Origin: Oscillospiraceae bacterium
GTDB taxonomy: Bacteria; Bacillota; Clostridia; Oscillospirales; Acutalibacteraceae
NCBI GenBank assembly: GCA_009784445.1
Contig: WRBQ01000002.1
Location: 35,860 to 99,859 of the forward strand
Direction of reading: 5' to 3'
DNA: 64,000 nucleotides
Numbering within the stretch: position 1 is the stretch's first letter; each line of letters begins with the position of its first letter. A program made the position numbers and the translations under genes. Below are positions 1 through 64,000 of this stretch, one piece after another. Below the pieces are notes generated by a model. That model saw only the letters and a program-made list of their open reading frames with translations, was not told where the DNA came from and searched no databases.

Positions 1-138
1 AGGCTGCGTGATGAATATGGCGACGTGCAGGTGGCAGAATTTTACTCAGACTCGCACGCCGACACCCCCCTTGCAAGTATTGCTCAACAAGCATTTTTTG
101 TGCAGGGTGACGATATTACCCCTTGGAAATTTGGCTGA
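1..138 (+). CDS. 3' end of a HAD-IB-like hydrolase (partial, runs off the left edge)
   Basis: Frame 1 is open from base 1 to TGA at 136-138. It translates to ...FYSDSHADTPLASIAQQAFFVQGDDITPWKFG, resembling the YSDSxxDxPLL motif III region of HAD-IB phosphatases (recall only). Confidence 0.45.
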   Translation, partial: RLRDEYGDVQVAEFYSDSHADTPLASIAQQAFFVQGDDITPWKFG

Positions 139-164
139 TTGAACAAAATTAATTCCAAATGTTT

Positions 165-197
165 GCTGCCCTGTTCTGCGGGGCAGCGTTTTGCTTT
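165..197 (+). terminator. Rho-independent terminator after the partial upstream gene
   Basis: GCTGCCC (165-171) pairs with GGGCAGC (181-187) and is followed by GTTTTGCTTT. Confidence 0.6.
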
Positions 198-235
198 AAC
201 GCACAAAAAGCTTTGTAAATTTTATTAAATTTTTG

Positions 236-264
236 TTGACAAACGAGTTCTAGCGTGCTATAAT
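236..264 (+). promoter_or_regulatory. Consensus sigma-A type promoter of the giant surface protein gene
   Basis: TTGACA (236-241), 17-nt spacer, TGcTATAAT (256-264, extended -10). It lies 33 nt upstream of the ATG at 297. Confidence 0.7.
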
Positions 265-296
265 GTTGGTAACTAACTTTGGAGGAGTGTTTTGCG

Positions 297-3200
297 ATGA
301 AAAAGAAGGGTACGTATTTCCGGCGCAGCTTGAGTGTCCTGCTTTCGTTGGCATTGGTGTTCACCATGCTGATGATTGGCTTGACCAGTGCTGCAGGAGC
401 CCCGCACAGCTTTGATTATCTTCCGGGCGAGCCGCCGGCTGCAACGCCAGGGCTGACTTTCCTTGCGCCTGAGGTGATTTATCTAACACCAAGCAGGGCA
501 ACTGGACAAGTGGCTTGGCAGTTCTTTGCCGACCAATACTTGGATGGCACGCCGCGTGCGAACGTTGCAGAGCGCACAGTGGGTACGCTGTTCTTCAACT
601 ACGCCGGCGCAAGCTCGGTGGTGATTGAGTTGATTAACAATCCCGCGGGCGTAGCTGTGAATCACAATGCGATACCGAGTGGGACGACCACCGTGAACCA
701 CGACCTCACCGGTACCTCCACGCAACCGCCGGCACCCGGTGGTGGCTATTTGCTGACGTGGCGTGCTACCTATACGGTGGCTGGCGTTGCGCACACGGCC
801 TATACATTCAGCTATGTTTATCGCCCGGTCTACACCCCCACGGCGTGGGGCGTGCATGTACGCCGTGGCGGCGATCCAAACAGGGGCAGGGGTGCCACGC
901 ACATGTTTTGGGTGAACGGCCTGCATCGCAATTTTGATGGACCGCAGAGCTTGTTTGAGCCGACAAACGACGCCACGAATGGCATTCGTGGCGGAAATGA
1001 CACCGTGCGTAACCGCAGTTCGTTGTATACACTGCTACAGGGCCAAACTGGCCTTTGGAATGGCGCCAATGCAGTGACGCCGTTGCCGGGTAGCGCATGG
1101 AATAACGCCAGCTTTGGCGCCACCAATGATGACCGTCGCGGCCACGAAACGTACATTCGTGCCGGTGCGGGCACGGCGATGTTCACGCAAATTACCGGCG
1201 CTAATAACCAGTTTAATCCGCAAAACGTTGCAACCACAAACGTGGCTTGGATATCCAATAACTTAACAATTTCTTCGCAATTGGATGGCCCCGATACCAA
1301 CACAGGTTGCCCAATGAGGATGGTATACTGGCAAAGTTCTAACCACGCAGATGGGCACCTTTGGGTTGATACTTCTCGACATGCCCATTATGGTCAAATC
1401 CCCAATTTATCGACGTGGCTTGGCCGCACACGCACGGAACGTCCATTTTGGGGTGGTGGCGGTTCAGTCTGCCCACACTATTATTTCATTTCTTGGACGA
1501 ATAGAGATGAGATGTACGTTTCTGCTGCAGGCGGCGATCAGGCTGTCCGCATGGGCTATGGCCATCGCAGAGACACTGCGACAAGCCTATTCAGTTACCG
1601 TGGCCTTGCTTTTGAGACAACGGTTACTCACGCAAACCGTAGTAGTGTGCTCATTAATAACGACGCATGGTTTCAGCACAATGCTGCAACCAACCGTGAT
1701 CAAGGGCTGAATGGCATTGTGAGGGGTGGCGCGTGGAATAATATTCCAACGACTGAAACGCCGAATATTGTGTTTTCAGTACATCAGGAAAGCTTCTATA
1801 CTTCAGGCAATAGTCAATGGCGGTTTCGCACACAGTACCGCGCACAAATGAACATTAACCAAATTACGCATGACAACACTGCACTGCGCACGGCGTTTAA
1901 CGATGCCATTGCGTTGGGTCTGCAGCGCAATATGTTCCGTCCGATTGACTGGGATAACTACTTCACGGCGTTGACCAACGTAGCCATGGCGCTGATGCGC
2001 GTTGACTATGCCCCTGCAGATGTAAATGGCTTGATTGAATCACTCAATAGTGCAGTTACGCTGCTGCTTGACGAAATTTTTGATTTCACGCTTTCAACCT
2101 TGATTGTGGCGACAGCACAACACAGAAATATTCGCACAAACGCAAATATTTTCACGGAAAACCTAACGCCCCTGCGTCTTGTGGACGATTTCATCATCGG
2201 TCACCAGCAAGCAAACGCTTTGGGCACTAACAACTACTTCCTTAACAACCCCAGCAGTCTGTATAACGCACTACCCATCATCACTGATGCTGACGGCGGA
2301 GTTTACAGCTGGATATACGTTGAACAGTTTGACCCAACCTTGGATGACCCAAGCTTTGAGCCAACCGGCACAACGTTCCATGCCACGCATGACAATTTGC
2401 GTCAGGTTCAGCTAACTGATCCACACCCCATGGTTAGCGGCAACGTTACCCTCACGTGGCGTTTCTTCTATAGTCCGCGCATTCGTGTGCAATTTTTGGC
2501 CAACGGCGGCGTATTTGAAGGCGGCGCAACCACAAACAACATTTTCTATGCGCTTTCGGATGACGTGAGTGATCCGTTGCCAATTTACAACGCGCCTGCA
2601 ACCAACCAAGGCACGTATCGCCGGCCCACGCGTGCTGGTTATGCCTTCACAGGCTGGCGCTTGGTGGGGCTGGGCTGTGATTGCGATGACTGCGAATGCA
2701 CAGACTGCGACTGTGAAAACGATGTACCCGTTGGCGGGTTGATTAATACGGCAGGTGCCCTGCAACAAGACACGAACCATCGCTTGATTGCCGTTTGGGA
2801 AGAAGCCTTCACCCTGCGTTACGTGCTTAACAGTGGCGTATTGGCCAGTGGTGTTTCTCGTCCCGAACAAGTGATTATTATTGACGGCGACTGCGACATT
2901 CCGCTAACGCCCGAATGGCCTGCGGAAATTACGCGCCCCAACAGCGAATTGCTCTATTGGGCTCTGTATCGCTACAACACCGAAACGAGCGAGTTTGAGC
3001 GCGTCGGAGAATTTGATCCCGGCGAGAGTGTGGCTGATATGCTGCACGATATTGGTGAGCACCACGATGTGTTTGAACTGCGCGCGGTTTGGGAATCCAC
3101 ACCGCATGGTGTTCGTTTTATGCACAACGATGACACAACCAATTTCACTGACGAGCGCCGCGATTATGGCGAGGAGCTGGGTCCCTTCCCAACCCTGACC

Positions 3201-6200
3201 AGAGCTGGTTACCAGTTAATCGGCTGGGCAAGTGCGCCAACCGGCGGCACAGATGTATTTGCGGATTGTGTAGTGGAAGACGGCCTAGTTGGTTTTGATT
3301 ATACCATTGAATACCCTGATATTGCTGCAACGTTTTATGCGCTGTGGGCACCTAGCTACTTCACCGTGACTTTCCATGCCAACGGCAATGCAGCTGACCC
3401 CGTGACGGGAACCACGGATTCTCCACAAGATTTCGTGTTTGGCACCCCGCAGTATCTGAATGAAAACGGCTTTGCACGCGTGGGCTTCACGTTTGACGGC
3501 TGGGCACTCACGCCCACCGGCGTGGTTGAATTCACCGACGAACAAGAAGTAGAAGACCTCACTGACGTGCACGAAGGCAATGTTGACCTGTATGCCGTTT
3601 GGACACCGATTCAGTATATCGTATCGTATAACGCCAGACCGGGCGAAAATGTTTCGGGCAGCATGGCAAACACCACGCACGTTTATAACGTGGCGCAAAA
3701 TCTGCGTGCAAACACGTTGACCCGCCCGGGCCACACCTTCATTGGCTGGACGACAGAACCCTGTGTGAACTGCAACTGCGACCCTGATTGCGAGTGCGCG
3801 GTAGCCTGCGATTGTGCGGTTGCGTGCGATTGCATTGACTGTGATGATTGCGTGGATTGTAGCGAAGATTGCTTGAACTGCAGTGCTGCAGCCTGCTGCG
3901 AAACAGATTGCTGCGCAATTGCTTGCGACTGCACGACAGATTGCGACTGTGATGTAGAATTCACAGACGCACAATCTGTGGTGCGCCTAACCAGCGTAGC
4001 AAATGCAGAAATTCGTCTGTATGCCCTGTGGGCACCGCTGCCGTTCACCATCAACTTCATCAATGGCGAAACGCAAATTAGCACGGAAACAGAGTACTAT
4101 GGCGACGAAGTAACCGTGCCCGATTACACCGCGCTGACTCCGCCGACTGGCTATGAATTCGGCGGCTGGTGGACCACGCCCGCGCCGGTGGAAGACGTTG
4201 ACTGTGTTCGTGTGCTGCCAAATGTTGGGCCTTGGACAGTGAACAGCAATCTGCCGCTGAGCGAAGCCTCGCTGCTTGACAATGAAGTGCCCACGAATAT
4301 TTATGTTCGCTGGGTTGGACGTCAGCTGCCCGTGCATTGGCACCTTGATGGCGGGCACTATTATGACGATCCCACAAACACGGCGAATATCGAAACGTAC
4401 CAAACGTTCAATAGCACCTTCGAGCTGCCCAACCAACCTGTGCATCCCGACCCCAACATCACTTTTGTACGCTGGGTGCGCGATGTTGACCGCTCGCAAG
4501 TAATTACTGGCGATAGCGATGTGAACGCAACTACCCTAGATGCTTTGACGATTGAAACGGGAACCGTTCCAACTCTCATGCGTGCAGTGTGGAGATTTGC
4601 CGGCGAACACCACATTGAATACCACCTTGAAGGCGGCAATGTGAACGGCAACGCCAGCAGCCCCGTTCTGTTCAGCATGGAAGTTGATGACCAGTTCAGA
4701 ACGGCTGATGCAATTACTTGCGAAGAAGACGAAGCAGATTGCGAATGCCCGCGCCAAAACATGCCGCAAGACCCGGTGAAAACTGGCCACACCTTCTTGG
4801 GGTGGTTCAGCCAGCCACAGTTCTGCGATGAAGATGACGAAGATTGCGACTGCCCGATTTGCGAAGACGAAGCAGTGCGCATTCAGGCTGGCGACACCCT
4901 CACTGAAGAGCTGGTGGCAAATGTGATGGACGGCAATGTTCCCACACCGTTTTTTGCGCACTGGGCACCGGTTAACTACAATCTCGTGTTTGATCTGAAT
5001 GGCGGCAACATTGCCGGCAGCACCACAAACCCGACGATTGATGATATCCCCTTTGGCACTGAAATTGAACTGCCAACCGAACCCACCCGCGAAGGCTTCA
5101 CCTTTGGCGGTTGGTGGTTTGAAGTTGCAGATCCCGCCGCTGACGAGGAAATCTACGATGGCAGAGAGCTGTGCAACTTGATTTTGAGCGTTGAAAGCTT
5201 GGCCTTACCCGCCACGCCAACGATCTATGTTGCGCTGTGGATTCCGATTGATTACCAAGTTGTGTTTGACCTGCAGGGCGGTAGCATGTGCGGTGATTTT
5301 GATGACTGCGATTGTGATGACCCGACCGACACCGTGCAGTTTGATGATTACTTCGTTCTGCCTGCCCCAGAACCCACCCGCTTTGGCTACACCTTCGTGG
5401 GCTGGTTCACACAACCGGGCGGCGACGGCGATGAAATTGATGAAGACACCGTAGCGGGTGAAGACAACCTCAACTTGACTAACGGCGACTACGTTGACGT
5501 TTGCGAGTGCGTACCATGCGGTGAAGAAGAACCCGATTGCCTGTGCGAACCCTGTGAACCCGAATGGCAATTAGATCCCACGCGTTTCTATGCGCACTGG
5601 GTGGCACAAACAGCTACACTGACCTTCAACCCGCAAGGCGGCACGCAAAACCGCAACAGTCAAGCCATCACGTTTGGCGAAGCTTTGGGTGCAGCGCACA
5701 TGGTTGACGATGAACCCACACTGGCCACCGCAACCCGCACCGGTTTTGACTTCATTGGCTGGCATGATTTGCCACAAGACCATGCCGACGCAGCTGATGC
5801 TGTGGAATGGGAAGCCGATTGCGACGTGGACTTCGAAGGCAACAAGACCCTGCATGCATGGTGGCAAGCGCAGGAATTCAGGTTATACTTCACCTGCGAC
5901 TATGCAACGCCGAGTGAAGACTATATCGACACCGTGTTTGACGAAGCATTTGGCTATATGGCAACCATTGAACGTCCCGGCTATGTATTCGACGGCTGGT
6001 TTGTGGACGGTGAAGAAATTGACGAAGATTCGATACACGATGTGGCGGCGGATATTACCGCTGTGGCACGTTGGACCCCACGCGAGTTCGTGTTCGACTT
6101 CATTGGCAACGGCGGTCTGCCCAGCACCTATGGTGTGTCGCAAACCTACGACACAACGGTGAACTTCCCTGCCAATGCCAACCTGCCCACAAAAGAGGGT

Positions 6201-7973
6201 CACAGGCTGCTTGGCTGGAACACCGAGTATGACGGCAGCGGCACCGAAGTTAATGCCACCACCATCGTCAACGTGGATATCATCAACCCGTTTGCTATGG
6301 CGGACAACATGGCTAACAGCGATATCCCCACCCGCATTTATGCACAGTGGGCACTCGTTGAGTTTAACTTGAGATTTGACCTGCAAGGCGGTAACATTGG
6401 CGGCAATGAAAATAACATTGACACGACCGTGGAATGGGGCCAACGCTATGAGCAAGCCCTGCTGTGGCCGGGCGAAGACCCAGCCGTGATTGTGCGCGAT
6501 GATTATGTGTTCGTGGGCTGGTACACCACGCCGCTCACTGGCGGCAGCCGCATTGTTGGCTCGATGTACGTGCCGACCACGCTGCCCTTGCCGCCCGGCG
6601 TAACTACGCTGTATGCCCGCTGGTTCCCGGCAGACCACTATGCCTACTACGTGCATGTGTATCTGGAGGAAGCTGATGGCACGTTCACGCGCTACACCAG
6701 CCAGCGGTACTATGCGCACATTGACAGCACGGTAACACGCGATGGCGATTACTGGGGCGATGCATTCTTCGTGTTTGACGCAGGCAACCCAGACAATGTG
6801 CTGTCTGCCCCCATGACGAATGACGGCTCAACGGAACTGATTCTGCACTATCGCCGCATGACGGTGAGACTGTATGTGGATCTCAATGGCGAAGGTGCCG
6901 AGATTGCACCGAACCCGGCAGGCGAATATCGCTGGGGCCAACAGCTGACGGTGGTTGAACCCACACGTCCGGGCTGGAGATTTGATGGCTGGCGCGTGAT
7001 TGGTGCTGGCTCTGAAATGACTGATGATGAACTCATCTTGGGTCGTGTGGATACGACCATCATCGCGCAATGGCAAACCGCGCCAATTGCCGTGGTGCGC
7101 CAAGTGGATAACCATGCATTCTACGATACCTTGGTTGTGGAACTTGGCATGCCGCTGAACACGCATGGTGTTCCAACTGATCCCGTTTTGGCTGGCTGGC
7201 ATTTCCTTGGCTGGTCGCAAGATTTGGGCGAAACATTCCTCACCGAATATTGTAGGATTATGCGCCTTGACCCGATTGACGCAATTTTTGCGCGCGTGTA
7301 CACGGTGACCTACGATGCGACCTATGGTGAAATTATAACCGAAGGCGGCCAGACTACCGTGCGTCAAGTCTGGTATGGCGGCAGATTTGGCCAAGGTTTG
7401 GGCGGCGGTGAATCGGTGCCCGGTGCCGAGCGTGCGGAATATGTGTTCGCTGGCTGGTTCTTGAATCACAATGATGAAGAGATTCAGGTGTTCACCAACA
7501 CCGTGGTTCCGCGCTTGAACGCTCTGCCCACGCATAACCCCAGCGGCAGCGTGCTTGCGCTGAGCGATGTAATCATCGACACCGATGCGGTGATTGAAGC
7601 GCGCTGGGATTGGCTGCGCTGCCCCAATCACCCTGAACCTCCCAATGAGTTCCCGTGGTGGATTCTACTGCTGATTGGTATTCCTGCAGCGCTTGTGGTC
7701 GTCATTGGGCTTATCCTAGCACCAGTGCTAATGATTTTGGCAGCGTTGCTGCCCGGTCGCCTGCTGTGCTGGCATTGGGAAAACTGTGACCCTGCCACAC
7801 AAACGGTACAGGTGCAGCAACCGCTGCAAGGCGTAGTAGACCAACTGGTGGAAGTGACGCAAACCAATAGTGTGGTTTGGGGCCTTTCGCTGCTGGTGTT
7901 GCTGATTGCTGGTGGCGCGCTAACTTGGCTGCTGCTGCAACGCCGCAAACAAAGTAAAGTCGTTGGTGAATAA
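297..7973 (+). CDS. Giant secreted/membrane-anchored surface protein with about 17 Listeria-Bacteroides (Flg_new type) repeats and Cys/Asp/Glu-rich inserts
   Basis: ATG 297 follows GGAGGA (281-286). The N-terminus has a signal-like segment, LSVLLSLALVFTMLMIGLTSAAG. A roughly 640-aa N-terminal region is not recognised. About 17 repeats then carry G[YF]xFxGW ... LYAxW signatures. Two C-terminal hydrophobic segments and an RRKQSK tail follow, and no LPXTG motif is seen. Confidence 0.9.
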   Translation: MKKKGTYFRRSLSVLLSLALVFTMLMIGLTSAAGAPHSFDYLPGEPPAATPGLTFLAPEVIYLTPSRATGQVAWQFFADQYLDGTPRANVAERTVGTLFFNYAGASSVVIELINNPAGVAVNHNAIPSGTTTVNHDLTGTSTQPPAPGGGYLLTWRATYTVAGVAHTAYTFSYVYRPVYTPTAWGVHVRRGGDPNRGRGATHMFWVNGLHRNFDGPQSLFEPTNDATNGIRGGNDTVRNRSSLYTLLQGQTGLWNGANAVTPLPGSAWNNASFGATNDDRRGHETYIRAGAGTAMFTQITGANNQFNPQNVATTNVAWISNNLTISSQLDGPDTNTGCPMRMVYWQSSNHADGHLWVDTSRHAHYGQIPNLSTWLGRTRTERPFWGGGGSVCPHYYFISWTNRDEMYVSAAGGDQAVRMGYGHRRDTATSLFSYRGLAFETTVTHANRSSVLINNDAWFQHNAATNRDQGLNGIVRGGAWNNIPTTETPNIVFSVHQESFYTSGNSQWRFRTQYRAQMNINQITHDNTALRTAFNDAIALGLQRNMFRPIDWDNYFTALTNVAMALMRVDYAPADVNGLIESLNSAVTLLLDEIFDFTLSTLIVATAQHRNIRTNANIFTENLTPLRLVDDFIIGHQQANALGTNNYFLNNPSSLYNALPIITDADGGVYSWIYVEQFDPTLDDPSFEPTGTTFHATHDNLRQVQLTDPHPMVSGNVTLTWRFFYSPRIRVQFLANGGVFEGGATTNNIFYALSDDVSDPLPIYNAPATNQGTYRRPTRAGYAFTGWRLVGLGCDCDDCECTDCDCENDVPVGGLINTAGALQQDTNHRLIAVWEEAFTLRYVLNSGVLASGVSRPEQVIIIDGDCDIPLTPEWPAEITRPNSELLYWALYRYNTETSEFERVGEFDPGESVADMLHDIGEHHDVFELRAVWESTPHGVRFMHNDDTTNFTDERRDYGEELGPFPTLTRAGYQLIGWASAPTGGTDVFADCVVEDGLVGFDYTIEYPDIAATFYALWAPSYFTVTFHANGNAADPVTGTTDSPQDFVFGTPQYLNENGFARVGFTFDGWALTPTGVVEFTDEQEVEDLTDVHEGNVDLYAVWTPIQYIVSYNARPGENVSGSMANTTHVYNVAQNLRANTLTRPGHTFIGWTTEPCVNCNCDPDCECAVACDCAVACDCIDCDDCVDCSEDCLNCSAAACCETDCCAIACDCTTDCDCDVEFTDAQSVVRLTSVANAEIRLYALWAPLPFTINFINGETQISTETEYYGDEVTVPDYTALTPPTGYEFGGWWTTPAPVEDVDCVRVLPNVGPWTVNSNLPLSEASLLDNEVPTNIYVRWVGRQLPVHWHLDGGHYYDDPTNTANIETYQTFNSTFELPNQPVHPDPNITFVRWVRDVDRSQVITGDSDVNATTLDALTIETGTVPTLMRAVWRFAGEHHIEYHLEGGNVNGNASSPVLFSMEVDDQFRTADAITCEEDEADCECPRQNMPQDPVKTGHTFLGWFSQPQFCDEDDEDCDCPICEDEAVRIQAGDTLTEELVANVMDGNVPTPFFAHWAPVNYNLVFDLNGGNIAGSTTNPTIDDIPFGTEIELPTEPTREGFTFGGWWFEVADPAADEEIYDGRELCNLILSVESLALPATPTIYVALWIPIDYQVVFDLQGGSMCGDFDDCDCDDPTDTVQFDDYFVLPAPEPTRFGYTFVGWFTQPGGDGDEIDEDTVAGEDNLNLTNGDYVDVCECVPCGEEEPDCLCEPCEPEWQLDPTRFYAHWVAQTATLTFNPQGGTQNRNSQAITFGEALGAAHMVDDEPTLATATRTGFDFIGWHDLPQDHADAADAVEWEADCDVDFEGNKTLHAWWQAQEFRLYFTCDYATPSEDYIDTVFDEAFGYMATIERPGYVFDGWFVDGEEIDEDSIHDVAADITAVARWTPREFVFDFIGNGGLPSTYGVSQTYDTTVNFPANANLPTKEGHRLLGWNTEYDGSGTEVNATTIVNVDIINPFAMADNMANSDIPTRIYAQWALVEFNLRFDLQGGNIGGNENNIDTTVEWGQRYEQALLWPGEDPAVIVRDDYVFVGWYTTPLTGGSRIVGSMYVPTTLPLPPGVTTLYARWFPADHYAYYVHVYLEEADGTFTRYTSQRYYAHIDSTVTRDGDYWGDAFFVFDAGNPDNVLSAPMTNDGSTELILHYRRMTVRLYVDLNGEGAEIAPNPAGEYRWGQQLTVVEPTRPGWRFDGWRVIGAGSEMTDDELILGRVDTTIIAQWQTAPIAVVRQVDNHAFYDTLVVELGMPLNTHGVPTDPVLAGWHFLGWSQDLGETFLTEYCRIMRLDPIDAIFARVYTVTYDATYGEIITEGGQTTVRQVWYGGRFGQGLGGGESVPGAERAEYVFAGWFLNHNDEEIQVFTNTVVPRLNALPTHNPSGSVLALSDVIIDTDAVIEARWDWLRCPNHPEPPNEFPWWILLLIGIPAALVVVIGLILAPVLMILAALLPGRLLCWHWENCDPATQTVQVQQPLQGVVDQLVEVTQTNSVVWGLSLLVLLIAGGALTWLLLQRRKQSKVVGE

Positions 7974-7976
7974 CCC

Positions 7977-8768
7977 ATGCGAAAACTTGTTTTGATTATG
8001 CTTACGCTTGCCTTGGCTGCGGGTCTAACCGCCTGCAGCCGGGCAGGCGACCCTTTTAGACCACAATATGGTGGAGAAATAATCGCAGTGCAGCGGCAAA
8101 ATGTGCTACAAAGCCGCACGGTGACGCACGAGGTTTTTTTGCAAATGCTGCAGCGCATGCCGGATTATCAACCGATTTCACGCAGCTATATGGTGCAGCG
8201 GCAGCAGATTTTCCGTGATCATTTCAGCCGGGTAGTGTACTACGCTTATCCGCGATTCACGGCGAGCACTCTCGAGAACCCTGCACGGCGACAAATTAAC
8301 CGCTACTATCGTGCGCGGCAGCGTGAAAACAACGCACTACGTGACTTTGAATGGCTGCGCGGGCTGGAAGAGATTGCCGACACCACTGACCAAGAGTTGC
8401 GCTATCGTTTGCAGGTTTACACTGTGCAGCTGCTGGAGGACTACGTGGCAGTACGGTTTCGGCGCAGTTATCACACGGCGGGCGGCGTTGTGAATACCAC
8501 ACTACTGGGTGATGTGTTTTGCCGCCACACTGGCGAAAAATTAACCCTAGATGCCATCATCGATGTGGACGCACGCGCGGCGGAAATTAACCTTGCCGTG
8601 GCCAATTACCTGCGTGTGCGTGATATTCATGTGCACCAGCCATTTGATGTGCTGGCGTGGGATGATTTGCAGTTCACCCTTGTGCCGCAAGGCATTGTGC
8701 TGATGTTTTCGCCCGGTGAATTGGCACCGCGCGCAGTTGGCGTGATTGAAGTGACGATACCTTGGTAA
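7977..8768 (+). CDS. Lipoprotein, DUF3298/RsiV-like C-terminal region (tentative)
   Basis: Lipobox LAAGLTAC at the N-terminus. The ATG lies 3 nt after the TAA of the giant gene, which suggests translational coupling. The C-terminal ...FSPGELAPRAVGVIEVTIPW resembles the DUF3298 ending (recall only). Confidence 0.7.
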   Translation: MRKLVLIMLTLALAAGLTACSRAGDPFRPQYGGEIIAVQRQNVLQSRTVTHEVFLQMLQRMPDYQPISRSYMVQRQQIFRDHFSRVVYYAYPRFTASTLENPARRQINRYYRARQRENNALRDFEWLRGLEEIADTTDQELRYRLQVYTVQLLEDYVAVRFRRSYHTAGGVVNTTLLGDVFCRHTGEKLTLDAIIDVDARAAEINLAVANYLRVRDIHVHQPFDVLAWDDLQFTLVPQGIVLMFSPGELAPRAVGVIEVTIPW

Positions 8769-8921
8769 AATTTGCACTTGTGGTGCGGATATCAATAAGG
8801 GTTTTGTCGCGGGAACAAAAAAACACGCACTCACGGAAGTAAGTGCGCGATTTTGTGAGTGGCGACTCGCCACCGGGGCGACCATCTCGGTCGCCCTTGA
8901 ATGATGTGTCTTGGAGGAAAC

Positions 8922-9536
8922 ATGAACGTACTTTTACTCAACGGCAGCCCAAATGCTGCGGGCTGCACCTTCACCTCGCTTAACATCATCAAAGAACAAC
9001 TGGCGATGCACGGCGTGGCCGCGGAAATTCATCACATTGGCAGCGAACCTGTGCAGGGCTGCACCAACTGCAAAGCTTGCTTTAAATTAAAACAGTGCGT
9101 ATTTAATGACCAAGTGAATGAACTTGCCAGCAAGCTTAACGGTGCCGACGGCATGATCATCGGCTCGCCGGTGTATTATGCAGCGGCAAATGGTGCGCTC
9201 ACGGCGCTGCTAGACCGCCTGTTTTTCAGCACGCCGGTGAACGTGAAACGCATGAAATTCGGCGCTTGCGTGGTGAATTGCCGCCGTGGTGGCAACAGCG
9301 CAGCGTTTGATCAGCTCAACAAGTACTTCACCATTTCGGAAATGCCGCTGGTGTCGTCGTGCTATTGGAACGGCACGCACGGCTTTGTGCCCGAAGAAAT
9401 GCTGCGTGATGCCGAGGGGCTGCGCATCCTTAAGGTGTTGGCAAACAACATGGCTTATTTGACCAAGTGCAAGCACGCGGCTGCGCTGCCGCTGCCCGAA
9501 AAAGAACCCTTCGTGATGACTCACTTCATCAACTAA
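8922..9536 (+). CDS. NADPH-dependent FMN reductase / iron-sulfur flavoprotein-like protein
   Basis: GGAGGA lies before ATG 8922. MNVLLLNGSPN...GSPVYYAAANGALTALLDRLF is typical of the flavodoxin-like FMN reductase family. A compact CTNCKACFKLKQC motif (CX2CX2CX5C) matches Isf-type proteins. Confidence 0.8.
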   Translation: MNVLLLNGSPNAAGCTFTSLNIIKEQLAMHGVAAEIHHIGSEPVQGCTNCKACFKLKQCVFNDQVNELASKLNGADGMIIGSPVYYAAANGALTALLDRLFFSTPVNVKRMKFGACVVNCRRGGNSAAFDQLNKYFTISEMPLVSSCYWNGTHGFVPEEMLRDAEGLRILKVLANNMAYLTKCKHAAALPLPEKEPFVMTHFIN

Positions 9537-9546
9537 TATCAAAAAA

Positions 9547-9574
9547 CTCGGTTGCCAAGCAGCCGAGTTTTTTA
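9547..9574 (+). terminator. Rho-independent terminator
   Basis: CTCGGTTGC / GCAGCCGAG stem followed by a T7 run. Confidence 0.8.
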
Positions 9575-9638
9575 TTTTTGCTGAGGAAATTCGCCTGCGA
9601 ATGCGACTGAATGGGTAGACAGATTAAGGAGGGCGTGT

Positions 9639-10310
9639 ATGAAAAAGTTGTGTGTTGTGGTGGCGTTGCTGATTGTGTTTACGCTGCCGGCGGCGGCATG
9701 TTGGCTGCCACCCGAATCGTTTGAAGCACATGCGGACTACGCAGGGCGCGTGTTCACCTTTGAACCTGCCGATTGGGAAATTGACGCCACCGCTAGCGTG
9801 AGCTTGAGTGATGCGGCCGGCGAAGAAATTTGGCGCATCGATGATTTCCCGCCTTTGGCGTTTGAGAGCAGCTTTGCGTTTTCGCACTGCATGAACGAAT
9901 TCGCCTTTTTTGTGCCGAATTCACACGTTTATGCGCTGAAGCTTTACGCTGACGGCGAGCTGCAATTTGTATACCGCGTGGATGATTTCATCACGATTGA
10001 TGAAGATGCGCCAATGCTTTCCATCGGCCACCACTGGCTAGAGGCGCGCGACTTTGACCCCGACACAAACCTGTTGACTCTCACCACTGTGCAGGGTGAT
10101 GTGCATGTATTGGATCTGTCGCGCCGCGCTGAAGCGCATATTGAGCCAACTTTAGAGAACCGCGAAGTGGGGGGCTACGCCGCAGGTAGCCGCGATAATC
10201 TGATGGTGGTGCTTGATGTCACCCCGCAGGGCGTTGTGTATTCACTGTTGGCTATCGCAACGGTTGCGCTTGCTGTGGCTGCACTGCGCAAAAAAATGAA
10301 AAAAGCCTGA
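9639..10310 (+). CDS. Hypothetical secreted/membrane-anchored protein
   Basis: AAGGAGG lies before the ATG. It has an N-terminal signal-like segment (VVVALLIVFTLPAAAC) and a C-terminal hydrophobic helix plus an RKKMKKA tail. No family was recognised. Confidence 0.65.
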   Translation: MKKLCVVVALLIVFTLPAAACWLPPESFEAHADYAGRVFTFEPADWEIDATASVSLSDAAGEEIWRIDDFPPLAFESSFAFSHCMNEFAFFVPNSHVYALKLYADGELQFVYRVDDFITIDEDAPMLSIGHHWLEARDFDPDTNLLTLTTVQGDVHVLDLSRRAEAHIEPTLENREVGGYAAGSRDNLMVVLDVTPQGVVYSLLAIATVALAVAALRKKMKKA

Positions 10311-10391
10311 GGAAATTTATGCCTTTGTGCGACAGAATAGATAGAAGCATGAAAAGTTGTGGTGCGCAGCGGCCATTTGCGTTGCGCAAAC

Positions 10392-10428
10392 AAAAGCCCC
10401 CTTCACAAAATGAAGGGGGTCGTTTTTT
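10392..10428. terminator. Bidirectional terminator between convergent genes
   Basis: GCCCCCTTCA (10396-10405) pairs with TGAAGGGGG (10411-10419). An A-run lies upstream and a T-run downstream, and the hairpin abuts the metA stop codon. Confidence 0.6.
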
Positions 10429-11344
10429 ATCCCAGCACCGATAAATCAAAGGGCGTTTGTTGGTATACGCAGAAGTTAAGCCAGTTGGAAAATAACAGAT
10501 GTGCGGCCGCTCGCCAAGTCATTTGTGGGGGCAGGGCAGGGTTGTTGTCGGGGTAATAATGCTGCGGCGGAGCGATGTTGAGGCCGCGTTGCAAGTCACG
10601 GGTATATTCACCCGCCAAGGTGTCGCGGTCGTATTCTCCGTGCCCAGTGGCGAAAAACTGCCGCCCGGCATGGTCGCACACCAGCGAAACTCCGGCCACA
10701 GGCGACGCACTCAACAGGCGCAGTGCGGGCACAGCGGCGATAGCCTCGCGGGTAACGGTGGTGTGGCGCGAGTGTGGCAGCATGAAGGGGTCATCCAAGC
10801 CGCGCAGCAGCGGGTGAGTGGGGTCGGCTACATCGTGTGCAAACACGCCGAAGCACTTGCTGGGCAGCGGCTGTTTGTTGATGCCGTAGTGGTAGTACAG
10901 CCCTGCCTGCGCGCCCCAGCAAATGTGGAACGTTGACCATACGTGTGTTTTCGTCCAAGCGAGAATTTTGCATAGCTCGGGCCAGTAGTCAACCTGCTCA
11001 AAGGGCAGATGCTCCACGGGTGCACCGGTGATAATCATGCCGTCGAAGCGCTGGTGCTTGATGTCATCGAAGGTCTTGTAAAATTGTAGCAGATGCTCTT
11101 TGGCTGTGTGTTTGGACTCATGGGTGGCCATTTGCACCAGCTCAATGTCCACCTGTAAAGGTGTATTACTTAACAGGCGCAGCAGCTGCGTTTCGGTCTC
11201 GATTTTGGTGGGCATCAGGTTCAAAATGGCAATGCGCAGCGGCCGAATGTCTTGCTGCTGGGCGCGGTCGCGGCACATGACAAAAATATTTTCTTGCTCC
11301 AGCACGCTGCGTGCGGGCAGCTGTGGGTCAATATTAATGGGCAT
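10427..11344 (-). CDS. metA: Homoserine O-acyltransferase (MetA family)
   Basis: MPINIDPQLPARSVLEQENIFVM...LNLMP...HICWGAQA is the classic MetA pattern. The start is set at the ATG following GAGGAGGTG. The track ORF begins 9 nt earlier at a GTG inside the RBS. Confidence 0.9.
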   Translation of the reverse strand: MPINIDPQLPARSVLEQENIFVMCRDRAQQQDIRPLRIAILNLMPTKIETETQLLRLLSNTPLQVDIELVQMATHESKHTAKEHLLQFYKTFDDIKHQRFDGMIITGAPVEHLPFEQVDYWPELCKILAWTKTHVWSTFHICWGAQAGLYYHYGINKQPLPSKCFGVFAHDVADPTHPLLRGLDDPFMLPHSRHTTVTREAIAAVPALRLLSASPVAGVSLVCDHAGRQFFATGHGEYDRDTLAGEYTRDLQRGLNIAPPQHYYPDNNPALPPQMTWRAAAHLLFSNWLNFCVYQQTPFDLSVLG

Positions 11345-11411
11345 GGATCTCACCTCCTCTGCACTCCATTATAACACAAAAAATGGCTTGGCGCAAGTAA
11401 AAAAATTCCCC

Positions 11412-11440
11412 TTGCAATTCGCACAAAATTATGCTATAAT
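11412..11440 (+). promoter_or_regulatory. Sigma-A type promoter for the transporter/GH2 pair
   Basis: TTGCAA (11412-11417), 17-nt spacer, TGcTATAAT (to 11440). Confidence 0.6.
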
Positions 11441-11471
11441 GAAAGTATAGTTTTAGCTAGGAGGTTTTACT

Positions 11472-13106
11472 TTGGACGAAAACGAAAAACGAACCGGGTT
11501 GCGCGGGCGCATTTTAGACAGCAAGATTGTGACCCAGAAGGTGCCCGAAAGCGGGCAGGAAGAACTTGCTCACGTGCTCTATACGCCAAAGTCATGGTTG
11601 CGAGGCGATTTCATGCCAGATGGCGGAGCGGAAAAGCTGTTCCCGTGGGAGAAAGTGCTGTGGGGGCTTGCTGCGTTTTTGCGCAACACCTCTGGCCAGT
11701 TTGACGGTCGCGACCTGCTGTGGCGCACTGTGTTTGGTGTGCAACCGATGATGATTATGGCGCAAACCATGGTCAATACCATTTGGAGCGGCCTCAATAA
11801 CCCGTTCGTTGGGCAGTTTATGGATCGCCATCCGTTCAAAGACAGTACCTACCGTTGGATGGTGCGGGTGCAAGCCGTGATTGGTCAAGGGCTGACATTG
11901 TTTTTTATGCTGGACTTGGGGCTAACGCCCATACAGCGCGTGGCAATATTTGCTTCGATTCAAGCTGCCATGAATATATATAACACGATGACCGGCATTG
12001 GCTGGGAAAAAGTTTTTGCAGGCTTTACGCCGATTTCAGGCGAGCGCGCCAAGCTTGAAACGTGGCAACACACTTTCCACAAATTCGCCTATCCCATTGC
12101 CAATCTGCCGCAATATATGCAGGGCTTTATTATTGGCGAAAATCGCTATGTTTGGACAGACAAAAGAATCTTCCTTACCGGCTTTGCTATTCTCATTCCT
12201 TTGTCTTTGGCAGGTGGCATCATTCACACCTTTGGGCGCAACCGCGTGCCGTTTGACCACACCAAAAATGCAAAAGCCAAAAAAGCTGAGCAGCCGACTG
12301 AAAAACTGACGGTGCGTGAAATGTTCATGGTGTTCAGGCACAACAAATACGTGCTCTATACGATGATCGCAGGTTTTTTCCGTACCTTTATACCCGGCTA
12401 CAGCACCGGACTCTACTGGCGCTTTATGGTGCCGAATATTCGCTTGCCAATCGTGGGCGAAGTGGCAGGGCCGGGCATTTCGGCGGTGATGGGGCAGTTC
12501 ACGGGTCTACCCATCACATTCTTGGTGCCGTTTATGCCCAGAGTCATGCATGCCTTGGGTGGACCGAAGAATACGTTGCTTTTCCGCGACGCTGGCAACA
12601 TCGTTGTGCGCCTTGCGCAATATTTCATTGGCCTGCAAAGCCGTGGGCGAATCTTGGGTTATTTTGCGCTAGACACCTTCCGCGAAACCATTTGGCCCAT
12701 TGCAAACATGAGTGATCGCGTATTGAACTTTGAAATGCTGGACTATGTGGAATACAAAACCGGCATTCGCAGCGAGGGCATCACGCATGCGATTCGAGGC
12801 TTTATTGGCGAATTAGTTAAAGCCAACATCAACACCTTCACCGGCGAGATGTTCCAGCAGTGGGCACGTGTGCACGAAATTGACGGCAACCTGCCCCACC
12901 CGCCAATCCCCGAGCGTTTTGCTCGCTGGGCTTGGCCGGTGTGGATACTGGGCGATATGCTGTCCACTGCGTTCTCGTTGGTTGCAATCATTGCGTTCCC
13001 GTATAAATACGGCCAAAACGTGCACATTGAGGCAGAGCTAGCTGCCCGCCGCGCCGCCGAAAAGCAAGTGCGCGAAGAAATGGAAGAAGAAACCACCACG
13101 GTTTAA
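11472..13106 (+). CDS. Polytopic membrane transporter, GPH/MFS-like sugar transporter (tentative)
   Basis: TTG start follows AGGAGG. It has many hydrophobic segments and an NNPFVGQFMDRHPFKDSTYRW region reminiscent of the GPH-family DRxxxxxGxxRP loop. It sits immediately upstream of a GH2 gene. Confidence 0.65.
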   Translation: MDENEKRTGLRGRILDSKIVTQKVPESGQEELAHVLYTPKSWLRGDFMPDGGAEKLFPWEKVLWGLAAFLRNTSGQFDGRDLLWRTVFGVQPMMIMAQTMVNTIWSGLNNPFVGQFMDRHPFKDSTYRWMVRVQAVIGQGLTLFFMLDLGLTPIQRVAIFASIQAAMNIYNTMTGIGWEKVFAGFTPISGERAKLETWQHTFHKFAYPIANLPQYMQGFIIGENRYVWTDKRIFLTGFAILIPLSLAGGIIHTFGRNRVPFDHTKNAKAKKAEQPTEKLTVREMFMVFRHNKYVLYTMIAGFFRTFIPGYSTGLYWRFMVPNIRLPIVGEVAGPGISAVMGQFTGLPITFLVPFMPRVMHALGGPKNTLLFRDAGNIVVRLAQYFIGLQSRGRILGYFALDTFRETIWPIANMSDRVLNFEMLDYVEYKTGIRSEGITHAIRGFIGELVKANINTFTGEMFQQWARVHEIDGNLPHPPIPERFARWAWPVWILGDMLSTAFSLVAIIAFPYKYGQNVHIEAELAARRAAEKQVREEMEEETTTV

Positions 13107-13174
13107 TGCAAAAACAAAAGCGAGCCATCCAAACGGGTGGCTCGCGTGATATCACAACATCAAAGGAGAAAGCG

Positions 13175-14833
13175 ATGAACATTCCACGTGCGGAACATCC
13201 CAACCCGCAATGGCAGCGCAACAGCTGGCAAAACCTCAACGGCACATGGCAGTTTGGCCTAGATAATCCCAAGTTAGACCGCGAAATATTGGTGCCCTTT
13301 TGCCCCGAAAGTGAGCTCAGCGGCATTGGCCACACCGACTTCATCAGCGATGTGTACTATCAGCGTGAATTTGAGCTGACGGCTGAGCAACTGGCCGGGC
13401 GCGTGGTGCTGCACTTTGGCGCGGCGGATTACCTGACCACGGTGACGGTAAACGGCAAACAGGCCGGGCAGCACGAAGGCGGCTACACCAGCTTTAGCTT
13501 TGATGTGACGGATCACGTGCAGCAAGGCACAAACACGCTGCATGTGCATTGTAACGACGACACGCGCAATCGCTTGTGGTGCAGCGGCAAGCAAAGTGAT
13601 CGCTACGTGTCCTATGCTTGCATGTACACCCGTACCACGGGCATTTGGCAAACGGTTTGGTTGGAGTTTCGCCCGAACGAACATATTCTGTCCGTGGTGT
13701 ATCACCCGGACGTGGAGAATGCCTGCTTGCATATTGAGGCGCAAGTTGTGGGCAATGCAGACTTCACCGCAACAGCACTTTGGGATGGCAAAGAAGTGGG
13801 TACAGCAAATGTAAAACCCTGCGGTGGCTTTGTGCGGCTAACGCTGCCGCTGAGCGAAACGCATTTGTGGGAAGTGGGCAAGGGTGGCCTGTATGACCTA
13901 AAGCTTTGCTATGGCGATGATGTGGTCAACAGCTATTTCGGGCTGCGCAGCGTGCAACTGGATGGCTTTAAGTTTCTCATCAACGGCAAAAGTGTGTTTC
14001 AGCGGCTGGTGCTGGACCAAGGCTTTTATCCCGACGGCATTTATACGGCGCCGACAAAAGAGGCCCTAGAGCAGGATATTCTGCTGGCCAAAGAGGCTGG
14101 CTTCAACGGCGCGCGCCTGCACATGAAGGTTTTCGAACCGCTCGCGCTGTATTACGCTGACCTGCATGGCTACATCACCTGGGGCGAGTTCGCCAACTGG
14201 GGCGTGGACGACAGTGATCCGAAAGTGCTGGGCAAGTTCTTGCCGCAATGGCTGGAGGCCGTGGCACGTGACCGCAATCACCCCAGCATCGTGGGCTGGT
14301 GCCCGTATAACGAGACCAGCGAAGAGCAGTATGACGACAACATCAGTGTGGTCTATGAAGTGACCAAGGCGCTTGACTCGAGCCGCCCGTGTATTGATAC
14401 CAGTGGCTATGTGCACGTGAAAACGGATATCTACTGCGTGCATGAATATGGCCAAGACGCGGAGCAATTTGCTAGCCGCTATGCGCCATTTATCGATGGT
14501 GACAGCTTTTTTGACCACAAGCAAGATGATAGAAAAGTGCAGAAGTATAATGGCGAGGCTATGTTTGTGAGTGAATACGGCGGCATGGCTTGGAACGCCT
14601 TGGACGGCTGGGGCTATGGTGAAGCACCGCAGAGCGAGGAGGAGTACAAGGCGCGTTACAAAGCGTTGACCATCACGCTCATCGACCACCCGAAGATGTT
14701 CGGCTTTTGTTATACCCAGCTCACTGACGTGGAGCAAGAGAAAAACGGCGTGTTCACCTATGACCGCCAGCCCAAGTTTGAGCTGAGCTTCTTCCACGAG
14801 GTGAACAGCAAAAAGGCCGCGATTGAGGATTAG
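13175..14833 (+). CDS. Glycoside hydrolase family 2-like enzyme (beta-galactosidase/glucuronidase type)
   Basis: AAAGGAG lies before ATG 13175. The layout is the GH2 sugar-binding, Ig-like and TIM-barrel arrangement (GGYTSFSFDVT, NGARLHMKV, WCPYNE, VSEYGG). Confidence 0.8.
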   Translation: MNIPRAEHPNPQWQRNSWQNLNGTWQFGLDNPKLDREILVPFCPESELSGIGHTDFISDVYYQREFELTAEQLAGRVVLHFGAADYLTTVTVNGKQAGQHEGGYTSFSFDVTDHVQQGTNTLHVHCNDDTRNRLWCSGKQSDRYVSYACMYTRTTGIWQTVWLEFRPNEHILSVVYHPDVENACLHIEAQVVGNADFTATALWDGKEVGTANVKPCGGFVRLTLPLSETHLWEVGKGGLYDLKLCYGDDVVNSYFGLRSVQLDGFKFLINGKSVFQRLVLDQGFYPDGIYTAPTKEALEQDILLAKEAGFNGARLHMKVFEPLALYYADLHGYITWGEFANWGVDDSDPKVLGKFLPQWLEAVARDRNHPSIVGWCPYNETSEEQYDDNISVVYEVTKALDSSRPCIDTSGYVHVKTDIYCVHEYGQDAEQFASRYAPFIDGDSFFDHKQDDRKVQKYNGEAMFVSEYGGMAWNALDGWGYGEAPQSEEEYKARYKALTITLIDHPKMFGFCYTQLTDVEQEKNGVFTYDRQPKFELSFFHEVNSKKAAIED

Positions 14834-15780
14834 TCGGCTTTGTTTGGAATGATGCGCTCTAGCATAGATGCAACTTGGCGCACAAACGGCAAAAACAGCA
14901 ACATCGTTGCGATATTATATAGCGTGTGGAACATGGCTACTTGGCGTGCGGGTTCAGTCCATGTTGTTTCAAACCAACCTAGTATACCGGGAATGGCGAA
15001 GATTAGCGTGCCAAACACAATGCTTCCAACCACATCAAACAAAATGTGGAAAAAGGCGGCGCGTTTGCTTTCGCGGTTTGCAGGAATGGAAGCCAGCAGC
15101 GTGGTGATACTAGTGCCGATGTTCACGCCAAGGATGATAAAAGCAGAAGTTTCAAACGAAATGGGAACACCTGAAAGATGTGCGGTGAGTAATATTCCTG
15201 TGGCTGCAGTGGAGCTTTGCACAATTGCGGTGAACAGAAAACCTGCCAGCAGCGCAAGCACAGGACTGGTAAAGTTAATTAAGAAAGCCTCGAATTGGGG
15301 TTCGCGTGCTAGCTCACGCATGGGCGAGCTTAGCGTAGCGATGCCGAAAAACAATAGCCCAAAACCAAGAATGATTTGCCCCAATTTTTTCAAAGCAGGC
15401 TTTTTGATGAACATGAACATCAGTGCGCCAACAAAAATGAAGATGGGTGCGTATTGATCGATGCGAAAGGCAATTAACTGCCCGCTAAAGGTGGTACCAA
15501 CGTTTGCACCCAGCTTGATGCCAATGGCTTGCGTCAAGTTAATTAAGTTTGAGTTAACAAAGCCTACAACCATGATGGTGGATGCCGTGGAACTGTTAAG
15601 AATAATCGTGATGATTACGCCAAAGGTTGCGGCAAAAAAACGGTTAGAAGTGGCTCGTTGCAAGACTTTGCGCATGCGCTGGCCTGCGGCTTCTTTGAGG
15701 CCTGCAGACATAATTTTCATGCCATAGATAAACAATCCGAATCCACCAAGCACTGGCAACAAAAGTTCAATTAAACTCAT
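14830..15780 (-). CDS. Na/Pi cotransporter family protein (short form, no PhoU-like domain)
   Basis: MSLIELLLPVLGGFGLFIYGMKIMSAGLKEAAG is the typical NptA/YjbB N-terminus. The stop overlaps the convergent GH2 stop by 4 nt. Confidence 0.85.
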   Translation of the reverse strand: MSLIELLLPVLGGFGLFIYGMKIMSAGLKEAAGQRMRKVLQRATSNRFFAATFGVIITIILNSSTASTIMVVGFVNSNLINLTQAIGIKLGANVGTTFSGQLIAFRIDQYAPIFIFVGALMFMFIKKPALKKLGQIILGFGLLFFGIATLSSPMRELAREPQFEAFLINFTSPVLALLAGFLFTAIVQSSTAATGILLTAHLSGVPISFETSAFIILGVNIGTSITTLLASIPANRESKRAAFFHILFDVVGSIVFGTLIFAIPGILGWFETTWTEPARQVAMFHTLYNIATMLLFLPFVRQVASMLERIIPNKAD

Positions 15781-15851
15781 TTTAGCTCTCCTGAATCATG
15801 CAATATAGAGCCCTAGTAGTTTGACCAAGGCAATGCAATTATTTCAATTCG

Positions 15852-16886
15852 CTAAACAATTAACATGCAGTCGCCGAATGAGTAGAAACGATACTCTTCT
15901 GCAACAGCCGTGCGGTAGGCATGCATGGTTTTTTCGTGGCCATAGATGGCACTCACCAGCATAATCAGCGTGCTTTCGGGCAGGTGGAAGTTCGTCAGCA
16001 GGCCATCTAAGCCGCGAAACTCAAACCCGGGATAGATGAAGATGTCCGTCCAGCCCTCGCAGGCCTGCATGCTGCCATGCTGCGCCATCACGCTTTCGAG
16101 GGTGCGCACGCAGGTGGTGCCCACGGCGATTACACGGCCGCCACGTGCCTTGGTTTCGCGAATCATCTCGGCGGTTTCGGCAGGCATAGCATAGTGCTCG
16201 GCATGCATGACATGATCGGCGATATTCTCGCTTTTCACCGGGCGAAACGTACCCAGCCCCACATGTAGCGTGACATAGCCAAGCTTCACGCCGCTGGCCT
16301 CAATGCTTGCAAGTAACTCGGGCGTGAAGTGCAAGCCCGCCGTGGGCGCAGCCGCACTGCCGGCATGCTCGGCATACACCGTGTTGTAGCGGTCGGGGTT
16401 TTCCAGTTCCTCGGTGATGTAATGCGGCAGCGGCATTTCGCCAATTTGGTCCAGCACGGCATAAAAACTTGGCGCATCGTAACTAAAGCGAACTACGCGG
16501 TTGCCGTCTTCGCGCACTTCAATGACCTCGCCATGCAAAATGCCCTCGCCAAAGCTGAACTTGCTGCCCACTTTGGCGCGCTTGCCGGGGCCGGCAAGGC
16601 ACTCCCAGATGGGGCTGTCGCGTTCGTCTAGCTGGTTAAGCAGCAAAAATTCCACGCGTGCACCGGTGTCGCTGATGCCATAAAGGCGTGCGGGCAACAC
16701 TTTGGTGTTGTTAAGAATCAGGCAGTCGCCGGGTTGTAGCACGTCGGCGATATCGCGAAAAATCTTGTGGTCAATGCGCTCGCTGTCGCGGTGCAGCACC
16801 ATCATGCGGCTGCTGTCGCGGGGTTCAATGGGAGTTTGGGCGATGAGCTGCTCGGGCAGGTCGTAGTAGAAATCACTTGTTTTCAT
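15852..16886 (-). CDS. queA: S-adenosylmethionine:tRNA ribosyltransferase-isomerase
   Basis: MKTSDFYYDLPEQLIAQTPIEPRDSSRMMVL...NNTKVLPARLYG is canonical QueA. The 450-aa track ORF is an in-frame upstream read-through, and the real ATG is at 16886. Confidence 0.92.
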   Translation of the reverse strand: MKTSDFYYDLPEQLIAQTPIEPRDSSRMMVLHRDSERIDHKIFRDIADVLQPGDCLILNNTKVLPARLYGISDTGARVEFLLLNQLDERDSPIWECLAGPGKRAKVGSKFSFGEGILHGEVIEVREDGNRVVRFSYDAPSFYAVLDQIGEMPLPHYITEELENPDRYNTVYAEHAGSAAAPTAGLHFTPELLASIEASGVKLGYVTLHVGLGTFRPVKSENIADHVMHAEHYAMPAETAEMIRETKARGGRVIAVGTTCVRTLESVMAQHGSMQACEGWTDIFIYPGFEFRGLDGLLTNFHLPESTLIMLVSAIYGHEKTMHAYRTAVAEEYRFYSFGDCMLIV

Positions 16887-16934
16887 GGTGTGTCCTTTTC
16901 TCAAGATATAATGAATTTTGGCACAACAGGGTAT

Positions 16935-16963
16935 ATTATAACGCAAAGCGGCGGGTTTGTCAA
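16935..16963 (-). promoter_or_regulatory. Consensus promoter of queA
   Basis: On the minus strand: TTGACA (16963-16958), 17-nt spacer, TATAAT (16940-16935). Confidence 0.65.
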
Positions 16964-17017
16964 CAAAAAAATCCCTCCAAAATACAGGGAGATTTTGTCG
17001 CTTTTTTAGTTCGTGAA

Positions 17018-17104
17018 ATGAAAAAGAGGCGCCGAAGCACCTCTGATTCTTCATTACGCTAGCAGCATGTGCGTTTGCACACGCATACGCAGCGGCAGGT
17101 TTGT
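17018..17104 (-). repeat. Copy A of a ~90-bp module (3' end of the Cys-rich gene plus its terminator), no intact ORF
   Basis: Near-identical to 17955-18046. On the minus strand it reads ...TCRCVCVCKRTCC-stop, then the hairpin AGAGGTGC-TTCG-GCGCCTCT plus a T-run. An in-frame TAG lies 17 codons upstream, so only a tail fragment is present. Confidence 0.7.
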
Positions 17105-17234
17105 TCGGACACTTGCCGCTAGCCCATTCGACAGATAAAAAGAGTGCTTGCAATGCTTGAGGGGTAAATTCTTTTGTGGTTTGATAAGTAATCATGTTAT
17201 ACATTTTAAAATATGACCACCCATGTTGTCAACT

Positions 17235-17256
17235 AAAAATCCCCTCAAGAGGGGAT
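17235..17256 (-). terminator. Terminator of the lipoprotein gene
   Basis: ATCCCCTC / GAGGGGAT hairpin followed by a T5 run on the minus strand. Confidence 0.55.
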
Positions 17257-17268
17257 TGTCGTTGTTCG

Positions 17269-17880
17269 CTAAACCGGAATGAACCACTGGAATGCGACCA
17301 CGATGTTATCTGCATTGAAGAAAAACCGAGCACCAAGAACACCCCACTCCTCGGTGAAGCCACCCCAGTTACTATGTTCATCATAGGTATATAGGTAAGA
17401 AAAAACAGCATCGGCGGGGCGATGTTCATCGTCACGTCTGCCGCCAGCAAAGCCAAAGTGTGTCACAACGTCGTCGTAGGTTGAGCCAAAGGTCAATCCA
17501 TCAAAATGAAAGCGGTCGTCCCGCCCGCTATAGCCAACAAAAATGATCCACAGCCCTCCATTTGCAGAGACCAGTACACCTGTATCATACTTAATCACTT
17601 CGCCGCGATAGCCCTGTTCGCGGTGTACTACGTTGCCAAACAAATGCTGCACTTCGGCAAAAGGCTGCAAAAGCATAGGGCGAATATTGATCGTGGCGGC
17701 ATATGGCGTTCTTGTCATTGACGTAGATGTTGTTGCTTGCGCGGTGGTTTCATATTCGGTGGAAGTGGTATGTTCCGCTGTGGTTTCTGAGATTATTTCG
17801 ATTGGCTCGTCCGGCACTGCCGTGCCGCATGCAGCTAGCAGCAAGGCTAGGACGATGGATAGAATCAATAATTTTTTCAT
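17269..17880 (-). CDS. Hypothetical lipoprotein
   Basis: AAGGAGG lies before the ATG, and the lipobox is LLLAAC-G (MKKLLILSIVLALLLAACG). No family was recognised. Confidence 0.75.
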   Translation of the reverse strand: MKKLLILSIVLALLLAACGTAVPDEPIEIISETTAEHTTSTEYETTAQATTSTSMTRTPYAATINIRPMLLQPFAEVQHLFGNVVHREQGYRGEVIKYDTGVLVSANGGLWIIFVGYSGRDDRFHFDGLTFGSTYDDVVTHFGFAGGRRDDEHRPADAVFSYLYTYDEHSNWGGFTEEWGVLGARFFFNADNIVVAFQWFIPV

Positions 17881-17954
17881 ATGAATACCTCCTTATCCGT
17901 AGTATAGCACATTTATCGCGCAAAGTAAAGTTACAATATTGTAACCTTTTGGGC

Positions 17955-18046
17955 ATGAAAAAGAGGCGCCGAAGCACCTCTGATTCTTCATTTGGTTAGC
18001 AGCATGTGCGCTTGCACACGCATACGCAGCGGCAACGGCAGGTTTG
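17955..18046 (-). repeat. Copy B of the ~90-bp module (authentic 3' end and terminator of the Cys-rich gene)
   Basis: Direct repeat of 17018-17104 with a handful of mismatches and one 6-nt indel. It contains the stop codon at 17996-17998 and the hairpin plus T-run. Confidence 0.7.
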
Positions 18047-18277
18047 CGGGCGCGGCTTGGGGCGACAGCGCGGTTGGCAGCGTGGGCCGGCAAGCAGACA
18101 ATTGCCCATGCCAGTCAATACATCCAGTCCGCAGCAAACACCTTTGCCAAAACCGCCAATGACACACTGAATGCCCTTGCAAACATCTTGCACACCGTTG
18201 TCGCGGCAAATGGGGGTTCTGCAGCGGCCGCAGGAATTGTTGCAGCAGCACGAGCCGCCACCGGGAATATCCATCAT
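17996..18277 (-). CDS. Small cysteine-rich protein (93 aa, 20 Cys)
   Basis: AAGGAG (18291-18286) lies 8 nt before ATG 18277, and the terminator directly follows the stop. Third positions are G/C-rich as in the host genes. The protein is MMDIPGGGSCCCNNSCGRCRTPIC...CRCRCVCVCKRTCC. The competing overlapping ORFs look non-protein-like. Confidence 0.65.
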   Translation of the reverse strand: MMDIPGGGSCCCNNSCGRCRTPICRDNGVQDVCKGIQCVIGGFGKGVCCGLDVLTGMGNCLLAGPRCQPRCRPKPRPQTCRCRCVCVCKRTCC

Positions 18278-18384
18278 AGTTAAAACTCCTTCCATGGCTA
18301 TGTTTCATGCCATTATATGCGGAAGGGGTTAAAGTGGTTATTGAGATGTGTGCAAAAAAAAATGCCTCTTTCACGAAACTGGAG

Positions 18385-18401
18385 TAGGACACAGCGAAGC
18401 G
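18385..18401. repeat. Left arm of a 17-bp perfect inverted repeat flanking the carboxypeptidase gene
   Basis: TAGGACACAGCGAAGCG. Its reverse complement occurs at 19866-19882. Confidence 0.75.
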
Positions 18402-18428
18402 ACGGAGCTCCACCGCAGGTGGTTATTG

Positions 18429-19799
18429 CTATCGTGGGCCAACGCGTGGCAGCACATGCAATTGCTTTTTGCGGCTTTTGTTGCGCCGCTGCACCAGCAG
18501 CAAAATCACTAGGCCAACCGCCGCCAGCACAATCAGCCCCATCATCACTTGAAACAACAAAGAGCCTGCCACATTGCGCGCCACCTGCACCATGTACTGC
18601 GTGCCGGAAAGCGCAACGTCTTCTGCTGCAACCAAATCAACGCGCGCGAACTCCACACCCGCAAATAAGATGCGCGCTTGCCCCACCTGTTGCCCGGCCT
18701 GCACCGGCGCAGTGAGGCTTTCGGGCATGGTGTCGGCGATGGGTTCGATCATCACGTTGCCGGCATGCACGCCCTGCGGCACAAAGGCAAAGACCGCCTG
18801 TGCGGGCATCAGCTGCACGTGGTCGGTGCCGCGCGCAAACTCCACTGGGATTTCCGCCACAGCGCGGTCAGCTTCGGCAACCTGTTGCATGCGGATATTC
18901 GCAAAAGCCCAGTGGATGAGCGCACGGGCGTCCATCAGTGCGCTGTTGCGCACCGGGCTGCCGCCGTCTTGCCCTTGCATGACGATGGCAAGATAGCGAA
19001 ACCCTGCCTGTTGTGCGGCGACCATCACACATCGCCCGGCAGCGGCGGTTTGCCCGCCTTTGCCGGCGAAGGCCTGCGGCATGAAATAATGCGGGCGATA
19101 GCGGTTGGTGATGTGGTTGAAGTTCACCAAATGCCGTGGGCCGCGCAGATTGCTTTCGGGGATGGTATGCCGCAAGCTGCCGCTGATTCGCTCCAGCACT
19201 GCACTGCCCGGGAAATCACGCCGCAGGGCATGACGCACCATCAAGGCCAGATCATAGGCGGTGGTGTAGTGATTATCTTCGTCAAGGCCATGGACGTTGG
19301 CGAAGTTTGTATTTTCAGCACCCGCGCGGGCCGCGAAGTCGTTCATCAGCGGCAAAAAGTCCTCCACACTGCCTGCGATGTGCGCCGCAAGGGCTTGCGC
19401 GGCATCGTTGGCGTTGTGCAGTAGCATGGCAGCAATGAGGCTTTCAGCGCTGAGTTGCTCGCCGTCGCGCAGGTCGGCATGGGCGGTGCCGCGCACAGCG
19501 ATGAGGTCGTCGCCATGCACGGTGACCAGTTCGTCAATGCTTTCCAGCTGCTCTAATGCAATGGCGGCTGTGATAAATTTGGTCAGCGAAGCAGGGGCGG
19601 TGCGCTCGTGCTCGTTTTGGCTGAAGATTACACTGCCGTCGTCCAGGCTAACGAGCAGGAAGATTTCCGAAAGCCCGGTTAGATTGACATCGCGCAGCAG
19701 ATTGTTAAACACCGCGCTGGCAGGCATGGCTAAGCCCGCGCATAATGCTATCACCATGCATGCAGCAAAAACTTTTTTCGCAAATTTGCGTTTACCCAT
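18429..19799 (-). CDS. Serine-type D-Ala-D-Ala carboxypeptidase (peptidase S11, DacB/DacF-like)
   Basis: It has a signal/anchor segment, an active-site SLTK (SxxK) motif, a PBP5-like layout and a C-terminal membrane helix. Confidence 0.88.
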   Translation of the reverse strand: MGKRKFAKKVFAACMVIALCAGLAMPASAVFNNLLRDVNLTGLSEIFLLVSLDDGSVIFSQNEHERTAPASLTKFITAAIALEQLESIDELVTVHGDDLIAVRGTAHADLRDGEQLSAESLIAAMLLHNANDAAQALAAHIAGSVEDFLPLMNDFAARAGAENTNFANVHGLDEDNHYTTAYDLALMVRHALRRDFPGSAVLERISGSLRHTIPESNLRGPRHLVNFNHITNRYRPHYFMPQAFAGKGGQTAAAGRCVMVAAQQAGFRYLAIVMQGQDGGSPVRNSALMDARALIHWAFANIRMQQVAEADRAVAEIPVEFARGTDHVQLMPAQAVFAFVPQGVHAGNVMIEPIADTMPESLTAPVQAGQQVGQARILFAGVEFARVDLVAAEDVALSGTQYMVQVARNVAGSLLFQVMMGLIVLAAVGLVILLLVQRRNKSRKKQLHVLPRVGPR

Positions 19800-19865
19800 T
19801 TACAAGCACCCCGATATCATGTATAATATCTATTATACGCCTGCGGCGAGCAAGCCGCTTCGCTG

Positions 19866-19882
19866 TGTCCTAATATCCCAGC
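19866..19882. repeat. Right arm of the 17-bp inverted repeat
   Basis: CGCTTCGCTGTGTCCTA is the reverse complement of 18385-18401. Confidence 0.75.
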
Positions 19883-19956
19883 ATATAAAATTCAATGTCT
19901 AGTTTCTATTATACTACATTTGCATGAAAAAAGTCAATGGCAAGGAGCAAGAAAAC

Positions 19957-20646
19957 ATGGTTTATGTCACCGGTGACATGCACGGCGATGCTAGCCGCTT
20001 TAAATCCAGCGATATGCGCTGCCTAAAAAAAGGCGACACGCTGCTGGTGTGCGGCGATTTCGGCTTTGTGTGGGACGGTAGCCGAGCCGAGCAAGCTCTG
20101 CTGAAAAAGCTGGGCAAGCAAAAATTCAACATTGCGTTTGTGGACGGCGTGCATGAAAATTTTGCGCTGCTAGAGCAATATCCCGTGGTGAACTGGAACG
20201 GTGGTCGTGCGCGGCAAATCAGCGGGAATTTATATCACCTGATGCGTGGCGAACTGTTCACCATTGAGGGCAGCACGTACTTAGCCATTGGCGGCGGTGT
20301 TTGTCCGGACGATGACTATCGCACGCACGACGATGCCCGCATGGCGCGCGAAACGCCTAGCTATGAGGAAATGGAAAATGCTGCGGCCAACCTGCAAACC
20401 ACCAACGGCCACGTGGACTACATCATCACGCATGAGCCGCCCATTCGCCTCAAAGCCTTTTTGCAGCTGAAAAAACAGCAGCACGAAAGCGTGGAATCCA
20501 CCGGTCTGCATAGTTTTTTTGACGAAATGCTGGCCAAGTGCACCTTCAAGCGGTGGTTTTTTGGTTCCATGCATGTGGACAAACGCATTTCGGCAGCACA
20601 CATGGCGCTGTTTCGCCGCGTGATTGCCGTTGATCAACAAGATTAA
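19957..20646 (+). CDS. Metallophosphoesterase family protein
   Basis: AAGGAG lies before ATG 19957. MVYVTGDMHGD ... GDFGF ... GVHEN are calcineurin-like phosphoesterase motifs. Confidence 0.8.
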   Translation: MVYVTGDMHGDASRFKSSDMRCLKKGDTLLVCGDFGFVWDGSRAEQALLKKLGKQKFNIAFVDGVHENFALLEQYPVVNWNGGRARQISGNLYHLMRGELFTIEGSTYLAIGGGVCPDDDYRTHDDARMARETPSYEEMENAAANLQTTNGHVDYIITHEPPIRLKAFLQLKKQQHESVESTGLHSFFDEMLAKCTFKRWFFGSMHVDKRISAAHMALFRRVIAVDQQD

Positions 20647-20659
20647 GGAGAACATAGAC

Positions 20660-21496
20660 ATGAAAATCGGCGTTAGTAGCTACAGCTTTGCTAAACTCAA
20701 AAAAGAAGCAACCGAACTCATCGCCATGGCCAAAGAGCTAGACTTTGCGGCCATTGAGTACACCGACATGGATTGCCCCGACCGCGAAACGGCACAGGCA
20801 CTTGCTGAAGAAAGTGCGCGCGTGGGCTTGCCCATCATTTGCTACACCATTGGTGCGGATTTCTTGCAGACGGACAGCCTGGATGAAGAAATTGCGCGTG
20901 TGAAAGACATGGTGGACATTGCGGAAATCTTGGGCGTTAAGCTCATGCGCCACGATGCAAGCCGTGGCTTTGGCGAACCCCAAAACGCCCACAATAGCTG
21001 GGCGCAGGCACTGCCCATTCTCGCCCGCGCTTGCCGTGAAGTGACGGAATATGCTGCCGCAAAGGACATTGCCACCATGGTGGAAAACCACGGCTACTTC
21101 TGTCAGGATAGCGTGCGTGTGGCGCAACTTGTGGGCGAGGTGAATCACCCCAACTTTGGTGTGCTAGCGGATATGGGCAACTTCTGTTGCGCCGACGAAG
21201 ACCCCGCAATCGCTTGCGGCAACGTGGGCGCGATGACCAAACACGTGCACGCCAAAGACTTCCACATCAAGCCTGGTAATACCGACAACCCTGGTGAGGG
21301 CTGGTTCCACAGCCGTGGCGGCAACTTCCTGCGCGGCGCGGTCATCGGCCACGGCGATGTGCCCATTCGCCAATGCTTGGGCAACTTTGCGCGCGCGGGC
21401 TACGACGGCTATGTGTCCATTGAGTTCGAGGGCATGGAAGACCCCATGGTTGCGTTGCGTATTGGGCGGAGTAATTTAGAGCGTTTTTGTGAATAA
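20660..21496 (+). CDS. Sugar phosphate isomerase/epimerase (xylose isomerase-like TIM barrel)
   Basis: AAGGAG lies before ATG 20660. The MKIGVSSYSF start, VENHG and the SIEFEG ending are typical of the AP endonuclease 2/xylose isomerase-like fold family. Confidence 0.8.
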   Translation: MKIGVSSYSFAKLKKEATELIAMAKELDFAAIEYTDMDCPDRETAQALAEESARVGLPIICYTIGADFLQTDSLDEEIARVKDMVDIAEILGVKLMRHDASRGFGEPQNAHNSWAQALPILARACREVTEYAAAKDIATMVENHGYFCQDSVRVAQLVGEVNHPNFGVLADMGNFCCADEDPAIACGNVGAMTKHVHAKDFHIKPGNTDNPGEGWFHSRGGNFLRGAVIGHGDVPIRQCLGNFARAGYDGYVSIEFEGMEDPMVALRIGRSNLERFCE

Positions 21497-21512
21497 CTGC
21501 AAAGAAATAAAG

Positions 21513-21546
21513 AACCAGCCTAGTAAAACAGGCTGGTTGTTTTTTA
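21513..21546. terminator. Bidirectional terminator between convergent operons
   Basis: AACCAGCC / GGCTGGTT stem with a T-run downstream and an A-rich run upstream. Confidence 0.75.
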
Positions 21547-21552
21547 TGCTGT

Positions 21553-22320
21553 TTACATGGCGGATTTCATGCTGGCGATGTATTTTTCCACGTGCGGAGC
21601 GGCGTGTTCGCCGTGTTGTTCAATGAGTTGCACAATGGCGCTGCCGACGATGACACCGTCGGTCACTTGGGCGTAAAGCGCGGCTTGTTCGGGCGTGGAA
21701 ATGCCAAAGCCGATGGCCACAGGCGTGTTGGTGTGCTGCTTGATATCCGCGACGATAGCGGCTAAATCTGTGGTGATTTCGCTGCGCACACCGGTGACGC
21801 CAAGCGATGACACCAGATAGATGAAGCCCTCGGCCTCACTTGCAATCTTCGCCACGCGCTCTTGCGACGTGGGCGCGATGAGTGTGACCATTTCCACGCC
21901 GTGTTGGCGGGCATGCACTTGTGCCTCGGCTTGTTCCTCAAAGGGCAGGTCGGGGATGATCACCCCGCACACGCCCACTTCGGCGCAGCGGGCGAAAAAT
22001 TTCGCGTAGCCATACACATAAACCGGGTTGCAGTAGGTCATCAGGAGCAGGGGAATGTGCACGCGGTCTTGGATGGAAGCGACCATGGTCAGCACGTCTT
22101 GCAGCTGAGTGCCAGCGGCTAGTGCGCGCGCGGCGGCGGCTTCAATCACGGGACCTTCCGCCACAGGGTCAGAAAAAGGAATGCCGATTTCGATTAAATC
22201 TGCGCCGCCTGCTTGTGCCGCGAGGATGTTTTCGGCGGACTTTTCTAGGCTTGGGTCGCCCGCCATCAGGTAAGCAATGAATGCCTTTTTGCCGTCAAAT
22301 GCGTCAGCTATTTTTTTCAT
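21553..22320 (-). CDS. trpA: Tryptophan synthase alpha chain
   Basis: [23 protein letters not shown]...[22 protein letters not shown] lies before ATG 22320, and the gene overlaps the trpB stop. Confidence 0.92.
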
Positions 22321-23497
22321 CGATGTCCTCTCCTTTATATCTTGCAATGGCGGCCACGTCTTTGTCGCCGCGGCCCGAAAGATTGCACACAATCACCTGT
22401 TCGGGCGGTAACGCTTTGGCTAGTTTCAGCACATGTGCCACCGCGTGTGATGACTCAATGGCCGGGATGATGCCCTCGATGCGTGATAGGGTTTCGAAGG
22501 CGTTTACGGCTTCTTCGTCGGTGACGGCCACGCATTCAGTGCGTCCGCTGACGAGCAGTTGCGCATGTTCCGGTCCCACGCCGGGATAGTCTAGCCCTGC
22601 GGAAATAGAGTGCACTGGCGCAATCTGTCCGTGTTCATCTTGGCAAAACAGGCTCTTCATGCCATGGAACACGCCCTTGGTGCCCACGCTCATGGTGGCG
22701 GCGTGCATGCCGCTGGCAATGCCGTGGCCGGCGGCTTCGCAGCCAATCAGACGTACACTGGGGTCGCCGATGAAGTCATAGAACGCGCCGATGGCGTTGC
22801 TGCCGCCGCCAATGCAGGCGACCACAGCGTCGGGCAATCTGCCGGTTTCGGCCAGAATTTGCTGCTTGATTTCGCGGCTGATGATCGCCTGAAAATCGCG
22901 AACCATGGTGGGGAAGGGGTGCGGCCCCATCACCGAGCCGATGAGATAGTGCGTGTCGTCCATGCGGCGTGTCCACTCGCGCATGGTTTCGTTCACGGCA
23001 TCTTTCAGCGTTTGTGTGCCGCTGGTGACTTCGTGCACTTGCGCGCCCAGCAACCGCATGCGATACACATTGAGCGCCTGGCGCTGGGTGTCTTCGCGCC
23101 CCATGAAGATTTCGCACTCCATGCCCAGCAACGTTGCCGCGGTGGCCGTGGCTACGCCATGCTGACCCGCGCCGGTTTCGGCAATCAGGCGGGTTTTGCC
23201 CATGCGCTTGGCCAGCAGCGCTTGGCCGAGCACGTTGTTGATTTTGTGCGAGCCGGTGTGATTGAGATCCTCGCGCTTGAGATAAATTTTCGCGCCGCCC
23301 AAGTGCTTCGTCAGGTTTTCTGCGTAATACAGCAACGATGGCCGGCCGGCATAGTCGCGCAGCAGTGCGGCATAGTCGGCTTGAAATTGCGGGTCTTGTT
23401 TGGCCTGTTCATAGGCCGCGATGAGCTCGTGCAGCACCGCCATGAGTGTTTCGGGCACATATTGCCCGCCAAAATCGCCAAATCTTCCTGGGGTCAT
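22304..23497 (-). CDS. trpB: Tryptophan synthase beta chain
   Basis: [16 protein letters not shown] ... HTGSHKINN ... GGGSNAIG are canonical TrpB motifs. Confidence 0.95.
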
Positions 23498-24051
23498 GGT
23501 AGCCTCCTAACTTGTGATACGAATTGCAATATTTTTTCGCGGTCTTTCACGCCGCTTGTTTCCACGCCAGAGCTAACGTCAAGGCAATAGGGCATGTGCG
23601 TTGCAGCTTTTGCGATATTTTCGAGCGCTAAGCCGCCTGCTAAGAAGTATGGTTTATTATAACACGAAATCGTGTTCCAGTCAAATGTCTGGCCGCTGCC
23701 GGGTTGCGGACTGTCGAACACCAGGTAGTCAGCGGCATTGCTTTCGCCGAGTTTAATCACCGGCAAGCTGTAAAGGGATTTTACTTGTCGCACAAAAACT
23801 TCGCTTTCGTTACCGTGCAGCTGAATTAAATCAAGAAACTCGCTTGCCTGTGCAATTTCTTCGAGTGATGCATTCACAAACACGCCAACGGCTTTGGTGC
23901 GCGGGTCAAGCGCTTGTTTGAGATGTCGAGCTTGTATAACCGTCACCCTGCGCTGACTTGGCGCAAACACAAAGCCAATGTAATCCGGCAGTGCAGCGTT
24001 GCAAGCTTCAATGTCCGCAAGCCTTGTCAGTCCACAAATCTTAACCTTCAC
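23494..24051 (-). CDS. trpF: Phosphoribosylanthranilate isomerase
   Basis: [10 protein letters not shown]... The GTG start at 24051 overlaps the trpC stop by 11 nt. The longer track ORF N-terminus is an out-of-frame overlap with trpC. Confidence 0.85.
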
Positions 24052-24805
24052 GCAGTGCCTCCAATGCTGATTTTTTGCAAGGTGTCCGCATGAGCGTTTC
24101 GCCCACCAGCGCCGCATGAATGTCGTGCTCGCGCAGCAGTTGCACGTCCGCGGCGCTAGCAATGCCGCTTTCGGCCATGAAAATCACCTCGGGCGGCGCA
24201 AGCTTGCGCAGGCGAATACTGTTGTGCAGGTCAACCTCAAAGGTTTTGAGGTTGCGGTTGTTCACGCCAACTACGCGTGCGCCAGCGCGCAAAGCTTTGT
24301 GCAGCTCTGCTTCGTCGTGTGCCTCCACCAAGCACGAAAGCCCAAGATTATCAGCCAGCTTGATAAACTCGCGCAGCTGCTGTTCGCTTAAAATCGCGCA
24401 AATCAGCAGCACGGCATCCGCGCCCAAGCTGGCCGTTTGCTCAATCTGGAATGTATCAATGGTGAAATCTTTGCGCAGCAGGGGAGTGCGCACGGCGGCG
24501 CGAATCTCTTGCAGATAGCGGTCGTGGCCGTGGAAATAGTCAGGCTCGGTGAGCACTGAAATGGCCGCCGCGCCCGCGGCTTCGTACTCGCGCGCAATGT
24601 CCACATAGGGAAAATCCTGCGCGATGATGCCTTTGCTGGGCGACGCACGCTTGACTTCGCAGATGAAATGCATGCAATCACCGCGCAGGGCATTCTCAAA
24701 CGCAAAGGGCTGTAAAGGTGTTTTGCTTGTCGGTGTAAAGGTCGAGGCCTTGTCGCGCGCAACACGCAGCTTGGTGGATTCAACGATGTTGTCAAGAATA
24801 TTCAT
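24041..24805 (-). CDS. trpC: Indole-3-glycerol phosphate synthase
   Basis: ICEVKRASPSKG ... LLRKDF ... VGVNNRNL are TrpC signatures. Confidence 0.9.
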   Translation of the reverse strand: MNILDNIVESTKLRVARDKASTFTPTSKTPLQPFAFENALRGDCMHFICEVKRASPSKGIIAQDFPYVDIAREYEAAGAAAISVLTEPDYFHGHDRYLQEIRAAVRTPLLRKDFTIDTFQIEQTASLGADAVLLICAILSEQQLREFIKLADNLGLSCLVEAHDEAELHKALRAGARVVGVNNRNLKTFEVDLHNSIRLRKLAPPEVIFMAESGIASAADVQLLREHDIHAALVGETLMRTPCKKSALEALREG

Positions 24806-25805
24806 TGGTTGCCCTCACAAACGCATTCAAAGTATCCATGGCGCGGCCGCTGTCGATCATCTGCTGTGCCAAGCGCACGCACTCACGCATGGTGATGTTG
24901 TTGTGCGCCATGTACAGGCAACACGCAGCGTTAAGCACCACGATGTCACGCCGTGGGCCGGGTTCGCCGCCGAAAATTGCGCGTGCGGTTTCCGCGTTTT
25001 CGGCGGGGTCGCCACCTATTAGGTCGTCAATCGTGCAGCGCTGCAGGCCAAATTGCTCCGGCGTGATGAAATAACTGTTGAGCTGCCCGTCGGACACTTC
25101 GCAGATGGTTGACGTGCCGGTGAGTGTGATTTCATCCAAGCCATCATGCCCGTGCACCACCATGGCACGCTTCACACCTAGGTTGAGCAACACCCTAGCT
25201 AGTGGCTCCACGAGGTTTTCGTCGTACACGCCAAGCAGCTGCAGCGTGGCACCGGCGGGGTTAGCGAGGGGGCCGAGAATGTTGAACATCGTGCGCACGC
25301 CAAGCTCGCGCCGCACAGGTGCCACATGCTTCATTGCGCTGTGGTAAACCTGTGCCATCATGAAGCACATGCCGGTTTCGTCCAGCACGCGTTGGCTGGC
25401 TTTGGCGGAAATCATGATGTTCGCACCCAGTGCCTCAAGCACGTCCGCGCTGCCGCATTTGCTGCTGACGCTGCGGTTGCCGTGCTTGGCCACAGGCACA
25501 CCGCCCGCCGCCGCCACAAAGGCAGCAACCGTGCTGATATTAAACGTGAATAGTTCATCTCCACCTGTGCCAACGATATCGAGCACGTCGGTTTTGGGCT
25601 GTAGCTTCACACATTTTTCGCGTAGCACACGCGCACAGGCGGTGATTTCATCAATTGTTTCGCCTTTCAGACGCATGGCGGCCAAAAACGCACCCATCTG
25701 CGCGGCAGTTGCCTCGCCAGTCATCATTTGCTGCATCACGGCGGTGGTTTGGTCAAGCGACAAATCGCGCTTGGCCAGAATGTCATAGATAGCTTGATTA
25801 ATCAT
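24792..25805 (-). CDS. trpD: Anthranilate phosphoribosyltransferase
   Basis: DIVGTGGD ... NISTVAAFVAAAGGVPVAKHGNRSVSSKCGSADVLE is the TrpD signature. Confidence 0.92.
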   Translation of the reverse strand: MINQAIYDILAKRDLSLDQTTAVMQQMMTGEATAAQMGAFLAAMRLKGETIDEITACARVLREKCVKLQPKTDVLDIVGTGGDELFTFNISTVAAFVAAAGGVPVAKHGNRSVSSKCGSADVLEALGANIMISAKASQRVLDETGMCFMMAQVYHSAMKHVAPVRRELGVRTMFNILGPLANPAGATLQLLGVYDENLVEPLARVLLNLGVKRAMVVHGHDGLDEITLTGTSTICEVSDGQLNSYFITPEQFGLQRCTIDDLIGGDPAENAETARAIFGGEPGPRRDIVVLNAACCLYMAHNNITMRECVRLAQQMIDSGRAMDTLNAFVRATNEYS

Positions 25806-26380
25806 ACGTTACCTCCAATGTGCAGGAAGTTTTCAATGATTTTGCTGCCCTGCGGCGTGAGAATGGACTCCGGGTGGAACTGCAGCCCAAACAGTGCGTG
25901 GCTGCGGTGCTTCACGCCCATGACTTCGCCGTCGTCGGTTTCGGCGATGACCAGCAGGTCGTCGGGCAACGTGCCGCGCTCGGCAGCAAGGGAGTGGTAT
26001 CGCCCGGCCTGCAGCAGGGGAGGCAGTCCGCGGAAAATCGGGTTGCCGTTGGCGATGTGCAACCCACAAGCTTTGCCGTGCATGAGTGTTTTCGCGTAGC
26101 CCACCGTTGCGCCATATACTTCGCAGATGGCTTGGTGACCCAGGCAAATGCCCAGCAGCGGGATTTCCCCGGCAAAGCGCGCGACGACATCTTTGCACAC
26201 GCCGGCATCGGCGGGTCTGCCCGGTCCGGGGGAGAGGATGATGTGGCTGGGCTGCATGGCGGCAATGTCGTCGCAGGTGATTTGGTCGTTGTAGGTCACG
26301 GTGACATCGCTGCGCAGTTGCCCCACCAGTTGGTATAGATTATAGGTGAAGCTGTCGTAGTTGTCGATAATTAAAATCAT
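25802..26380 (-). CDS. trpG: Anthranilate synthase component II (glutamine amidotransferase)
   Basis: MILIIDNYDSFTYNLYQ ... GICLGHQ ... QFHPES. GAGGAG lies before ATG 26380. Confidence 0.9.
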   Translation of the reverse strand: MILIIDNYDSFTYNLYQLVGQLRSDVTVTYNDQITCDDIAAMQPSHIILSPGPGRPADAGVCKDVVARFAGEIPLLGICLGHQAICEVYGATVGYAKTLMHGKACGLHIANGNPIFRGLPPLLQAGRYHSLAAERGTLPDDLLVIAETDDGEVMGVKHRSHALFGLQFHPESILTPQGSKIIENFLHIGGNV

Positions 26381-26441
26381 ATGTGTGCTCCTCATTATGG
26401 TAGGGGCGCGCATTGCGCGTCCGGACGGCCAATGGCCGCCC

Positions 26442-27845
26442 CTACAGTTTTTGCGCGCCTTGTAGCGCCATCATCATGGCAAAGGCTTTGTTTTGCACCT
26501 CGGCGTACTCGGCCTCGGGCGTGCTTTCGGCCACCACGCCTGCGCCGGCCTGCACATGCACGCGGCCCTCTTTCAGCACCGCCATGCGAATGCCGATGCA
26601 CATGTCCATGTTGCCGGTGAAGTCAATGTAACCCAATGCGCCGCCATAGACTCCGCGTTTGTGACCCTCGCACTCGTCGATGATTTCGCAGGCGCGTTTT
26701 TTCGGCGCACCGCTGAGCGTGCCCGCGGGCAGCGTGGCCGCCAGTACATCAAGAGCATCGTACTCGGGTCTCAGCTTGCCCACCACGTGCGACGAAATAT
26801 GGCTAACATGCGAAAACTTCTTGATGGCGCGGTAGTCTTGCACCTGCACGCTGCCGAACTTTGCCACGCGGCCAAGATCATTGCGGGCAAGGTCAACGAG
26901 CATGTCGTGCTCAGCCAGCTCTTTTTCGTTGGCTAGCAGGGCATCGATGAGCGCGGCGTCTTCCTCAGGCGTGGCACCTCGCTTGCAGGTGCCCGCCAAG
27001 GGGAATGAACTGAGCTTGCCGTCTTGCAGCGACACTAAGGTTTCGGGCGAGGCACAGGCGATTTCTAGATCGCCCAGCTTCATGTGGCACATATAGGGCG
27101 AGGGATTGATGGTGCGCAGCAGGCGGTAGGTATTGAGCAGCGAGCCGCTGAAAGGCGCACTAAACCGGTTTGAGATAACCGCCTGAAAAATATCGCCTTG
27201 CGCAATGTGATGCTGTACGTTTTTCACCATGGCGAAAAATTCGTCCTTGCTGTGCAGCGCGCTGAATTCGCCGCAATGGCTTTGCTCGGGCTCGGCGTTC
27301 ACTTGCGTCATCAACACATGCTCCATGTCTTTTAGCGTCTGCACGCCTGCGATGTAGCTGCTTTCAATGTCCTGCGCGGGCACATTAACAATGAGATAAA
27401 TCTTTTGCTTAAAGTGGTCAAAGGCCACCACTTTGTCAATGCGCATCAGATGAAAATCGGCGAAGTTCTCGTCATTTTTGGCATGCAATTGCAGCCCGGG
27501 AATGAATTGTTGCACAAAATCATAGGCAAAATAGCCCACAAAGCCGCCGGTGAAGGGGGGCAGGTCTTTCACATGCGCACTACGATATTTCTGAATCAAG
27601 GTACGAACTTCAGACATACCGCCTGTGCAAATTTGCTGCACGGGCTTGTAGCCCAGAAAGGTGTAGCGCCCCCAGCTGTCGCCACCGTTCACGCTTTCAA
27701 GAATGAACCAGTCTTCGCTGTGGCGGCGCATTTGCCGCAGAATTTCCATGGGGGTTTTGGTGTCGCTGAAAATCTCCAGGGCAATGGGTACGATGCTGTG
27801 TTGTTGCGCGGCTGTTTTGGCCTGTGCAAGGGTTGGACGAATCAT
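26442..27845 (-). CDS. trpE: Anthranilate synthase component I
   Basis: It has the chorismate-binding C-terminal pattern LPAGTLSGAPKKRA ... GGALGY ... GAGVVAES. GAAAGGAGA lies before the ATG. Confidence 0.93.
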   Translation of the reverse strand: MIRPTLAQAKTAAQQHSIVPIALEIFSDTKTPMEILRQMRRHSEDWFILESVNGGDSWGRYTFLGYKPVQQICTGGMSEVRTLIQKYRSAHVKDLPPFTGGFVGYFAYDFVQQFIPGLQLHAKNDENFADFHLMRIDKVVAFDHFKQKIYLIVNVPAQDIESSYIAGVQTLKDMEHVLMTQVNAEPEQSHCGEFSALHSKDEFFAMVKNVQHHIAQGDIFQAVISNRFSAPFSGSLLNTYRLLRTINPSPYMCHMKLGDLEIACASPETLVSLQDGKLSSFPLAGTCKRGATPEEDAALIDALLANEKELAEHDMLVDLARNDLGRVAKFGSVQVQDYRAIKKFSHVSHISSHVVGKLRPEYDALDVLAATLPAGTLSGAPKKRACEIIDECEGHKRGVYGGALGYIDFTGNMDMCIGIRMAVLKEGRVHVQAGAGVVAESTPEAEYAEVQNKAFAMMMALQGAQKL

Positions 27846-27865
27846 GGGGGTCTCCTTTCAATGGG

Positions 27866-28146
27866 CAAATAAAAAATCCTCGACAAAGCCTGTCGGCTTC
27901 ATCAAGGACGAAATAATACAGTTATTCCGCGGTGCCACCTTGTTTTCACGGTTGCCCGTGCACTTTGACAGTACTAGCATACTGCTCACAACTCACGCGT
28001 GTGTGACGTCGCCGCTTTTCAAGGCGCCCTCAGCAGTCCATTTAACAGCCTGCATCTCTGCCCGGTTCTCAGCTACCCCGGACTCTCTGGATTGCGCATT
28101 TGCTGCCTTTATCTCTGCCTCATCGGTTTGGTTGGCTATTTGATTG
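27866..28146 (-). promoter_or_regulatory. T-box riboswitch leader, tryptophan specifier (UGG)
   Basis: All elements are read on the minus strand. The T-box sequence is AAGGTGGCACCGCGG (27942-27928). AGAGA-type stem I elements are present. A candidate specifier AAA-UGG-A lies at 28040-28038. The terminator is TCCTTGA..AAGCC-GACA-GGCTT..TCGAGGA plus T6 (27908-27871). The trpE RBS follows. Confidence 0.8.
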
Positions 28147-28152
28147 TTATCC

Positions 28153-28181
28153 AGTATAGCACACGAAAGCGAGGATGTCAA
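28153..28181 (-). promoter_or_regulatory. Promoter of the trp operon leader
   Basis: On the minus strand: TTGACA (28181-28176), 17-nt spacer, TGcTATACT (to 28153). Confidence 0.7.
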
Positions 28182-28245
28182 GCTTTTTTTCAAAAAAAAT
28201 TCATCACAGCGTGGCGAGGTTGACTTTTTGGTGGCTTTTTTATGC

Positions 28246-29679
28246 TTAATCATCCAGCGCAGCAAAGCGCACCGTGGCCGGGTTGTCGCTCATTTGGCTG
28301 CGGTGTAGATAGGCGTCCAGCAAGGCGTTCCAAGTGATGATACCGGTGTCGCCGCTCAGGGGCAGTTGGGCGTAATACTGGAACGCGCGTATGGCTTCGG
28401 CGGTGCGCACACCATAGTTGCCATCCACCGCAACGGTGTCCATGGCGGGCACGTAGGGCGCCACGGCGTTGATGAGCTGCTGCAACTCGCGCACTTTGGC
28501 GCCGCTGTCGCCCTGTGAAAACGCGCGGCCGGGATAAATTCCACGGCGCTGGGCGGCAGGCAGACGATTGTAATGCGCCGGATATTGATTCACCATGGCG
28601 TTGTAGGTTTGGCGGCCCACAATGCCGTCAACCGTTAGGCCAAATTGCTGCTGAAATGCCCGCACTGCGCCGTCGGTAATTGGACCGAAAATGCCATCAG
28701 CGTTCAGATTGGGGATGGCAGGATAAAACTTGCTGTAAAATTGCAGGTAAAGCTGCACGGCGCGCACGTCAAAGCCGCGGTCCCCAAAGCGCAGCAGCGG
28801 TTGGTACATCATTTGGATTTCTTCGGCGGTGAGCCCCTCGCTGTTCAGTTCGTTTAGCCGCTTAACGCCATTGAAGATTTGCCGAATGCGATTCCAAGTC
28901 AGCGGGCCCACAATGCCGTCTTGTGCCAGATTAAAGGTGCGCTGGAACACACGCACGGCTTGCTCGGTGCGTGCGTCAAAAATGCCAGTATTCACCACAG
29001 GTCTTGGAATAGCCGGGAAATTGCGCGAGATGCGTGCGAGCATCATTTGGATGGTGCGCACACTTTCGCCGCTGCTGCCGCGCCGCAGCAACCGCCCGGG
29101 ATAACTGGGCAGCACGCGGCCTTGCGGTGCATTGTAGACAATTTCGATGTTGTTGCCGTAGTAGTATTGCAAAATGCGCATGTAGCTAAAGCCTTGGCGG
29201 GCAAGGTCAAAGCTGCCCCACTGGCTCATGCCGCGGCAGGTAACGCTGCGGCCGGAGCAATACTGCGCGAACATGGGTTCCACGTGCCCGCGCCGGCGAA
29301 TGTAATCGTTGAAGTGTTCGTCCACCAAGCGACTGATGCTATCGAAAATCACTCGTCCGTGGATGTACGCTTGGTCGAACTGGGTGGAGTTGGTGATGTC
29401 GAACGGCAAGTTTTGCGCACGATAAAACTCAGTGTACACGCGGTTGAGTGCAAAGCTAACAATGGCCAAAATATTGGCACGCAGTGCCTGCTCTGGCCAG
29501 GTGGGATGTGCGTAAAGACGATTGGTGGACAAGCAGCGTTGTGCAAAACACTTAAGCCACTTATAATCAGGATAATACGAGTAACAACTAAATAGCATAA
29601 TTACATGCCCCTGTGTGTTTTCCCACGTACCAACACAGAGGGGCTTGATTTTATGGAAAGGAAGGTCAAACCCATGCAA
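28246..29679 (-). CDS. SleC-like peptidoglycan-binding protein (putative spore cortex-lytic enzyme family)
   Basis: HPTWPEQALRANILAIVSFALNRVYTEFYR ... FDITNSTQFDQ ... QYCSGRSVTCRGMSQWGS ... ILQYYYG is followed by three PG_binding_1-like repeats (G.SG..V..IQ..L). The TTG start at 29679 is uncertain. Confidence 0.72.
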   Translation of the reverse strand: MHGFDLPFHKIKPLCVGTWENTQGHVIMLFSCYSYYPDYKWLKCFAQRCLSTNRLYAHPTWPEQALRANILAIVSFALNRVYTEFYRAQNLPFDITNSTQFDQAYIHGRVIFDSISRLVDEHFNDYIRRRGHVEPMFAQYCSGRSVTCRGMSQWGSFDLARQGFSYMRILQYYYGNNIEIVYNAPQGRVLPSYPGRLLRRGSSGESVRTIQMMLARISRNFPAIPRPVVNTGIFDARTEQAVRVFQRTFNLAQDGIVGPLTWNRIRQIFNGVKRLNELNSEGLTAEEIQMMYQPLLRFGDRGFDVRAVQLYLQFYSKFYPAIPNLNADGIFGPITDGAVRAFQQQFGLTVDGIVGRQTYNAMVNQYPAHYNRLPAAQRRGIYPGRAFSQGDSGAKVRELQQLINAVAPYVPAMDTVAVDGNYGVRTAEAIRAFQYYAQLPLSGDTGIITWNALLDAYLHRSQMSDNPATVRFAALDD

Positions 29680-29806
29680 TTTTTAGAAACCCTTTCAGCA
29701 ATCATTGAGCAACTTCCCTATGCGTTGGAGCTTGTCCGTGAATTGCTGAACCTGTTCATCGCACTGTAGCCCAGTACCCTCAAAATCTAATGGAAAGGAA
29801 AAACGA

Positions 29807-30634
29807 ATGACCAAAAGCAAAATCATAGCCATCTCGCATGAAAAAGGCGGGACAGCGAAAACAACGACTACCGTGAGCCTTGGTATCGGCCTAGCGCGAC
29901 AAGGCAAGCGTGTGCTTCTGGTGGATGCCGACCCGCAAGGCGACTTGACGAAATGTCTTGGCATATCAGACCCCACTGCATTATCAAACACTCTTGCCAC
30001 AGCACTGAACAATACCATTGCCGAAGTGGAATTTGACCCGCGCAGCGTTATCCTGCGACACGTTGAGGGTGTGGATTTCATTCCCGCCAATGCGCAGTTG
30101 GCTGCCACGGAAGTCACGCTCACAACCATGCCACATGACCGCGAATATGTCATGCAGGAATTTTTGGCGAAAGTCAAAGGTGAGTACGATTATGTGCTCA
30201 TTGACTGTCGTCCATCGCTGGGGCTGACGGTAGTCAACGCATTGACCGCCGCAAACAGCGTAATCATCCCCGTGCAGGCACACACCTTGGCTGCCGAGGA
30301 CATGGACGGTCTATTCAAAACGGTGGGGCGCATCAAACAACGCGCCAATCCTGCGCTGAAAATCGACGGCATTGTGATGACGATGGTTGACCATCGCACG
30401 AATTTAGCACGCAGTACGATTCGGCAAGTTCGCGAGAAATATGGCAGCGTGGTGCGTGTGTTCGGCGCAGAAATCCCCTATGCCGTGCGTGCCGCTGAAG
30501 TGCCCAGTAAGGGCAAAAGTATCTTTGCGTATGACCCTGGCGGCAAAGTATCGCAAGCCTACGAACGCTTGACAAAGGAGGTGATTTCACTTGGCGAACG
30601 AAGCAAAACCCGCAAAAATTCAGACGCTAGATGA
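29807..30634 (+). CDS. parA: ParA-family partition ATPase
   Basis: It has the deviant Walker A motif SHEKGGTAKTTTT and VLLVDADPQGD. Confidence 0.9.
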   Translation: MTKSKIIAISHEKGGTAKTTTTVSLGIGLARQGKRVLLVDADPQGDLTKCLGISDPTALSNTLATALNNTIAEVEFDPRSVILRHVEGVDFIPANAQLAATEVTLTTMPHDREYVMQEFLAKVKGEYDYVLIDCRPSLGLTVVNALTAANSVIIPVQAHTLAAEDMDGLFKTVGRIKQRANPALKIDGIVMTMVDHRTNLARSTIRQVREKYGSVVRVFGAEIPYAVRAAEVPSKGKSIFAYDPGGKVSQAYERLTKEVISLGERSKTRKNSDAR

Positions 30635-31514
30635 CCTGTTTGGCATACCGACTGCGCCTGTTGGTGATGCACAAGTTATTACACTGGCACCCGGCGAAAT
30701 CGACAGCTTCCCTGACCACCCATTCCAAGTGCGTGACGACGATGCCATGCATGCTATGGTCGAAAGTGTGAAAGCCAACGGTGTGCTTACCCCTGCGATT
30801 GTGCGGCAAAAGGAAGATGGGCGATATGAACTGGTGAGCGGCCACCGCCGCAAACGTGCCTGTGAACTTGCGGGCGTTGACCTGCCTGTTATCGTGCGCA
30901 ACATGACCCGCGATGAAGCGGTCATTTTCATGGTGGAAAGCAACTTCCAGCGCGAAATTATTCTGCCCAGCGAAAAAGCATTTGCCTACAAAATGCGGCT
31001 GGATGCGATGAAACGGCAACAAGGTGAGCGCACAGACCTAACTTCTGCACCAGTGGTGCAGAAGTCATCGCGAGAGCTACTCGCAGAAAAAACAAATGAC
31101 AGCCATGAGCAAGTGCGCCGCTATATCCGCCTAACGTTCCTCATCCCCCCGCTGCTCCAGCTGGTTGACGATGGCAAAATCGCCTTTCGTCCTGCGGTGG
31201 AATTATCTTACCTGCGGGAAGAAGAACAGGCCGCGTTGCTGGAAACCATCGAAGCCGAGGCCGCCACACCATCGCTGGCACAGGCCATCAAGATGAAGCA
31301 ATTCTCGCAAGATGGCAAACTCTCGCCGGAGGTTATCCAGTCTGTTATGATGGAGGAAAAGCCCAATCAAAAGGAGCAATTCAAGATGCCGAAAGAGCGC
31401 ATTGCGAAGTATTTTCCGGCGGGCACACCCGCGAAAACAATGGAGGATGCCATCGTGAAAGGGCTTGAGTTGTTGCAAAGAAAGCGTGAGCGGCAGCGGG
31501 ATGGTGCACGATGA
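30591..31514 (+). CDS. parB: ParB/Spo0J-like nuclease domain partition protein
   Basis: TTG start follows AAGGAGGTG. HPFQVRDD ... LVSGHRRKRACELAG is the ParB box. The gene overlaps the parA end by 44 nt out of frame. Confidence 0.88.
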   Translation: MANEAKPAKIQTLDDLFGIPTAPVGDAQVITLAPGEIDSFPDHPFQVRDDDAMHAMVESVKANGVLTPAIVRQKEDGRYELVSGHRRKRACELAGVDLPVIVRNMTRDEAVIFMVESNFQREIILPSEKAFAYKMRLDAMKRQQGERTDLTSAPVVQKSSRELLAEKTNDSHEQVRRYIRLTFLIPPLLQLVDDGKIAFRPAVELSYLREEEQAALLETIEAEAATPSLAQAIKMKQFSQDGKLSPEVIQSVMMEEKPNQKEQFKMPKERIAKYFPAGTPAKTMEDAIVKGLELLQRKRERQRDGAR

Positions 31515-32077
31515 GTGTACGAAAAAAGCTGCTGCTCGGCGGTGCTGCGATTCTGGGGGTTATTTTGTTCATGATTTTCATTGTGCCGCGAGATAGGGAT
31601 ATACCTGTGGACGATGAAACGACCGTGACCGAAGTGACTGAAAGCACAACGCAGGCTGAGGAAACCACTAGCACAGGATACACGGATGATTGGCCTGATG
31701 TTGAGTGGATTACCGAACCTGATGCCACAGTGCCTGTCACAACATCGCCACCATCGACACAACGTCCACCGCAGGCAACCGCCCAGCCTCCCGCGACAAC
31801 CACTAGACCTCCGTCACCTGCGACTACCACAACAAGACCCACCACGTCAACAACCCGCCCGCCAACCACCACCCAACCTGCCAATTTGCTAGCCTTTGCG
31901 GTGGATTACGGTCGGTCAATCGGGCTAACATTCCGCCCGCAATTGACCAGCGGTGGCGTAGCAGTCGGTGCATCGCAGGCGCAGGTTCGGGCGCGGCTGG
32001 ATTCGGCGCGAGCAGCTGGGCACTCCCAGTTTAATGTATGGCAGGTCGGCAATAGCATCTTCATCGCAACCCAATAA
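31511..32077 (+). CDS. Membrane-anchored protein with a Thr/Pro-rich linker
   Basis: ATGA overlap with the parB stop. An N-terminal TM helix is followed by the linker PPSTQRPPQATAQPPATTTRPPSPATTTTRPTTSTTRPPTTTQP. Confidence 0.65.
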   Translation: MSVRKKLLLGGAAILGVILFMIFIVPRDRDIPVDDETTVTEVTESTTQAEETTSTGYTDDWPDVEWITEPDATVPVTTSPPSTQRPPQATAQPPATTTRPPSPATTTTRPTTSTTRPPTTTQPANLLAFAVDYGRSIGLTFRPQLTSGGVAVGASQAQVRARLDSARAAGHSQFNVWQVGNSIFIATQ

Positions 32078-32109
32078 CAAAAAACAATAGAATAATAGGA
32101 GAAAAACAT

Positions 32110-35073
32110 ATGTCAAAAAAACTTACCCGTGCGGCAGCAATTTTGCTGTCGCTTTTTTTATTGCTCGGCACATTCGCCATTGTCGGCCACGCCACTGGCG
32201 AGGTGGTCGTCTCCATGATAGCCTTCCCCCGCGGCGGCGGCACGGACTTGTGGAGTCGCCCTGCACTTACGCTGATGAACGGCTGGACAGCTGATTCAGC
32301 CACGAATTTTCATGCGCTGGGCGCATCAAATCATGGAATGCAAATCGTGTATTGCGTGCAACCCGGCGTGCCGCTGCGCACCGGCGACCGCAACCCGCAC
32401 ATCACACCCGAAGAATTGTTCGGGAATTTCGACAACGGTGTGCTGAACGCTGAACAAGTGCAAATATTGCTTGGCAGGCTGTTTCAGCATGGTTTTGGCG
32501 GCACGGTGAGCACGGAAATGACTTATGCGCAAATCACGAACGTGATTGCCACACAGGTGCTTGTGTGGGAAATCATCGTAGGTGAGCGCAATGCGGATTT
32601 CAGCTGGAACGCACCGCCTGCGGGCACGAATCGCTCCCTCGAAATGGTGCGGCCCAATCATCCGCAGCGGGCGCTTATCATGCAGCACTATGATAGAATT
32701 GTCGCTGCCGTGCAAGGGCACAGCACGATTCCCAGCTTTATGCGGGGTTCGCTAGTTGGTGCAGTGACGCACGAACTGACATGGAATGGCACGAACTTTT
32801 CGACCACACTCACAGACATCAATGGTGTATTGGCCAACTTCAATTTCACCAGTGCCACGCCGGGTGTGACGTTCAATCGTGTTGGCAATAACCTTACCAT
32901 CAGCATGCAGGCTGCGCCAACTGGTGTTGTGGACATCACCGCCACCCGAACAGGCAGTCGTGCAGGGCTGGTGTTTTGGAGCAACAATCCGATACACATC
33001 ATCAGCAATATCCAATCCATCGTTACCATCACTACCGCAGTGCCCGATAATATCACGGCCTTTGCGCGCGTGAATGCAAGCACCGGCAGCATACGCATTG
33101 AGAAAACTGTGCAGGGCGGTGGATCTGCTGCTGGCTTTGAGTTCGAGGTGCGCAATGCTGCTGGTGAACTTGTTGGCACATTTACGAGTGGCGCAAACGG
33201 CCAAGTGACCATCCCGAATCTGCCCGCAGGTCAATACACGGTGCGGGAAATTAACATCCCCGTAGGCTATGAGGTCGTGGGCGAAAATCCGCTGACCATC
33301 ACAGTTTCGCCCAACCAAACCGCCGTGGCACGTTTCACCAATCGCCGCATGGAGGGTCAAATTCGGATTGAAAAGTCCGTGCAAGGCGGCGGCTCCGCTG
33401 CTGGTTTTGAATTCGAGGTGCGCAATGCTGCGGGTGAACTTGTTGGCACGTTTACGAGCGGCGCAAATGGTCAAGTGACCATCCCGAATCTGCCAGCTGG
33501 TCAATACACCGTGCGGGAAATCAACATCCCCGCAGGTTACGAAGTGATTGGCGAGAACCCGTTGACCATCACCGTTTCACCCAACCAAACCGCAGTGGCT
33601 CGTTTCACCAATCGGCGCATGGAGGGGCAAATTCGGATTGAGAAATACAACGTCAACCCCGCGATGGGTACACCCTCTTTGGCAGGTGCGGTCTTTGAGA
33701 TAAGAACTGCGGCTGGCGAATTGGTCGAAACCATCACCACCAATGCGCAGGGCATCGCAACCAGCGGCAGCTTGCCTTGGGGTGAGTATGTTGTCGTGGA
33801 AGTGCAAGCCCCCGCTGGCTTCGTGCTTGACCCCACCCCGCGCACGGTGACACTCAACGCAACAAATCTTGCTGTACAACTGCGCGTGCCCAACACTCCG
33901 CAGACCGGGCGCATTTCTGTGCAAAAACAAGGCAATGTACTCGTTGGCGCACAACAGATTGAAACCATCTTTGGCACGCAATATCTGCCTATCTTTGAGC
34001 CGCGTGGCCTGCCCGGTGCGGTGTTTGAAGTAAGAAACGCAGCTGGTGAGGTGGTGGATACCATCACCACAAATGCACAGGGCGTTGCCACTTCTCGCGA
34101 ACTTCCGCTGGATGAATACACCCTCGTTGAGGTGCAGGCACCCACTGGTTTTGTGTTAGATAATACCCCGCACCCTGTTTCGCTGACCTTTACTGGACAA
34201 GATGTGACCGTCACAACCAGTGAAATCACGATTCGCAATGCCCGCCAACGCATTGAAATCGAGCTGACCAAACGCATGGAGGGTCACGATATCTTTGACC
34301 GTTTTGAGGATGTTATCTTCGGTCTGTTTGCTGCGGAGGATATTTATGCCGAGGATGGCACGCTCTTGCTCACCGCTGGCAGCATGGTCATTATGGAAGA
34401 TTCTTTGGTGGCGATGGCTTCGGTTGATGCTGATGGCATTGGTCGTTTTGCGGGTGAGCTTCCCTTTGCGAGGTATTTTGTGCAGGAGCTGCAAACCGCT
34501 GAGGGTTTTGTTTTGGACGACACCCGCCACTATGTGGATGCACGTTGGGCTGGGCAGGATTATGCTGTCACACGCGTGCTGGTTAACGATGGTGAGGAGA
34601 TTATCAACGAACGCATTCGCGGGAGCCTGCGCGTTGAAAAACGCTGTGAAGACACAAATGAGCTGCTTGCTGGTGCGAAATTTGGTCTTTACCAAGATGA
34701 TGAGCGGATTGCCTATGCCATCACCAATGAAGATGGTTATGTAATCTTCGAGGACTTGCTGTTTGGTGAATTTCAAGTGCGTGAAATCGAAGCGCCCGAT
34801 GGTTTTGTGCGCAACGAAGAAGTGTTCACTGTGTTGATCCGTGAGCATGGCACAGAAATTGTGCTGGTGGTGTACAATGAGCCAGCTGAACCGCCCGCCA
34901 CCCCTGTGCCCGGCCCCGAGCCAATTGACCCGCCTGAGGATTTCCCCAAGACTGGCGACAGTAATATTTGGATGTTGACTGCGCTGATTGTATTCATCAC
35001 CGCAGGTGGCGTGTTGCTGTGGATGCGCAAACGCACCAAGGACGAAGCCAAACTAAACGAACAAGACGAATAA
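32110..35073 (+). CDS. Cell-wall-anchored adhesin: N-terminal thioester-like domain, multiple Cna-B/SpaA-type repeats, sortase signal FPKTG
   Basis: It has a signal peptide, then VYCVQPG and ATQVLVWE resembling the Cys and TQxA(I/V)W Gln motifs of thioester domains. Repeated GxIRIEK...G..F.v....G..v...tT...G......LP.G.Y...E...P.GY units follow. The C-terminus is FPKTGD plus a hydrophobic helix plus RKRTKDE. Confidence 0.88.
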   Translation: MSKKLTRAAAILLSLFLLLGTFAIVGHATGEVVVSMIAFPRGGGTDLWSRPALTLMNGWTADSATNFHALGASNHGMQIVYCVQPGVPLRTGDRNPHITPEELFGNFDNGVLNAEQVQILLGRLFQHGFGGTVSTEMTYAQITNVIATQVLVWEIIVGERNADFSWNAPPAGTNRSLEMVRPNHPQRALIMQHYDRIVAAVQGHSTIPSFMRGSLVGAVTHELTWNGTNFSTTLTDINGVLANFNFTSATPGVTFNRVGNNLTISMQAAPTGVVDITATRTGSRAGLVFWSNNPIHIISNIQSIVTITTAVPDNITAFARVNASTGSIRIEKTVQGGGSAAGFEFEVRNAAGELVGTFTSGANGQVTIPNLPAGQYTVREINIPVGYEVVGENPLTITVSPNQTAVARFTNRRMEGQIRIEKSVQGGGSAAGFEFEVRNAAGELVGTFTSGANGQVTIPNLPAGQYTVREINIPAGYEVIGENPLTITVSPNQTAVARFTNRRMEGQIRIEKYNVNPAMGTPSLAGAVFEIRTAAGELVETITTNAQGIATSGSLPWGEYVVVEVQAPAGFVLDPTPRTVTLNATNLAVQLRVPNTPQTGRISVQKQGNVLVGAQQIETIFGTQYLPIFEPRGLPGAVFEVRNAAGEVVDTITTNAQGVATSRELPLDEYTLVEVQAPTGFVLDNTPHPVSLTFTGQDVTVTTSEITIRNARQRIEIELTKRMEGHDIFDRFEDVIFGLFAAEDIYAEDGTLLLTAGSMVIMEDSLVAMASVDADGIGRFAGELPFARYFVQELQTAEGFVLDDTRHYVDARWAGQDYAVTRVLVNDGEEIINERIRGSLRVEKRCEDTNELLAGAKFGLYQDDERIAYAITNEDGYVIFEDLLFGEFQVREIEAPDGFVRNEEVFTVLIREHGTEIVLVVYNEPAEPPATPVPGPEPIDPPEDFPKTGDSNIWMLTALIVFITAGGVLLWMRKRTKDEAKLNEQDE
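33085..33624 (+). repeat. Two tandem 270-bp units encoding nearly identical Cna-B-like domains
   Basis: Units 33085-33354 and 33355-33624 encode about 90 aa each and differ at only a few residues. The DNA differs at many synonymous third positions. Confidence 0.85.
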
Positions 35074-35142
35074 ACTCTAACTCAGCGGGGAGTTGCTTTG
35101 CGGCAGCTCTCCGCATCACTTTCTCAATAGGAGGAGAAAACA

Positions 35143-35424
35143 TTGAACAAACTGGAACCCTATCGTCCCTGCGGGCAGCTGGCAGTGAATACCACGGCAA
35201 AGCTCATTTATCTTGCCCTGCGTGATGCAATCGCCTATGGGAATTATGTGATTATCCCACAGCGGAAACTTGCTGAAACCCTCGGTATTTCCCGCAGGGC
35301 TGTGAGTGCCAACCTGCAGCGGCTCGAACAAGCCGGGGCGATTAGCATTGAGCCTATATACAACCAATACGGTAGCAGATTGCCGAACAAATATAGATTG
35401 CGAGGGCTGGAAGATGGAGCATGA
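35143..35424 (+). CDS. Small winged-helix DNA-binding protein
   Basis: TTG start follows AGGAGGA. PQRKLAETLGISRRAVSANLQRLEQAGAI is an HTH pattern. Confidence 0.65.
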   Translation: MNKLEPYRPCGQLAVNTTAKLIYLALRDAIAYGNYVIIPQRKLAETLGISRRAVSANLQRLEQAGAISIEPIYNQYGSRLPNKYRLRGLEDGA

Positions 35425-36016
35425 ATCACGCATGTTTGGTGAGTTGGAAGTCGTGCATGCCATCCATATCGGCGATAAAGAAGTGTTGTTTTTGCTGGAT
35501 AAGCAAAACACAGAACGGCCGTATATCGTTAGCTATAATCAATTGATGTTCGGCCTAGATTATCCCACGGAAACTGTGGGCAGCGCGGACTATTTGGAGA
35601 TGATGGAGGAGTTTCTTCAACGAGTACAGGGTCAGATTGACCAAGTGCGAGAAGACCGCGCACGCTCATGTGAGCCGCAGGAAGTATTCACACAAGCGCA
35701 ATGCCTGCCGCCAAGCAAGCACGAAGAGCGATTTATTGACCGTGTTGTGGTGATTAACGCCGAGCGTTTGCGTCCCGAATATGGCAATATAGCGAATCAA
35801 GTGGTATATATCACTGGTGGTTTTGGTGCTGAACCAAGCTCACGCGGCGGCAAAGTTTACGGACATAACGTGTTTTCCGGCGAGCAAGTCGTGTGGCGCA
35901 GAGAGCATGTACTAGGCATCCTCGCCCCTGCCCATGCGCCCGATTGGGTGAAACCCGGCGTGGATGCGATACGAGCGCAGCAGAAATCCAAAGGAGGAAA
36001 AGAGCATGGCAGATAA
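35414..36016 (+). CDS. Hypothetical ICE protein
   Basis: ATG 35414 overlaps the upstream stop. The product is protein-like with host-like codon bias, and no family was recognised. Confidence 0.6.
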   Translation: MEHESRMFGELEVVHAIHIGDKEVLFLLDKQNTERPYIVSYNQLMFGLDYPTETVGSADYLEMMEEFLQRVQGQIDQVREDRARSCEPQEVFTQAQCLPPSKHEERFIDRVVVINAERLRPEYGNIANQVVYITGGFGAEPSSRGGKVYGHNVFSGEQVVWRREHVLGILAPAHAPDWVKPGVDAIRAQQKSKGGKEHGR

Positions 36017-36494
36017 CCAAATCCGCTTCATTGATCTGGATTACAACACTTTGTTTTCCATCCCGGATGGTGGCAATATTGTCATCACACGTCCGGGCGG
36101 TGAACAGCAGGTGCGAACCTGTCAGTTTATTGATGAAACACACATGCGTGTGGGCAATTACGATTATTATATCTGCGAATTTGCCGAGCGAATGCAGCAA
36201 TTGGGTGCAACATATGCGCCCGAAATTGAGCCGGAAATCATCGCAGGCTACCATATCATTGACCGCTGTCCCGCAGGCGATGTCGTGATTAAACTCGGCC
36301 ATAACCCCCGCGCTGTGCAGCCATGGGTCACATGGCAGGGTTATCCCAATAAGCCCGGCGATGTGGACTTAGGGCACTATTATACCAACCGCCGCGACGC
36401 TGAAACCGACTTGCGGCTGCGCACACAAGCAAAGCTAACCGGCAAACCCTACGAGCCATATGCGCCAAAACCACAGAAACGAGGTGCAAGATGA
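36006..36494 (+). CDS. Hypothetical ICE protein
   Basis: AAAGGAGG lies before ATG 36006. No family was recognised. Confidence 0.6.
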   Translation: MADNQIRFIDLDYNTLFSIPDGGNIVITRPGGEQQVRTCQFIDETHMRVGNYDYYICEFAERMQQLGATYAPEIEPEIIAGYHIIDRCPAGDVVIKLGHNPRAVQPWVTWQGYPNKPGDVDLGHYYTNRRDAETDLRLRTQAKLTGKPYEPYAPKPQKRGAR

Positions 36495-36973
36495 ACCTTT
36501 GGAATCCCCACCATCCCATCGCGGAGCTTGGCGTAAACGACATGCTCAGACACCACCTGCGCATCGACGGTATCCTCACCATTGGTCAGCTTGACGATTG
36601 TGTGAAAGATAAGTTGTCCGTGCTGGGCTATGACAAAAAGCAAGTATCGCAAGCGCGCACTGCATTGAACAAACATAAGGACTTTGTGCAAACCATTGAA
36701 GCTGCTTTTGCGGGTCAAGGACTGACCGCCAAGCAAGCCAAACAGATGTGGCCATTCGATTTGCTCACCCTGCCGCTAACCACTGCGCAGTTGGGATATA
36801 TCCTGCGCTGGCAGCGGGACGTGGCCAAACGCTACGGCGAAAAAGAGATGTTCTGCATCACCGATGGGCAGATATTCTACTGCACCAATTGCCCGTACCG
36901 CGATGAACGCAGCAACTTTTGTGGCTGGTGCATGCGCAAGTTATTGCAGGATAGGAAAGCAAAGGAGGCATAA
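36491..36973 (+). CDS. Hypothetical ICE protein with a C-terminal Cys cluster
   Basis: ATGA overlap with the upstream stop. The C-terminal CTNCPYRDERSNFCGWC suggests a zinc ribbon. Confidence 0.6.
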   Translation: MNLWNPHHPIAELGVNDMLRHHLRIDGILTIGQLDDCVKDKLSVLGYDKKQVSQARTALNKHKDFVQTIEAAFAGQGLTAKQAKQMWPFDLLTLPLTTAQLGYILRWQRDVAKRYGEKEMFCITDGQIFYCTNCPYRDERSNFCGWCMRKLLQDRKAKEA

Positions 36974-36976
36974 TCT

Positions 36977-39900
36977 ATGGCCGCCAAACTGCAAACCATC
37001 ACTGAGCTTTACAATGAAACCATCGCCAGCATCACGCAATCCCCCGAACAGTGGCAGAGCTTCCTCCAAGCCGCCGCCCGCAACTACAAACTGCCCTTTG
37101 ACGAGCAGCTGTTGGTGTTCGCCCAACGCCCCGATGCCACCGCCGTGTTGGAGCTTCAACATTGGAACAACAAATTTGCACGCTGGGTCAAGCGCGGCAG
37201 CACGGGCATTGCCGTGTTCGACAACACATCAACTTACCCTCGCGTGCGCTATTACTTCGACATTGCAGATACCAACGAAAGCGAACACTCACGCCCTGTG
37301 CCATTGTGGCAAGCGCCTGCGGGCTATGTGCCCAACTTAGATATTGCCGTACTCGTGGAAGATAATCTCTTGGATTACACCGAAGAACTGGCCGCGCTCG
37401 CCCCCGACTTTGACCCTGCTGTGTTTCACCAAGTTGTGCTGGAAAGCGTGAATTTCATGGTACACACACGTTGCGGGATTGAACTACTCGCCCCGGATTT
37501 TGATGCACTGGCACAGTTTGACACGCCCATGTTGGTCAACGCACTGGGCACGGCGGTGAGCGATATTGCCGAAATGGGCTTGCGTGAGGTCATTCGCACA
37601 ATTGCAAATGACGAGCAGATGCGGTATACTGGTGAAAAAAGCGAAAAGGAGCACGATTATGAACCTAACCACGACACAAGTGAATGGCTACCACATCCCG
37701 AACGTGACGATGCCCGAACAACCGAGCACGCCCCTCAACCGCTGGGGCAGAGCGAGATTGAACCACCTGCGGCAGAACATGAAAATCCTGCACCGCCACC
37801 TGATGACCCAAGGCCAGCTGTGGCCGCACCTGCTAGAGATGCAGCAGACAGCGCAGGCTCGGCTGGATTTGCTGACCACGCAGATGGCGAAATCACAGGG
37901 CGTGACGGAGGAACTCAAGGCGAGCAATCAGCTGGCGTGGCTGGGGCAGATGAACAACATCAACGCCCAAGCCGAGGAGCTGGTCATGCGGGAGCTGGTG
38001 TTCAGCTAAGTCTGTTCCCCACGCAGGAGCAGCAAATTGCATATATTGAAGACGGCTTGTCCTTTGGGGGCGAGCCTTTTTCATTGGATGAGCCGGAGCA
38101 TGCTGCGATGTTCGAGCAGATTTTACGCGGTAGCGGACGCAACAGCGGCAGTTCGTTGCGCATTGCCGCCCACTTCGCGCGGGAACGCATGCCGGAGGAG
38201 GATGCCGCATTTGTACAGCAAGAGTTTGGCGAACGGTTTCGGGGCTTCCAATTCGGGCAGCAAAAAGTTGCCGTGGGGCACGCGCCGGACGGCATGGATA
38301 TTGCCTTTGGCGATAGCGTGCACTCACCGCAGGCAACATTGATTCCATGGAAAACCGTGGTTGACACACTGCGGGATATGCTCAATCGCGGCGAATACCA
38401 CCCGCAGGAAACCCTTGATCGTGCCGCAGATTTCGTCACGCGCGAAACAGCAGCAACGCTCAGCTATATGCAGCGCGAAATTGTCGAGGGACACACATTG
38501 CTTGAGGATGACAGTGTATTTTCGGGCGTTTACCCCGACAAAACCGACCGTCTTGCAGAGTTGCTCAAAGACTCTACCGCCCATGCCGAAATGGTTGCGG
38601 CTCTTGAAACATTCGCCGCTGACTATGCGCAAAACAGAGATTTACTGCGCTGGCATACTTATAAGCCTGCCGATGTGCGGCGCAAAGTGAAAGATGTGCA
38701 AGCACCCCGCAGACAGTTTGAAGTCGCGCCGGACTTTGATTATCTCCCGCCGCAGCTGGTCATTTCGCAGGACGAAATTGATGTTGAGTTGCGGCAAAAG
38801 CACTTGGGCAGCAAGCTGGACATCATTGAGTGTTTTGCGCAGGAAGATGCTGCGAAAGAGCGTGCCGCTTTTGTGAAGCAGCAATACGGTATCACGGGCG
38901 GCTCGTATGGTGATGGCTTCAGTAAAAATTATAGCGCTAAGGGATTGAGTCTCTCGCGCGGCGATTCACGAGAGCCGGATGCGCATGTGTTGGTCACGTG
39001 GCCGCAGGTGGCACAACGCATCGCCCAGCTGATTGCCAGCGACCGTTATCTCACCGCCAAAGACCACGCAGAACTGCCTGCGTATTATGCTGAGCAGGAA
39101 CGCCTTGAAATTCAGCGTAAACAGCATGAATTTATGGAATCCGTGGCGGACTTGCACCCTGCGGAAAAGCGGGATAGTTTGGCGCAACGGCTGACGAATT
39201 ATGTTGGTAGCTTGGAGTCGCATGAGGAAAAACACCTTATAGGTATTGCCGAGGACATCACCACTGAGCAAATGGAAGCCATGCTGCAATCGCCACCGCA
39301 AACACAGAAATTGATAGATGTTGTGACCAAGATTGCACGCAACACGGGTGGTGTGTTTGCTCGCAATCACGGTTATCGCTTTGGCGAGGAGTTGCAGGTG
39401 CTGCACTCGCGTGAGTATGCCTATGATGCCGGGCAAACGGTGACGATGGACGGCACGCAACGGGAAATTGCTTTTGTGGATGACAGCGTTGTGCGGCTGA
39501 ACAACCCGGATTTTCCGCTTGTGATGGAAGAAATACCGCGCGATGTGTTCGAGCAAAAGCTTGCCACAGATGAGCACAATGACCATTTGTTGCGGTTTGT
39601 GCAGGAGGATGTGCCCACATTGCCCACTGTACCCTATGTTGTCATTGAGTTCAGCGAAAGCCCACACTTTGCCGAGGGCGAGCGTCTTTCTTTCACCGAA
39701 GCTGACCTAAAGTTCAAACAGGTGGAGCGGCAGGAACGCCAAGAACGCGCGGGCGGTGGTGGCTATAACAAGACATTCGGCAAGATATATTTCTTGGATA
39801 ATCCAAACGACACTGAGCTTTCGACCTACGAGTTTCGCTATGACATCGGGGATTACAATGCGCAACGTTCTGGCTTGTTTAACCATGTGCAGAATCTTTG

Positions 39901-42900
39901 GAGCAATGTAGATAAGCAGTTGCAGTTAGGCGAATATGTAGGCTACACTGTTGATGATGTTGCCAATATACAGCGCATGCTTGCTATGCTGGAGCCATTG
40001 CAAGACAGGTTATATCGCCCGGCAGAGCTTCAACCAAAGAGCGAACTCGCTGTTGTAGACAACGAAGAACCGATTGCAGTGGGTCGTTTGGATTTTCTGG
40101 ATTCCAATGGCGAAGTTGTGGAATCAATTGAATACAACGACGAGAAAACTTTCATCGCAAAAATACGCGATGAAGACGACTACGGCGGAGCATTTTCCAT
40201 CGTGGTCTACCGCAGCCCAACAGATGGCAAGCCTCTTGTGGGTGTCAATCAGTTTGTTGAAGATATTCGGCCAATGAGAAGTTTACGATACGAGGATGTC
40301 CCAATCCGCGAAAAACCTGCCAACTTCCGCATCACGGACAACGAGTTGGGTTACGGTGGCGCAAAGGCAAAGTTCCGCATGAACACCGAGGCCATCAATT
40401 TGCTGAAAGCGGTGGAATTTGATGGGCAAGATATTACACCAGCGGAACAGGAAATCCTGTCGCGCTATGTCGGCTGGGGCGGCATTCCGCAGGCCTTTGA
40501 CCCGGATAATGCCGCATGGGAAACAGAATATCTCGAACTCAATGCGTTGTTATCCCCCGAAGAACATGCTGCCGCGCGTGCTTCCACATTGAATGCCCAT
40601 TACACCAGCCCAACGGTGATAAAAGCCATCTACAAGGCCGTGGAGAATATGGGCTTCACCAGCGGGAACATACTCGAACCGTCCTGCGGGGTTGGCAATT
40701 TTTTTGGCCTGCTGCCCGAAAGCATGGCGACAAGTAGGCTCTATGGCGTGGAACTCGACCCCATCACGGGCAGAATTGCGCAGCAGCTTTATCCTAACGC
40801 GGACATCAAGATTGCTGGCTTTGAGCAAACCGACCACCCCGATAGCTTCTTCGACCTCGCCATTGGCAATGTACCGTTTGGAGATTACAGCGTGGTTGAC
40901 CGCCGCTACGATAAGCACAAGTTCCTCATCCACGATTACTTCATAGCCAAGACACTGGATAAAGTACGTCCCGGCGGTGTGGTGGCGTTTGTGACGAGCA
41001 AAGGCACCCTAGATAAGCAAAATCCTGCGGTGCGCAAATATCTAGCCCAACGTGCGGAATTGTTGGGGGCGATTCGATTGCCCAGCAATGCCTTTTTGAA
41101 GAACGCAGGTACAGAAGTCACCAGTGATATCATCTTCCTGCAAAAGCGCGACAGACCCCTTGAACTTGAACCCGACTGGATTCACTTGGGGCAGACCGAA
41201 GATGGCATCCCCGTGAACTCGTACTTCGTGGACAACCCGCACATGGTGCTGGGCACGATGTCCATGGAAAGCACACAATATGGCAAAGACGACACGACTT
41301 GTCAGCCATTTCCCGACCGCGATTTGGCAGAGCTGCTGGATGAAGCCGTAGGGCACATCCGCGCGCAAGTGCAGGATTATGAGCGCGAAGACGATGACCC
41401 GCTGGAAAGCGAAAGCATTCCCGCCGACCCGGATGTGCGCAACTTTAGCTTTGCTATCCACGAGGGGCAGATAGTCTACCGCGAAAACTCCATCATGATG
41501 CCGCAGGAGATGAGTGCCACCGCGCAAAGCCGTGTGCGGGGGATGATTGGCATCCGGGACAGCGCCCGCAGGTTGATTGACCTGCAAACCGAGGATGCAC
41601 CCGACAGTGAAATCCAGCGTGAACAAGTGCGGCTAGGGCTGTTGTATGATGCTTTCACCGCCAAGTATGGCCTGCTCAACGACCGCGCCAACGCCACCGT
41701 GTTTCGCGATGATGGCAGTTACCCGCTACTATGTTCCCTTGAAGTCCTAGACAATGAGGGCAAGCTCAAACGTAAGGCAGATATGTTCAGCAAGCGGACG
41801 ATTAAACCGCACGCGCCTGTCACACATGTGGACACAGCCGCCGAAGCTCTTGCGGTGTCGATTGGCGAAAAGGCACGGGTTGACCTAGACTTCATGGCCG
41901 AGCTTTCGGGGCTGAATGAAGATGCACTCATTGCAGATTTGCAGGGGGTTATCTTTCAAGAGCCTGTGTCAAGGCAATGGCAGACAGCAGATGAATACCT
42001 ATCTGGCAATGTGCGCGAGAAGTTGCGGGTTGCACGGGAGCATGACATGCCGACCAACATAGCTGCTTTAGAACTCGCCCAACCTGTGGACTTAACCGCC
42101 GCTGAGATTTCGGTGCGACTGGGTGCAACCTGGCTGCCGCCCGATGTGGCGCAGGACTTTATGCATGAACTGCTGAAACCACCAAGCTGGCAGCGCAGCA
42201 AAATTCAGGTGCATTATTCTAAGCACACCGCTGAATGGAGCATCACCGGCAAGACTGTAGACCGCTATAGCATTGCCGCAAGCACAACTTATGGCACAAA
42301 ATGCATCAGTGCCTATCACATCATTGAGCAGACATTGAATTTGCGTGCGGTGCGGGTGTTTGATACGGTCTATAAGGACGGTAAGGAAGAACGCGTGCTA
42401 AACCCCAAGGAAACAGCCATTGCACAGGGCAAACAAGAGCAAATCAAGCAAAAGTTTGCAGATTGGATTTGGGCTGACCCCGAACGCCGTGCACGGCTTT
42501 GTGCGCTGTACAACGAACAGTTCAACTCTATTCGTCCGCGTGAGTATGATGGCAGCCATATTCAGTTCGTGGGGATGAACCCCGAAATTACGCTGGATAA
42601 ACATCAAGTGGATGCCGTTGCCCGCAAACTTTACGGCGGCAACACGTTGTTTGCCCATGAGGTGGGGGCGGGGAAAACCTACACCATGATAGCCTCAGCG
42701 ATGGAAAGCAAACGCCTTGGCTTGTGCAATAAATCCCTGTTTGTTGTGCCCAATAACATCGTGGGGCAGTTTGCCAGCGAGTTTTTGCAGCTTTACCCCA
42801 GTGCTAATGTACTGATGGTCACGGCTCGTGATTTTGAGAAAAGCAATCGCAAGAAGTTCTGCGCGCGCATTGCTACCGGGGATTACGACGGCATCGTCAT

Positions 42901-43759
42901 GGCGCACAGTCAGTTTGAGAAACTGCCGATGTCACGTGAGTGGCAGGAAGATTTTCTGCAAAGCCAAGTCAACGACATCAGCAGTGGAATTGCCGATGCG
43001 AAAGAACAGCAGGGCGAGCGTTTGACGGTCAAGGCAATGGAGCGTGTCAAAAAATTCTTGCAGACCAGAATCCAAAAGCTGAATGAACAATTCCGCAAGG
43101 ATGATATGCTCAACTTTGAGCAACTCGGTGTGGATGCGCTGTATGTGGATGAGGCTGACCTGTTCAAGAACCTCATGTTAGTCACCAAAATGCGCAATGT
43201 GGCAGGTATTGGTCAGAGTGATGCAAAGAAAGCCAGTGACTTGTTCATGAAAACACGTTGGCTGGATGATGTCACTGGGCGGCGCGGCGTGTGTCTTGCT
43301 ACGGGCACGCCTATCAGTAATACCATGGCCGAAATGTACACCATGCAACGCTATCTACAATACGACACCCTAGTTGCGCATGGATTGGAGCACTTTGACT
43401 GTTGGGCATCGACTTTTGGCGAAACCGTCACGGCGATGGAGTTAGCCCCCGAGGGCACGGGCTTTCGCATGAAAACGCGATTTGCGAAGTTTTACAACCT
43501 GCCCGAACTCATGGCGATGTTCCGTGAGGTTGCGGACATCCAAACGGCAGATATGCTTAACCTGCCCACACCCAAGGTGCACCAGCGCATTATTGCCGCA
43601 AAGCCCAGCCCGCAACAAAAAGAAATGGTGTTGGCACTGGCCGAGCGTGCAGAGAAAATCCGCAGGCGCGAGGTCAAGCCCACAGAAGATAACATGCTGT
43701 TGGTGACGAATGACGGCAGAAAACTTGCGCTTGACCAGCCCGTTGTTGCCGGATTTTGA
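36977..43759 (+). CDS. Giant polyvalent ICE protein: ArdC-N-like ssDNA-binding module, N6-adenine DNA methyltransferase, N-terminal half of an SNF2/DEAD-type helicase (frame-interrupted at about 43740)
   Basis: AAGGAGG lies before the ATG. The N-terminal module reads LLVFAQRPDATAV...W..F.RWVKRGSTGIAVF. Methyltransferase motifs are EPSCGVGNFFG (motif I) and IGNVPFG (motif IV-like). Helicase motifs are AHEVGAGKTY (Walker A) and VDEADLFKN. Confidence 0.85.
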   Translation: MAAKLQTITELYNETIASITQSPEQWQSFLQAAARNYKLPFDEQLLVFAQRPDATAVLELQHWNNKFARWVKRGSTGIAVFDNTSTYPRVRYYFDIADTNESEHSRPVPLWQAPAGYVPNLDIAVLVEDNLLDYTEELAALAPDFDPAVFHQVVLESVNFMVHTRCGIELLAPDFDALAQFDTPMLVNALGTAVSDIAEMGLREVIRTIANDEQMRYTGEKSEKEHDYEPNHDTSEWLPHPERDDARTTEHAPQPLGQSEIEPPAAEHENPAPPPDDPRPAVAAPARDAADSAGSAGFADHADGEITGRDGGTQGEQSAGVAGADEQHQRPSRGAGHAGAGVQLSLFPTQEQQIAYIEDGLSFGGEPFSLDEPEHAAMFEQILRGSGRNSGSSLRIAAHFARERMPEEDAAFVQQEFGERFRGFQFGQQKVAVGHAPDGMDIAFGDSVHSPQATLIPWKTVVDTLRDMLNRGEYHPQETLDRAADFVTRETAATLSYMQREIVEGHTLLEDDSVFSGVYPDKTDRLAELLKDSTAHAEMVAALETFAADYAQNRDLLRWHTYKPADVRRKVKDVQAPRRQFEVAPDFDYLPPQLVISQDEIDVELRQKHLGSKLDIIECFAQEDAAKERAAFVKQQYGITGGSYGDGFSKNYSAKGLSLSRGDSREPDAHVLVTWPQVAQRIAQLIASDRYLTAKDHAELPAYYAEQERLEIQRKQHEFMESVADLHPAEKRDSLAQRLTNYVGSLESHEEKHLIGIAEDITTEQMEAMLQSPPQTQKLIDVVTKIARNTGGVFARNHGYRFGEELQVLHSREYAYDAGQTVTMDGTQREIAFVDDSVVRLNNPDFPLVMEEIPRDVFEQKLATDEHNDHLLRFVQEDVPTLPTVPYVVIEFSESPHFAEGERLSFTEADLKFKQVERQERQERAGGGGYNKTFGKIYFLDNPNDTELSTYEFRYDIGDYNAQRSGLFNHVQNLWSNVDKQLQLGEYVGYTVDDVANIQRMLAMLEPLQDRLYRPAELQPKSELAVVDNEEPIAVGRLDFLDSNGEVVESIEYNDEKTFIAKIRDEDDYGGAFSIVVYRSPTDGKPLVGVNQFVEDIRPMRSLRYEDVPIREKPANFRITDNELGYGGAKAKFRMNTEAINLLKAVEFDGQDITPAEQEILSRYVGWGGIPQAFDPDNAAWETEYLELNALLSPEEHAAARASTLNAHYTSPTVIKAIYKAVENMGFTSGNILEPSCGVGNFFGLLPESMATSRLYGVELDPITGRIAQQLYPNADIKIAGFEQTDHPDSFFDLAIGNVPFGDYSVVDRRYDKHKFLIHDYFIAKTLDKVRPGGVVAFVTSKGTLDKQNPAVRKYLAQRAELLGAIRLPSNAFLKNAGTEVTSDIIFLQKRDRPLELEPDWIHLGQTEDGIPVNSYFVDNPHMVLGTMSMESTQYGKDDTTCQPFPDRDLAELLDEAVGHIRAQVQDYEREDDDPLESESIPADPDVRNFSFAIHEGQIVYRENSIMMPQEMSATAQSRVRGMIGIRDSARRLIDLQTEDAPDSEIQREQVRLGLLYDAFTAKYGLLNDRANATVFRDDGSYPLLCSLEVLDNEGKLKRKADMFSKRTIKPHAPVTHVDTAAEALAVSIGEKARVDLDFMAELSGLNEDALIADLQGVIFQEPVSRQWQTADEYLSGNVREKLRVAREHDMPTNIAALELAQPVDLTAAEISVRLGATWLPPDVAQDFMHELLKPPSWQRSKIQVHYSKHTAEWSITGKTVDRYSIAASTTYGTKCISAYHIIEQTLNLRAVRVFDTVYKDGKEERVLNPKETAIAQGKQEQIKQKFADWIWADPERRARLCALYNEQFNSIRPREYDGSHIQFVGMNPEITLDKHQVDAVARKLYGGNTLFAHEVGAGKTYTMIASAMESKRLGLCNKSLFVVPNNIVGQFASEFLQLYPSANVLMVTARDFEKSNRKKFCARIATGDYDGIVMAHSQFEKLPMSREWQEDFLQSQVNDISSGIADAKEQQGERLTVKAMERVKKFLQTRIQKLNEQFRKDDMLNFEQLGVDALYVDEADLFKNLMLVTKMRNVAGIGQSDAKKASDLFMKTRWLDDVTGRRGVCLATGTPISNTMAEMYTMQRYLQYDTLVAHGLEHFDCWASTFGETVTAMELAPEGTGFRMKTRFAKFYNLPELMAMFREVADIQTADMLNLPTPKVHQRIIAAKPSPQQKEMVLALAERAEKIRRREVKPTEDNMLLVTNDGRKLALDQPVVAGF
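37659..38009 (+). CDS. TnpV-like small protein encoded in the +1 frame inside the giant ORF (nested gene candidate)
   Basis: AAGGAG (37646-37651) lies 7 nt before ATG 37659. The 116-aa product has ...PLNRWGRARLNHLRQN...QMAKSQGVTEELKASNQLAWLGQMNNINAQAEELVMRELVF, matching my recollection of the TnpV family pattern. About five in six codons end in G/C in this frame. Confidence 0.6.
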   Translation: MNLTTTQVNGYHIPNVTMPEQPSTPLNRWGRARLNHLRQNMKILHRHLMTQGQLWPHLLEMQQTAQARLDLLTTQMAKSQGVTEELKASNQLAWLGQMNNINAQAEELVMRELVFS

Positions 43760-45062
43760 GGGTAGTAAGGTGAATCTTTGTGTGGATAATCTGCACCGCA
43801 TTTGGCAGGCAACCGCTGATAAGCGTTCAACCCAGCTTGCATTTGTGGATTTATCTACGCCGAAAAACGATGAAAACTTTGATGTGTACCACGACATCAA
43901 AGAAAAGTTGCTGCTGCGGGGCATACCAGCAGACGAAATTGCGTTTGTGCATTCGGCAAAAAATGAAGCCCAAAAGCAGGCGTTGTTCGGCAAAGTGCGC
44001 AACGGCGATGTGCGGGTTTTGCTGGGCAGCACCGCTAAGATGGGCGCAGGCACCAACGTGCAGGATCTCATCATCGCTTCGCATGACCTTGACTGCCCGT
44101 GGCGGCCGCGTGATTTGCAACAACGCCTTGGACGCATGGAACGGCGTGGCAATCAAAACCCGGAAGTGGAGAATTTTCGTTACGTCACCGAGCAGACCTT
44201 TGACAGCTACTTATACCAAATGAACGAAAACAAGCAGAAGTTCATTTCGCAGATATTCACTTCAAAATGCCCCGCGCGTGTGATGCAGGACGTGGACGAA
44301 ACGGTGCTCGGCTTTGCTGAGGTCAAAGCCCTTGCCACAGGCGACTTGCGCATCATGGAGCTGTGCAGCCTTGAAGCCGAGGTGAACAAGTTAAAGCTGC
44401 TGAAGTCCAGCTTCATGAGTGAGCGTTATGCTTTGCAGGACAGTGCCGGCAAGCATTTGCCCGAAAGGATTCACCGGCTGGAACAAAAAATACAGGGGCT
44501 TGAAAGTGACATAAAGCTTGCAACACAATCCTCTCCCGCCACTGCTGAGCAGTTTGCGGGTATGGTCGTTGAGGGCAGGAACTTCGATACGCCCAAAGAT
44601 GCAGGTTTTGCTATACTGGAAGCCTGCAAGGCCTTTCAAGGCAGAGAGCCAAAGCCCATTGGCAGTTACCGAGGGTTTCAACTGGAAGTCGTTTGGGATT
44701 ATTACAACGGTATCCATGCGATACGCTTGTGCGGACAGGAGCAACACAAGGTGGAGATGGGCACTGATGCACGCGGCAACGTCACCCGAATTGATAACGC
44801 CATCGCTGACTTGCCGCAGGAATTGCAGAACAGCCAAAATGCCCTACAAGAAACTCGGCAGCAATTGGTTACGGCACTAGCCGAAAAGGACAAGCCGTTC
44901 CCGCAAGAAGCCGAACTGACTGAGAAGTCCGCGCGGCTGGCGGAGCTTGCCGTGGCCTTGCAGCTGGATAAACGCGTGCCCGAAGTCTTAGATAGCGATG
45001 TGCCCGATGAGGGGGATAGCGTTGCTGTGCCTGCGAGGAAAAAAGATGGGCGGGAACGCTAG
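43710..45062 (+). CDS. C-terminal half of the SNF2-type helicase (continuation of the giant protein after a +1 frame break)
   Basis: PLLPDFEGSKVN... continues the sense of ...TNDGRKLALDQ from the upstream frame. Helicase C motifs are LLGSTAKMGAGTNVQ and QQRLGRMERRGN. The ATG at 43710 is probably not a real start. Confidence 0.8.
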   Translation: MTAENLRLTSPLLPDFEGSKVNLCVDNLHRIWQATADKRSTQLAFVDLSTPKNDENFDVYHDIKEKLLLRGIPADEIAFVHSAKNEAQKQALFGKVRNGDVRVLLGSTAKMGAGTNVQDLIIASHDLDCPWRPRDLQQRLGRMERRGNQNPEVENFRYVTEQTFDSYLYQMNENKQKFISQIFTSKCPARVMQDVDETVLGFAEVKALATGDLRIMELCSLEAEVNKLKLLKSSFMSERYALQDSAGKHLPERIHRLEQKIQGLESDIKLATQSSPATAEQFAGMVVEGRNFDTPKDAGFAILEACKAFQGREPKPIGSYRGFQLEVVWDYYNGIHAIRLCGQEQHKVEMGTDARGNVTRIDNAIADLPQELQNSQNALQETRQQLVTALAEKDKPFPQEAELTEKSARLAELAVALQLDKRVPEVLDSDVPDEGDSVAVPARKKDGRER

Positions 45063-45088
45063 ACTTTTGCACGCGAATGTGTTATACT
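45060..45088 (+). promoter_or_regulatory. Candidate promoter of the HipA-like gene
   Basis: TAGACT (45060-45065), 17-nt spacer, TGtTATACT (to 45088). Confidence 0.5.
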
Positions 45089-45107
45089 ATTGGAAAGAGG
45101 TGGAATT

Positions 45108-46247
45108 ATGCAAACATACGAATTACGCATTTTCGACACAACCTTGCTGCGCTTTAGCCTAGAAAGTGCTGACATCGAAGGGTTGCGCGCCAGCATTCTT
45201 TCGGTCAAGCAGAATGAAAAACACCTGCTCCCCTTGGACTTAGAATTGAGTGCCGAGGGTGTTGCGGCATGGCTACGGCGGCGGGTCATCCCCAAAAACC
45301 GCGCGTTCGTGGATGAAATCCTGCGCTCACTTGGCCTTTCGCAAGGTGACACACAGGGCATTATCGACATCTGCAAAGGCTTGTCGCTCAATGATTGCTA
45401 CTGGGTTGTGCCCGAGGGATTTGACGGCAAGTTTGCTGACTTCAACCTCTACGAGAACCGCTTTTCGGAAATCTTAGCACTGGTTGCTTACACCGGGGCT
45501 GGGCAAAGCCAAGAGGCATTCACCACCTCGCCCGAACTCACGACCAATGGCATGCTGCCCAAGGCTTGGCGTTTCGTTGAAACCGACGGCATCACGCTGT
45601 ACAAGGGCGGCACAACAGGCGCGGCCAACACGGGCAATGAGCCGTTTGCAGAGTTTTACGCCTGTCAGATTGCACAGGCCATGGGGCTTGACGTGGTGCA
45701 ATATGACCTCGAAAACTGGAAAGGCATGCTTGCGTCAACTTGTAAGCTGTTCACGAACCTCGACACCGCTTATGTACCCATTGGCCGCGTAGTGCGCAGC
45801 GGCGGTTTGAAAGCCGTGCTTGCCTATCACGAAAAACTCAGCCCACAAGCCTTTGAAGCCGTGAAAAGCATGCTCGTATTTGATGCCGTCATTTGCAATG
45901 AGGACAGGCATTTCGGCAACTTTGGGCTGCTGCGAAATAACCGTACTGGCGAAATCTTGGGCACTGCGCCGCTGTTCGACCATGGCTTTTCGCTGTTCAA
46001 CCTCGCCATGCCGAGCGATTTCAACGACCTTGCGGCTTACGCCAAAACCCGTGCGCCTGTCTATGAAGGCACAGCCTTTGAGGGCATTTGCCGTGCGGTG
46101 ATGGGCAAGCAGCAAGCTGCGCAGTTGCGGCAACTGATTGGCTTTACGTTCAAACGACATCCCAGCATCAACTGGCCCGAAGAACGCTTGCAGGCCATTG
46201 AGCAATGGCTGCAAGGGCGCGTGCGGGAGTTGTTGAATTTACGCTAA
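45108..46247 (+). CDS. HipA-like serine/threonine kinase domain protein
   Basis: GAGGTGG lies before ATG 45108. The C-terminal kinase core has VICNEDRHFGNFGLL (catalytic loop) and APLFDHGFSL (metal-binding Asp). The N-terminal ...IPKNRAFVDEIL...LSLNDCYWV matches HipA-N-like regions. Confidence 0.8.
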   Translation: MQTYELRIFDTTLLRFSLESADIEGLRASILSVKQNEKHLLPLDLELSAEGVAAWLRRRVIPKNRAFVDEILRSLGLSQGDTQGIIDICKGLSLNDCYWVVPEGFDGKFADFNLYENRFSEILALVAYTGAGQSQEAFTTSPELTTNGMLPKAWRFVETDGITLYKGGTTGAANTGNEPFAEFYACQIAQAMGLDVVQYDLENWKGMLASTCKLFTNLDTAYVPIGRVVRSGGLKAVLAYHEKLSPQAFEAVKSMLVFDAVICNEDRHFGNFGLLRNNRTGEILGTAPLFDHGFSLFNLAMPSDFNDLAAYAKTRAPVYEGTAFEGICRAVMGKQQAAQLRQLIGFTFKRHPSINWPEERLQAIEQWLQGRVRELLNLR

Positions 46248-46254
46248 TCCATCC

Positions 46255-46278
46255 AAGCCGTCCGATTTCGGGCGGCTT
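46255..46278. terminator. Bidirectional terminator between convergent genes
   Basis: AAGCCGTCCG-ATTT-CGGGCGGCTT hairpin with one G-U pair. Confidence 0.6.
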
Positions 46279-46286
46279 TCGCTAAT

Positions 46287-46832
46287 CTAGGGCAGCCGCC
46301 CATCATCATTCCAGTCACCATATAACCGGCCTTGCTTGGTGTGCTGCAAGAACTTTTCCAGCCTGCGTTGATACGTTTCGCTATCTTGCGAGTAGGACTG
46401 GATGTTATCGATACGCACGCGCACATACAGCGGCGGCATGCACGTGAAATGATGCTGCACTTCGGGGTCAGCGGCAATGGCCGCCAGCACATCATCGCAA
46501 ATGATGAAACTATCATCTGCGGGCAATGCGGCTAGCCCGGCAGGGGTCATCAGCCCTAAGCGCATCAACCGCTGCGCCCGTGCGATATTCAACTGTGTCC
46601 AGTTGCCGCGCTTTCGCCGTGGGGAAATGCGTTGCAGCAGCGTGTCGTCTACACGCTTTTTGGTGGAGTCAATCCAGCCAAAGCAGAGGCACTCCTCCAC
46701 AATGGCGAGGTAGGACAGCGCATCGTGGTCTTTGGACAGCACCGGCACCCACGCCTGTGTAGCGGTGGTATTATGCTCCTCCAGCCAGCGACGCAGCTGC
46801 GGCCTTGTTTGAATGTTTAGCTTGTTTTCCAT
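46287..46832 (-). CDS. YdeI/OmpD-associated (OmdA) family protein
   Basis: RPQLRRWLEEH ... ECLCFGWIDSTKKRVDD ... SPRRKRGNWTQLNIARAQRLMRLGLMTPAG is the family pattern as I recall it. Confidence 0.72.
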   Translation of the reverse strand: MENKLNIQTRPQLRRWLEEHNTTATQAWVPVLSKDHDALSYLAIVEECLCFGWIDSTKKRVDDTLLQRISPRRKRGNWTQLNIARAQRLMRLGLMTPAGLAALPADDSFIICDDVLAAIAADPEVQHHFTCMPPLYVRVRIDNIQSYSQDSETYQRRLEKFLQHTKQGRLYGDWNDDGRLP

Positions 46833-46876
46833 ATGTAGATTATATCACAATGCTGGGGGGAAGTAAAGGTGTAGTG

Positions 46877-47122
46877 CTAACCACGCCGCTCCACAAACCA
46901 ACGATTTTCCTCCAGCCAAAGATAGGTCACGCGCTCACCGATGCGCACTTCATATCGGATGCCAGTTCCACCGCCCTTGAATGATGCAGCCCGCTGGCAG
47001 CCCAACACGCAGTCAATATCATAACGAACGCCGTCCTCCCACGTGATTGCACGCGGGAGGATTGTGCCGTCTATGAGCCTATCTTCATTGACGGCCACGT
47101 AAACTTTTTGTGTGTTATCCAT
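46877..47122 (-). CDS. Small conserved hypothetical protein (81 aa)
   Basis: GGAAAGG lies before the ATG. The pattern is ...ILPRAITWEDGVRYDIDCV....AASFKGGGTGIRYEVRIG....LWLEENRWFVE. I recall similar small proteins near Y-family polymerase genes in Clostridia, of unknown function. Confidence 0.6.
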   Translation of the reverse strand: MDNTQKVYVAVNEDRLIDGTILPRAITWEDGVRYDIDCVLGCQRAASFKGGGTGIRYEVRIGERVTYLWLEENRWFVERRG

Positions 47123-47173
47123 TGCGTTGACCTTTCCAATGTGATATAATTGTCGATAAGGGGGGCTTGTGAA

Positions 47174-47722
47174 GTGTCGAATGTCGAAATATCTTATACC
47201 TGTGGTTTTTGTGAGATTGCATTCACGTCCACAAATCCGAACAGACGATTTTGCAGCACCTCGTGTGCTGGAAAGAGCACCGCAAAAGATATTACTGGGA
47301 ATGTCTATGGTAAACTAACGGCGATTAAACGGCTGGATGAGCGTAATGCGAGCCACAGACTATGGCTGTGCCGATGCGAATGCGGCAATCTCACCAAAGT
47401 TCCGATCAACTTTCTAACAACAGGACATACAAAAAGCTGCGGTTGTTTTAAGGGAAAGGGGCAGAGAAAAAATCATTTATACCTTTTTGAGGGCACAAAT
47501 ATTAGTAGAATCAATAAAGATACACTGTTCAAATGTAACACAAGCGGTGTTCGCGGTGTGCATCAGCACGAAAGCGGAAAATGGATGGCGCGAATTGGTT
47601 TTCAAAATAAGAGGATTTACTTAGGGATTTTCAAGACTTTTGAAGAAGCTGTTGCAGCCCGGCGCGAAGCTGAAGAAAAATATTTCAAACCCATCATCGA
47701 GAAATATAATAAGAAGGATTAA
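47174..47722 (+). CDS. AP2-domain DNA-binding protein with an N-terminal Cys-rich region
   Basis: GTG 47174 lies 8 nt after AAGGGGGG, and the alternative TTG is at 47150. SGVRGVHQHESGKWMARIGFQNKRIYLGIFKTFEEAVAARREAE is an AP2/ERF-type fold signature, with WLCRCECG...SCGC upstream. The gene is visibly more AT-rich than its neighbours. Confidence 0.7.
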   Translation: MSNVEISYTCGFCEIAFTSTNPNRRFCSTSCAGKSTAKDITGNVYGKLTAIKRLDERNASHRLWLCRCECGNLTKVPINFLTTGHTKSCGCFKGKGQRKNHLYLFEGTNISRINKDTLFKCNTSGVRGVHQHESGKWMARIGFQNKRIYLGIFKTFEEAVAARREAEEKYFKPIIEKYNKKD

Positions 47723-48951
47723 AAGTACCCCACTGGATGAATGGTGTGGTCGGCTTTGGCGTTAAGCCTGCCCAGTTGCCGATCGATCCCCATCAGCCCC
47801 GGCGCAATGGCGTGATGACCAAAGCGCCGCCGCAGGCCGTCCACGGTGCGCTCAATGCTTTCTTGCCGCAAGCGAGATTGCTCGTCATCAAACAGCGACA
47901 ACTGTACCTGCTCAATGGCAGGTACAAGTTGTGCCGCACGTAGACCGATGCTGCGTAACGGCTTTTGCCAGTCGTAATGTGCACGCAACAACTGCATCGT
48001 CGCAGCACTTAGCTCACTTGCCAAGCAAGTGGGCTTTTGTAATGTTAGCTGCCGCTCAAAGCTATGTAGCTCACTATCTCGCAAGGAAATTTGCACGACC
48101 TTGCCGCATAACCCCAGTTCACGCAACCGCTCAGCCACGCTTTCCGCCAAGCCAGTAAACACGATGTGGCAGTCCTGTTCGTTGAGCAAATCCCGTGGCG
48201 TTGTCCAGCTGTTGCCCACGGATTTAATGGCACGCTCATGGCTTGAGGGTGTGACGGGCGAATCGTCAAGGCCATTCGCAAACGCGTGCAGATACAAACC
48301 CCATTTGTGCAAATGGCTTTGCAAAATTTCGGGTGGTGTGGTGGCGATGTCGCCGATGGTGCGCAGCCCCAGGTTGTGCAATTTTCGTGTTGTAGCGCGA
48401 CCCACACCCAGCAAATCTTCCGCAGGTAGCGGCCACACCGTTTGCTTGACGTTTTCCCGCGTGATGATGAATTGGCCATCGGGTTTGCGTTGGTCACTAC
48501 CAAGCTTCGCGAAGATTTTGTTCCAACTCACACCCACGCTCACCGTGATGCCAAGTTCGTGTCGCACCTGCCTGCGGGTGCGCTGCGCGAAATATTCGCC
48601 ATCGCCCAAAAGGGATAAATCTGCCCAGCATTCATCAAGCCCGAAGCTTTCAATCAAGTCGGTATACTCCCCAATAATCTCGCGCAGCAGACGACTGAAC
48701 CGCAGATATTGCTCGAAGTTCGGTGGCATGAAAATGATGTCGGGGCAGCACTGCCGTGCCTGCCACAATGCCATGCCAGTTTTCACACCGCAGCGTTTGG
48801 CTTCGGGCGACTTCGCCAGCACAATGCCGTGGCGAGCCTCCACGTCGCCGCCCACGGCCATAGGTTTGCCGCGTAGCGCGGGGTTATGTAAAAGCTCTAC
48901 ACTTGCATAAAAAGCGTCCCCGTCGATGTGCAAAATCGTTCGTTTGTTCAT
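47719..48951 (-). CDS. dinB: Y-family DNA polymerase (DinB/ImpB type)
   Basis: ILHIDGDAFYASVE ... PMAVGG ... LGLDECWADL are canonical Y-family motifs. Confidence 0.9.
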   Translation of the reverse strand: MNKRTILHIDGDAFYASVELLHNPALRGKPMAVGGDVEARHGIVLAKSPEAKRCGVKTGMALWQARQCCPDIIFMPPNFEQYLRFSRLLREIIGEYTDLIESFGLDECWADLSLLGDGEYFAQRTRRQVRHELGITVSVGVSWNKIFAKLGSDQRKPDGQFIITRENVKQTVWPLPAEDLLGVGRATTRKLHNLGLRTIGDIATTPPEILQSHLHKWGLYLHAFANGLDDSPVTPSSHERAIKSVGNSWTTPRDLLNEQDCHIVFTGLAESVAERLRELGLCGKVVQISLRDSELHSFERQLTLQKPTCLASELSAATMQLLRAHYDWQKPLRSIGLRAAQLVPAIEQVQLSLFDDEQSRLRQESIERTVDGLRRRFGHHAIAPGLMGIDRQLGRLNAKADHTIHPVGYF

Positions 48952-49014
48952 GTGAGAAGTTTAACACACAACCGAACGTTTTGTCTACAGGTAAATATTT
49001 GAAAGGAGCGTGCC

Positions 49015-49935
49015 ATGCCATTCATCCCACCCAACGAACTAGCCGAACTCAAGCAAATCGACCTGCTCACCTATCTACAAAGCTATGAACCCGAAGAACT
49101 CGTGCGCATCAGTGCAAATGAGTTCAGCACCAAAACGCATAGCAGCCTCAAAATTTCCAACGGCATGTGGCGATGGCACGCGCAGGACATCGGCGGCAAG
49201 TCGGCGTTGGACTTTCTCATCAAGGTGCGCGGCATGGATTTCATGGCGGCAGCAAACTTAATACAGCAACAGGCGGCTTTACAACCGCCTGTTTTTTGTT
49301 GCCCTGCGATGCCCGCGCGTGAGTTTGTGCTGCCAAAAGCCGCCCCCAACAACGACCACGTGCTGGCATACTTACAGTCACGCGGTATAGATAAAACAGT
49401 GCTGGAACACTGCGTGACAAGTAAAATGCTTTACGAAAGCGCTGAACACTACAACTGCGTGCTTGTCGGCAAAGATGCAGCAGGGCAGGCGCGCTACGCT
49501 GCATTGCGTGGCACATATGGCGATTACAAGGGCGAAGCACGAGGTAGCGACAAGTCGTTTGCCTTTACACTGCCTGCTGCTGGTTCGACACACCTGCGGG
49601 TATGTGAAAGTGCGATTGATGTCTTGTCCTGCGCTACGCTGCTGGGCATGAAAGGTCGCGATTGGCAGCAGTCGCATGTGCTCTCCTTGGGTGGAACTAG
49701 CATGGCTGCGCTGGAACGTTATCTCAAGGATTATCCCCACATCCAGCGCATTGACCTGCACTTGGATAACGACCCAGCCGGGCGGGTGGCGGCGCAGGCG
49801 ATTGCGGCGTTGCTGGGTGACAGGTATGACGTGCGCAATCGCTCACCGCCCCACGCTAAAGACATGAATGCATATTTGATGGCACGGTTGGGATTAACAC
49901 AACGAAAGAAAGTGAGGGATGTATGTACCCGATGA
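49015..49935 (+). CDS. Toprim-domain protein (DUF3991/primase-like) of conjugative elements
   Basis: AAGGAG lies before the ATG. The Toprim Glu is in VCESAIDVLS and the DxD in HLDNDPAGR. The N-terminal region resembles DUF3991 (recall only). Confidence 0.8.
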   Translation: MPFIPPNELAELKQIDLLTYLQSYEPEELVRISANEFSTKTHSSLKISNGMWRWHAQDIGGKSALDFLIKVRGMDFMAAANLIQQQAALQPPVFCCPAMPAREFVLPKAAPNNDHVLAYLQSRGIDKTVLEHCVTSKMLYESAEHYNCVLVGKDAAGQARYAALRGTYGDYKGEARGSDKSFAFTLPAAGSTHLRVCESAIDVLSCATLLGMKGRDWQQSHVLSLGGTSMAALERYLKDYPHIQRIDLHLDNDPAGRVAAQAIAALLGDRYDVRNRSPPHAKDMNAYLMARLGLTQRKKVRDVCTR

Positions 49936-49960
49936 ATGGTCGGGTAGACTAGCAAGCAAC

Positions 49961-50006
49961 GTGCCTGTCATTACAGACAGGCACATTTCTTAGGGGAAAC
50001 CCCTAA
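49961..50006 (+). promoter_or_regulatory. Two perfect hairpins upstream of mobC-relaxase; candidate oriT and/or terminator
   Basis: GTGCCTGTC-ATTACA-GACAGGCAC (49961-49984) and TTAGGGG-AAA-CCCCTAA (49990-50006). Confidence 0.35.
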
Positions 50007-50032
50007 AACCCCACGGAAAGGATGGACATATT

Positions 50033-50359
50033 ATGCGCAAACGCAATGTTTTAATTCAATTTTGGCTTTACCCCAAAGAAGCAAATCATTTTAAGAAACT
50101 CGTGAAAAAAAGTGGGCTAAATCAGTCCACTTACCTGCGTCACCTTATCAACGGCGTGGTGCCGCAGGACGCGCCGCCGCCGGATTACTACGGCATGATG
50201 AACGAATTACGGCGCATTGGCAATGCACTTGACCGTGCGGCACAACAGGCAGAACTGCATGGCCTGCCGAATACTGCATATTACGATAATGCGGTGCAGC
50301 GACTTGACCGCGCCATTTTAGACATCACCGATGCGGTGGTGATGCCGCGCAAATTATAG
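50033..50359 (+). CDS. mobC: MobC-like relaxosome accessory protein
   Basis: It is small and directly precedes the relaxase. ...LNQSTYLRHLING...ELRRIGNALDRAAQQA matches the MobC family pattern. Confidence 0.78.
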   Translation: MRKRNVLIQFWLYPKEANHFKKLVKKSGLNQSTYLRHLINGVVPQDAPPPDYYGMMNELRRIGNALDRAAQQAELHGLPNTAYYDNAVQRLDRAILDITDAVVMPRKL

Positions 50360-50360
50360 C

Positions 50361-51644
50361 ATGGCCACTACTTCAATCTGGTCAGTCAAAGGCTGGCTTG
50401 GCCGTGTGGTTATCTACGCTGAAGACCCCGCTAAAACCGAGAACCCGGAGTTCTTTGAGAAAAAGGGCATGACAGAAAAGCAAACACAAAATCTCATGGA
50501 CGTCATTGATTACGCTGTGCAGGAGCGCAAAACGATTGAAGAAGAAAGCCCTGCGCTGCTGCGCCAGTTCGTCAGCGGCGTAAATTGCCGCCCCGCCACC
50601 GCCCGCGAAGAAATGCTGCGCACCAAACGCCTGCACAAAAAAGAGGACGGCGTGGTGGCCTACCATGGCTACCAATCGTTCGCACCGGGTGAAGTCAGCG
50701 CAGGCGTGGCGCACAAAATTGGCATGGAACTGGCACAACAACTTTGGGGTGAACGATTTGAAGTCATTGTTGCCACGCACTTGGACAAAGCCAATCACCT
50801 GCATAACCATTTTATTGTGAACACCGTGTCGTTCAAAGATGGGAATCGGTATTATCGCTCGGAGAAAGATTACTACAATATGCGCAGCACCAGCGATGAA
50901 CTCTGCCGTGCCCATGGTTTATCGGTCATTGAACAACCACAAAAAGGCAAAACCCAACACCGTGCGGAATGGCAGGCCGAACAGCAAGGCAAGCCCACGT
51001 ACCGCAGTATGGTCAAAACCGATGTTGACCAAGCCATCGCACAATCCATGACAGAACGCCAATTCTTTGACAATCTCAAGCGCATGGGCTACACCATCAA
51101 AACCGGCAAGGGCGACATTACGGTTTGCCCGAAAGGCCGCGAACGCGGGCTAAAGCTCATGCGCAACCTCGGCGAAGATTACAGCATCGCCAGCATTCGC
51201 CGCCGTATTTTGCAACAACAAAGACCAGCAAGACCGGCCCCCGAACCAACACGCCAAGTGCGTGTTTTTTTGTTGCGCGGCAATTTCAAGCACAGGCAAC
51301 GCATGACAGGCTTTCGGGCACTGTATTTTCGTTATCTATACCTGCTGGGCAAGCTGCCGAAACACAGGCCACGCCCACCCGATAAGGTTGCGCCAGTGCA
51401 TCGCGGTGAGCTCATCAAGATTGACCAAATCTCGCGTGAGCTTAGATTGCTGTGTGAGCACGAAATCGACACGCCGGAACAACTGGCGGCATTCAAATTG
51501 ACGGCAAGTAAAAAGGAGGTGGCCATTTGCGACAGGATTGAACAGCGTGTGAAAGACATGCGCACAAACATGAAAATCGAAAAGGAGGAAAACAAAGATG
51601 CAATCAGGCGAAGCAGCCGAACAAGTCGTGAGAATCGCGTTTGA
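50361..51644 (+). CDS. Relaxase/mobilisation nuclease (MobA/VirD2 family)
   Basis: It has the histidine triad region THLDKANHLHNHFIVNTVSF and an N-terminal AYHGYQSF. Confidence 0.88.
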   Translation: MATTSIWSVKGWLGRVVIYAEDPAKTENPEFFEKKGMTEKQTQNLMDVIDYAVQERKTIEEESPALLRQFVSGVNCRPATAREEMLRTKRLHKKEDGVVAYHGYQSFAPGEVSAGVAHKIGMELAQQLWGERFEVIVATHLDKANHLHNHFIVNTVSFKDGNRYYRSEKDYYNMRSTSDELCRAHGLSVIEQPQKGKTQHRAEWQAEQQGKPTYRSMVKTDVDQAIAQSMTERQFFDNLKRMGYTIKTGKGDITVCPKGRERGLKLMRNLGEDYSIASIRRRILQQQRPARPAPEPTRQVRVFLLRGNFKHRQRMTGFRALYFRYLYLLGKLPKHRPRPPDKVAPVHRGELIKIDQISRELRLLCEHEIDTPEQLAAFKLTASKKEVAICDRIEQRVKDMRTNMKIEKEENKDAIRRSSRTSRENRV

Positions 51645-52314
51645 CGGCGTGGAACACGCACTTCGCATCGCAGGCGGCGGTGCACAGCAAATTGCCGCGA
51701 TGTTGATGGCAGCGTTCAGCAATCCCGGCAAAACAACCAAGCAGCCCAATTTGCATGGCAAAGAACGGCTTGAAAAAATGCTCAAAAGTGGCAAAGAGTT
51801 GAAATTCTTTGAAATCCAAAACAAGGACTTGAAAGAGTTCTGTGCCGCCGCGAAGAAGTATGGCATCACCTATTGTGTGATGCGCGAAAAAGGCAAGACG
51901 GGCGGCATGGTGGAAATCGTGGCAATGGCAGAAGACGCACCGCGATTGAGCCGGATTTTGGAGAAACTCGAAAGCCGCGCGCTTGGCGAAAGCAAGCCCG
52001 CCGAACCAGCTGCACCCGAACAATCCACGGCGGAGTTGGTGGAAGATTTACTTGCGCCCGCAAAGGAGGGTCAAGCGCAGCCCGAAAACCCTACGATAGC
52101 GCGGCAGATGGAACAGCCTGCCGCGAAACATTCGACCCCCGGCAAAGGCAGTCCGTCCGTGACTTCCTCGCCTACGAAATCGAACGGCGGCGCGACTTTC
52201 TCTAAGCCGCAAAAGCCCTCGGTAAAAACAGCGTTGGCAGATTCGGCAGCGCGTATCGCAGCAAAAAAACAAGCACCAAAACCAAAATCTAAACAGAAAG
52301 CACAGGTGAAATGA
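51598..52314 (+). CDS. PcfB-family (DUF3801) protein
   Basis: AAGGAGG lies before the ATG. ...GKERLEKMLKSGKELKFFEIQNKDLKEFCAAAKKYGITYCV... is the PcfB pattern as recalled. It lies between the relaxase and the coupling protein. Confidence 0.72.
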   Translation: MQSGEAAEQVVRIAFDGVEHALRIAGGGAQQIAAMLMAAFSNPGKTTKQPNLHGKERLEKMLKSGKELKFFEIQNKDLKEFCAAAKKYGITYCVMREKGKTGGMVEIVAMAEDAPRLSRILEKLESRALGESKPAEPAAPEQSTAELVEDLLAPAKEGQAQPENPTIARQMEQPAAKHSTPGKGSPSVTSSPTKSNGGATFSKPQKPSVKTALADSAARIAAKKQAPKPKSKQKAQVK

Positions 52315-52315
52315 T

Positions 52316-53167
52316 ATGGCCAATTATGATGATTTACTAAACGGCAATCAACAAACCCCGCCGCAGGGCTTCGACAAAGAAGCTTGGGCAGCAGGCAAAA
52401 AACAAGAACGTGAGGGGCTTTACACCCTAGCCGACCAAACAGCCCTGCGAGCCGTCGCAAGCCCCGAAGCGTTCAAGCAATACCTCGATATGCAGGCACG
52501 GTTTGACCGTTACTCCGCCACCAATGCGCTGCTGGTCATGGCGCAGCGCCCTGATGCAAAACAGCTGGGCGACTTGGATTATTGGAAAAGCCAACGGGTG
52601 TTCATCAAACGCGATGAGCTGCCCAACGCCGTGATTATCCTCGCGCCCGGCAGCGAATACACCCGCAACGATGGCAGCATTGGCACCAATATGACCACCA
52701 AGCGTGTGTATGACATTTCACAGGCAGAACGTGTGCGCGTGCAACCGGTGCGAACCTATGATGAGGGCAAACTGATACGTGCATTGGTCAAGGCCGCACC
52801 TGCGCAGATGGAGGGTGTGGATGCTCTGGGTGGTCGTGATGCGGTTTATGACCCCGCACAGAACAAGATTTTCGTGCAGTGCGGCATGAGCGCACTTGAG
52901 ATTATGCAAGCCGTGGCACGCGAAAGCTGTGTGGCACAGCTGGGGGAAAACGCTGGATTTGAGGCCCGCGTGGGCACGCAGCTCATCTGCGCAAAATTCG
53001 GCATTGATTCGGGCATGGCGTTTTCCGATGTGCGTGAAAGCTTTGATGGCTTGGAAGCGAAAGAAGTGCGTGAGGTGCTGTCCAACGCACGCAACGCGGC
53101 AGCTGAAATCACCGGGCGCATGACCAAAGAGCTGGAACCCAAGCCCAAGCAACAAGGTGCACGCTGA
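52316..53167 (+). CDS. ArdC-N-like (ssDNA-binding/antirestriction-type) domain protein, tentative
   Basis: YSATNALLVMAQRPDAKQLGDLDYWKSQRVFIKRDE parallels the N-terminus of the giant protein (LLVFAQRPDATAVLELQHWNNKFARWVKRG). Confidence 0.5.
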   Translation: MANYDDLLNGNQQTPPQGFDKEAWAAGKKQEREGLYTLADQTALRAVASPEAFKQYLDMQARFDRYSATNALLVMAQRPDAKQLGDLDYWKSQRVFIKRDELPNAVIILAPGSEYTRNDGSIGTNMTTKRVYDISQAERVRVQPVRTYDEGKLIRALVKAAPAQMEGVDALGGRDAVYDPAQNKIFVQCGMSALEIMQAVARESCVAQLGENAGFEARVGTQLICAKFGIDSGMAFSDVRESFDGLEAKEVREVLSNARNAAAEITGRMTKELEPKPKQQGAR

Positions 53168-54963
53168 TGAAGTCCGACAACCCCAAACAACTATGGCTCA
53201 TCGCCGCGCTGGGTATTGTGCCAGTCATTTGGCTGGCACTGCTCATTGCGCCGCATATCAATCAAGGGCTACTCGGCATATTCGATTCTTTCGACCAGCC
53301 ATTCAATATCATTTGGCACGAGGACAGCCTGCGCGTTGTCCTCGTGTTGGTGTTGGCTTATGCCCTCGCAGTGGGGATGTATCTGTCATCGCGCAAGAAC
53401 TACCGCCGCCGTGAGGAACATGGCAGTGCCAAATGGGGCATTGCGGGCACCGTCAACAAAAAATACGCCGACCCTAGCTTCACGCATAACAAGCTGTTCA
53501 CCCAACATGTGCGCATGGGATTGGACGGCCACAAACACAGGCGTAATCTCAACGTGCTCATTTGTGGCGGTTCAGGTGCGGGTAAGACTAGGTTTTATTG
53601 TAAGCCAAATGTGCTCCAGTGTAATACGTCCATGGTTGTGTTGGATCCAAAAGGCGAAATTTGTAGGGACACTGGAAACCTCCTGCGCAAACAGGGCGTG
53701 AAAGTCAAGGTGCTCGACCTCATCAATATGCACAAAAGCCATTGCTACAACCCATTTGTGTATTTGCGTGAGGACAACGATGTGCAGCGGCTGGTGACGA
53801 ACTTATTCAAGGCCACCACGCCAAAAGGCTCACAAAGTTCCGACCCCTTTTGGGACACCGCCGCATCCATGCTCTTGTTGGCACTGGTATTTTATCTGAA
53901 ATACGAAGCCCCGCAGGAGGAGCAGAACTTTCCTATGGTGATGCAAATGCTGCGTGCCGGTGAAGTGCGTGAGGAAGATGATGATTACAGCAGCCCCCTT
54001 GACGACCTCTTTGAACGATTGGCGATGGAGCATCCCGACCACATCGCTTGCAAGTATTACAAGGACTACCGCAGTGGCAGTGCAAAGACTCTCAAAAGCA
54101 TACAAATCACCCTTGCGGCTAGGCTTGAAAAATTTAACCTCGCGTCGCTAGCATCACTCACCGCTACCGATGAACTTGACTTGGCCAGCATGGGTGAGCG
54201 CAAGACTGCGCTCTTTGTCATCATCCCCGACAATGACAGCAGTTTTAACTTCCTCGTCAGCATCTTGTACACGCAATTGTTCCAGCAACTATTCCATGCC
54301 GCCGACCATGTTCACCGTGGCGCATTGCCCGTGCACGTGCATTTCATCATGGATGAATTTGCGAACGTAAGTTTGCCAGACGACTTCGATAAAATCCTGT
54401 CTGTCATGCGTTCACGCGGCGTGTCGGTGAGTATCATCTTGCAAAACCTCGCACAGCTCAAAGCCTTGTTTGAGAAGCAACATGAAAGCATTGTGGGCAA
54501 TTGTGACACCTTTTTGTACTTGGGTGGCAACGAGCAAAACACGCATCGTTATGTGTCGGAGCTGATGGGCAAGAGCACAATCGACACCAATACTTACGGC
54601 CATAGTTACGGCAGCCGGGGCAGCTATTCCCGCAACGACCAAAACGCAGGGCGTGAATTACTTACGCCCGATGAAGTACGTTTGCTGGACAACCGTTATG
54701 CGCTGCTGTTCATTCGTGGTGAGCGCCCCATCATGGATGAAAAGCTTGATATTCTCAAACACCCGAATGTCGCAGGCAGTGCAGATGGGCGCGGCAAGCC
54801 ATTTCAGCATGGCGCGCTGGATTTGTCGATTGGAAGTGGTTGCACCGTGGGTTATCGCGCTGCACCCGAAGAAACCGAAAGCCCCGAAAGCAGCATCGAA
54901 GTCGAAGTACTTTCGGAGCTAGATTTACAACAACTTTTTGAAAAACAGGAGGAAAACTCATGA
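53167..54963 (+). CDS. Type IV secretion coupling protein (VirD4/TraG family)
   Basis: Two N-terminal TM helices, Walker A GGSGAGKT and Walker B-like HFIMDEF. Confidence 0.9.
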   Translation: MKSDNPKQLWLIAALGIVPVIWLALLIAPHINQGLLGIFDSFDQPFNIIWHEDSLRVVLVLVLAYALAVGMYLSSRKNYRRREEHGSAKWGIAGTVNKKYADPSFTHNKLFTQHVRMGLDGHKHRRNLNVLICGGSGAGKTRFYCKPNVLQCNTSMVVLDPKGEICRDTGNLLRKQGVKVKVLDLINMHKSHCYNPFVYLREDNDVQRLVTNLFKATTPKGSQSSDPFWDTAASMLLLALVFYLKYEAPQEEQNFPMVMQMLRAGEVREEDDDYSSPLDDLFERLAMEHPDHIACKYYKDYRSGSAKTLKSIQITLAARLEKFNLASLASLTATDELDLASMGERKTALFVIIPDNDSSFNFLVSILYTQLFQQLFHAADHVHRGALPVHVHFIMDEFANVSLPDDFDKILSVMRSRGVSVSIILQNLAQLKALFEKQHESIVGNCDTFLYLGGNEQNTHRYVSELMGKSTIDTNTYGHSYGSRGSYSRNDQNAGRELLTPDEVRLLDNRYALLFIRGERPIMDEKLDILKHPNVAGSADGRGKPFQHGALDLSIGSGCTVGYRAAPEETESPESSIEVEVLSELDLQQLFEKQEENS

Positions 54964-55256
54964 GTAATAAACTCCGCAAACTCATCGCCATTGGCAGCAC
55001 CATTGCGCTGATGCTGGTGGCATTTACCGTCATCGCGCTCGCCAACGACCCCGTGCAGACGGTAAATAATTTGAGCAATTTTGTGTTCCAAGTTATCCGC
55101 GCCATTGGCCTCATAATCCTTGCCTTTGGCATCGTGCAACTTGGGCTATCACTCAAAAGCCAAGACCCCTCACAGCGCGCCAACGGCTTTCTCACCGTGG
55201 CGGGCGGGATTATTATTGCGCTGGCTAGGGAAATCTTAGACCTTATCTTAGGTTAA
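54960..55256 (+). CDS. Maff2-family small membrane protein
   Basis: 98 aa with hydrophobic helices, following the T4CP gene as in related elements (recall only). Confidence 0.68.
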   Translation: MSNKLRKLIAIGSTIALMLVAFTVIALANDPVQTVNNLSNFVFQVIRAIGLIILAFGIVQLGLSLKSQDPSQRANGFLTVAGGIIIALAREILDLILG

Positions 55257-55269
55257 GGAGGCGTTCAAT

Positions 55270-56109
55270 TTGTCTAACAACTGGGTTATCTCAAACTTAG
55301 AAAACGCCCTTGACACATGGAACCGTTATCTTGCGGAAATCTGGGATTTACTGTTGCAAAACCCGCAGGACTTTCGCGGCGGCGGGATATGGGCAGTGAT
55401 TGTCAATATCCACGATGCGCTCATGGCCGTGGGACTTGGGTTGCTGGTGCTGTTTTTTGCCATGGGGCTGGCCAAAACGTGCAGCAATTTTGCCGATGTC
55501 AAACGCCCTGAAGTCGCGCTCAAAATGTTCATCCGCTTTGTGCTGGCGAAGTTAGCTGTCACGCGCGGGCTTGAATTGCTGCTGATGGTATTCAATATCG
55601 CGCAGGGCATGGTGGGCACGGTCATTCAACGCGCAGGCATCAGCGGCAGTGACAACGCTGTGTTGCCGGATGAAATTATCTCGGCCATCAACAACACCAA
55701 CTTCCTCAATAGCATCCCGCTTTGGGCGGTGACATTGATTGGTGGACTGTTTATTACCGTGCTGTCGTTCGTCATGATTCTCACTGTGTACGGGAGATTT
55801 TTCAAAATCTTCTTATACACGGCCATCGCACCAATCCCACTATCCGCATTTGCTGGCGAGAGCACGCAAAGCATCGGTACGAGCTTCATGAAAAGCTATG
55901 CTGCTGTGTGTTTGGAGGGGCTTATCATCGTGCTGGGGGTCATCATCTTCACGCTATTTGCCTCCGCGCCGCCTGCCGTTGATGCCTCCGACCCTGCCGT
56001 TACGCAGGTTTGGACGTATGTTGGGGGCTTGGTCTTCAACATGCTCATTTTGGTCGGCGCGGTGAAGATGGCGGATAAGGTCGTCAAGGAAATGTTCTTT
56101 GGCGGGTAA
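55270..56109 (+). CDS. VirB6/TrbL-like polytopic T4SS membrane protein
   Basis: TTG start follows AAGGAGG. It has 5-6 predicted TM helices, and its position and size are typical. Confidence 0.72.
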   Translation: MSNNWVISNLENALDTWNRYLAEIWDLLLQNPQDFRGGGIWAVIVNIHDALMAVGLGLLVLFFAMGLAKTCSNFADVKRPEVALKMFIRFVLAKLAVTRGLELLLMVFNIAQGMVGTVIQRAGISGSDNAVLPDEIISAINNTNFLNSIPLWAVTLIGGLFITVLSFVMILTVYGRFFKIFLYTAIAPIPLSAFAGESTQSIGTSFMKSYAAVCLEGLIIVLGVIIFTLFASAPPAVDASDPAVTQVWTYVGGLVFNMLILVGAVKMADKVVKEMFFGG

Positions 56110-56127
56110 AATGAAAGGAGAAAATTC

Positions 56128-56439
56128 ATGGAGATTAAGATCAACAAAGAAATCCGCGATTACACGGAAAGCGTGTTTTTCGGTCTATCGTTGCGGCAAT
56201 TCGCCTGTGCGTTGGCGGCTGTGGGTGCAGCGGTTGGCTGCTTTTTCGGTCTGCGCAACATTGTGGGCACAGATGTCGTCACATGGCTTTGCTTGTTTGC
56301 CGCCGCACCATTTGCGGCATTGGGCTTCGTCAAGTACAACGGCATGACCGCCGAACAACTCGCGATGGCGTGGCTGCGCTCGGAATGGTTTTTGCGCAAG
56401 CCATTGCCGTATTTGAAAGGAGGTGCCATGCATGATTAA
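56128..56439 (+). CDS. PrgI-family (VirB3-like) small membrane protein
   Basis: AAGGAG lies before the ATG. ...FFGLSLRQF... plus two TM helices, immediately upstream of virB4. Confidence 0.7.
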   Translation: MEIKINKEIRDYTESVFFGLSLRQFACALAAVGAAVGCFFGLRNIVGTDVVTWLCLFAAAPFAALGFVKYNGMTAEQLAMAWLRSEWFLRKPLPYLKGGAMHD

Positions 56440-58708
56440 AACCCTCGAAAAGCAAAACGAGCGAGATAACAAACGTGAGAAGTCGCCCAAGACCGCACAG
56501 GAAGTTCTGCCCATTCACACTGCCTATGACGACGGCATCTTCCTGCTGGGCAAGCAGAAGTATGCACAGACATGGCGTTTCACCGACATCAATTACGCCA
56601 TCGCTTCACGTGAGGACAAGGAAAGTTTTTTTCTGCGCTACAGCGACATCCTCAACTCCTGCGACATTGGCACAGTGACAAAGCTGACGATCATCCTGCG
56701 GCGCATGAACAGCTTGGACATCGAAAACGGCATACTCATTCCGTATCAAAATGATGATTTGGACGAGTATCGCCGCGAGTACAACGACTTTCTGCTGCAA
56801 AAGGCGGAAGATGCTAATTGCATGGTGCGTGAGTTGTATATCACTGTTACGGCGGACAAAGAAAGCCTTGACGAAGCCCGCACTTACTTTGCCCGCGTGG
56901 GCACAGAACTTACCGCCAACTTTGCCCGGCTGGATGCCAAGGTTGTGCCCGTGAACGGCGAAGAAAAGCTGCGCTTGCTGCATGATTTCTTCCGACCCGG
57001 CGAAGATTTTGCTGTGCCCGCTGATCCGCGTGACATCGCCCCTGCATCTTTTCAGTTCACAAAAGACCATTTCAAAATGGGCAACCGCTTTGGCCGTGCT
57101 TTGTTTCTCAAAGATTATGCTGCTTATCTGAAAGACCGCTTTCTTGCCGACCTGACCGACCGTGGGTGCAACTTGGTGTTGAGCATAGACATCATCCCTG
57201 TGCCCACGGATGAAGCGGTGAAGGAAGTCGAAAAGCGCAGGCTCGGTATTGAAACGAACATCGCAAACTACCAGCGCAAGCAGAACATAGCGAATAATTT
57301 CAGTGCTGTGTTGCCCTATGAAATGGAGTTGCAGCGCCAAGAGGCAAAGGAGTTCCAAGATGATTTGCTCAACCGTGACCAGCGGATGTTCTTTTCAAAC
57401 GTAACGTTGATGCATACGGCGGATAGCTTGAGTGAACTCAACAACGACACCGAGGGTATCCTCGCCACTGGGCGCAAACATACTTGCCAGCTTGCCCCGC
57501 TGAAATTCCAGCAGATGGATGGCTTGCTCACGGCATTGCCCATCGGGGTGCGCTATTTAACGGCACTGCGCACGTTGACCACGGAAAGCCTTGCTGTTCT
57601 CATGCCGTTTTGGGTACAGGAAATCCAAGACAGCGGCGGCGTGTACTTTGGGGATAATGCCATCAGCCGCAATCTCATCCTGTGCAACAAGGCCAAGCTG
57701 CAAAACCCAAATGCCTTTTTGCTGGGCATACCGGGCAGCGGCAAAAGCTTTTCTGCCAAAGAACTGATTGTGTTCCTCGCACTCGCAACGCAAGATGACA
57801 TTCTCGTGTGTGACCCGGAACGGGAATACGCGGCTTTGATTGAAGCGATGGGCGGCGAGGTCATTCGCATTGCAGCAGGCAGCAAAGACCACATCAATGC
57901 CCTTGACATGGCTGACGGCTATTCCGACGGTGACCCGATTGCCGAGAAGTCGGAGTTTATTCTATCACTGTTTGAGCAGCTGGACGATGCGGGCATTACA
58001 GGCAAACAACGGTCTCTGCTTGACCGCTGCTTGAGTGATGTTTATACCAAGTTCAAGCGCAAAAAGCGCCAGCCAACGCTCAAAGACCTGCGCGCTGAAT
58101 TGCTCGCGCAACCCGAACCCGATGCACATGAGCTTGCACTATCCCTCGAACTATTCACCAATGGCAGCTTGGATGTCTTTGCCCATGAAACGAATGTTGA
58201 TACCAAAAACCGCATGATTGTCTATGACATTTTCGGCTTGGGCAAGCAACTCAAGGCGATGGGTTTGCTGGTTGTCACCGATGCCATTCTCAATCGTGTG
58301 ACGGAGAATTGGCGGCAGGGCAAACGCACGCATATCTTTATTGATGAGTTCCATGTTTTATTTGAGAATGAGCACAGTGGTGAGTTCTTCAACTCGGCTT
58401 GGCGGCAATTCCGTAAGCGCAATGCATTCCCCACGGCTATTACGCAAAATGTCGAGTATTTGCTGGATTCTGTCCTTGCGAGTACGATGCTATCAAACTC
58501 GGAGTTCATTGTCATGCTCAACCAAGCCGCCAGTGACCGCGAGAACCTGGCCAAGCTGCTCAACATTTCGCCAGAGCAGATGTCGTATATAACCAACGCC
58601 GAGCCAGGACATGGGCTGATACGTTATGGTAGGGCGCTTGTGCCGTTCAAAAATGAGTTTCCCCGTGGTCGCTTATATGATTTAATGAGTACCAAGCCCG
58701 GGGATTAA
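56432..58708 (+). CDS. virB4: VirB4-family T4SS ATPase
   Basis: ATG 56432 lies 9 nt after AAGGAGG; the track start at 56423 is a GTG inside the RBS. Walker A is GIPGSGKS and Walker B is IFIDEFH. Confidence 0.9.
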   Translation: MIKTLEKQNERDNKREKSPKTAQEVLPIHTAYDDGIFLLGKQKYAQTWRFTDINYAIASREDKESFFLRYSDILNSCDIGTVTKLTIILRRMNSLDIENGILIPYQNDDLDEYRREYNDFLLQKAEDANCMVRELYITVTADKESLDEARTYFARVGTELTANFARLDAKVVPVNGEEKLRLLHDFFRPGEDFAVPADPRDIAPASFQFTKDHFKMGNRFGRALFLKDYAAYLKDRFLADLTDRGCNLVLSIDIIPVPTDEAVKEVEKRRLGIETNIANYQRKQNIANNFSAVLPYEMELQRQEAKEFQDDLLNRDQRMFFSNVTLMHTADSLSELNNDTEGILATGRKHTCQLAPLKFQQMDGLLTALPIGVRYLTALRTLTTESLAVLMPFWVQEIQDSGGVYFGDNAISRNLILCNKAKLQNPNAFLLGIPGSGKSFSAKELIVFLALATQDDILVCDPEREYAALIEAMGGEVIRIAAGSKDHINALDMADGYSDGDPIAEKSEFILSLFEQLDDAGITGKQRSLLDRCLSDVYTKFKRKKRQPTLKDLRAELLAQPEPDAHELALSLELFTNGSLDVFAHETNVDTKNRMIVYDIFGLGKQLKAMGLLVVTDAILNRVTENWRQGKRTHIFIDEFHVLFENEHSGEFFNSAWRQFRKRNAFPTAITQNVEYLLDSVLASTMLSNSEFIVMLNQAASDRENLAKLLNISPEQMSYITNAEPGHGLIRYGRALVPFKNEFPRGRLYDLMSTKPGD

Positions 58709-58766
58709 GTTGTCCTATATATAATGAAAAGGCTGTTGCTTTCGGGCAGCAGCCTTTGGAGGTGTT

Positions 58767-60344
58767 ATGTCGAAACCAATCAAGACCCGTGAAGTCGTGC
58801 GGGATGTAAAAACGCGTGCGACCCATGTTGGTGCACAGATGAAACAGGCGGCGCTTAAAACCAAGGATGCCGCCGCCAAGCAGGTGGAGCAAGCGAAAGA
58901 ACAATATGCCGAGGATGTAGTGGAAGAAAAGGCGCAGTCTGCAACGCAGGATGTAGCGCAAAGAGCGAGTGCACAAGGCCAAAGGGCTGCAAAACAGGTA
59001 TATGCCAAAGCAAAGAAAAAGACCCAACCGCGCGGCAAAACTAAGCTGGACAAGCCTATTTCTGTTGCTGAAACTGGCAAGTCAAAGCTCAAACAAAAAA
59101 CCAAGCACGTGCGCCCTAAGCAAAAACCGGGGCGAGTGATTGGGCGCAAGAAACCTGTCAAAGCTATGCAGCAATCTGCGAAAAAGGCAACGCAAGTGGC
59201 CAAGTCTGCGAAGAAAACCAAGTTGACTGCGCAACGTGCCAAACGTGCGGTGCAGCATTCGGCAAGTGCAACTAAGAAGCTCGTCAAAGCCGTTTGGAAG
59301 ACCGTCAAGGTGACCTACAAGACCATCAAGTGGACGGTTGTTGCCATTGTCGCAGGCGGCTGGGTGGCAGTGATTATTGTCATCATTTTGGTGTTGATAG
59401 GCGCATTGCTTGCTTCGCCCTTTGGTATATTCTTTTCGCGGGGCAGTGGTGGCGATGGCGCACAGGAGGTTTTCCTGCCGCAGGTGGTGCAGCAGCTTGG
59501 TCAAGAGCATCATGAGCGCATGGAGGAAGTGCAACAAAACAATACGCATGATGAGCTTGTGCTGGAGGGTAATATCTCGATTGACTGGCCGCAGGTTCTT
59601 GCCGTTTATGCGGTGATGGTCACCAGTGACCCGCAAAACCCACTCGATGTTGTGACCATTGATGATGAGCGCGTTGAACGCCTGCGGGATATTCTCAATG
59701 CAATGCACAGTTTTACTTACCGTGTGGAACATCAAGAAGATAGCACAAAGCTTATTATCCACATCACGCAAAAGAGTGCATCAGCGATGGCACAGACGCA
59801 TAATTTCAATGCAGAGCAAAGAGCCATGTTAGACGAACTACTCAGCGATGAATTTGCCGATCTATGGGCAGAACTGCTCGTCGGTTTTCGACCGGGTGGC
59901 GGTGAGATATTGCAGTCAGACCCATCATGGCAGGGCACAGGGATATTTGCATGGCCGGTGCAGGCTGGCTTTCGCATTACCTCCGGCTTTGGCTGGCGCA
60001 CGCATCCCATCAGTGGTGAGCGTGACCACCACAGTGGCATCGACATTGGCGCACCGACCAACACGCCTATCCTCGCCATGGCCAATGGCATCGTCACCGT
60101 TGCCAATGCCACGGACAGCTGGGGCGGAGGCTACGGTTTCTTCATTCGCATTGACCATGGTGGGGGCTACGAAACGCTGTATGCCCACGCAATTGCGATT
60201 GGGGTTCGTGTGGGCGAGGAAGTCGAACAGGGGCAGGTCATTGGCTGGGTTGGCTCCACAGGCAACTCCACTGGGCCGCACCTGCACTTTGAAGTCATTC
60301 GGAATGGTACACGCGTGAATCCCATGGAGTATTTTAGGCAGTGA
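58767..60344 (+). CDS. M23-family peptidoglycan hydrolase with a Lys-rich N-terminus and a TM helix
   Basis: HSGIDIGAP (HxxxD) and GPHLHFEV (HxH). GGAGGTG lies before the ATG. Confidence 0.88.
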   Translation: MSKPIKTREVVRDVKTRATHVGAQMKQAALKTKDAAAKQVEQAKEQYAEDVVEEKAQSATQDVAQRASAQGQRAAKQVYAKAKKKTQPRGKTKLDKPISVAETGKSKLKQKTKHVRPKQKPGRVIGRKKPVKAMQQSAKKATQVAKSAKKTKLTAQRAKRAVQHSASATKKLVKAVWKTVKVTYKTIKWTVVAIVAGGWVAVIIVIILVLIGALLASPFGIFFSRGSGGDGAQEVFLPQVVQQLGQEHHERMEEVQQNNTHDELVLEGNISIDWPQVLAVYAVMVTSDPQNPLDVVTIDDERVERLRDILNAMHSFTYRVEHQEDSTKLIIHITQKSASAMAQTHNFNAEQRAMLDELLSDEFADLWAELLVGFRPGGGEILQSDPSWQGTGIFAWPVQAGFRITSGFGWRTHPISGERDHHSGIDIGAPTNTPILAMANGIVTVANATDSWGGGYGFFIRIDHGGGYETLYAHAIAIGVRVGEEVEQGQVIGWVGSTGNSTGPHLHFEVIRNGTRVNPMEYFRQ

Positions 60345-60406
60345 GGTATAATGAAACAAATGGCCTCGGCTGCGCGCCGAGGTCATTGTATAAAGGGGGT
60401 AACAAG

Positions 60407-61018
60407 ATGAAACTATTTGGGTATGTTCGAGTGAGCGATGCCAGCCAAAACGAAAGCCGTCAACTTATCTCGATGCAAGAACAAGGTGTGCCATCTAAAC
60501 ACATATATATGGATAAACAGTCCGGCAAAGATTTTGAGCGTAAGGCCTATCAGGCACTGCTCAAACGCTTACAACCCGGTGATTGTGTTTTTCTGCACAG
60601 CCTTGATAGACTTGGGCGTGATTACGTGGCCATATTAGAACAATGGCGGATTATAACCAAAGAAAAGGGCGCGGATATTATGGTGCTGGATATGCCATTG
60701 CTTGATACCCGTGAAAAAGAGCGCGACCTAACTGGGCGATTGATTGCAGATATTGTGTTGCAGCTGCTCAGTTATTGCGCACAAAAAGAGCGCGAAAGTA
60801 TCCGTCAACGCCAAGCCGAGGGCATTGCGGCGGCAAAACTGCGCGGTGTGCGCTTTGGCAGGCCGAGTGCAAAACTTCCCGCAAACTTCGGTGAGCTGGT
60901 GCACCAATGGGAGTGCGGGGCATTACCCTTTGAGGAAATACTCGCACAGTGCAAAATGAGCCGCTCGACGTTTTACAAACATCTCGCCATTTGGCGCATC
61001 CAACAGGATAATCAATAG
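60407..61018 (+). CDS. Small serine recombinase (resolvase/invertase type, 203 aa)
   Basis: MKLFGYVRVSDASQNESRQ holds the catalytic Ser region, and the C-terminal HTH is CKMSRSTFYKHL. The size matches Hin/Gin/resolvase proteins, not large serine integrases. Confidence 0.88.
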   Translation: MKLFGYVRVSDASQNESRQLISMQEQGVPSKHIYMDKQSGKDFERKAYQALLKRLQPGDCVFLHSLDRLGRDYVAILEQWRIITKEKGADIMVLDMPLLDTREKERDLTGRLIADIVLQLLSYCAQKERESIRQRQAEGIAAAKLRGVRFGRPSAKLPANFGELVHQWECGALPFEEILAQCKMSRSTFYKHLAIWRIQQDNQ

Positions 61019-61055
61019 CAGTCCGTATTGGTGTACTTTTATGGACTGCTTTGTT
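61018..61055 (+). terminator. Possible terminator after the recombinase gene
   Basis: GCAGTCC (61018-61024) pairs with GGACTGC (61043-61049) across an 18-nt loop, followed by TTTGTT. Confidence 0.4.
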
Positions 61056-61066
61056 AATAGCAGCAC

Positions 61067-61085
61067 ATCACACAACAGGAAGAAC
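61067..61085. repeat. Left inverted repeat of the candidate invertible segment
   Basis: ATCAcacAACAGGAAGAAC. The 12-bp core at 61074-61085 is perfectly complementary to 61391-61402. Confidence 0.55.
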
Positions 61086-61251
61086 TGCTAGGCTTTTTGT
61101 GCGTTTTCTTCCGAAAACGTCGTTTATTTCACCCAATACTTAGGCAAATTTCTGCGCTCATAACCTTTCCGCAATTGTACACTTTTGCAGAAAACTTCTG
61201 CTTCTCACCATGAATAATTGGAATATTTATGTAAAAAGTTTGTTGAAACTA

Positions 61252-61280
61252 TTGACAATGAATGGCTGATAATGTATAAT
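61252..61280 (+). promoter_or_regulatory. Consensus promoter facing the RHS-like ORF
   Basis: TTGACA (61252-61257), 17-nt spacer, TGtTATAAT (to 61280). Confidence 0.7.
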
Positions 61281-61390
61281 TATATGAAATAGTGTTAGGT
61301 TTTTGAATTAAATGATGTAAAACATTAACTCCTTGACAAGGGATTTTTTGGGGGATGTTTGAGCCGTAGCCCATGGTTGCATTTTACAGG

Positions 61391-61409
61391 GTTCTTCCTG
61401 TTTGATGAT
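61391..61409. repeat. Right inverted repeat of the candidate invertible segment
   Basis: GTTCTTCCTGTTtgaTGAT. The core at 61391-61402 is the reverse complement of 61074-61085. Confidence 0.55.
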
Positions 61410-61441
61410 ATAAAAACAGCATTGGTGTTGAGGAGAGAATT

Positions 61442-64000
61442 ATGAGATTTAAGAAGTATTTCATCCGTCCATTGTCTATTGTTTTGGCAATGGTTTTGTT
61501 GGTGCAATCCGCGCCCCTGCATGGTTTCGTGCCTGTGCGTGCGTTTGTGTTCCCCGTGACTACGTTGGACGAGCTGCCGGGAACACCAGAGATGCCCACA
61601 CAAGTGTCGCGTCACGTGAGCGAAGTGATGGAGCTGCGTACAGCAGACTCGCGCCATTTCCGCAACGAAGACGGCACGTATACAGCGTATGTATATCCGG
61701 ACATCATCCATTTTGAGGATAGCTATGGAAACTGGATAGAGATAGACAACACCTTGGTACGTCAGGGCGATTTTTATATTCCCCGGGCGAGTGGAATGGA
61801 CGTGCAGTTTCCCGCTGTGCTGGGTGAACAGGGTATTCGTATGCATACAGGTCGACATGGATTTTCGTTGGGTGTGCCGGGCGCGAATAGCGAAGCGATT
61901 GTGCCGGATTTGAATGTTGTGCAAGAGATTATGCTGGCGTATCTGATGCAAGGCATTGGTTTGGAAGATATCAATGTTGCTGACATTGACCTAGAAGCGC
62001 TTGTGGATTTCCCAGCGAAACTACTTAACCGAGAAATGGCCGCAGTGCGCAATTTGCAGTCGGTGGTATATTATTTGGACGTTTGGCCGGGCGCACACTT
62101 GGAATATATTTTGTCGCCGGAAGGCATTAAAGAGAACATCATCGTGATGCAACCCAAAGCGCAGTATGTCTACGAGTTTTCGCTGAATCTGTACAACCTG
62201 ATTGCGGTGCAGCGCAACGAGCGTGTGATTGTGCTTTACTGCGAGGTGATGGGCAGAGCACAAATGGTGATTGAAGCGCCGTATGCGAGAGACGCAGCAG
62301 GCGTGCAGAATTTTGAAGCACTGACGATTTCTTTGGATGAAAATACGCTAACATTGACAGCCTGCTCGGATTGGATGAATGCCCCGGAGCGGGAATTTCC
62401 TGTTGTGTTGGACCCTACATATATTTCTGTGGCGGATACTAGCCGGATTATGTGGCTGGATGTGCATGAGCGCGGCGGTCAACGGTCGGGTCTGTTTGAC
62501 TTTAACATGGAAGTTGGCACTAGCTCCCTGCAATTTATGGATCATACTTTGTTCCCGCAAACTAGCCGTGGATACTTGCAGTTTCCGATGCCTCGCATGC
62601 CGCAAGATGCGGTGCCGATAAATGCAACACTGATCTTGGATGATGATGCAAGTCCTTGGTGGTTAAACCTAGTCAACTGGCTGGTAATGCTTGCCGGACC
62701 AATTATTCGTGTGTTGCTCGCTGGTGTGGACGTGGCCACAGGCGGGATTAGTTTAATTTTGCTTAATCAGCTGTGGAGTTTTATTGCTTCGTTGCCAGCA
62801 CGGATTTTCAATGCTGTTTTGGGGGCCGCTGGCGGCCCGCCATCGCGGGACTATGAGGTGAATCTTCGCGCAGAAATGGTGTTGGAACAATGGTCTCCCG
62901 CGCGCAATGATGTGACAGGAGCCTTGGTTGAAGCAACCGGCGGTCCGGCAAGAATGACTTGGGATAACCAGCCCGCCACCACGGGTATCGCTTTGGCATT
63001 GGGTGAACCCCTTGAACCCGATGACAGCAGCGGCTGGATGCGGGCATTGCAAGGCTTTGGTCAAGGTCAAATTCCATTCTCAGGGCAGTATTCGTTTGAC
63101 ATTACGGATGCAGTGCGGCATTGGGCAGAAGTGGGTGAGCAATATAACTTCGGCATTATGTTGCGTGCGGATGATGAGAGTCTCAACTCGGAAAATATGC
63201 TCAACTTTGCCATGGGTTCAATTGCAACAAGTATACCGATAGACTTGAGCAGCGTGGTAGGCTTCTTCGCGAATGTAGCTTATTGGGTGGTTGGACAAAT
63301 GTTGCCATCTGAAGGCACGCCAGGTACGTTGCTAAACGCAGCATATATGGTATTTGGTATGCTCAGCGATACAATCGGCGCAGGTTTTTCGATTCCTATC
63401 TTGGTCAACAATCTGACCTCTGATCCAATTGTAGCGATTACGTATATTTCCACAACAGGTTTGCAGCCATTCTTCAGTTATGAGACAGTGAATATGGGTC
63501 GTGCAGGCACGGCACACGTGAATCACTTCACAGGCGGACTGACCGTTACCCACCCCACGGTGCAGCTGGACGGCGAACGCATGCCGGTTGGGCTTTCGCA
63601 TGTGTATATGAGCAACCACGACAGTGCGCCGGGGCAAGTTTGGAATATGAACTTAGGCGTGGGTTTCCGACTCAATGTGATGGAAATGATAAAGCCCGCG
63701 AACTATTACGAACAATTTAATTTCATGGCACTGGTATTTGAGTTCATTGACCGTATGGGGCAGTGGATATTCCCCGACGCGTTTGAGAACGAGAACGCGG
63801 TTTGGGAATGGATACGTGATAATGTTGGTGATTACTTCAATAATCCAACGCAATACTATATGTTTATGGATGGCACCGGAGGGATGCACCGTTTTGTGCA
63901 GGACACCGAAGATGAAGGGCGTTTTACATTTGTTAAGCAAACAAATCCAACGATAACGATGCGGCGTGCAGGCGGCGGACCTCTCTTCCCGGAGCGCATT
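61442..64000 (+). CDS. N-terminal 853 aa of a large secreted RHS/YD-repeat-type (polymorphic toxin-like) protein with a DNRLRE-like domain; continues beyond the window
   Basis: This ORF is not in the supplied track because it has no stop in the window. I translated frame 2 by hand from ATG 61442 (GGAG at 61432-61435) to base 64000 and found no stop codon. Features seen are a signal-like N-terminus, then TWDNQP ... FDITDAVRHWAE...NFGIML (DNRLRE-like). The RHS-type entry motif GTAHVNHFTGGLTVTHPTVQLDGERMPVGLSHVYMS follows. Confidence 0.8.
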   Translation, partial: MRFKKYFIRPLSIVLAMVLLVQSAPLHGFVPVRAFVFPVTTLDELPGTPEMPTQVSRHVSEVMELRTADSRHFRNEDGTYTAYVYPDIIHFEDSYGNWIEIDNTLVRQGDFYIPRASGMDVQFPAVLGEQGIRMHTGRHGFSLGVPGANSEAIVPDLNVVQEIMLAYLMQGIGLEDINVADIDLEALVDFPAKLLNREMAAVRNLQSVVYYLDVWPGAHLEYILSPEGIKENIIVMQPKAQYVYEFSLNLYNLIAVQRNERVIVLYCEVMGRAQMVIEAPYARDAAGVQNFEALTISLDENTLTLTACSDWMNAPEREFPVVLDPTYISVADTSRIMWLDVHERGGQRSGLFDFNMEVGTSSLQFMDHTLFPQTSRGYLQFPMPRMPQDAVPINATLILDDDASPWWLNLVNWLVMLAGPIIRVLLAGVDVATGGISLILLNQLWSFIASLPARIFNAVLGAAGGPPSRDYEVNLRAEMVLEQWSPARNDVTGALVEATGGPARMTWDNQPATTGIALALGEPLEPDDSSGWMRALQGFGQGQIPFSGQYSFDITDAVRHWAEVGEQYNFGIMLRADDESLNSENMLNFAMGSIATSIPIDLSSVVGFFANVAYWVVGQMLPSEGTPGTLLNAAYMVFGMLSDTIGAGFSIPILVNNLTSDPIVAITYISTTGLQPFFSYETVNMGRAGTAHVNHFTGGLTVTHPTVQLDGERMPVGLSHVYMSNHDSAPGQVWNMNLGVGFRLNVMEMIKPANYYEQFNFMALVFEFIDRMGQWIFPDAFENENAVWEWIRDNVGDYFNNPTQYYMFMDGTGGMHRFVQDTEDEGRFTFVKQTNPTITMRRAGGGPLFPERI

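Follow-up and report, generated by a model that had tools for sequence, protein, structure and literature searches.

In a 64,000-nt stretch of an Oscillospiraceae genome (contig WRBQ01000002.1; hereafter, the window), we found a complete tnpV gene that lies wholly inside a giant ORF on the same strand, in its +1 frame, and both frames of this overlap bear comparative signatures of selection. On these grounds, we consider it quite probable that tnpV is a complete, older cassette, made up of a promoter-like site, a Shine-Dalgarno (SD) sequence, an ORF of 116 codons, and a terminator-like hairpin, and that the giant gene reads through this cassette out of frame.

The nested tnpV gene and the ORF around it

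The nested ORF runs from ATG 37659 to a stop at 38007-38009, with the protein sequence quoted in the original prediction, and its AAGGAG lies 7 nt 5' of the ATG. An earlier hand count of codons was exact: 97 of 116 end in G or C (GC3 0.836), and only four end in T. The phase of high G+C content shifts as had been described, from the third position of giant-frame codons in the two flanks (0.63 and 0.58) to the first position (0.83) inside 37646-38008. The family call was upheld by a profile search, in which the product matched Pfam PF14198 with 121.9 bits (cut-off 27; E 1.6e-35) over model positions 3-111 of 111, as expected of a full-length TnpV. It has the size (~110-130 aa) and the motifs (LTYT, P14, GVTEELK, W94, and MNNIR) of the family; P14, K87, W94, and E107 are invariant columns in our alignments A2 and A3. 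The window's TnpV, exemplified by the peptide ASNQLAWLGQMNNINAQAEELVMR, is 62-68% identical to many other TnpV proteins of 116 aa. An AF2 model of the protein was confident (pLDDT 89.8) and consists of a β-hairpin plus helices, yet a fold search of PDB and BFVD gave no match at E <= 0.001 and a sequence profile returned only noise from PDB, and we abandoned structure as a route to the function of TnpV. In the literature, the sole role proposed for TnpV is one in excision, postulated from its resemblance to lambda Xis (PMC3158075).

The giant ORF, whose ATG is preceded by GGAGG at a distance of 8 nt, joins several conflict-related domains, including an LPD domain, in one polypeptide encoded on a conjugative element, as polyvalent proteins do (Table 1). 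It also has a ResIII match (E 3.4e-5). Within 20 kb of it are genes for a relaxase, a T4SS coupling protein (T4CP), a TraG/VirB4-like ATPase, an M23 peptidase, and ParA/ParB; no serine recombinase was found among the window ORFs scanned with Pfam, and the search for a close DNA relative of the window among plasmids returned a single weak match (70% identity over 8% of the query). In this copy, the giant gene carries a frameshift near 43737-43759, where the giant frame reads '...NDGRKLALDQ' and the next frame, which carries the rest of the protein, reads '...PLLPDFEGSKVN'. Because of this frameshift at about 43740, the window copy may be decaying or mis-sequenced.

Table 1. Features of the tnpV locus (window positions; all on the forward strand)
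Feature	Position	Strand	Details
Giant ORF, polyvalent-type protein, 2,260 aa	36977..43759	+	N module, linker, LPD25, N6 DNA methylase, SNF2-type helicase
N-terminal module (N module), aa 1-223	36977..37645	+	relatives in genome contigs
Promoter-like site for tnpV	37602..37630	+	-35 TTGCAA 37602-37607, 17-nt spacer, -10 TATACT 37625-37630
tnpV Shine-Dalgarno sequence, AAGGAG	37646..37651	+	part of 'EKE' in the giant frame
Overprinted linker of the giant protein, aa 224-344	37646..38008	+	other frame of tnpV
tnpV, 116 aa	37659..38009	+	Pfam PF14198; lies fully inside the giant ORF, +1 frame
Terminator-like hairpin (predicted)	38047..38083	+	core stem 38054-38076, U-tract 38077-38081
LPD25	39626..39892	+	E 1.8e-13 (whole ORF); E 1.5e-14 (600-aa segment)
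N6_Mtase	~40565..41152	+	E 6.6e-8
SNF2-rel_dom	~42638..42841	+	E 4.1e-8
Remainder of the giant protein, with Helicase_C and the C-terminal region	43710..45062	+	another frame; Helicase_C E 5.4e-7

The N module has at least 573 relatives in genome contigs. It had been called ArdC-like, a designation that failed every sequence test: we found no Pfam match at E <= 1, ArdC-N (PF08401) included, nothing relevant in NCBIfam at E <= 0.1 (the sole match was a sub-threshold RelB/DinJ model, E 0.06), and no match at E <= 1 when a profile of the N-module alignment (A1) was compared with PDB sequences. ArdC (6sna_A) was the top Foldseek match, but at a non-significant E of 0.76 and a TM of 0.30, and from a poor AF2 model (pLDDT 66, with residues 56-110 below 50). 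The ArdC-like designation of the N module is thus not supported by these searches.

Conservation and selection in the two frames

We assembled 92 loci with a related N-terminal module, which fall into 30 clusters below 80% nucleotide identity, and used 39 stand-alone tnpV genes as controls; because the loci share phylogeny, locus counts overstate the number of independent events, which clustering mitigates and does not remove. Among the genome loci found via the N module, 79 of 80 carried tnpV, full-length or truncated by the contig, in the +1 frame and about 830-850 nt past the N-module ATG; the 80th held a tnpV remnant, and an 81st gave no match. The giant frame is open through tnpV in these loci and mostly continues for more than 1,500 aa. 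Cultured isolates are the source of many of them, and one lies on a complete chromosome; cultured carriers include Owariibacterium komagatae 13GAM1G (locus L075), Dorea amylophila (L031), and Diplocloster agilis (L019). Related giant proteins carry the same linker and the same nested ORF, and the arrangement recurs across dozens of divergent lineages of gut bacteria.

Across tnpV, the giant frame has no stop in 91 of the 92 nested loci, while the same frame of stand-alone tnpV genes contains at least one stop in 37 of 39 (mean 5.6). Family-wide resampling of synonymous codons with local codon usage gave an expectation of ~6.5 stops and a mean probability of an open frame of 0.006; when each cluster was reduced to a single conservative representative, log10 P of openness summed to -69.8 for 30 clusters and to -28.2 for 13. 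The open loci include AT-rich hosts (flank GC3 0.17-0.28), and one AT-rich locus has none of the 16.7 giant-frame stops expected for it. Third-position T before AA, AG, or GA was found in 1/3,268 cases in nested genes; in stand-alone genes the rate of this stop-prone T is 16.4%, and the N-module baseline lies at 22.3%. In the window itself, resampling the synonymous codons of TnpV with the codon usage of the giant ORF gave 3.6 expected stops and a probability of an open frame of 0.014, a statistic that is weaker than the family-wide one because the closest relatives of the window's TnpV, stand-alone genes of a high-GC3 clade, carry just 0-1 stops in the equivalent frame. Since same-clade stand-alone genes are nearly free of stops, we downgraded the stop-free frame of the window alone as an argument.

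The same 0-1 stops would suit a reading with three separate cistrons (N module, tnpV, and methylase-helicase), in which the open giant frame is a by-product of G/C-rich third positions in tnpV; the four T-ending codons of the window's tnpV leave few stops possible, and PGAP annotates tnpV plus a large protein that starts downstream. We consider this reading very unlikely, as it is hard to reconcile with the frames that stay open in AT-rich hosts against the family-wide expectation, or with a depletion of third-position T that is confined to tnpV relative to its own flanks. The second alternative of the original prediction, that the giant ORF is not one protein, is likewise unlikely because no stop closes the N module, as had been stated, because tnpV remains constantly +1 relative to it despite indels, and because restarts are rare. 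A conserved restart in the giant frame 3' of tnpV is absent, an ATG with an SD-like motif being present there in only 8 of the 92 loci, and we rejected the idea of such a restart codon.

The giant frame over tnpV is not only open but also compositionally shaped. The original prediction had described a low-complexity linker rich in P, A, E, D, and G, and the acidic, hydrophobic-poor composition of this segment was confirmed; DGGTQGEQSAGVAGADEQHQRPSR is a peptide of the linker in the window. In comparison with the shadow frame of stand-alone tnpV genes, the linker has fewer hydrophobic residues (12% vs 23%), more D+E (20.6% vs 9.3%), no cysteine (0 vs 3.1%), and a net charge of -12.6 rather than +5.9. 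Moreover, T is also depleted in nested tnpV at third positions where it is safe (14.6% vs 24.6-27.4%). Linker homologs keep the shadow motifs 'GRDGGTE..DEQ..DLQL', and the linker matched no Pfam family. Stop avoidance and the shaping of composition, judged against simulation and stand-alone controls, are the signature of selection in the giant frame.

At the amino-acid level, comparison of substitutions in both frames across 27 independent pairs gave a dN of 0.033 and a dS of 0.181 for the TnpV frame (dN/dS ~0.18), which is under purifying selection by this comparative measure. Its dS is below that of both flanks (0.181 vs 0.267 and 0.400; Wilcoxon p 2e-6 and 4e-8). In the linker frame, dN/dS exceeds 1, and amino-acid constraint therefore sits in the TnpV frame. 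Such constraint is at odds with the idea that the giant protein alone is real and the nested ORF an untranslated relic captured when modules fused, an idea to which gene callers lend some color, as those that favor long ORFs mask tnpV and many predicted giant proteins in the protein database span it. Full-length Pfam matches in at least 90 loci, down to ~35-40% identity, and the conserved SD, ATG, and stop of tnpV also argue against a relic, which we regard as most improbable. Compositional shaping of an open giant frame in 91/92 loci, the stops that close stand-alone genes, constraint on TnpV, and a GGAG no more than 20 nt 5' of the tnpV ATG in 88/92 nested loci instead support the first alternative of the original prediction, a true overlapping pair in which the linker of the giant protein is overprinted on tnpV.

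Expression signals inside the giant ORF

The GGAG stands at 8-nt spacing in 82 of the nested loci, and tnpV carries a start signal of its own, as a member of a same-strand nested pair should. In relatives, GAAAGGAGC at the SD site encodes a conserved 'ERS' motif of the giant protein. These start signals bear on programmed +1 ribosomal frameshifting, which would produce a fusion of the N module with TnpV and make the nested ATG incidental. One database protein, P0096, does join the N module in frame to TnpV residues 20-116. However, it stems from a 4.2-kb MAG contig that is 97% identical to locus L006 except for 4 gap positions, and its locus retains a normal SD and an 'MTELTYT...' start in the +1 frame; we therefore attribute the fusion to an indel and rejected it as a true architecture. 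A stop also closes the TnpV frame at a variable distance ahead of its ATG (0-94 codons, median 21), the ATG and its upstream GGAG are conserved, and we found neither a conserved open target frame upstream nor a conserved fusion product, the marks of a frameshift site. Frameshifting is hardly credible on this evidence. The chance that a sequencing or assembly artefact fused or shifted the frames in the window is practically nil: the giant gene does have its frameshift near 43740, but the identical frame relationship is found across dozens of independent assemblies, including isolate genomes and a complete chromosome.

The promoter-like site ends, with its -10 box, 28 nt 5' of the tnpV ATG. Promoter-like sites at the same relative position were found in 80 of 92 nested loci at a threshold of >=8/12, against a background of 5.8%, and at >=9/12 their density was 6.98/kb, compared with 0.45-0.78/kb elsewhere. 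Three stand-alone relatives (L165, L166, and L168) have TTGACG, a 17-nt spacer, and TAAAAT or TACAAT at 32-34 nt.

Downstream, a predicted intrinsic terminator, a positionally conserved, G+C-rich hairpin with a U-tract, lies 45 nt past the tnpV stop, where the giant frame encodes 'EDGLSFGGEPFS'. In the window, the hairpin folds with a dG of -21.4 kcal/mol (z -5.5) and is followed by UUUUU; a comparison of the region with Rfam gave nothing relevant. Terminator-like sites are enriched about 5-fold after tnpV (3.62/kb vs 0.59-0.75/kb), and stand-alone tnpV relatives have a hairpin at a like position, +58 to +71. A strong hairpin is present in 49 of 92 nested loci and 17 of 30 clusters, and about half of the nested loci are without one. 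Compensatory changes affect 8 of 10 stem pairs, with a covariation of 0.543 compared with 0.261 in shuffles, and they fall at sites that are synonymous in the giant frame. The sequences in the underlying alignment (A4) were chosen for having the hairpin, so that the percentage paired in it is biased, while the enrichment test is free of this selection. An active terminator inside an essential ORF would need an extra read-through mechanism.

The original prediction had deduced some unusual expression logic from the lack of a stop that would end the N module. The lack of a stop stands; the logic itself can be recast, and is most simply read as internal initiation plus a promoter-like and terminator-like pair of tnpV's own within the ORF, which had gone unseen.

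Origin of the overlap and comparison with known systems

In the reading that we prefer, read-through of an older cassette, ribosomes starting at ATG 36977 would translate the N module, pass through the tnpV cassette in frame 0, and continue into LPD25, methylase, and helicase, so that 121 frame-0 codons over tnpV yield an acidic, low-complexity, and presumably disordered linker. TnpV would be a separate product, initiated in frame +1 from its own SD and ATG, and made probably for the most part from a short transcript that extends from its own promoter to its own terminator. Selection would act on the amino-acid sequence of TnpV, and on the linker only through openness and composition (few hydrophobic residues, no cysteine, and a net negative charge). 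We infer that both products are made and that promoter and terminator are active.

The linker is presumably the younger of the two frames. In a neighbor-joining (NJ) tree, stand-alone tnpV lineages that branch within the embedded ones have accumulated stops in line with how far they have diverged. Stand-alone relatives sit between parB and a nikA-like gene or adjoin serine recombinases.

Embedded same-strand genes have well-known precedents. In Bacillus subtilis, comS is nested in srfAB on the same strand, in a shifted frame and with its own RBS, and both products are needed; comS is a lineage-restricted peptide of 46 codons, a novel frame over an old NRPS domain. The tnpV locus is alike in having a small ORF, equipped with its own RBS, fully contained in a giant multidomain gene. 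It differs in that the nested gene belongs to an old and widespread Pfam family and the novel frame is the linker of the host ORF, in that tnpV apparently keeps its own promoter and terminator, and in that conservation of the pair extends over many clostridial families. Rz/Rz1 of phage lambda and A/B and D/E of phiX174 are same-strand, embedded, out-of-frame pairs, in which compositional bias or disorder marks one member and synonymous rates are lowered; these overlaps are viral, are under genome-size pressure, and have the younger gene embedded. The tnpV pair is likewise same-strand and fully embedded, with a biased linker and a depressed dS, but it resides on a large conjugative element, where the embedding ORF supplies the younger frame.

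The combination of LPD25, N6 methylase, and SNF2 helicase with a conjugation module corresponds to the polyvalent proteins described by Iyer et al. 2017 (PMC5512222). The words TnpV, overlapping, frameshift, and linker do not occur in that paper, and its polyvalent theme does not extend to genes nested in a linker between domains. The TnpV proteins of Tn4451/Tn4453 and of C. difficile Tn6104-6106 are of the same Pfam family and size, but classical tnpV genes are free-standing and adjoin a large serine recombinase or mobilisation genes (PMC3158075), whereas the window's tnpV is embedded in another ORF. Stand-alone copies share with it the cassette layout of promoter, SD, ORF, and hairpin. Proposals of long overlapping genes in E. 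coli and Pseudomonas likewise claim two long coding frames at one bacterial locus; these genes are described as mostly antisense, narrowly distributed orphans backed by Ribo-seq (for example, PMC8850804 and PMC7103648). The tnpV pair, by comparison, lies on one strand, includes a member of a curated family, and draws its support from deep comparison of sequences. The literature that we searched on TnpV, on polyvalent proteins, and on overprinting with conjugative elements does not describe the nesting.

To our knowledge, very few long overlapping bacterial genes are well supported, and these are often contested. The tnpV locus, a 351-nt, fully nested, same-strand pair, would be a rare and well-supported addition, and it would reverse the usual polarity, as the embedded gene would be the ancient one and the host ORF would have gained its linker by out-of-frame read-through. 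Such read-through would offer a concrete route for the fusion of modules into polyvalent proteins and for the de novo birth of a disordered segment. The two-frame signature is open to direct testing, since it is found in dozens of divergent lineages, cultured gut isolates among them.

The maintenance of a hairpin in the giant ORF by compensatory synonymous changes raises the question of what gates the expression of establishment proteins. We regard it as rather doubtful that the nested cassette is a switch rather than a passenger, with an overprinted linker that is possibly functional. If it were, the terminator inside the giant ORF would halt transcription by default and leave TnpV as the only product, and the 2,700-aa methylase-helicase protein would appear only once the hairpin was melted during transfer induction, by giant-frame ribosomes or by an element-encoded antiterminator. 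The linker, with its net charge of about -12, might then serve the adjacent N-terminal module, itself a possible DNA binder, as a DNA-mimicking or autoinhibitory tail; in that case, the other frame of an old gene would have given rise to a new functional stretch of protein.

Whichever role the cassette has, annotation is affected. PGAP retains tnpV, omits the N module, and has the large protein begin farther downstream, by 75 nt in one record and by ~1.9 kb in another. Given this and the masking of tnpV by long-ORF callers, public-database domain architectures and gene counts for such conjugative elements are therefore wrong.

The nested tnpV gene and its surroundings

The 116-aa ORF that the original prediction quoted from the +1 frame of the giant ORF was recovered exactly, from ATG to stop, together with the AAGGAG placed 7 nt before it (see table). 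Computation returned the same codon counts that had been estimated by hand, with 97 of the 116 nested codons ending in G/C (GC3 0.836) and four in T. The codon-usage signal had been assigned to the nested frame, and the G+C-rich phase does move there: in the flanks (0.63 and 0.58) it falls on giant-frame position 3, and inside 37646-38008 on position 1 (0.83). A profile search agreed with the proposed TnpV assignment. The product matched Pfam PF14198 at 121.9 bits (cut-off 27, E 1.6e-35) over model positions 3-111 of 111 and, by this match, is a full-length member of the Pfam TnpV family. AF2 gave a confident model (pLDDT 89.8) of a beta-hairpin plus helices, which had no significant match in PDB or BFVD. 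The only functional statement that we found for TnpV is a role in excision, postulated from its likeness to lambda Xis (PMC3158075). The giant-frame translation across tnpV (aa 224-344, here the linker) matched no Pfam family. The label 'ArdC' for the N module (aa 1-223) did not hold in any sequence test, and its best fold match, ArdC, was not significant.

Features of the giant gene and its neighbours in the window
Feature	Position	Strand	Remarks
Two small ORFs	35964-36973		176 and 160 aa; just upstream of the giant gene
Giant ORF	36977..43759	+	2,260 aa
Promoter-like site of tnpV	37602-37630	+	TTGCAA, 17 nt, TATACT; -10 ends 28 nt before ATG
Shine-Dalgarno AAGGAG of tnpV	37646-37651	+	7 nt upstream of ATG 37659
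tnpV ORF	ATG 37659, stop 38007-38009	+	116 aa; +1 frame of the giant ORF
Terminator-like hairpin	38047-38083, U-tract 38077-38081	+	45 nt past the tnpV stop
Giant-gene continuation	43710..45062		Helicase_C, C-terminal part; next frame
HipA_C-like ORF	45090-46247		Directly after the giant gene; 27.9 bits, under the Pfam cut-off of 30.5
Y-family DNA polymerase (IMS)	47719-48951	-	E 1.7e-41; inside the probable conjugative element

Window bases 1 to ~28,000 look chromosomal, with tryptophan biosynthesis genes, queA, a PBP5-type carboxypeptidase and a sugar transporter with a glycosidase. This part also holds a 2,564-aa ORF (279-7973) that probably encodes a large surface protein and in which Listeria-Bacteroides repeat domains were found (Flg_new, E 1.1e-63). 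The region from ~29.8 kb is probably an integrated conjugative element, as its gene content suggests: ParA/ParB, a SpaA-type surface protein, the giant gene, the HipA_C-like ORF, the Y-family polymerase, a Toprim protein, a relaxase, a coupling protein, a VirB4-like ATPase and an M23 peptidase. The 176-aa and 160-aa ORFs had no match in Pfam or NCBIfam and are closely linked to the giant gene; they overlap each other by 4 nt, and the second stops 3 nt before ATG 36977. Near 43737-43759 the giant gene is frameshifted, the giant frame ending in '...NDGRKLALDQPVVAGF' and a stop, and the next frame carrying on with '...PLLPDFEGSKVN...' and Helicase_C. Either a frameshift mutation or a sequencing error splits the window copy.

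Recurrence of the overlap and the openness of the giant frame

A one-genome-per-species scan anchored on an alignment of the N module yielded at least 573 relatives, from which 80 loci were taken for study, and tnpV was detected in them with an HMM made from TnpV hits. A full or contig-truncated tnpV was found in 79 of these 80 loci; L021 has a tnpV remnant only, and L015 gave no match to the TnpV HMM. In every locus with a match, tnpV occupies the +1 frame with respect to the N module, ~830-850 nt downstream of the N-module ATG, and has its own ATG and stop, mostly with GAAAGGAG before. The giant frame runs uninterrupted from the N-module ATG across the entire tnpV, and most loci stay open for >1,500 aa beyond. 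Hosts are chiefly Lachnospiraceae, Oscillospiraceae, Ruminococcaceae and other Clostridia, and the sample covers many cultured isolates and one complete chromosome. Homologs of giant ORF aa 1-488 carry a comparable low-complexity stretch with the motifs '...ERS...GRDGGTE...DEQ...DLQL', which are shadows of tnpV features in the other frame: 'ERS' (GAA AGG AGC) is the tnpV Shine-Dalgarno, 'GRDGGTE' sits over TnpV 'GVTEELK', and 'DLQL' over 'ELIYS-stop'.

A TnpV-anchored IMG/VR scan yielded both nested and free-standing tnpV genes as a natural control, and stops were counted on full-length genes (92 nested loci and 39 stand-alone genes). The giant frame was free of stops in 91 nested and 2 stand-alone genes (means of 0.01 and 5.6 stops), and the third frame was stop-filled in each individually listed gene, nested and stand-alone alike. 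We then drew new synonymous codons for every nested TnpV according to the codon usage of the giant ORF around it, which gave a mean of 6.5 expected stops and a mean P(open) of 0.006. For the window tnpV the values were 3.6 and 0.014, and for the AT-rich locus L123 (flank GC3 0.17) 16.7 stops were expected and none observed. At 80% nucleotide identity the nested genes form 30 clusters, and at 70% they form 13; with each cluster represented by its most favourable member, the summed log10 P(open) was -69.8 and -28.2, respectively. Where the next codon begins AA, AG or GA, a T at the third position would create a giant-frame stop, and such a T occurs at 1 of 3,268 positions in nested genes, as against 16.4% in stand-alone genes and 22.3% in the N-module baseline. 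More than stop avoidance is at work, because T is depleted at harmless contexts too (14.6%, against 24.6% and 27.4%). The comparative evidence strongly supports the earlier reading of a true overlapping pair with the linker overprinted on tnpV, and we regard the overlap itself as quite probable.

One rival is that the N module, tnpV and the downstream protein are three independent cistrons and the frame is open by chance. It is the main caveat for the window copy, since free-standing TnpV genes from its high-GC3 clade also have almost no stops. Across the family, however, it is excluded by the excess of open frames and by the rarity of an ATG with an SD-like motif after tnpV in the giant frame (8 of the 92 loci, at variable positions), which argues that the downstream domains are not a separately started cistron. 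The alternative, raised earlier, that the giant ORF is not one protein is disfavoured. A programmed frameshift making an N-module/TnpV fusion could be read from P0096, a database protein (L001:700-1881) whose N module is fused in frame to TnpV residues 20-116. However, it is the only such fusion, it sits on a small MAG contig, and 4 gap positions against locus L006 (97% identical) account for it; its normal SD and 'MTELTYTMQGDY' start are still visible in the +1 frame. Across loci, moreover, the distance from the tnpV ATG back to the point where the TnpV frame is closed varies. We therefore rejected this fusion as a real architecture on account of the 4-nt gap.

One of the two stop-free stand-alone genes, at L109 (2808-4100; an IMG/VR contig of 34% G+C, beside lysis-type genes and without an N module), has a giant-equivalent frame that enters a large downstream ORF. 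There a divergent gene that by eye looks lysin-like (peptidoglycan hydrolase/LysM-like) and a small hydrophobic ORF come immediately before tnpV. Its open frame, with 0 stops versus 22 in the third frame, begins 190 nt upstream of tnpV and enters the large protein via the usual '..NLQL' junction.

Constraint on the two frames and signals around tnpV

Substitution patterns in both frames, which the original prediction had proposed to compare, were estimated by the Nei-Gojobori method on 27 non-overlapping pairs of loci. The TnpV frame gave dN 0.033 and dS 0.181 (ratio ~0.18) and the linker frame dN 0.067 and dS 0.043, which places the amino-acid constraint in the TnpV frame and leaves the linker sequence free to vary. 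Synonymous change in tnpV is slower than in the giant-ORF flanks (dS 0.267 and 0.400; Wilcoxon p 2e-6 and 4e-8), as would be expected if a second frame adds constraint. In composition, the linker differs from the shadow frame of stand-alone genes in hydrophobic plus aromatic residues (12% versus 23%; 35% in the folded N module), D+E (20.6% versus 9.3%), Cys (0 versus 3.1%) and mean net charge (-12.6 versus +5.9). In 88 of the 92 nested loci a GGAG is found in the 20 nt before the tnpV ATG, at a spacing of 8 nt in 82, and in the window a GGAGG precedes the giant ATG 36977 by 8 nt. That tnpV is a dead relic is contradicted by its low dN/dS and conserved start signals, and an assembly artefact by the same arrangement in independent assemblies.

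The promoter-like site and the terminator-like hairpin were absent from the original prediction. Promoter-like sites scoring at least 9/12 occur at 6.98/kb in the 95 nt upstream of nested tnpV versus 0.45-0.78/kb elsewhere in the ORF, and most -10 elements end 28-37 nt upstream of the ATG. At this position, 80 of the 92 loci (22 of 30 clusters) have a site of at least 8/12, compared with 5.8% at random positions. The window hairpin folds at -21.4 kcal/mol (z -5.5 versus shuffles). Hairpins with a T-run reach 3.62/kb in the first 150 nt downstream of tnpV versus 0.59-0.75/kb in the flanking ORF, and are present in 49/92 loci (17/30 clusters), about half lacking a strong one. In a MAFFT alignment of 32 distinct hairpins, picked for being hairpins, a 10-bp stem is paired in 88.8% of cells, with both-sided changes in 8 of 10 pairs. 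Its covariation score was 0.543 versus 0.261 +/- 0.022 for shuffles (0/500 reach it) and at most 0.21 with slid partners. The compensatory changes fall at synonymous giant-frame positions, as in GCA GAG ... TCT GCT and GCG GAG ... TCC GCT, both coding 'EAE...SAFS'. Whether these promoter-like and terminator-like elements are active we judge about evenly balanced.

In the stand-alone genes of the window's clade, tnpV lies between parB and a nikA-like gene. Of these four genes, L165, L166 and L168 carry TTGACG-17-TAAAAT or TACAAT, whose end is 32-34 nt from the start codon, and a hairpin follows the stop by 58-71 nt in every one of the four. These shared signals suggest that nested tnpV is the same promoter-SD-ORF-hairpin cassette, read through by a larger ORF. 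Since TnpV is widespread as a free gene, and the freely evolving linker belongs to no family, the linker would be the more recent frame, overprinted on tnpV. A rough NJ tree places the nested genes in a large clade with a few free-standing lineages within, which have 0-1 stops near nested relatives and 3-7 when more distant; this fits a decay of the open frame after embedding was lost. The closest relatives of the window TnpV (L163-L169, e.g. L165:4001-4351; 62-67% amino-acid identity) are free-standing, with only 0-1 stops in the giant-equivalent frame and a T3 of 0.04-0.12, against 0.14-0.21 in neighbouring genes. This looks like either a fading footprint of former embedding or a cassette predisposed to read-through.

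We propose that the giant polyvalent-type gene of the conjugative element is translated from 36977, N module first, and that ribosomes would cross the tnpV cassette in frame 0, producing an acidic, probably disordered linker before entering the LPD25, N6-methylase and SNF2-helicase part. TnpV would be produced independently in frame +1 from its own SD, probably on its own short transcript. Transcription of the giant gene past the hairpin may possibly rely on leaky termination, melting of the stem by giant-frame ribosomes, or an antiterminator of the element.

Within 150 nt past the stop, the hairpin is missing in a large nested clade (L004, L006, L014, L023, L024, L031, L039, L040, L054), whose members share the peptide 'YYDR..EDKSLPFFG.DDTIREIL' downstream of tnpV. 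The promoter-like site is kept in 42 of 43 nested loci without a hairpin. In L073 (5198-5275) the giant frame is cut 29 nt past the tnpV stop, and a very strong hairpin there (-24.6 kcal/mol), different from that in other loci, may come from an insertion or mark the border of another element.

Known overlaps and existing annotation

The closest analogues as a phenomenon are comS inside srfAB, Rz1 inside Rz and the phiX174 overlaps. Unlike these, the nested gene in the tnpV/giant pair would be the older partner and seems to retain a whole transcription unit, and the pair has been conserved in many bacterial families. By the definition of polyvalent proteins (PMC5512222) the giant protein is one of them; the words TnpV, overlapping, frameshift and linker are absent from that paper, and our literature search found no paper describing tnpV nesting. 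Annotation is inconsistent between pipelines. Many predicted proteins run through tnpV, whereas PGAP records retain tnpV, leave the N module unannotated and place the start of the large protein 75 nt to 1.9 kb further on, with the frame open throughout. In L173 (NZ_OY725736.1 430693-431025) and L002 (WQTL01000514.1), PGAP lists a 'TnpV protein' and a large SNF2-related protein with the giant frame open; the PLSDB gene table leaves out pseudogenes, so that a pseudogene call is possible. In L002, an antisense ORF is called in place of the N module.

What the first reader, a model, noticed from the sequence alone, without database searches (positions are those of the whole stretch)
61067..61409. 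Candidate invertible promoter (inverton) between a small serine recombinase and an RHS-type toxin gene
A perfect 12-bp inverted repeat, AACAGGAAGAAC (61074-61085) and GTTCTTCCTGTT (61391-61402), extends to 16 of 19 matches (61067-61085 versus 61391-61409). It brackets a ~305-bp AT-rich segment.

That segment contains a textbook promoter (TTGACA 61252-61257, 17-nt spacer, TGtTATAAT ending 61280). The promoter points at the long ORF starting at 61442.

The left arm lies about 50 nt after the stop of a 203-aa resolvase/invertase-type serine recombinase (60407-61018). The segment also carries a hairpin plus T-run (about 61102-61130) that would insulate it from recombinase read-through.

This is the architecture of Hin/Gin-like and gut-bacterial phase-variation switches. 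In the orientation seen here the toxin gene would be ON. My rough expectation for a perfect 12-bp inverted match inside a ~420-bp interval is well below 0.01.

Caveat: 12 bp is short compared with classic ~26-bp serine-invertase sites, and neither arm is obviously dyad-symmetric.
Basis: partly seen in the sequence, partly recalled or inferred. Interest (0 to 1): 0.78.

Follow-up and report, generated by a model that had tools for sequence, protein, structure and literature searches.

The report
Real DNA switch, but different repeats
The 12-bp inverted repeat is real but probably a coincidence; the recombinase's true flip sites lie beside it and bracket a smaller 144-bp segment of a common, little-described on/off switch family in gut Clostridia, and the strong toxin-gene promoter lies outside that segment.

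Summary
**Observation.** It is confirmed: a 12-bp perfect inverted repeat (16/19), a 12/12 promoter and a weak hairpin lie where stated.

**Why the repeat is probably chance.**
- The window holds nine such repeats, against about 3.3 expected.
- The arms are absent from every related locus.
- The arms do not resemble this recombinase family's sites.

**What is really there.** In 172 related loci, homologous recombinase genes are followed by two ~22-30-bp dyad-symmetric sites.
- Their central dinucleotides are always reverse complements.
- They lie 96-196 bp apart (one case 364 bp), in ~10.3-bp steps.
- They enclose an outward-facing promoter.
- Six element lineages show the enclosed segment in both orientations. 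In one pair the flanks are 100% identical.

**In the window.** The same sites sit at 61019-61048 (core GT 61033-34) and 61166-61193 (core AC 61179-80), so the invertible segment is 61035-61178.
- Its own promoter has decayed.

**Verdict.** The RHS gene is most likely driven by a fixed promoter. The switch is real by homology, but neither its flipping nor its regulatory output is shown for this window. The inverton idea is right in kind and wrong in anatomy. It is a new member of a known kind.

The parts
60407..61018 (+). Small serine recombinase (203 aa), the invertase of the switch
   Evidence: PF00239 at E 7e-25. The catalytic motif YVRVSDASQ and SLDRLGRD are intact. Best matches among solved structures are Sin/Bin3, Tn3 and gamma-delta resolvases, then Gin. 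It is the only copy in the window.
61019..61048 (.). Left crossover site (siteL): CAGTCCGTATTGGT.GT.ACTTTTATGGACTG, with core GGTGTAC at 61030-61036 and central dinucleotide GT at 61033-61034
   Evidence: It matches the subfamily consensus CAGTCCGTAAAGGT.GT.ACTTTTACGGACTG of the 76-79% relatives. The pattern search hits 61023-61044 on the + strand, with 0.06 hits expected per window. It also forms a -17.1 kcal/mol hairpin, z -5.9, right after the stop codon.
61035..61178 (.). Predicted invertible segment (144 bp; 146 bp between the starts of the two central dinucleotides)
   Evidence: It lies between the two central dinucleotides. The spacing falls in the family's 146-149 bp class. Equivalent segments are found in both orientations in six related lineages. 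Inversion in this window itself has not been observed.
61054..61066 (-). Decayed remnant of the switch promoter (TGCTATTAA, and/or TGTGCT where relatives carry a TGnTATAAT-type -10)
   Evidence: Relatives carry TTGCAA/TTGCGC-17-TGnTAnAnT here on the minus strand. The best window score is 8 (the scale tops at 14), against 10-13 in most relatives, and the -10 lacks the final T. The alignment to L002 and L082 is tentative.
61101..61120 (+). Weak one-directional terminator-like hairpin inside the invertible segment
   Evidence: Eight pairs followed by a T-rich tail; -8 kcal/mol, z -2.2.
61166..61193 (.). Right crossover site (siteR): TTTCCGCAATTGT.AC.ACTTTTGCAGAAA, with core GTACAC at 61177-61182 and central dinucleotide AC at 61179-61180
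   Evidence: The pattern search hits 61169-61190 on the - strand with one mismatch. The central AC is the reverse complement of siteL's GT, as in all 87 family pairs.
61067..61085 (.). It is probably not a recombination site and lies inside the true invertible segment
   Evidence: It is not conserved in L002, L082 or L083. It aligns, tentatively, with the spacer of the ancestral switch promoter.
61391..61409 (.). It lies in the 5' untranslated region of the RHS gene and is probably a chance match
   Evidence: It is absent upstream of homologous RHS-type genes.
61252..61280 (+). Fixed consensus sigma-70-type promoter of the RHS gene, outside the switch
   Evidence: It scores 12/12 and lies 59 nt beyond the end of siteR (72 nt beyond its central AC). 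Homologous RHS-type genes also have their own TTGACA-17-TAnnnT promoters.
61442..64000 (+). 5' part of a 2498-aa secreted RHS/YD-repeat protein gene, which runs off the window
   Evidence: Signal-peptide-like N-terminus. RHS_repeat at E 3.7e-10 on the full gene in L173. Precomputed TEN_YD-shell hit.

Best explanation
The window carries one copy of a widespread Clostridia phase-variation cassette. The cassette is a Sin/resolvase-like small serine recombinase whose stop codon is followed at once by two dyad-symmetric crossover sites in inverted orientation.

**How the family works**
- Shown: the segment between the two sites, about 100-200 bp, is found in both orientations among near-identical natural copies, with the exchange point at the core.
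- Inferred: the recombinase binds both sites, cuts at the 2-bp core and flips the segment.
- Inferred: flipping turns an outward-facing promoter either towards the downstream cargo gene (ON) or back towards the recombinase gene (OFF).

**In this window**
- The sites are at 61019-61048 (core GT) and 61166-61193 (core AC), so the invertible segment is 61035-61178.
- Its internal promoter has decayed.
- The RHS toxin gene is instead driven by its own fixed consensus promoter at 61252-61280, downstream of the switch.
One copy lies inside the real switch and the other in the RHS 5' untranslated region.

**Not shown.** Whether the window's own segment still flips, and whether flipping changes RHS expression.
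For: **1. Conserved architecture**
- 70 of 113 non-redundant homologous loci have an inverted repeat scoring 12 or more that starts within about 70 nt after the stop codon. The figures are 0 of 96 for the mirrored upstream control and 0 of 113 for shuffles.
- The consensus is TGTCAAAAGGT.GT.ACTTTTTGACA.

**2. Central dinucleotides**
- All 87 detected pairs have reverse-complementary centres: GT/AC 58, AC/GT 16, AT/AT 12, CT/AG 1. No locus had two strong sites with non-complementary centres.

**3. Direct evidence of inversion**
- L056 vs L112: flanks 100% identical over 611 and 609 nt, interior 99.4% identical but reverse-complemented end to end. The inner half-sites are swapped and the outer halves and core are kept.
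- The same is seen in L024 vs L103, L146 vs L140/141/142/150/155 and L004 vs L016/L018.
- It is also seen in L080 vs L073/074 and L152 vs L161.

**4. Promoter inside the segment**
- A TTGnnn-17-(TGn)TAnAAT promoter has its -10 ending mostly 18-40 nt from one core and points outward. It faces the recombinase in 61 loci and the cargo gene in 18, with 8 ties.

**5. Site spacing**
- Spacing is phased at about 10.25 bp, Rayleigh R 0.69. The window's 146 bp fits a class.

**6. Assembly breaks**
- 17 contigs end within 100 nt after the stop codon, against 2 ending within 100 nt before the start.

**7. The window itself**
- The subfamily site pattern hits only 61023-61044 (+) and 61169-61190 (-) in 64 kb, with 0.06 hits expected.
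- Relatives at 76-79% identity (L162, L163, L167, L082, L002) share the site sequence CAGTCCGTAAAGGTGTACTTTTACGGACTG.

**8. The 12-mer arms**
- They are not conserved.
- The window holds nine such repeats against 3.3 expected.
Against: - No sequence shows the window's own 144-bp segment flipped. The only other copy (L001/L173) is identical and in the same orientation.
- The window's half-sites carry 2-3 mismatches each to the subfamily consensus, and the two sites share only about 7 bp of mutual inverted repeat.
- The internal promoter is degenerate. The switch may therefore be a relic with no regulatory output.
- The ON/OFF promoter calls rest on a simple consensus score.
- The statistics for core complementarity and helical phasing are not corrected for shared ancestry.
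Confidence: 0.75

Rival explanations
1. The 12-bp (16/19) inverted repeat at 61067-85 and 61391-409 forms the recombination sites, and the 305-bp segment carrying the consensus promoter flips to switch the RHS gene ON and OFF.
For: The repeat is real and locally unlikely, P about 0.009. It brackets a 12/12 promoter. It lies next to a serine recombinase.
Against: - The arms have no dyad symmetry and no GTGTAC-type core, unlike the sites used by this recombinase family.
- They are not conserved in any relative.
- The left arm lies inside the homology-defined invertible segment. One flip of that segment would turn the pair into a direct repeat.
- Nine equal or better repeats occur in the window, against 3.3 expected.
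- RHS homologues elsewhere have fixed promoters.
Confidence: 0.05
2. The two dyad sites in this window are no longer recombination substrates. They survive only as recombinase-binding operators or as a terminator hairpin of a decayed switch. The recombinase now serves another role, for example multimer resolution of the conjugative element.
For: - The internal promoter has decayed.
- The half-sites carry 2-3 mismatches.
- siteL is a strong hairpin right after the stop codon.
- The closest solved relatives are resolvases: Sin, Tn3 and gamma-delta.
- The gene sits in a type IV secretion operon with PrgI, a VirB4-like ATPase and an M23 peptidase.
Against: - The recombinase ORF is intact.
- Both sites keep the core, complementary central dinucleotides and a spacing that fits a family phase class.
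- The right sites of functional-looking relatives are about as degenerate.
- No directly repeated res-like site was seen.
Confidence: 0.15
3. The switch still flips and has been repurposed. Having lost its promoter, the segment acts through its one-directional hairpin and T-run. In the present orientation it insulates the RHS gene from read-through out of the conjugation operon. In the other orientation it lets that read-through pass.
For: The hairpin with its T-rich tail reads as a terminator only on the + strand in the present orientation. It lies inside the segment. The upstream genes are co-oriented.
Against: - The hairpin is weak (-8 kcal/mol, z -2.2).
- The siteL hairpin (-17 kcal/mol) sits outside the flipping part and would still block read-through.
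- The RHS gene has a consensus promoter of its own.
- No equivalent terminator was noticed in the relatives' segments, although this was not surveyed systematically.
Confidence: 0.05

Closest known systems
Hin/Gin/Cin/Pin DNA invertase systems (Salmonella flagellar switch, phage Mu G segment)
   Same: A small serine recombinase acts on two imperfectly dyad-symmetric sites of about 26 bp in inverted orientation. Polarity is set by a 2-bp asymmetric core. In Hin the flipped segment also carries a promoter.
   Different: - By sequence this recombinase is closer to Sin, Tn3 and gamma-delta resolvases than to Gin.
- Its gene lies outside the flipped DNA.
- The flipped segment is only 96-196 bp (one case 364 bp) and is helically phased, not about 1-3 kb.
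- From established knowledge, Firmicutes lack Fis. A Fis-bound enhancer is therefore unlikely. None was looked for.
Bacteroides Mpi/Tsr-type serine-recombinase invertible promoters, and gut 'invertons' found by PhaseFinder-type surveys
   Same: A short intergenic promoter-bearing segment is flanked by inverted repeats and flipped by a serine recombinase encoded outside it. The cargo is surface proteins, restriction-modification and similar genes. Surveys report invertons in Clostridia-like Firmicutes (PMC11892184, PMC5903667).
   Different: - The match to the Mpi NCBIfam model is far below its cut-off: 37 bits against 272.
- The site sequence differs, and each arm is itself a full dyad.
- The relation is one recombinase to one adjacent switch, not a master recombinase serving many loci.
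- I found no paper in the held library that describes this family or its site.
Sin and beta recombinases and the Tn552 Bin3 invertase of Gram-positive plasmids
   Same: These are the closest solved relatives, at E 4e-22 for Bin3/Sin. From established knowledge, they are small serine recombinases of Firmicutes that rely on an HU/Hbsu-type bending protein, and beta can invert between inversely oriented sites.
   Different: Those systems use compound sites made of a crossover site plus an accessory site, and they mainly resolve multimers. Here there are two simple dyad sites 96-196 bp apart (one case 364 bp) enclosing a promoter, and natural copies show inversion.

Membership tests
Clostridia small-serine-invertase switch family defined here | Small serine recombinase gene (PF00239) with an intact catalytic serine motif | tested here: met
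Clostridia small-serine-invertase switch family defined here | Two dyad-symmetric sites with a GT-NN-AC core, the first within about 40 nt after the stop codon and the second 96-196 bp further on | tested here: met
   Sites at 61019-61048 and 61166-61193. Expected pattern hits per window: 0.06.
Clostridia small-serine-invertase switch family defined here | Central dinucleotides of the two sites are reverse complements | tested here: met
   GT at 61033-34 and AC at 61179-80. The family shows this in 87 of 87 pairs.
Clostridia small-serine-invertase switch family defined here | Site spacing falls in one of the ~10.3-bp phase classes | tested here: met
   146 bp, in the 146-149 class.
Clostridia small-serine-invertase switch family defined here | Outward-facing sigma-70-type promoter inside the segment, with its -10 ending 18-40 nt from a core | tested here: not met
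   The best candidate is TTCCTG-16-TGCTATTAA, scoring 8 (the scale tops at 14), against 10-13 in most relatives. It looks like a decayed remnant.
Clostridia small-serine-invertase switch family defined here | Segment found in both orientations | not testable with these tools
   This is met for six related lineages. For this window only one other, identical copy exists, and no reads were available.
   The arms are absent from L002, L082 and L083. They are absent in a comparable position from all 172 other loci.
   AACAGGAAGAAC has no dyad symmetry and no GTGTAC-type core.
Hin/Gin-type Fis-dependent invertases | Recombinase sequence groups with Hin/Gin | tested here: not met
   Gin scores E 3e-12. 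Sin/Bin3, Tn3 and gamma-delta resolvases score E 4e-22 to 2e-19.
Hin/Gin-type Fis-dependent invertases | Recombinational enhancer with Fis sites in cis | not tested
   No enhancer search was done.
Tn3/Sin-type resolution (res) site | Sites act in direct repeat to resolve multimers; compound site with accessory subsites | tested here: not met
   The sites are inverted, they enclose variable DNA of 96-364 bp, and natural copies differ by inversion.
RHS/YD-repeat polymorphic toxin | RHS/YD repeats forming a shell | tested here: met
   PF05593 at E 3.7e-10. Precomputed PF25023 TEN_YD-shell hit.
RHS/YD-repeat polymorphic toxin | C-terminal toxin domain followed by an immunity gene | tested here: inconclusive
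   No Pfam domain was found at the C-terminus. Three small ORFs of 148, 207 and 148 aa follow, none with a Pfam hit.

The most novel reading that the evidence does not exclude
The recombinase and its switch form an uncharacterised, horizontally mobile 'plug-in' phase-variation cassette of gut Clostridia. Its parts are a Sin-like invertase and an ultra-short, helically phased inverton whose 2-bp cores are orthogonal between sub-lineages. In this conjugative element it may have been repurposed: the promoter-less invertible segment, with its one-directional terminator, would gate read-through from the type IV secretion operon into the RHS toxin gene. That would couple toxin dosage to conjugation in a phase-variable way.
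Probability: 0.1. Interest if true: 0.65.

Novelty: new member of a known kind. Interest (0 to 1): 0.45.

Why it matters
**For this window.** It corrects an attractive but wrong annotation. The RHS toxin's consensus promoter is not invertible, so 'phase-variable toxin' should not be claimed from the 12-bp repeat.

**More broadly.** The comparison defines a large family: more than 8000 homologues at E <= 1e-20, which was the cap of that search. Not all of these are shown to carry a switch. The family's rules are simple and testable:
- dyad sites that abut the recombinase stop codon;
- complementary 2-bp cores;
- spacing phased at about 10.3 bp;
- an outward-facing promoter.

**Practical uses**
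- These rules would let invertons be annotated in Clostridia genomes and MAGs without read data.
- They explain a recurrent assembly breakpoint just after these recombinase genes.
- They point to phase-variable surface proteins, flagellin, restriction-modification and defence genes in Lachnospiraceae and Oscillospiraceae.
- The very short phased loop is a tractable case for studying synapsis by a small serine recombinase.

Tried and rejected
- **Other orientation of the window's own junction.** The exact-protein look-up gave only one other contig, identical and in the same orientation.
- **Orienting the window's segment against L002, L082 and L083.** The interiors are too diverged. The reverse-complement match to L002 has z 6.6 against 3.5 forward, which is only suggestive.
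- **RHS N-terminal homologues.** None sits next to a small recombinase and none shares the upstream DNA. They could not test orientation, but they do show that such genes normally carry fixed promoters.
- **Rfam scan of 60900-61600.** Nothing credible; the best hit has E 0.68.
- **NCBIfam.** No model reaches its cut-off. Mpi scores 37 bits against 272, and XisF 48 against 375.
- **Literature.** Five searches and six paper look-ups, one of which failed because the paper is not held. They found general inverton surveys, including Clostridia, but no description of this family or site. The supplementary tables that might list it are not held.
- **res-site reading of the two dyads.** Considered and rejected, because natural copies differ by clean inversion.
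- **Second recombinase or extra sites in the window.** None found.

Full report
**Observation**

The reported features are all present.
- The arms 61067-61085 and 61391-61409 are 84% complementary over 19 nt, with a perfect 12-mer and 305 nt between them.
- A 12/12 TTGACA-17-TATAAT promoter lies at 61252-61280.
- A weak hairpin with a T-rich tail lies at 61101-61120, at -8 kcal/mol.
- The upstream ORF 60407-61018 is a 203-aa PF00239 serine recombinase.
- The ORF from 61442 is the start of a 2498-aa RHS-repeat protein.

Only the 'TGn' extended -10 is not there.

A perfect repeat of 12 bp or more appears in 0.9% of shuffles of this 423-nt spacer. The 64-kb window, however, holds nine such repeats, against 3.25 +/- 1.7 expected. 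The repeat alone therefore proves nothing.

**Context**

The recombinase follows PrgI, a VirB4-like ATPase and an M23 peptidase, which form a conjugative type IV secretion module. The identical protein is annotated from an Oscillospiraceae MAG. Its closest solved relatives are Sin/Bin3, Tn3 and gamma-delta resolvases, ahead of Gin. No NCBIfam model reaches its cut-off.

**What relatives show**

I fetched 172 loci, 167 of which encode homologues of the recombinase at 54-79% identity.
- *Conserved repeat pair.* Right after the stop codon, most loci carry a conserved pair of sites with consensus TGTCAAAAGGT.GT.ACTTTTTGACA. Each is a near-palindrome of 20-30 bp around a 2-bp centre.
- *Unbiased scan.* 70 of 113 non-redundant loci have an inverted repeat scoring 12 or more in that position. 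The mirrored upstream control gives 0 of 96 and shuffles give 0 of 113. Sub-lineages with other site sequences keep the same layout.
- *Central dinucleotides.* In all 87 detected pairs they are reverse complements: GT/AC 58, AC/GT 16, AT/AT 12, CT/AG 1. A serine recombinase, which must religate 2-nt overhangs, requires this of inverted crossover sites.
- *Spacing.* Centre-to-centre distances fall in classes 96, 115-117, 125-129, 136-140, 146-149, 156-160, 166-169, 179 and 196. The period is about 10.25 bp, with Rayleigh R 0.69.

**Inversion is seen directly**

- L056 and L112 have 100% identical flanks (611 and 609 nt). Their 145-bp interiors are 99.4% identical but reverse-complemented end to end.
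- In that pair the inner half-sites are exchanged as reverse complements, while the outer halves and the core are kept. This places the crossover within the 6-bp core.
- The same is seen for L024/L103, L146 against five relatives, and L004 against L016/L018.
- It is also seen for L080 against L073/074 and L152/L161.
- L080 is a hairpin contig that joins an inverted-state junction to a non-inverted one. This suggests that both states coexisted in one sample.
- Contigs break just after these genes far more often than before them: 17 against 2 within 100 nt. Several stop inside a site.

**What the segment carries**

- Nearly every segment holds a TTGnnn-17-(TGn)TAnAAT promoter. Its -10 mostly ends 18-19, 28-29 or 38-40 nt from one core, and it points outward.
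- The promoter faces the recombinase in 61 loci and the downstream gene in 18, with 8 ties.
- The downstream genes are typical phase-variable cargo:
  - secreted surface proteins (Flg_new, SHIRT, LRR, GLUG);
  - a flagellin;
  - AMP-binding enzymes;
  - restriction-modification and TIR proteins;
  - a C39/ABC exporter.

**The window**

- The closest relatives (L162, L163, L167, L082, L002; 76-79% identity) share the site CAGTCCGTAAAGGT.GT.ACTTTTACGGACTG.
- The window has CAGTCCGTATTGGT.GT.ACTTTTATGGACTG at 61019-61048 and TTTCCGCAATTGT.AC.ACTTTTGCAGA at 61166-61193.
- A pattern built from the subfamily hits only these two places in 64 kb, on opposite strands, with 0.06 hits expected.
- The predicted invertible segment is therefore 61035-61178. 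The consensus promoter lies 59 nt beyond the end of siteR (72 nt beyond its central AC).
- All five close relatives have a good promoter inside the segment. The window has only TGCTATTAA/TGTGCT with a poor -35, so its switch promoter looks decayed.
- siteL also forms a -17 kcal/mol hairpin.
- The two sites share only about 7 bp of mutual repeat. That explains why an eye search for inverted repeats missed them.

**The 12-mer arms**

- They are absent from the 77-79% relatives and, in any comparable position, from all other loci.
- They bear no resemblance to the family site.
- The left arm aligns, tentatively, with the spacer of the ancestral switch promoter.
- RHS-type homologues elsewhere carry their own fixed TTGACA-type promoters and have no small recombinase beside them.

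I conclude that the match is chance.

**Mechanism**

- Shown: inversion in the family, the position of the crossover, the promoter content of the segment, and the phased spacing.
- Inferred: the window's recombinase acts on its two sites, and a DNA-bending protein helps to close the roughly 140-bp loop.
- Inferred: the window's switch now has little or no effect on the RHS gene, which is read from 61252-61280.

**Known or new**

Serine-recombinase invertible promoters are well known, from Hin, Mpi/Tsr and gut inverton surveys such as PMC11892184 and PMC5903667. I found no description of this particular family, its site or its phasing in the held literature. That does not prove it is undescribed. 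I file the window's feature as a new member of a known kind.

Noticed in passing
67 non-redundant related loci (e.g. L024 96 bp, L056 147 bp, L016 179 bp); window 61033-61180: The distances between the two crossover cores cluster in steps of about 10.25 bp (96, 115-117, 125-129, 136-140, 146-149, 156-160, 166-169, 179, 196). The distance from the promoter's -10 to the core also steps: 18-19, 28-29, 38-40. This suggests a helical-phase constraint on synapsis in a very short loop.
   Followed up: partly
L096, +24 to +400 after the recombinase stop codon: Four sites lie in tandem, with central dinucleotides AC, GT, AG and CT. This looks like two adjacent switches whose orthogonal cores would keep them from cross-recombining.
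   Followed up: no
L080 (whole contig), compared with L073 and L074: L080 is a hairpin-shaped contig. It reads recombinase 3' end, site, flipped segment, then the same site and recombinase end in reverse complement (a 95-nt inverted duplication). This is an assembly signature of mixed orientations in one sample.
   Followed up: partly
161 related loci, contig ends: 17 contigs end within 100 nt after the recombinase stop codon, against 2 ending within 100 nt before its start. Several end exactly in the site core (L046, L048, L136) or 11-14 nt past it (L015, L029, L041). This is a recurrent assembly breakpoint.
   Followed up: yes
L173:14512-16415 (downstream of the RHS gene, beyond the window's end): The 2498-aa RHS gene is followed by small ORFs of 148, 207, 148 and 89 aa; the first three were scanned and have no Pfam match. 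The layout resembles an immunity gene plus orphan modules, followed by a large LRR protein.
   Followed up: partly
window 61279-61307 (- strand): A second promoter-like site, TTCAAA-17-TATAAT (10/12), lies on the minus strand. It shares the palindromic TATAATTATA with the + strand -10, so the fixed promoter region could fire divergently.
   Followed up: no
window 60359-60387: A G+C-rich hairpin (GGCCTCGGC...GCCGAGGTC) lies between the M23 peptidase gene and the recombinase start. On the minus strand it scores as a terminator. A TATAAT at 60348-60353 precedes it.
   Followed up: no
L084-L086, L109/L135, L131, L152/L161: Sub-lineages of the recombinase use different site sequences, for example TCCCAAACCTCTACCTTTGGGA, GTAGACTTTCCTGCGCA and GTTTGAAAAGGTACAGGTTT. 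The layout is the same. This suggests co-evolution of the recombinase's DNA-binding domain with its site.
   Followed up: partly
window 56322-56334 / 56867-56879 and seven other pairs: Eight other perfect inverted repeats of 12-13 bp at 185-838 nt spacing occur in the window. Most appear to lie inside long ORFs, and they are probably chance matches.
   Followed up: no
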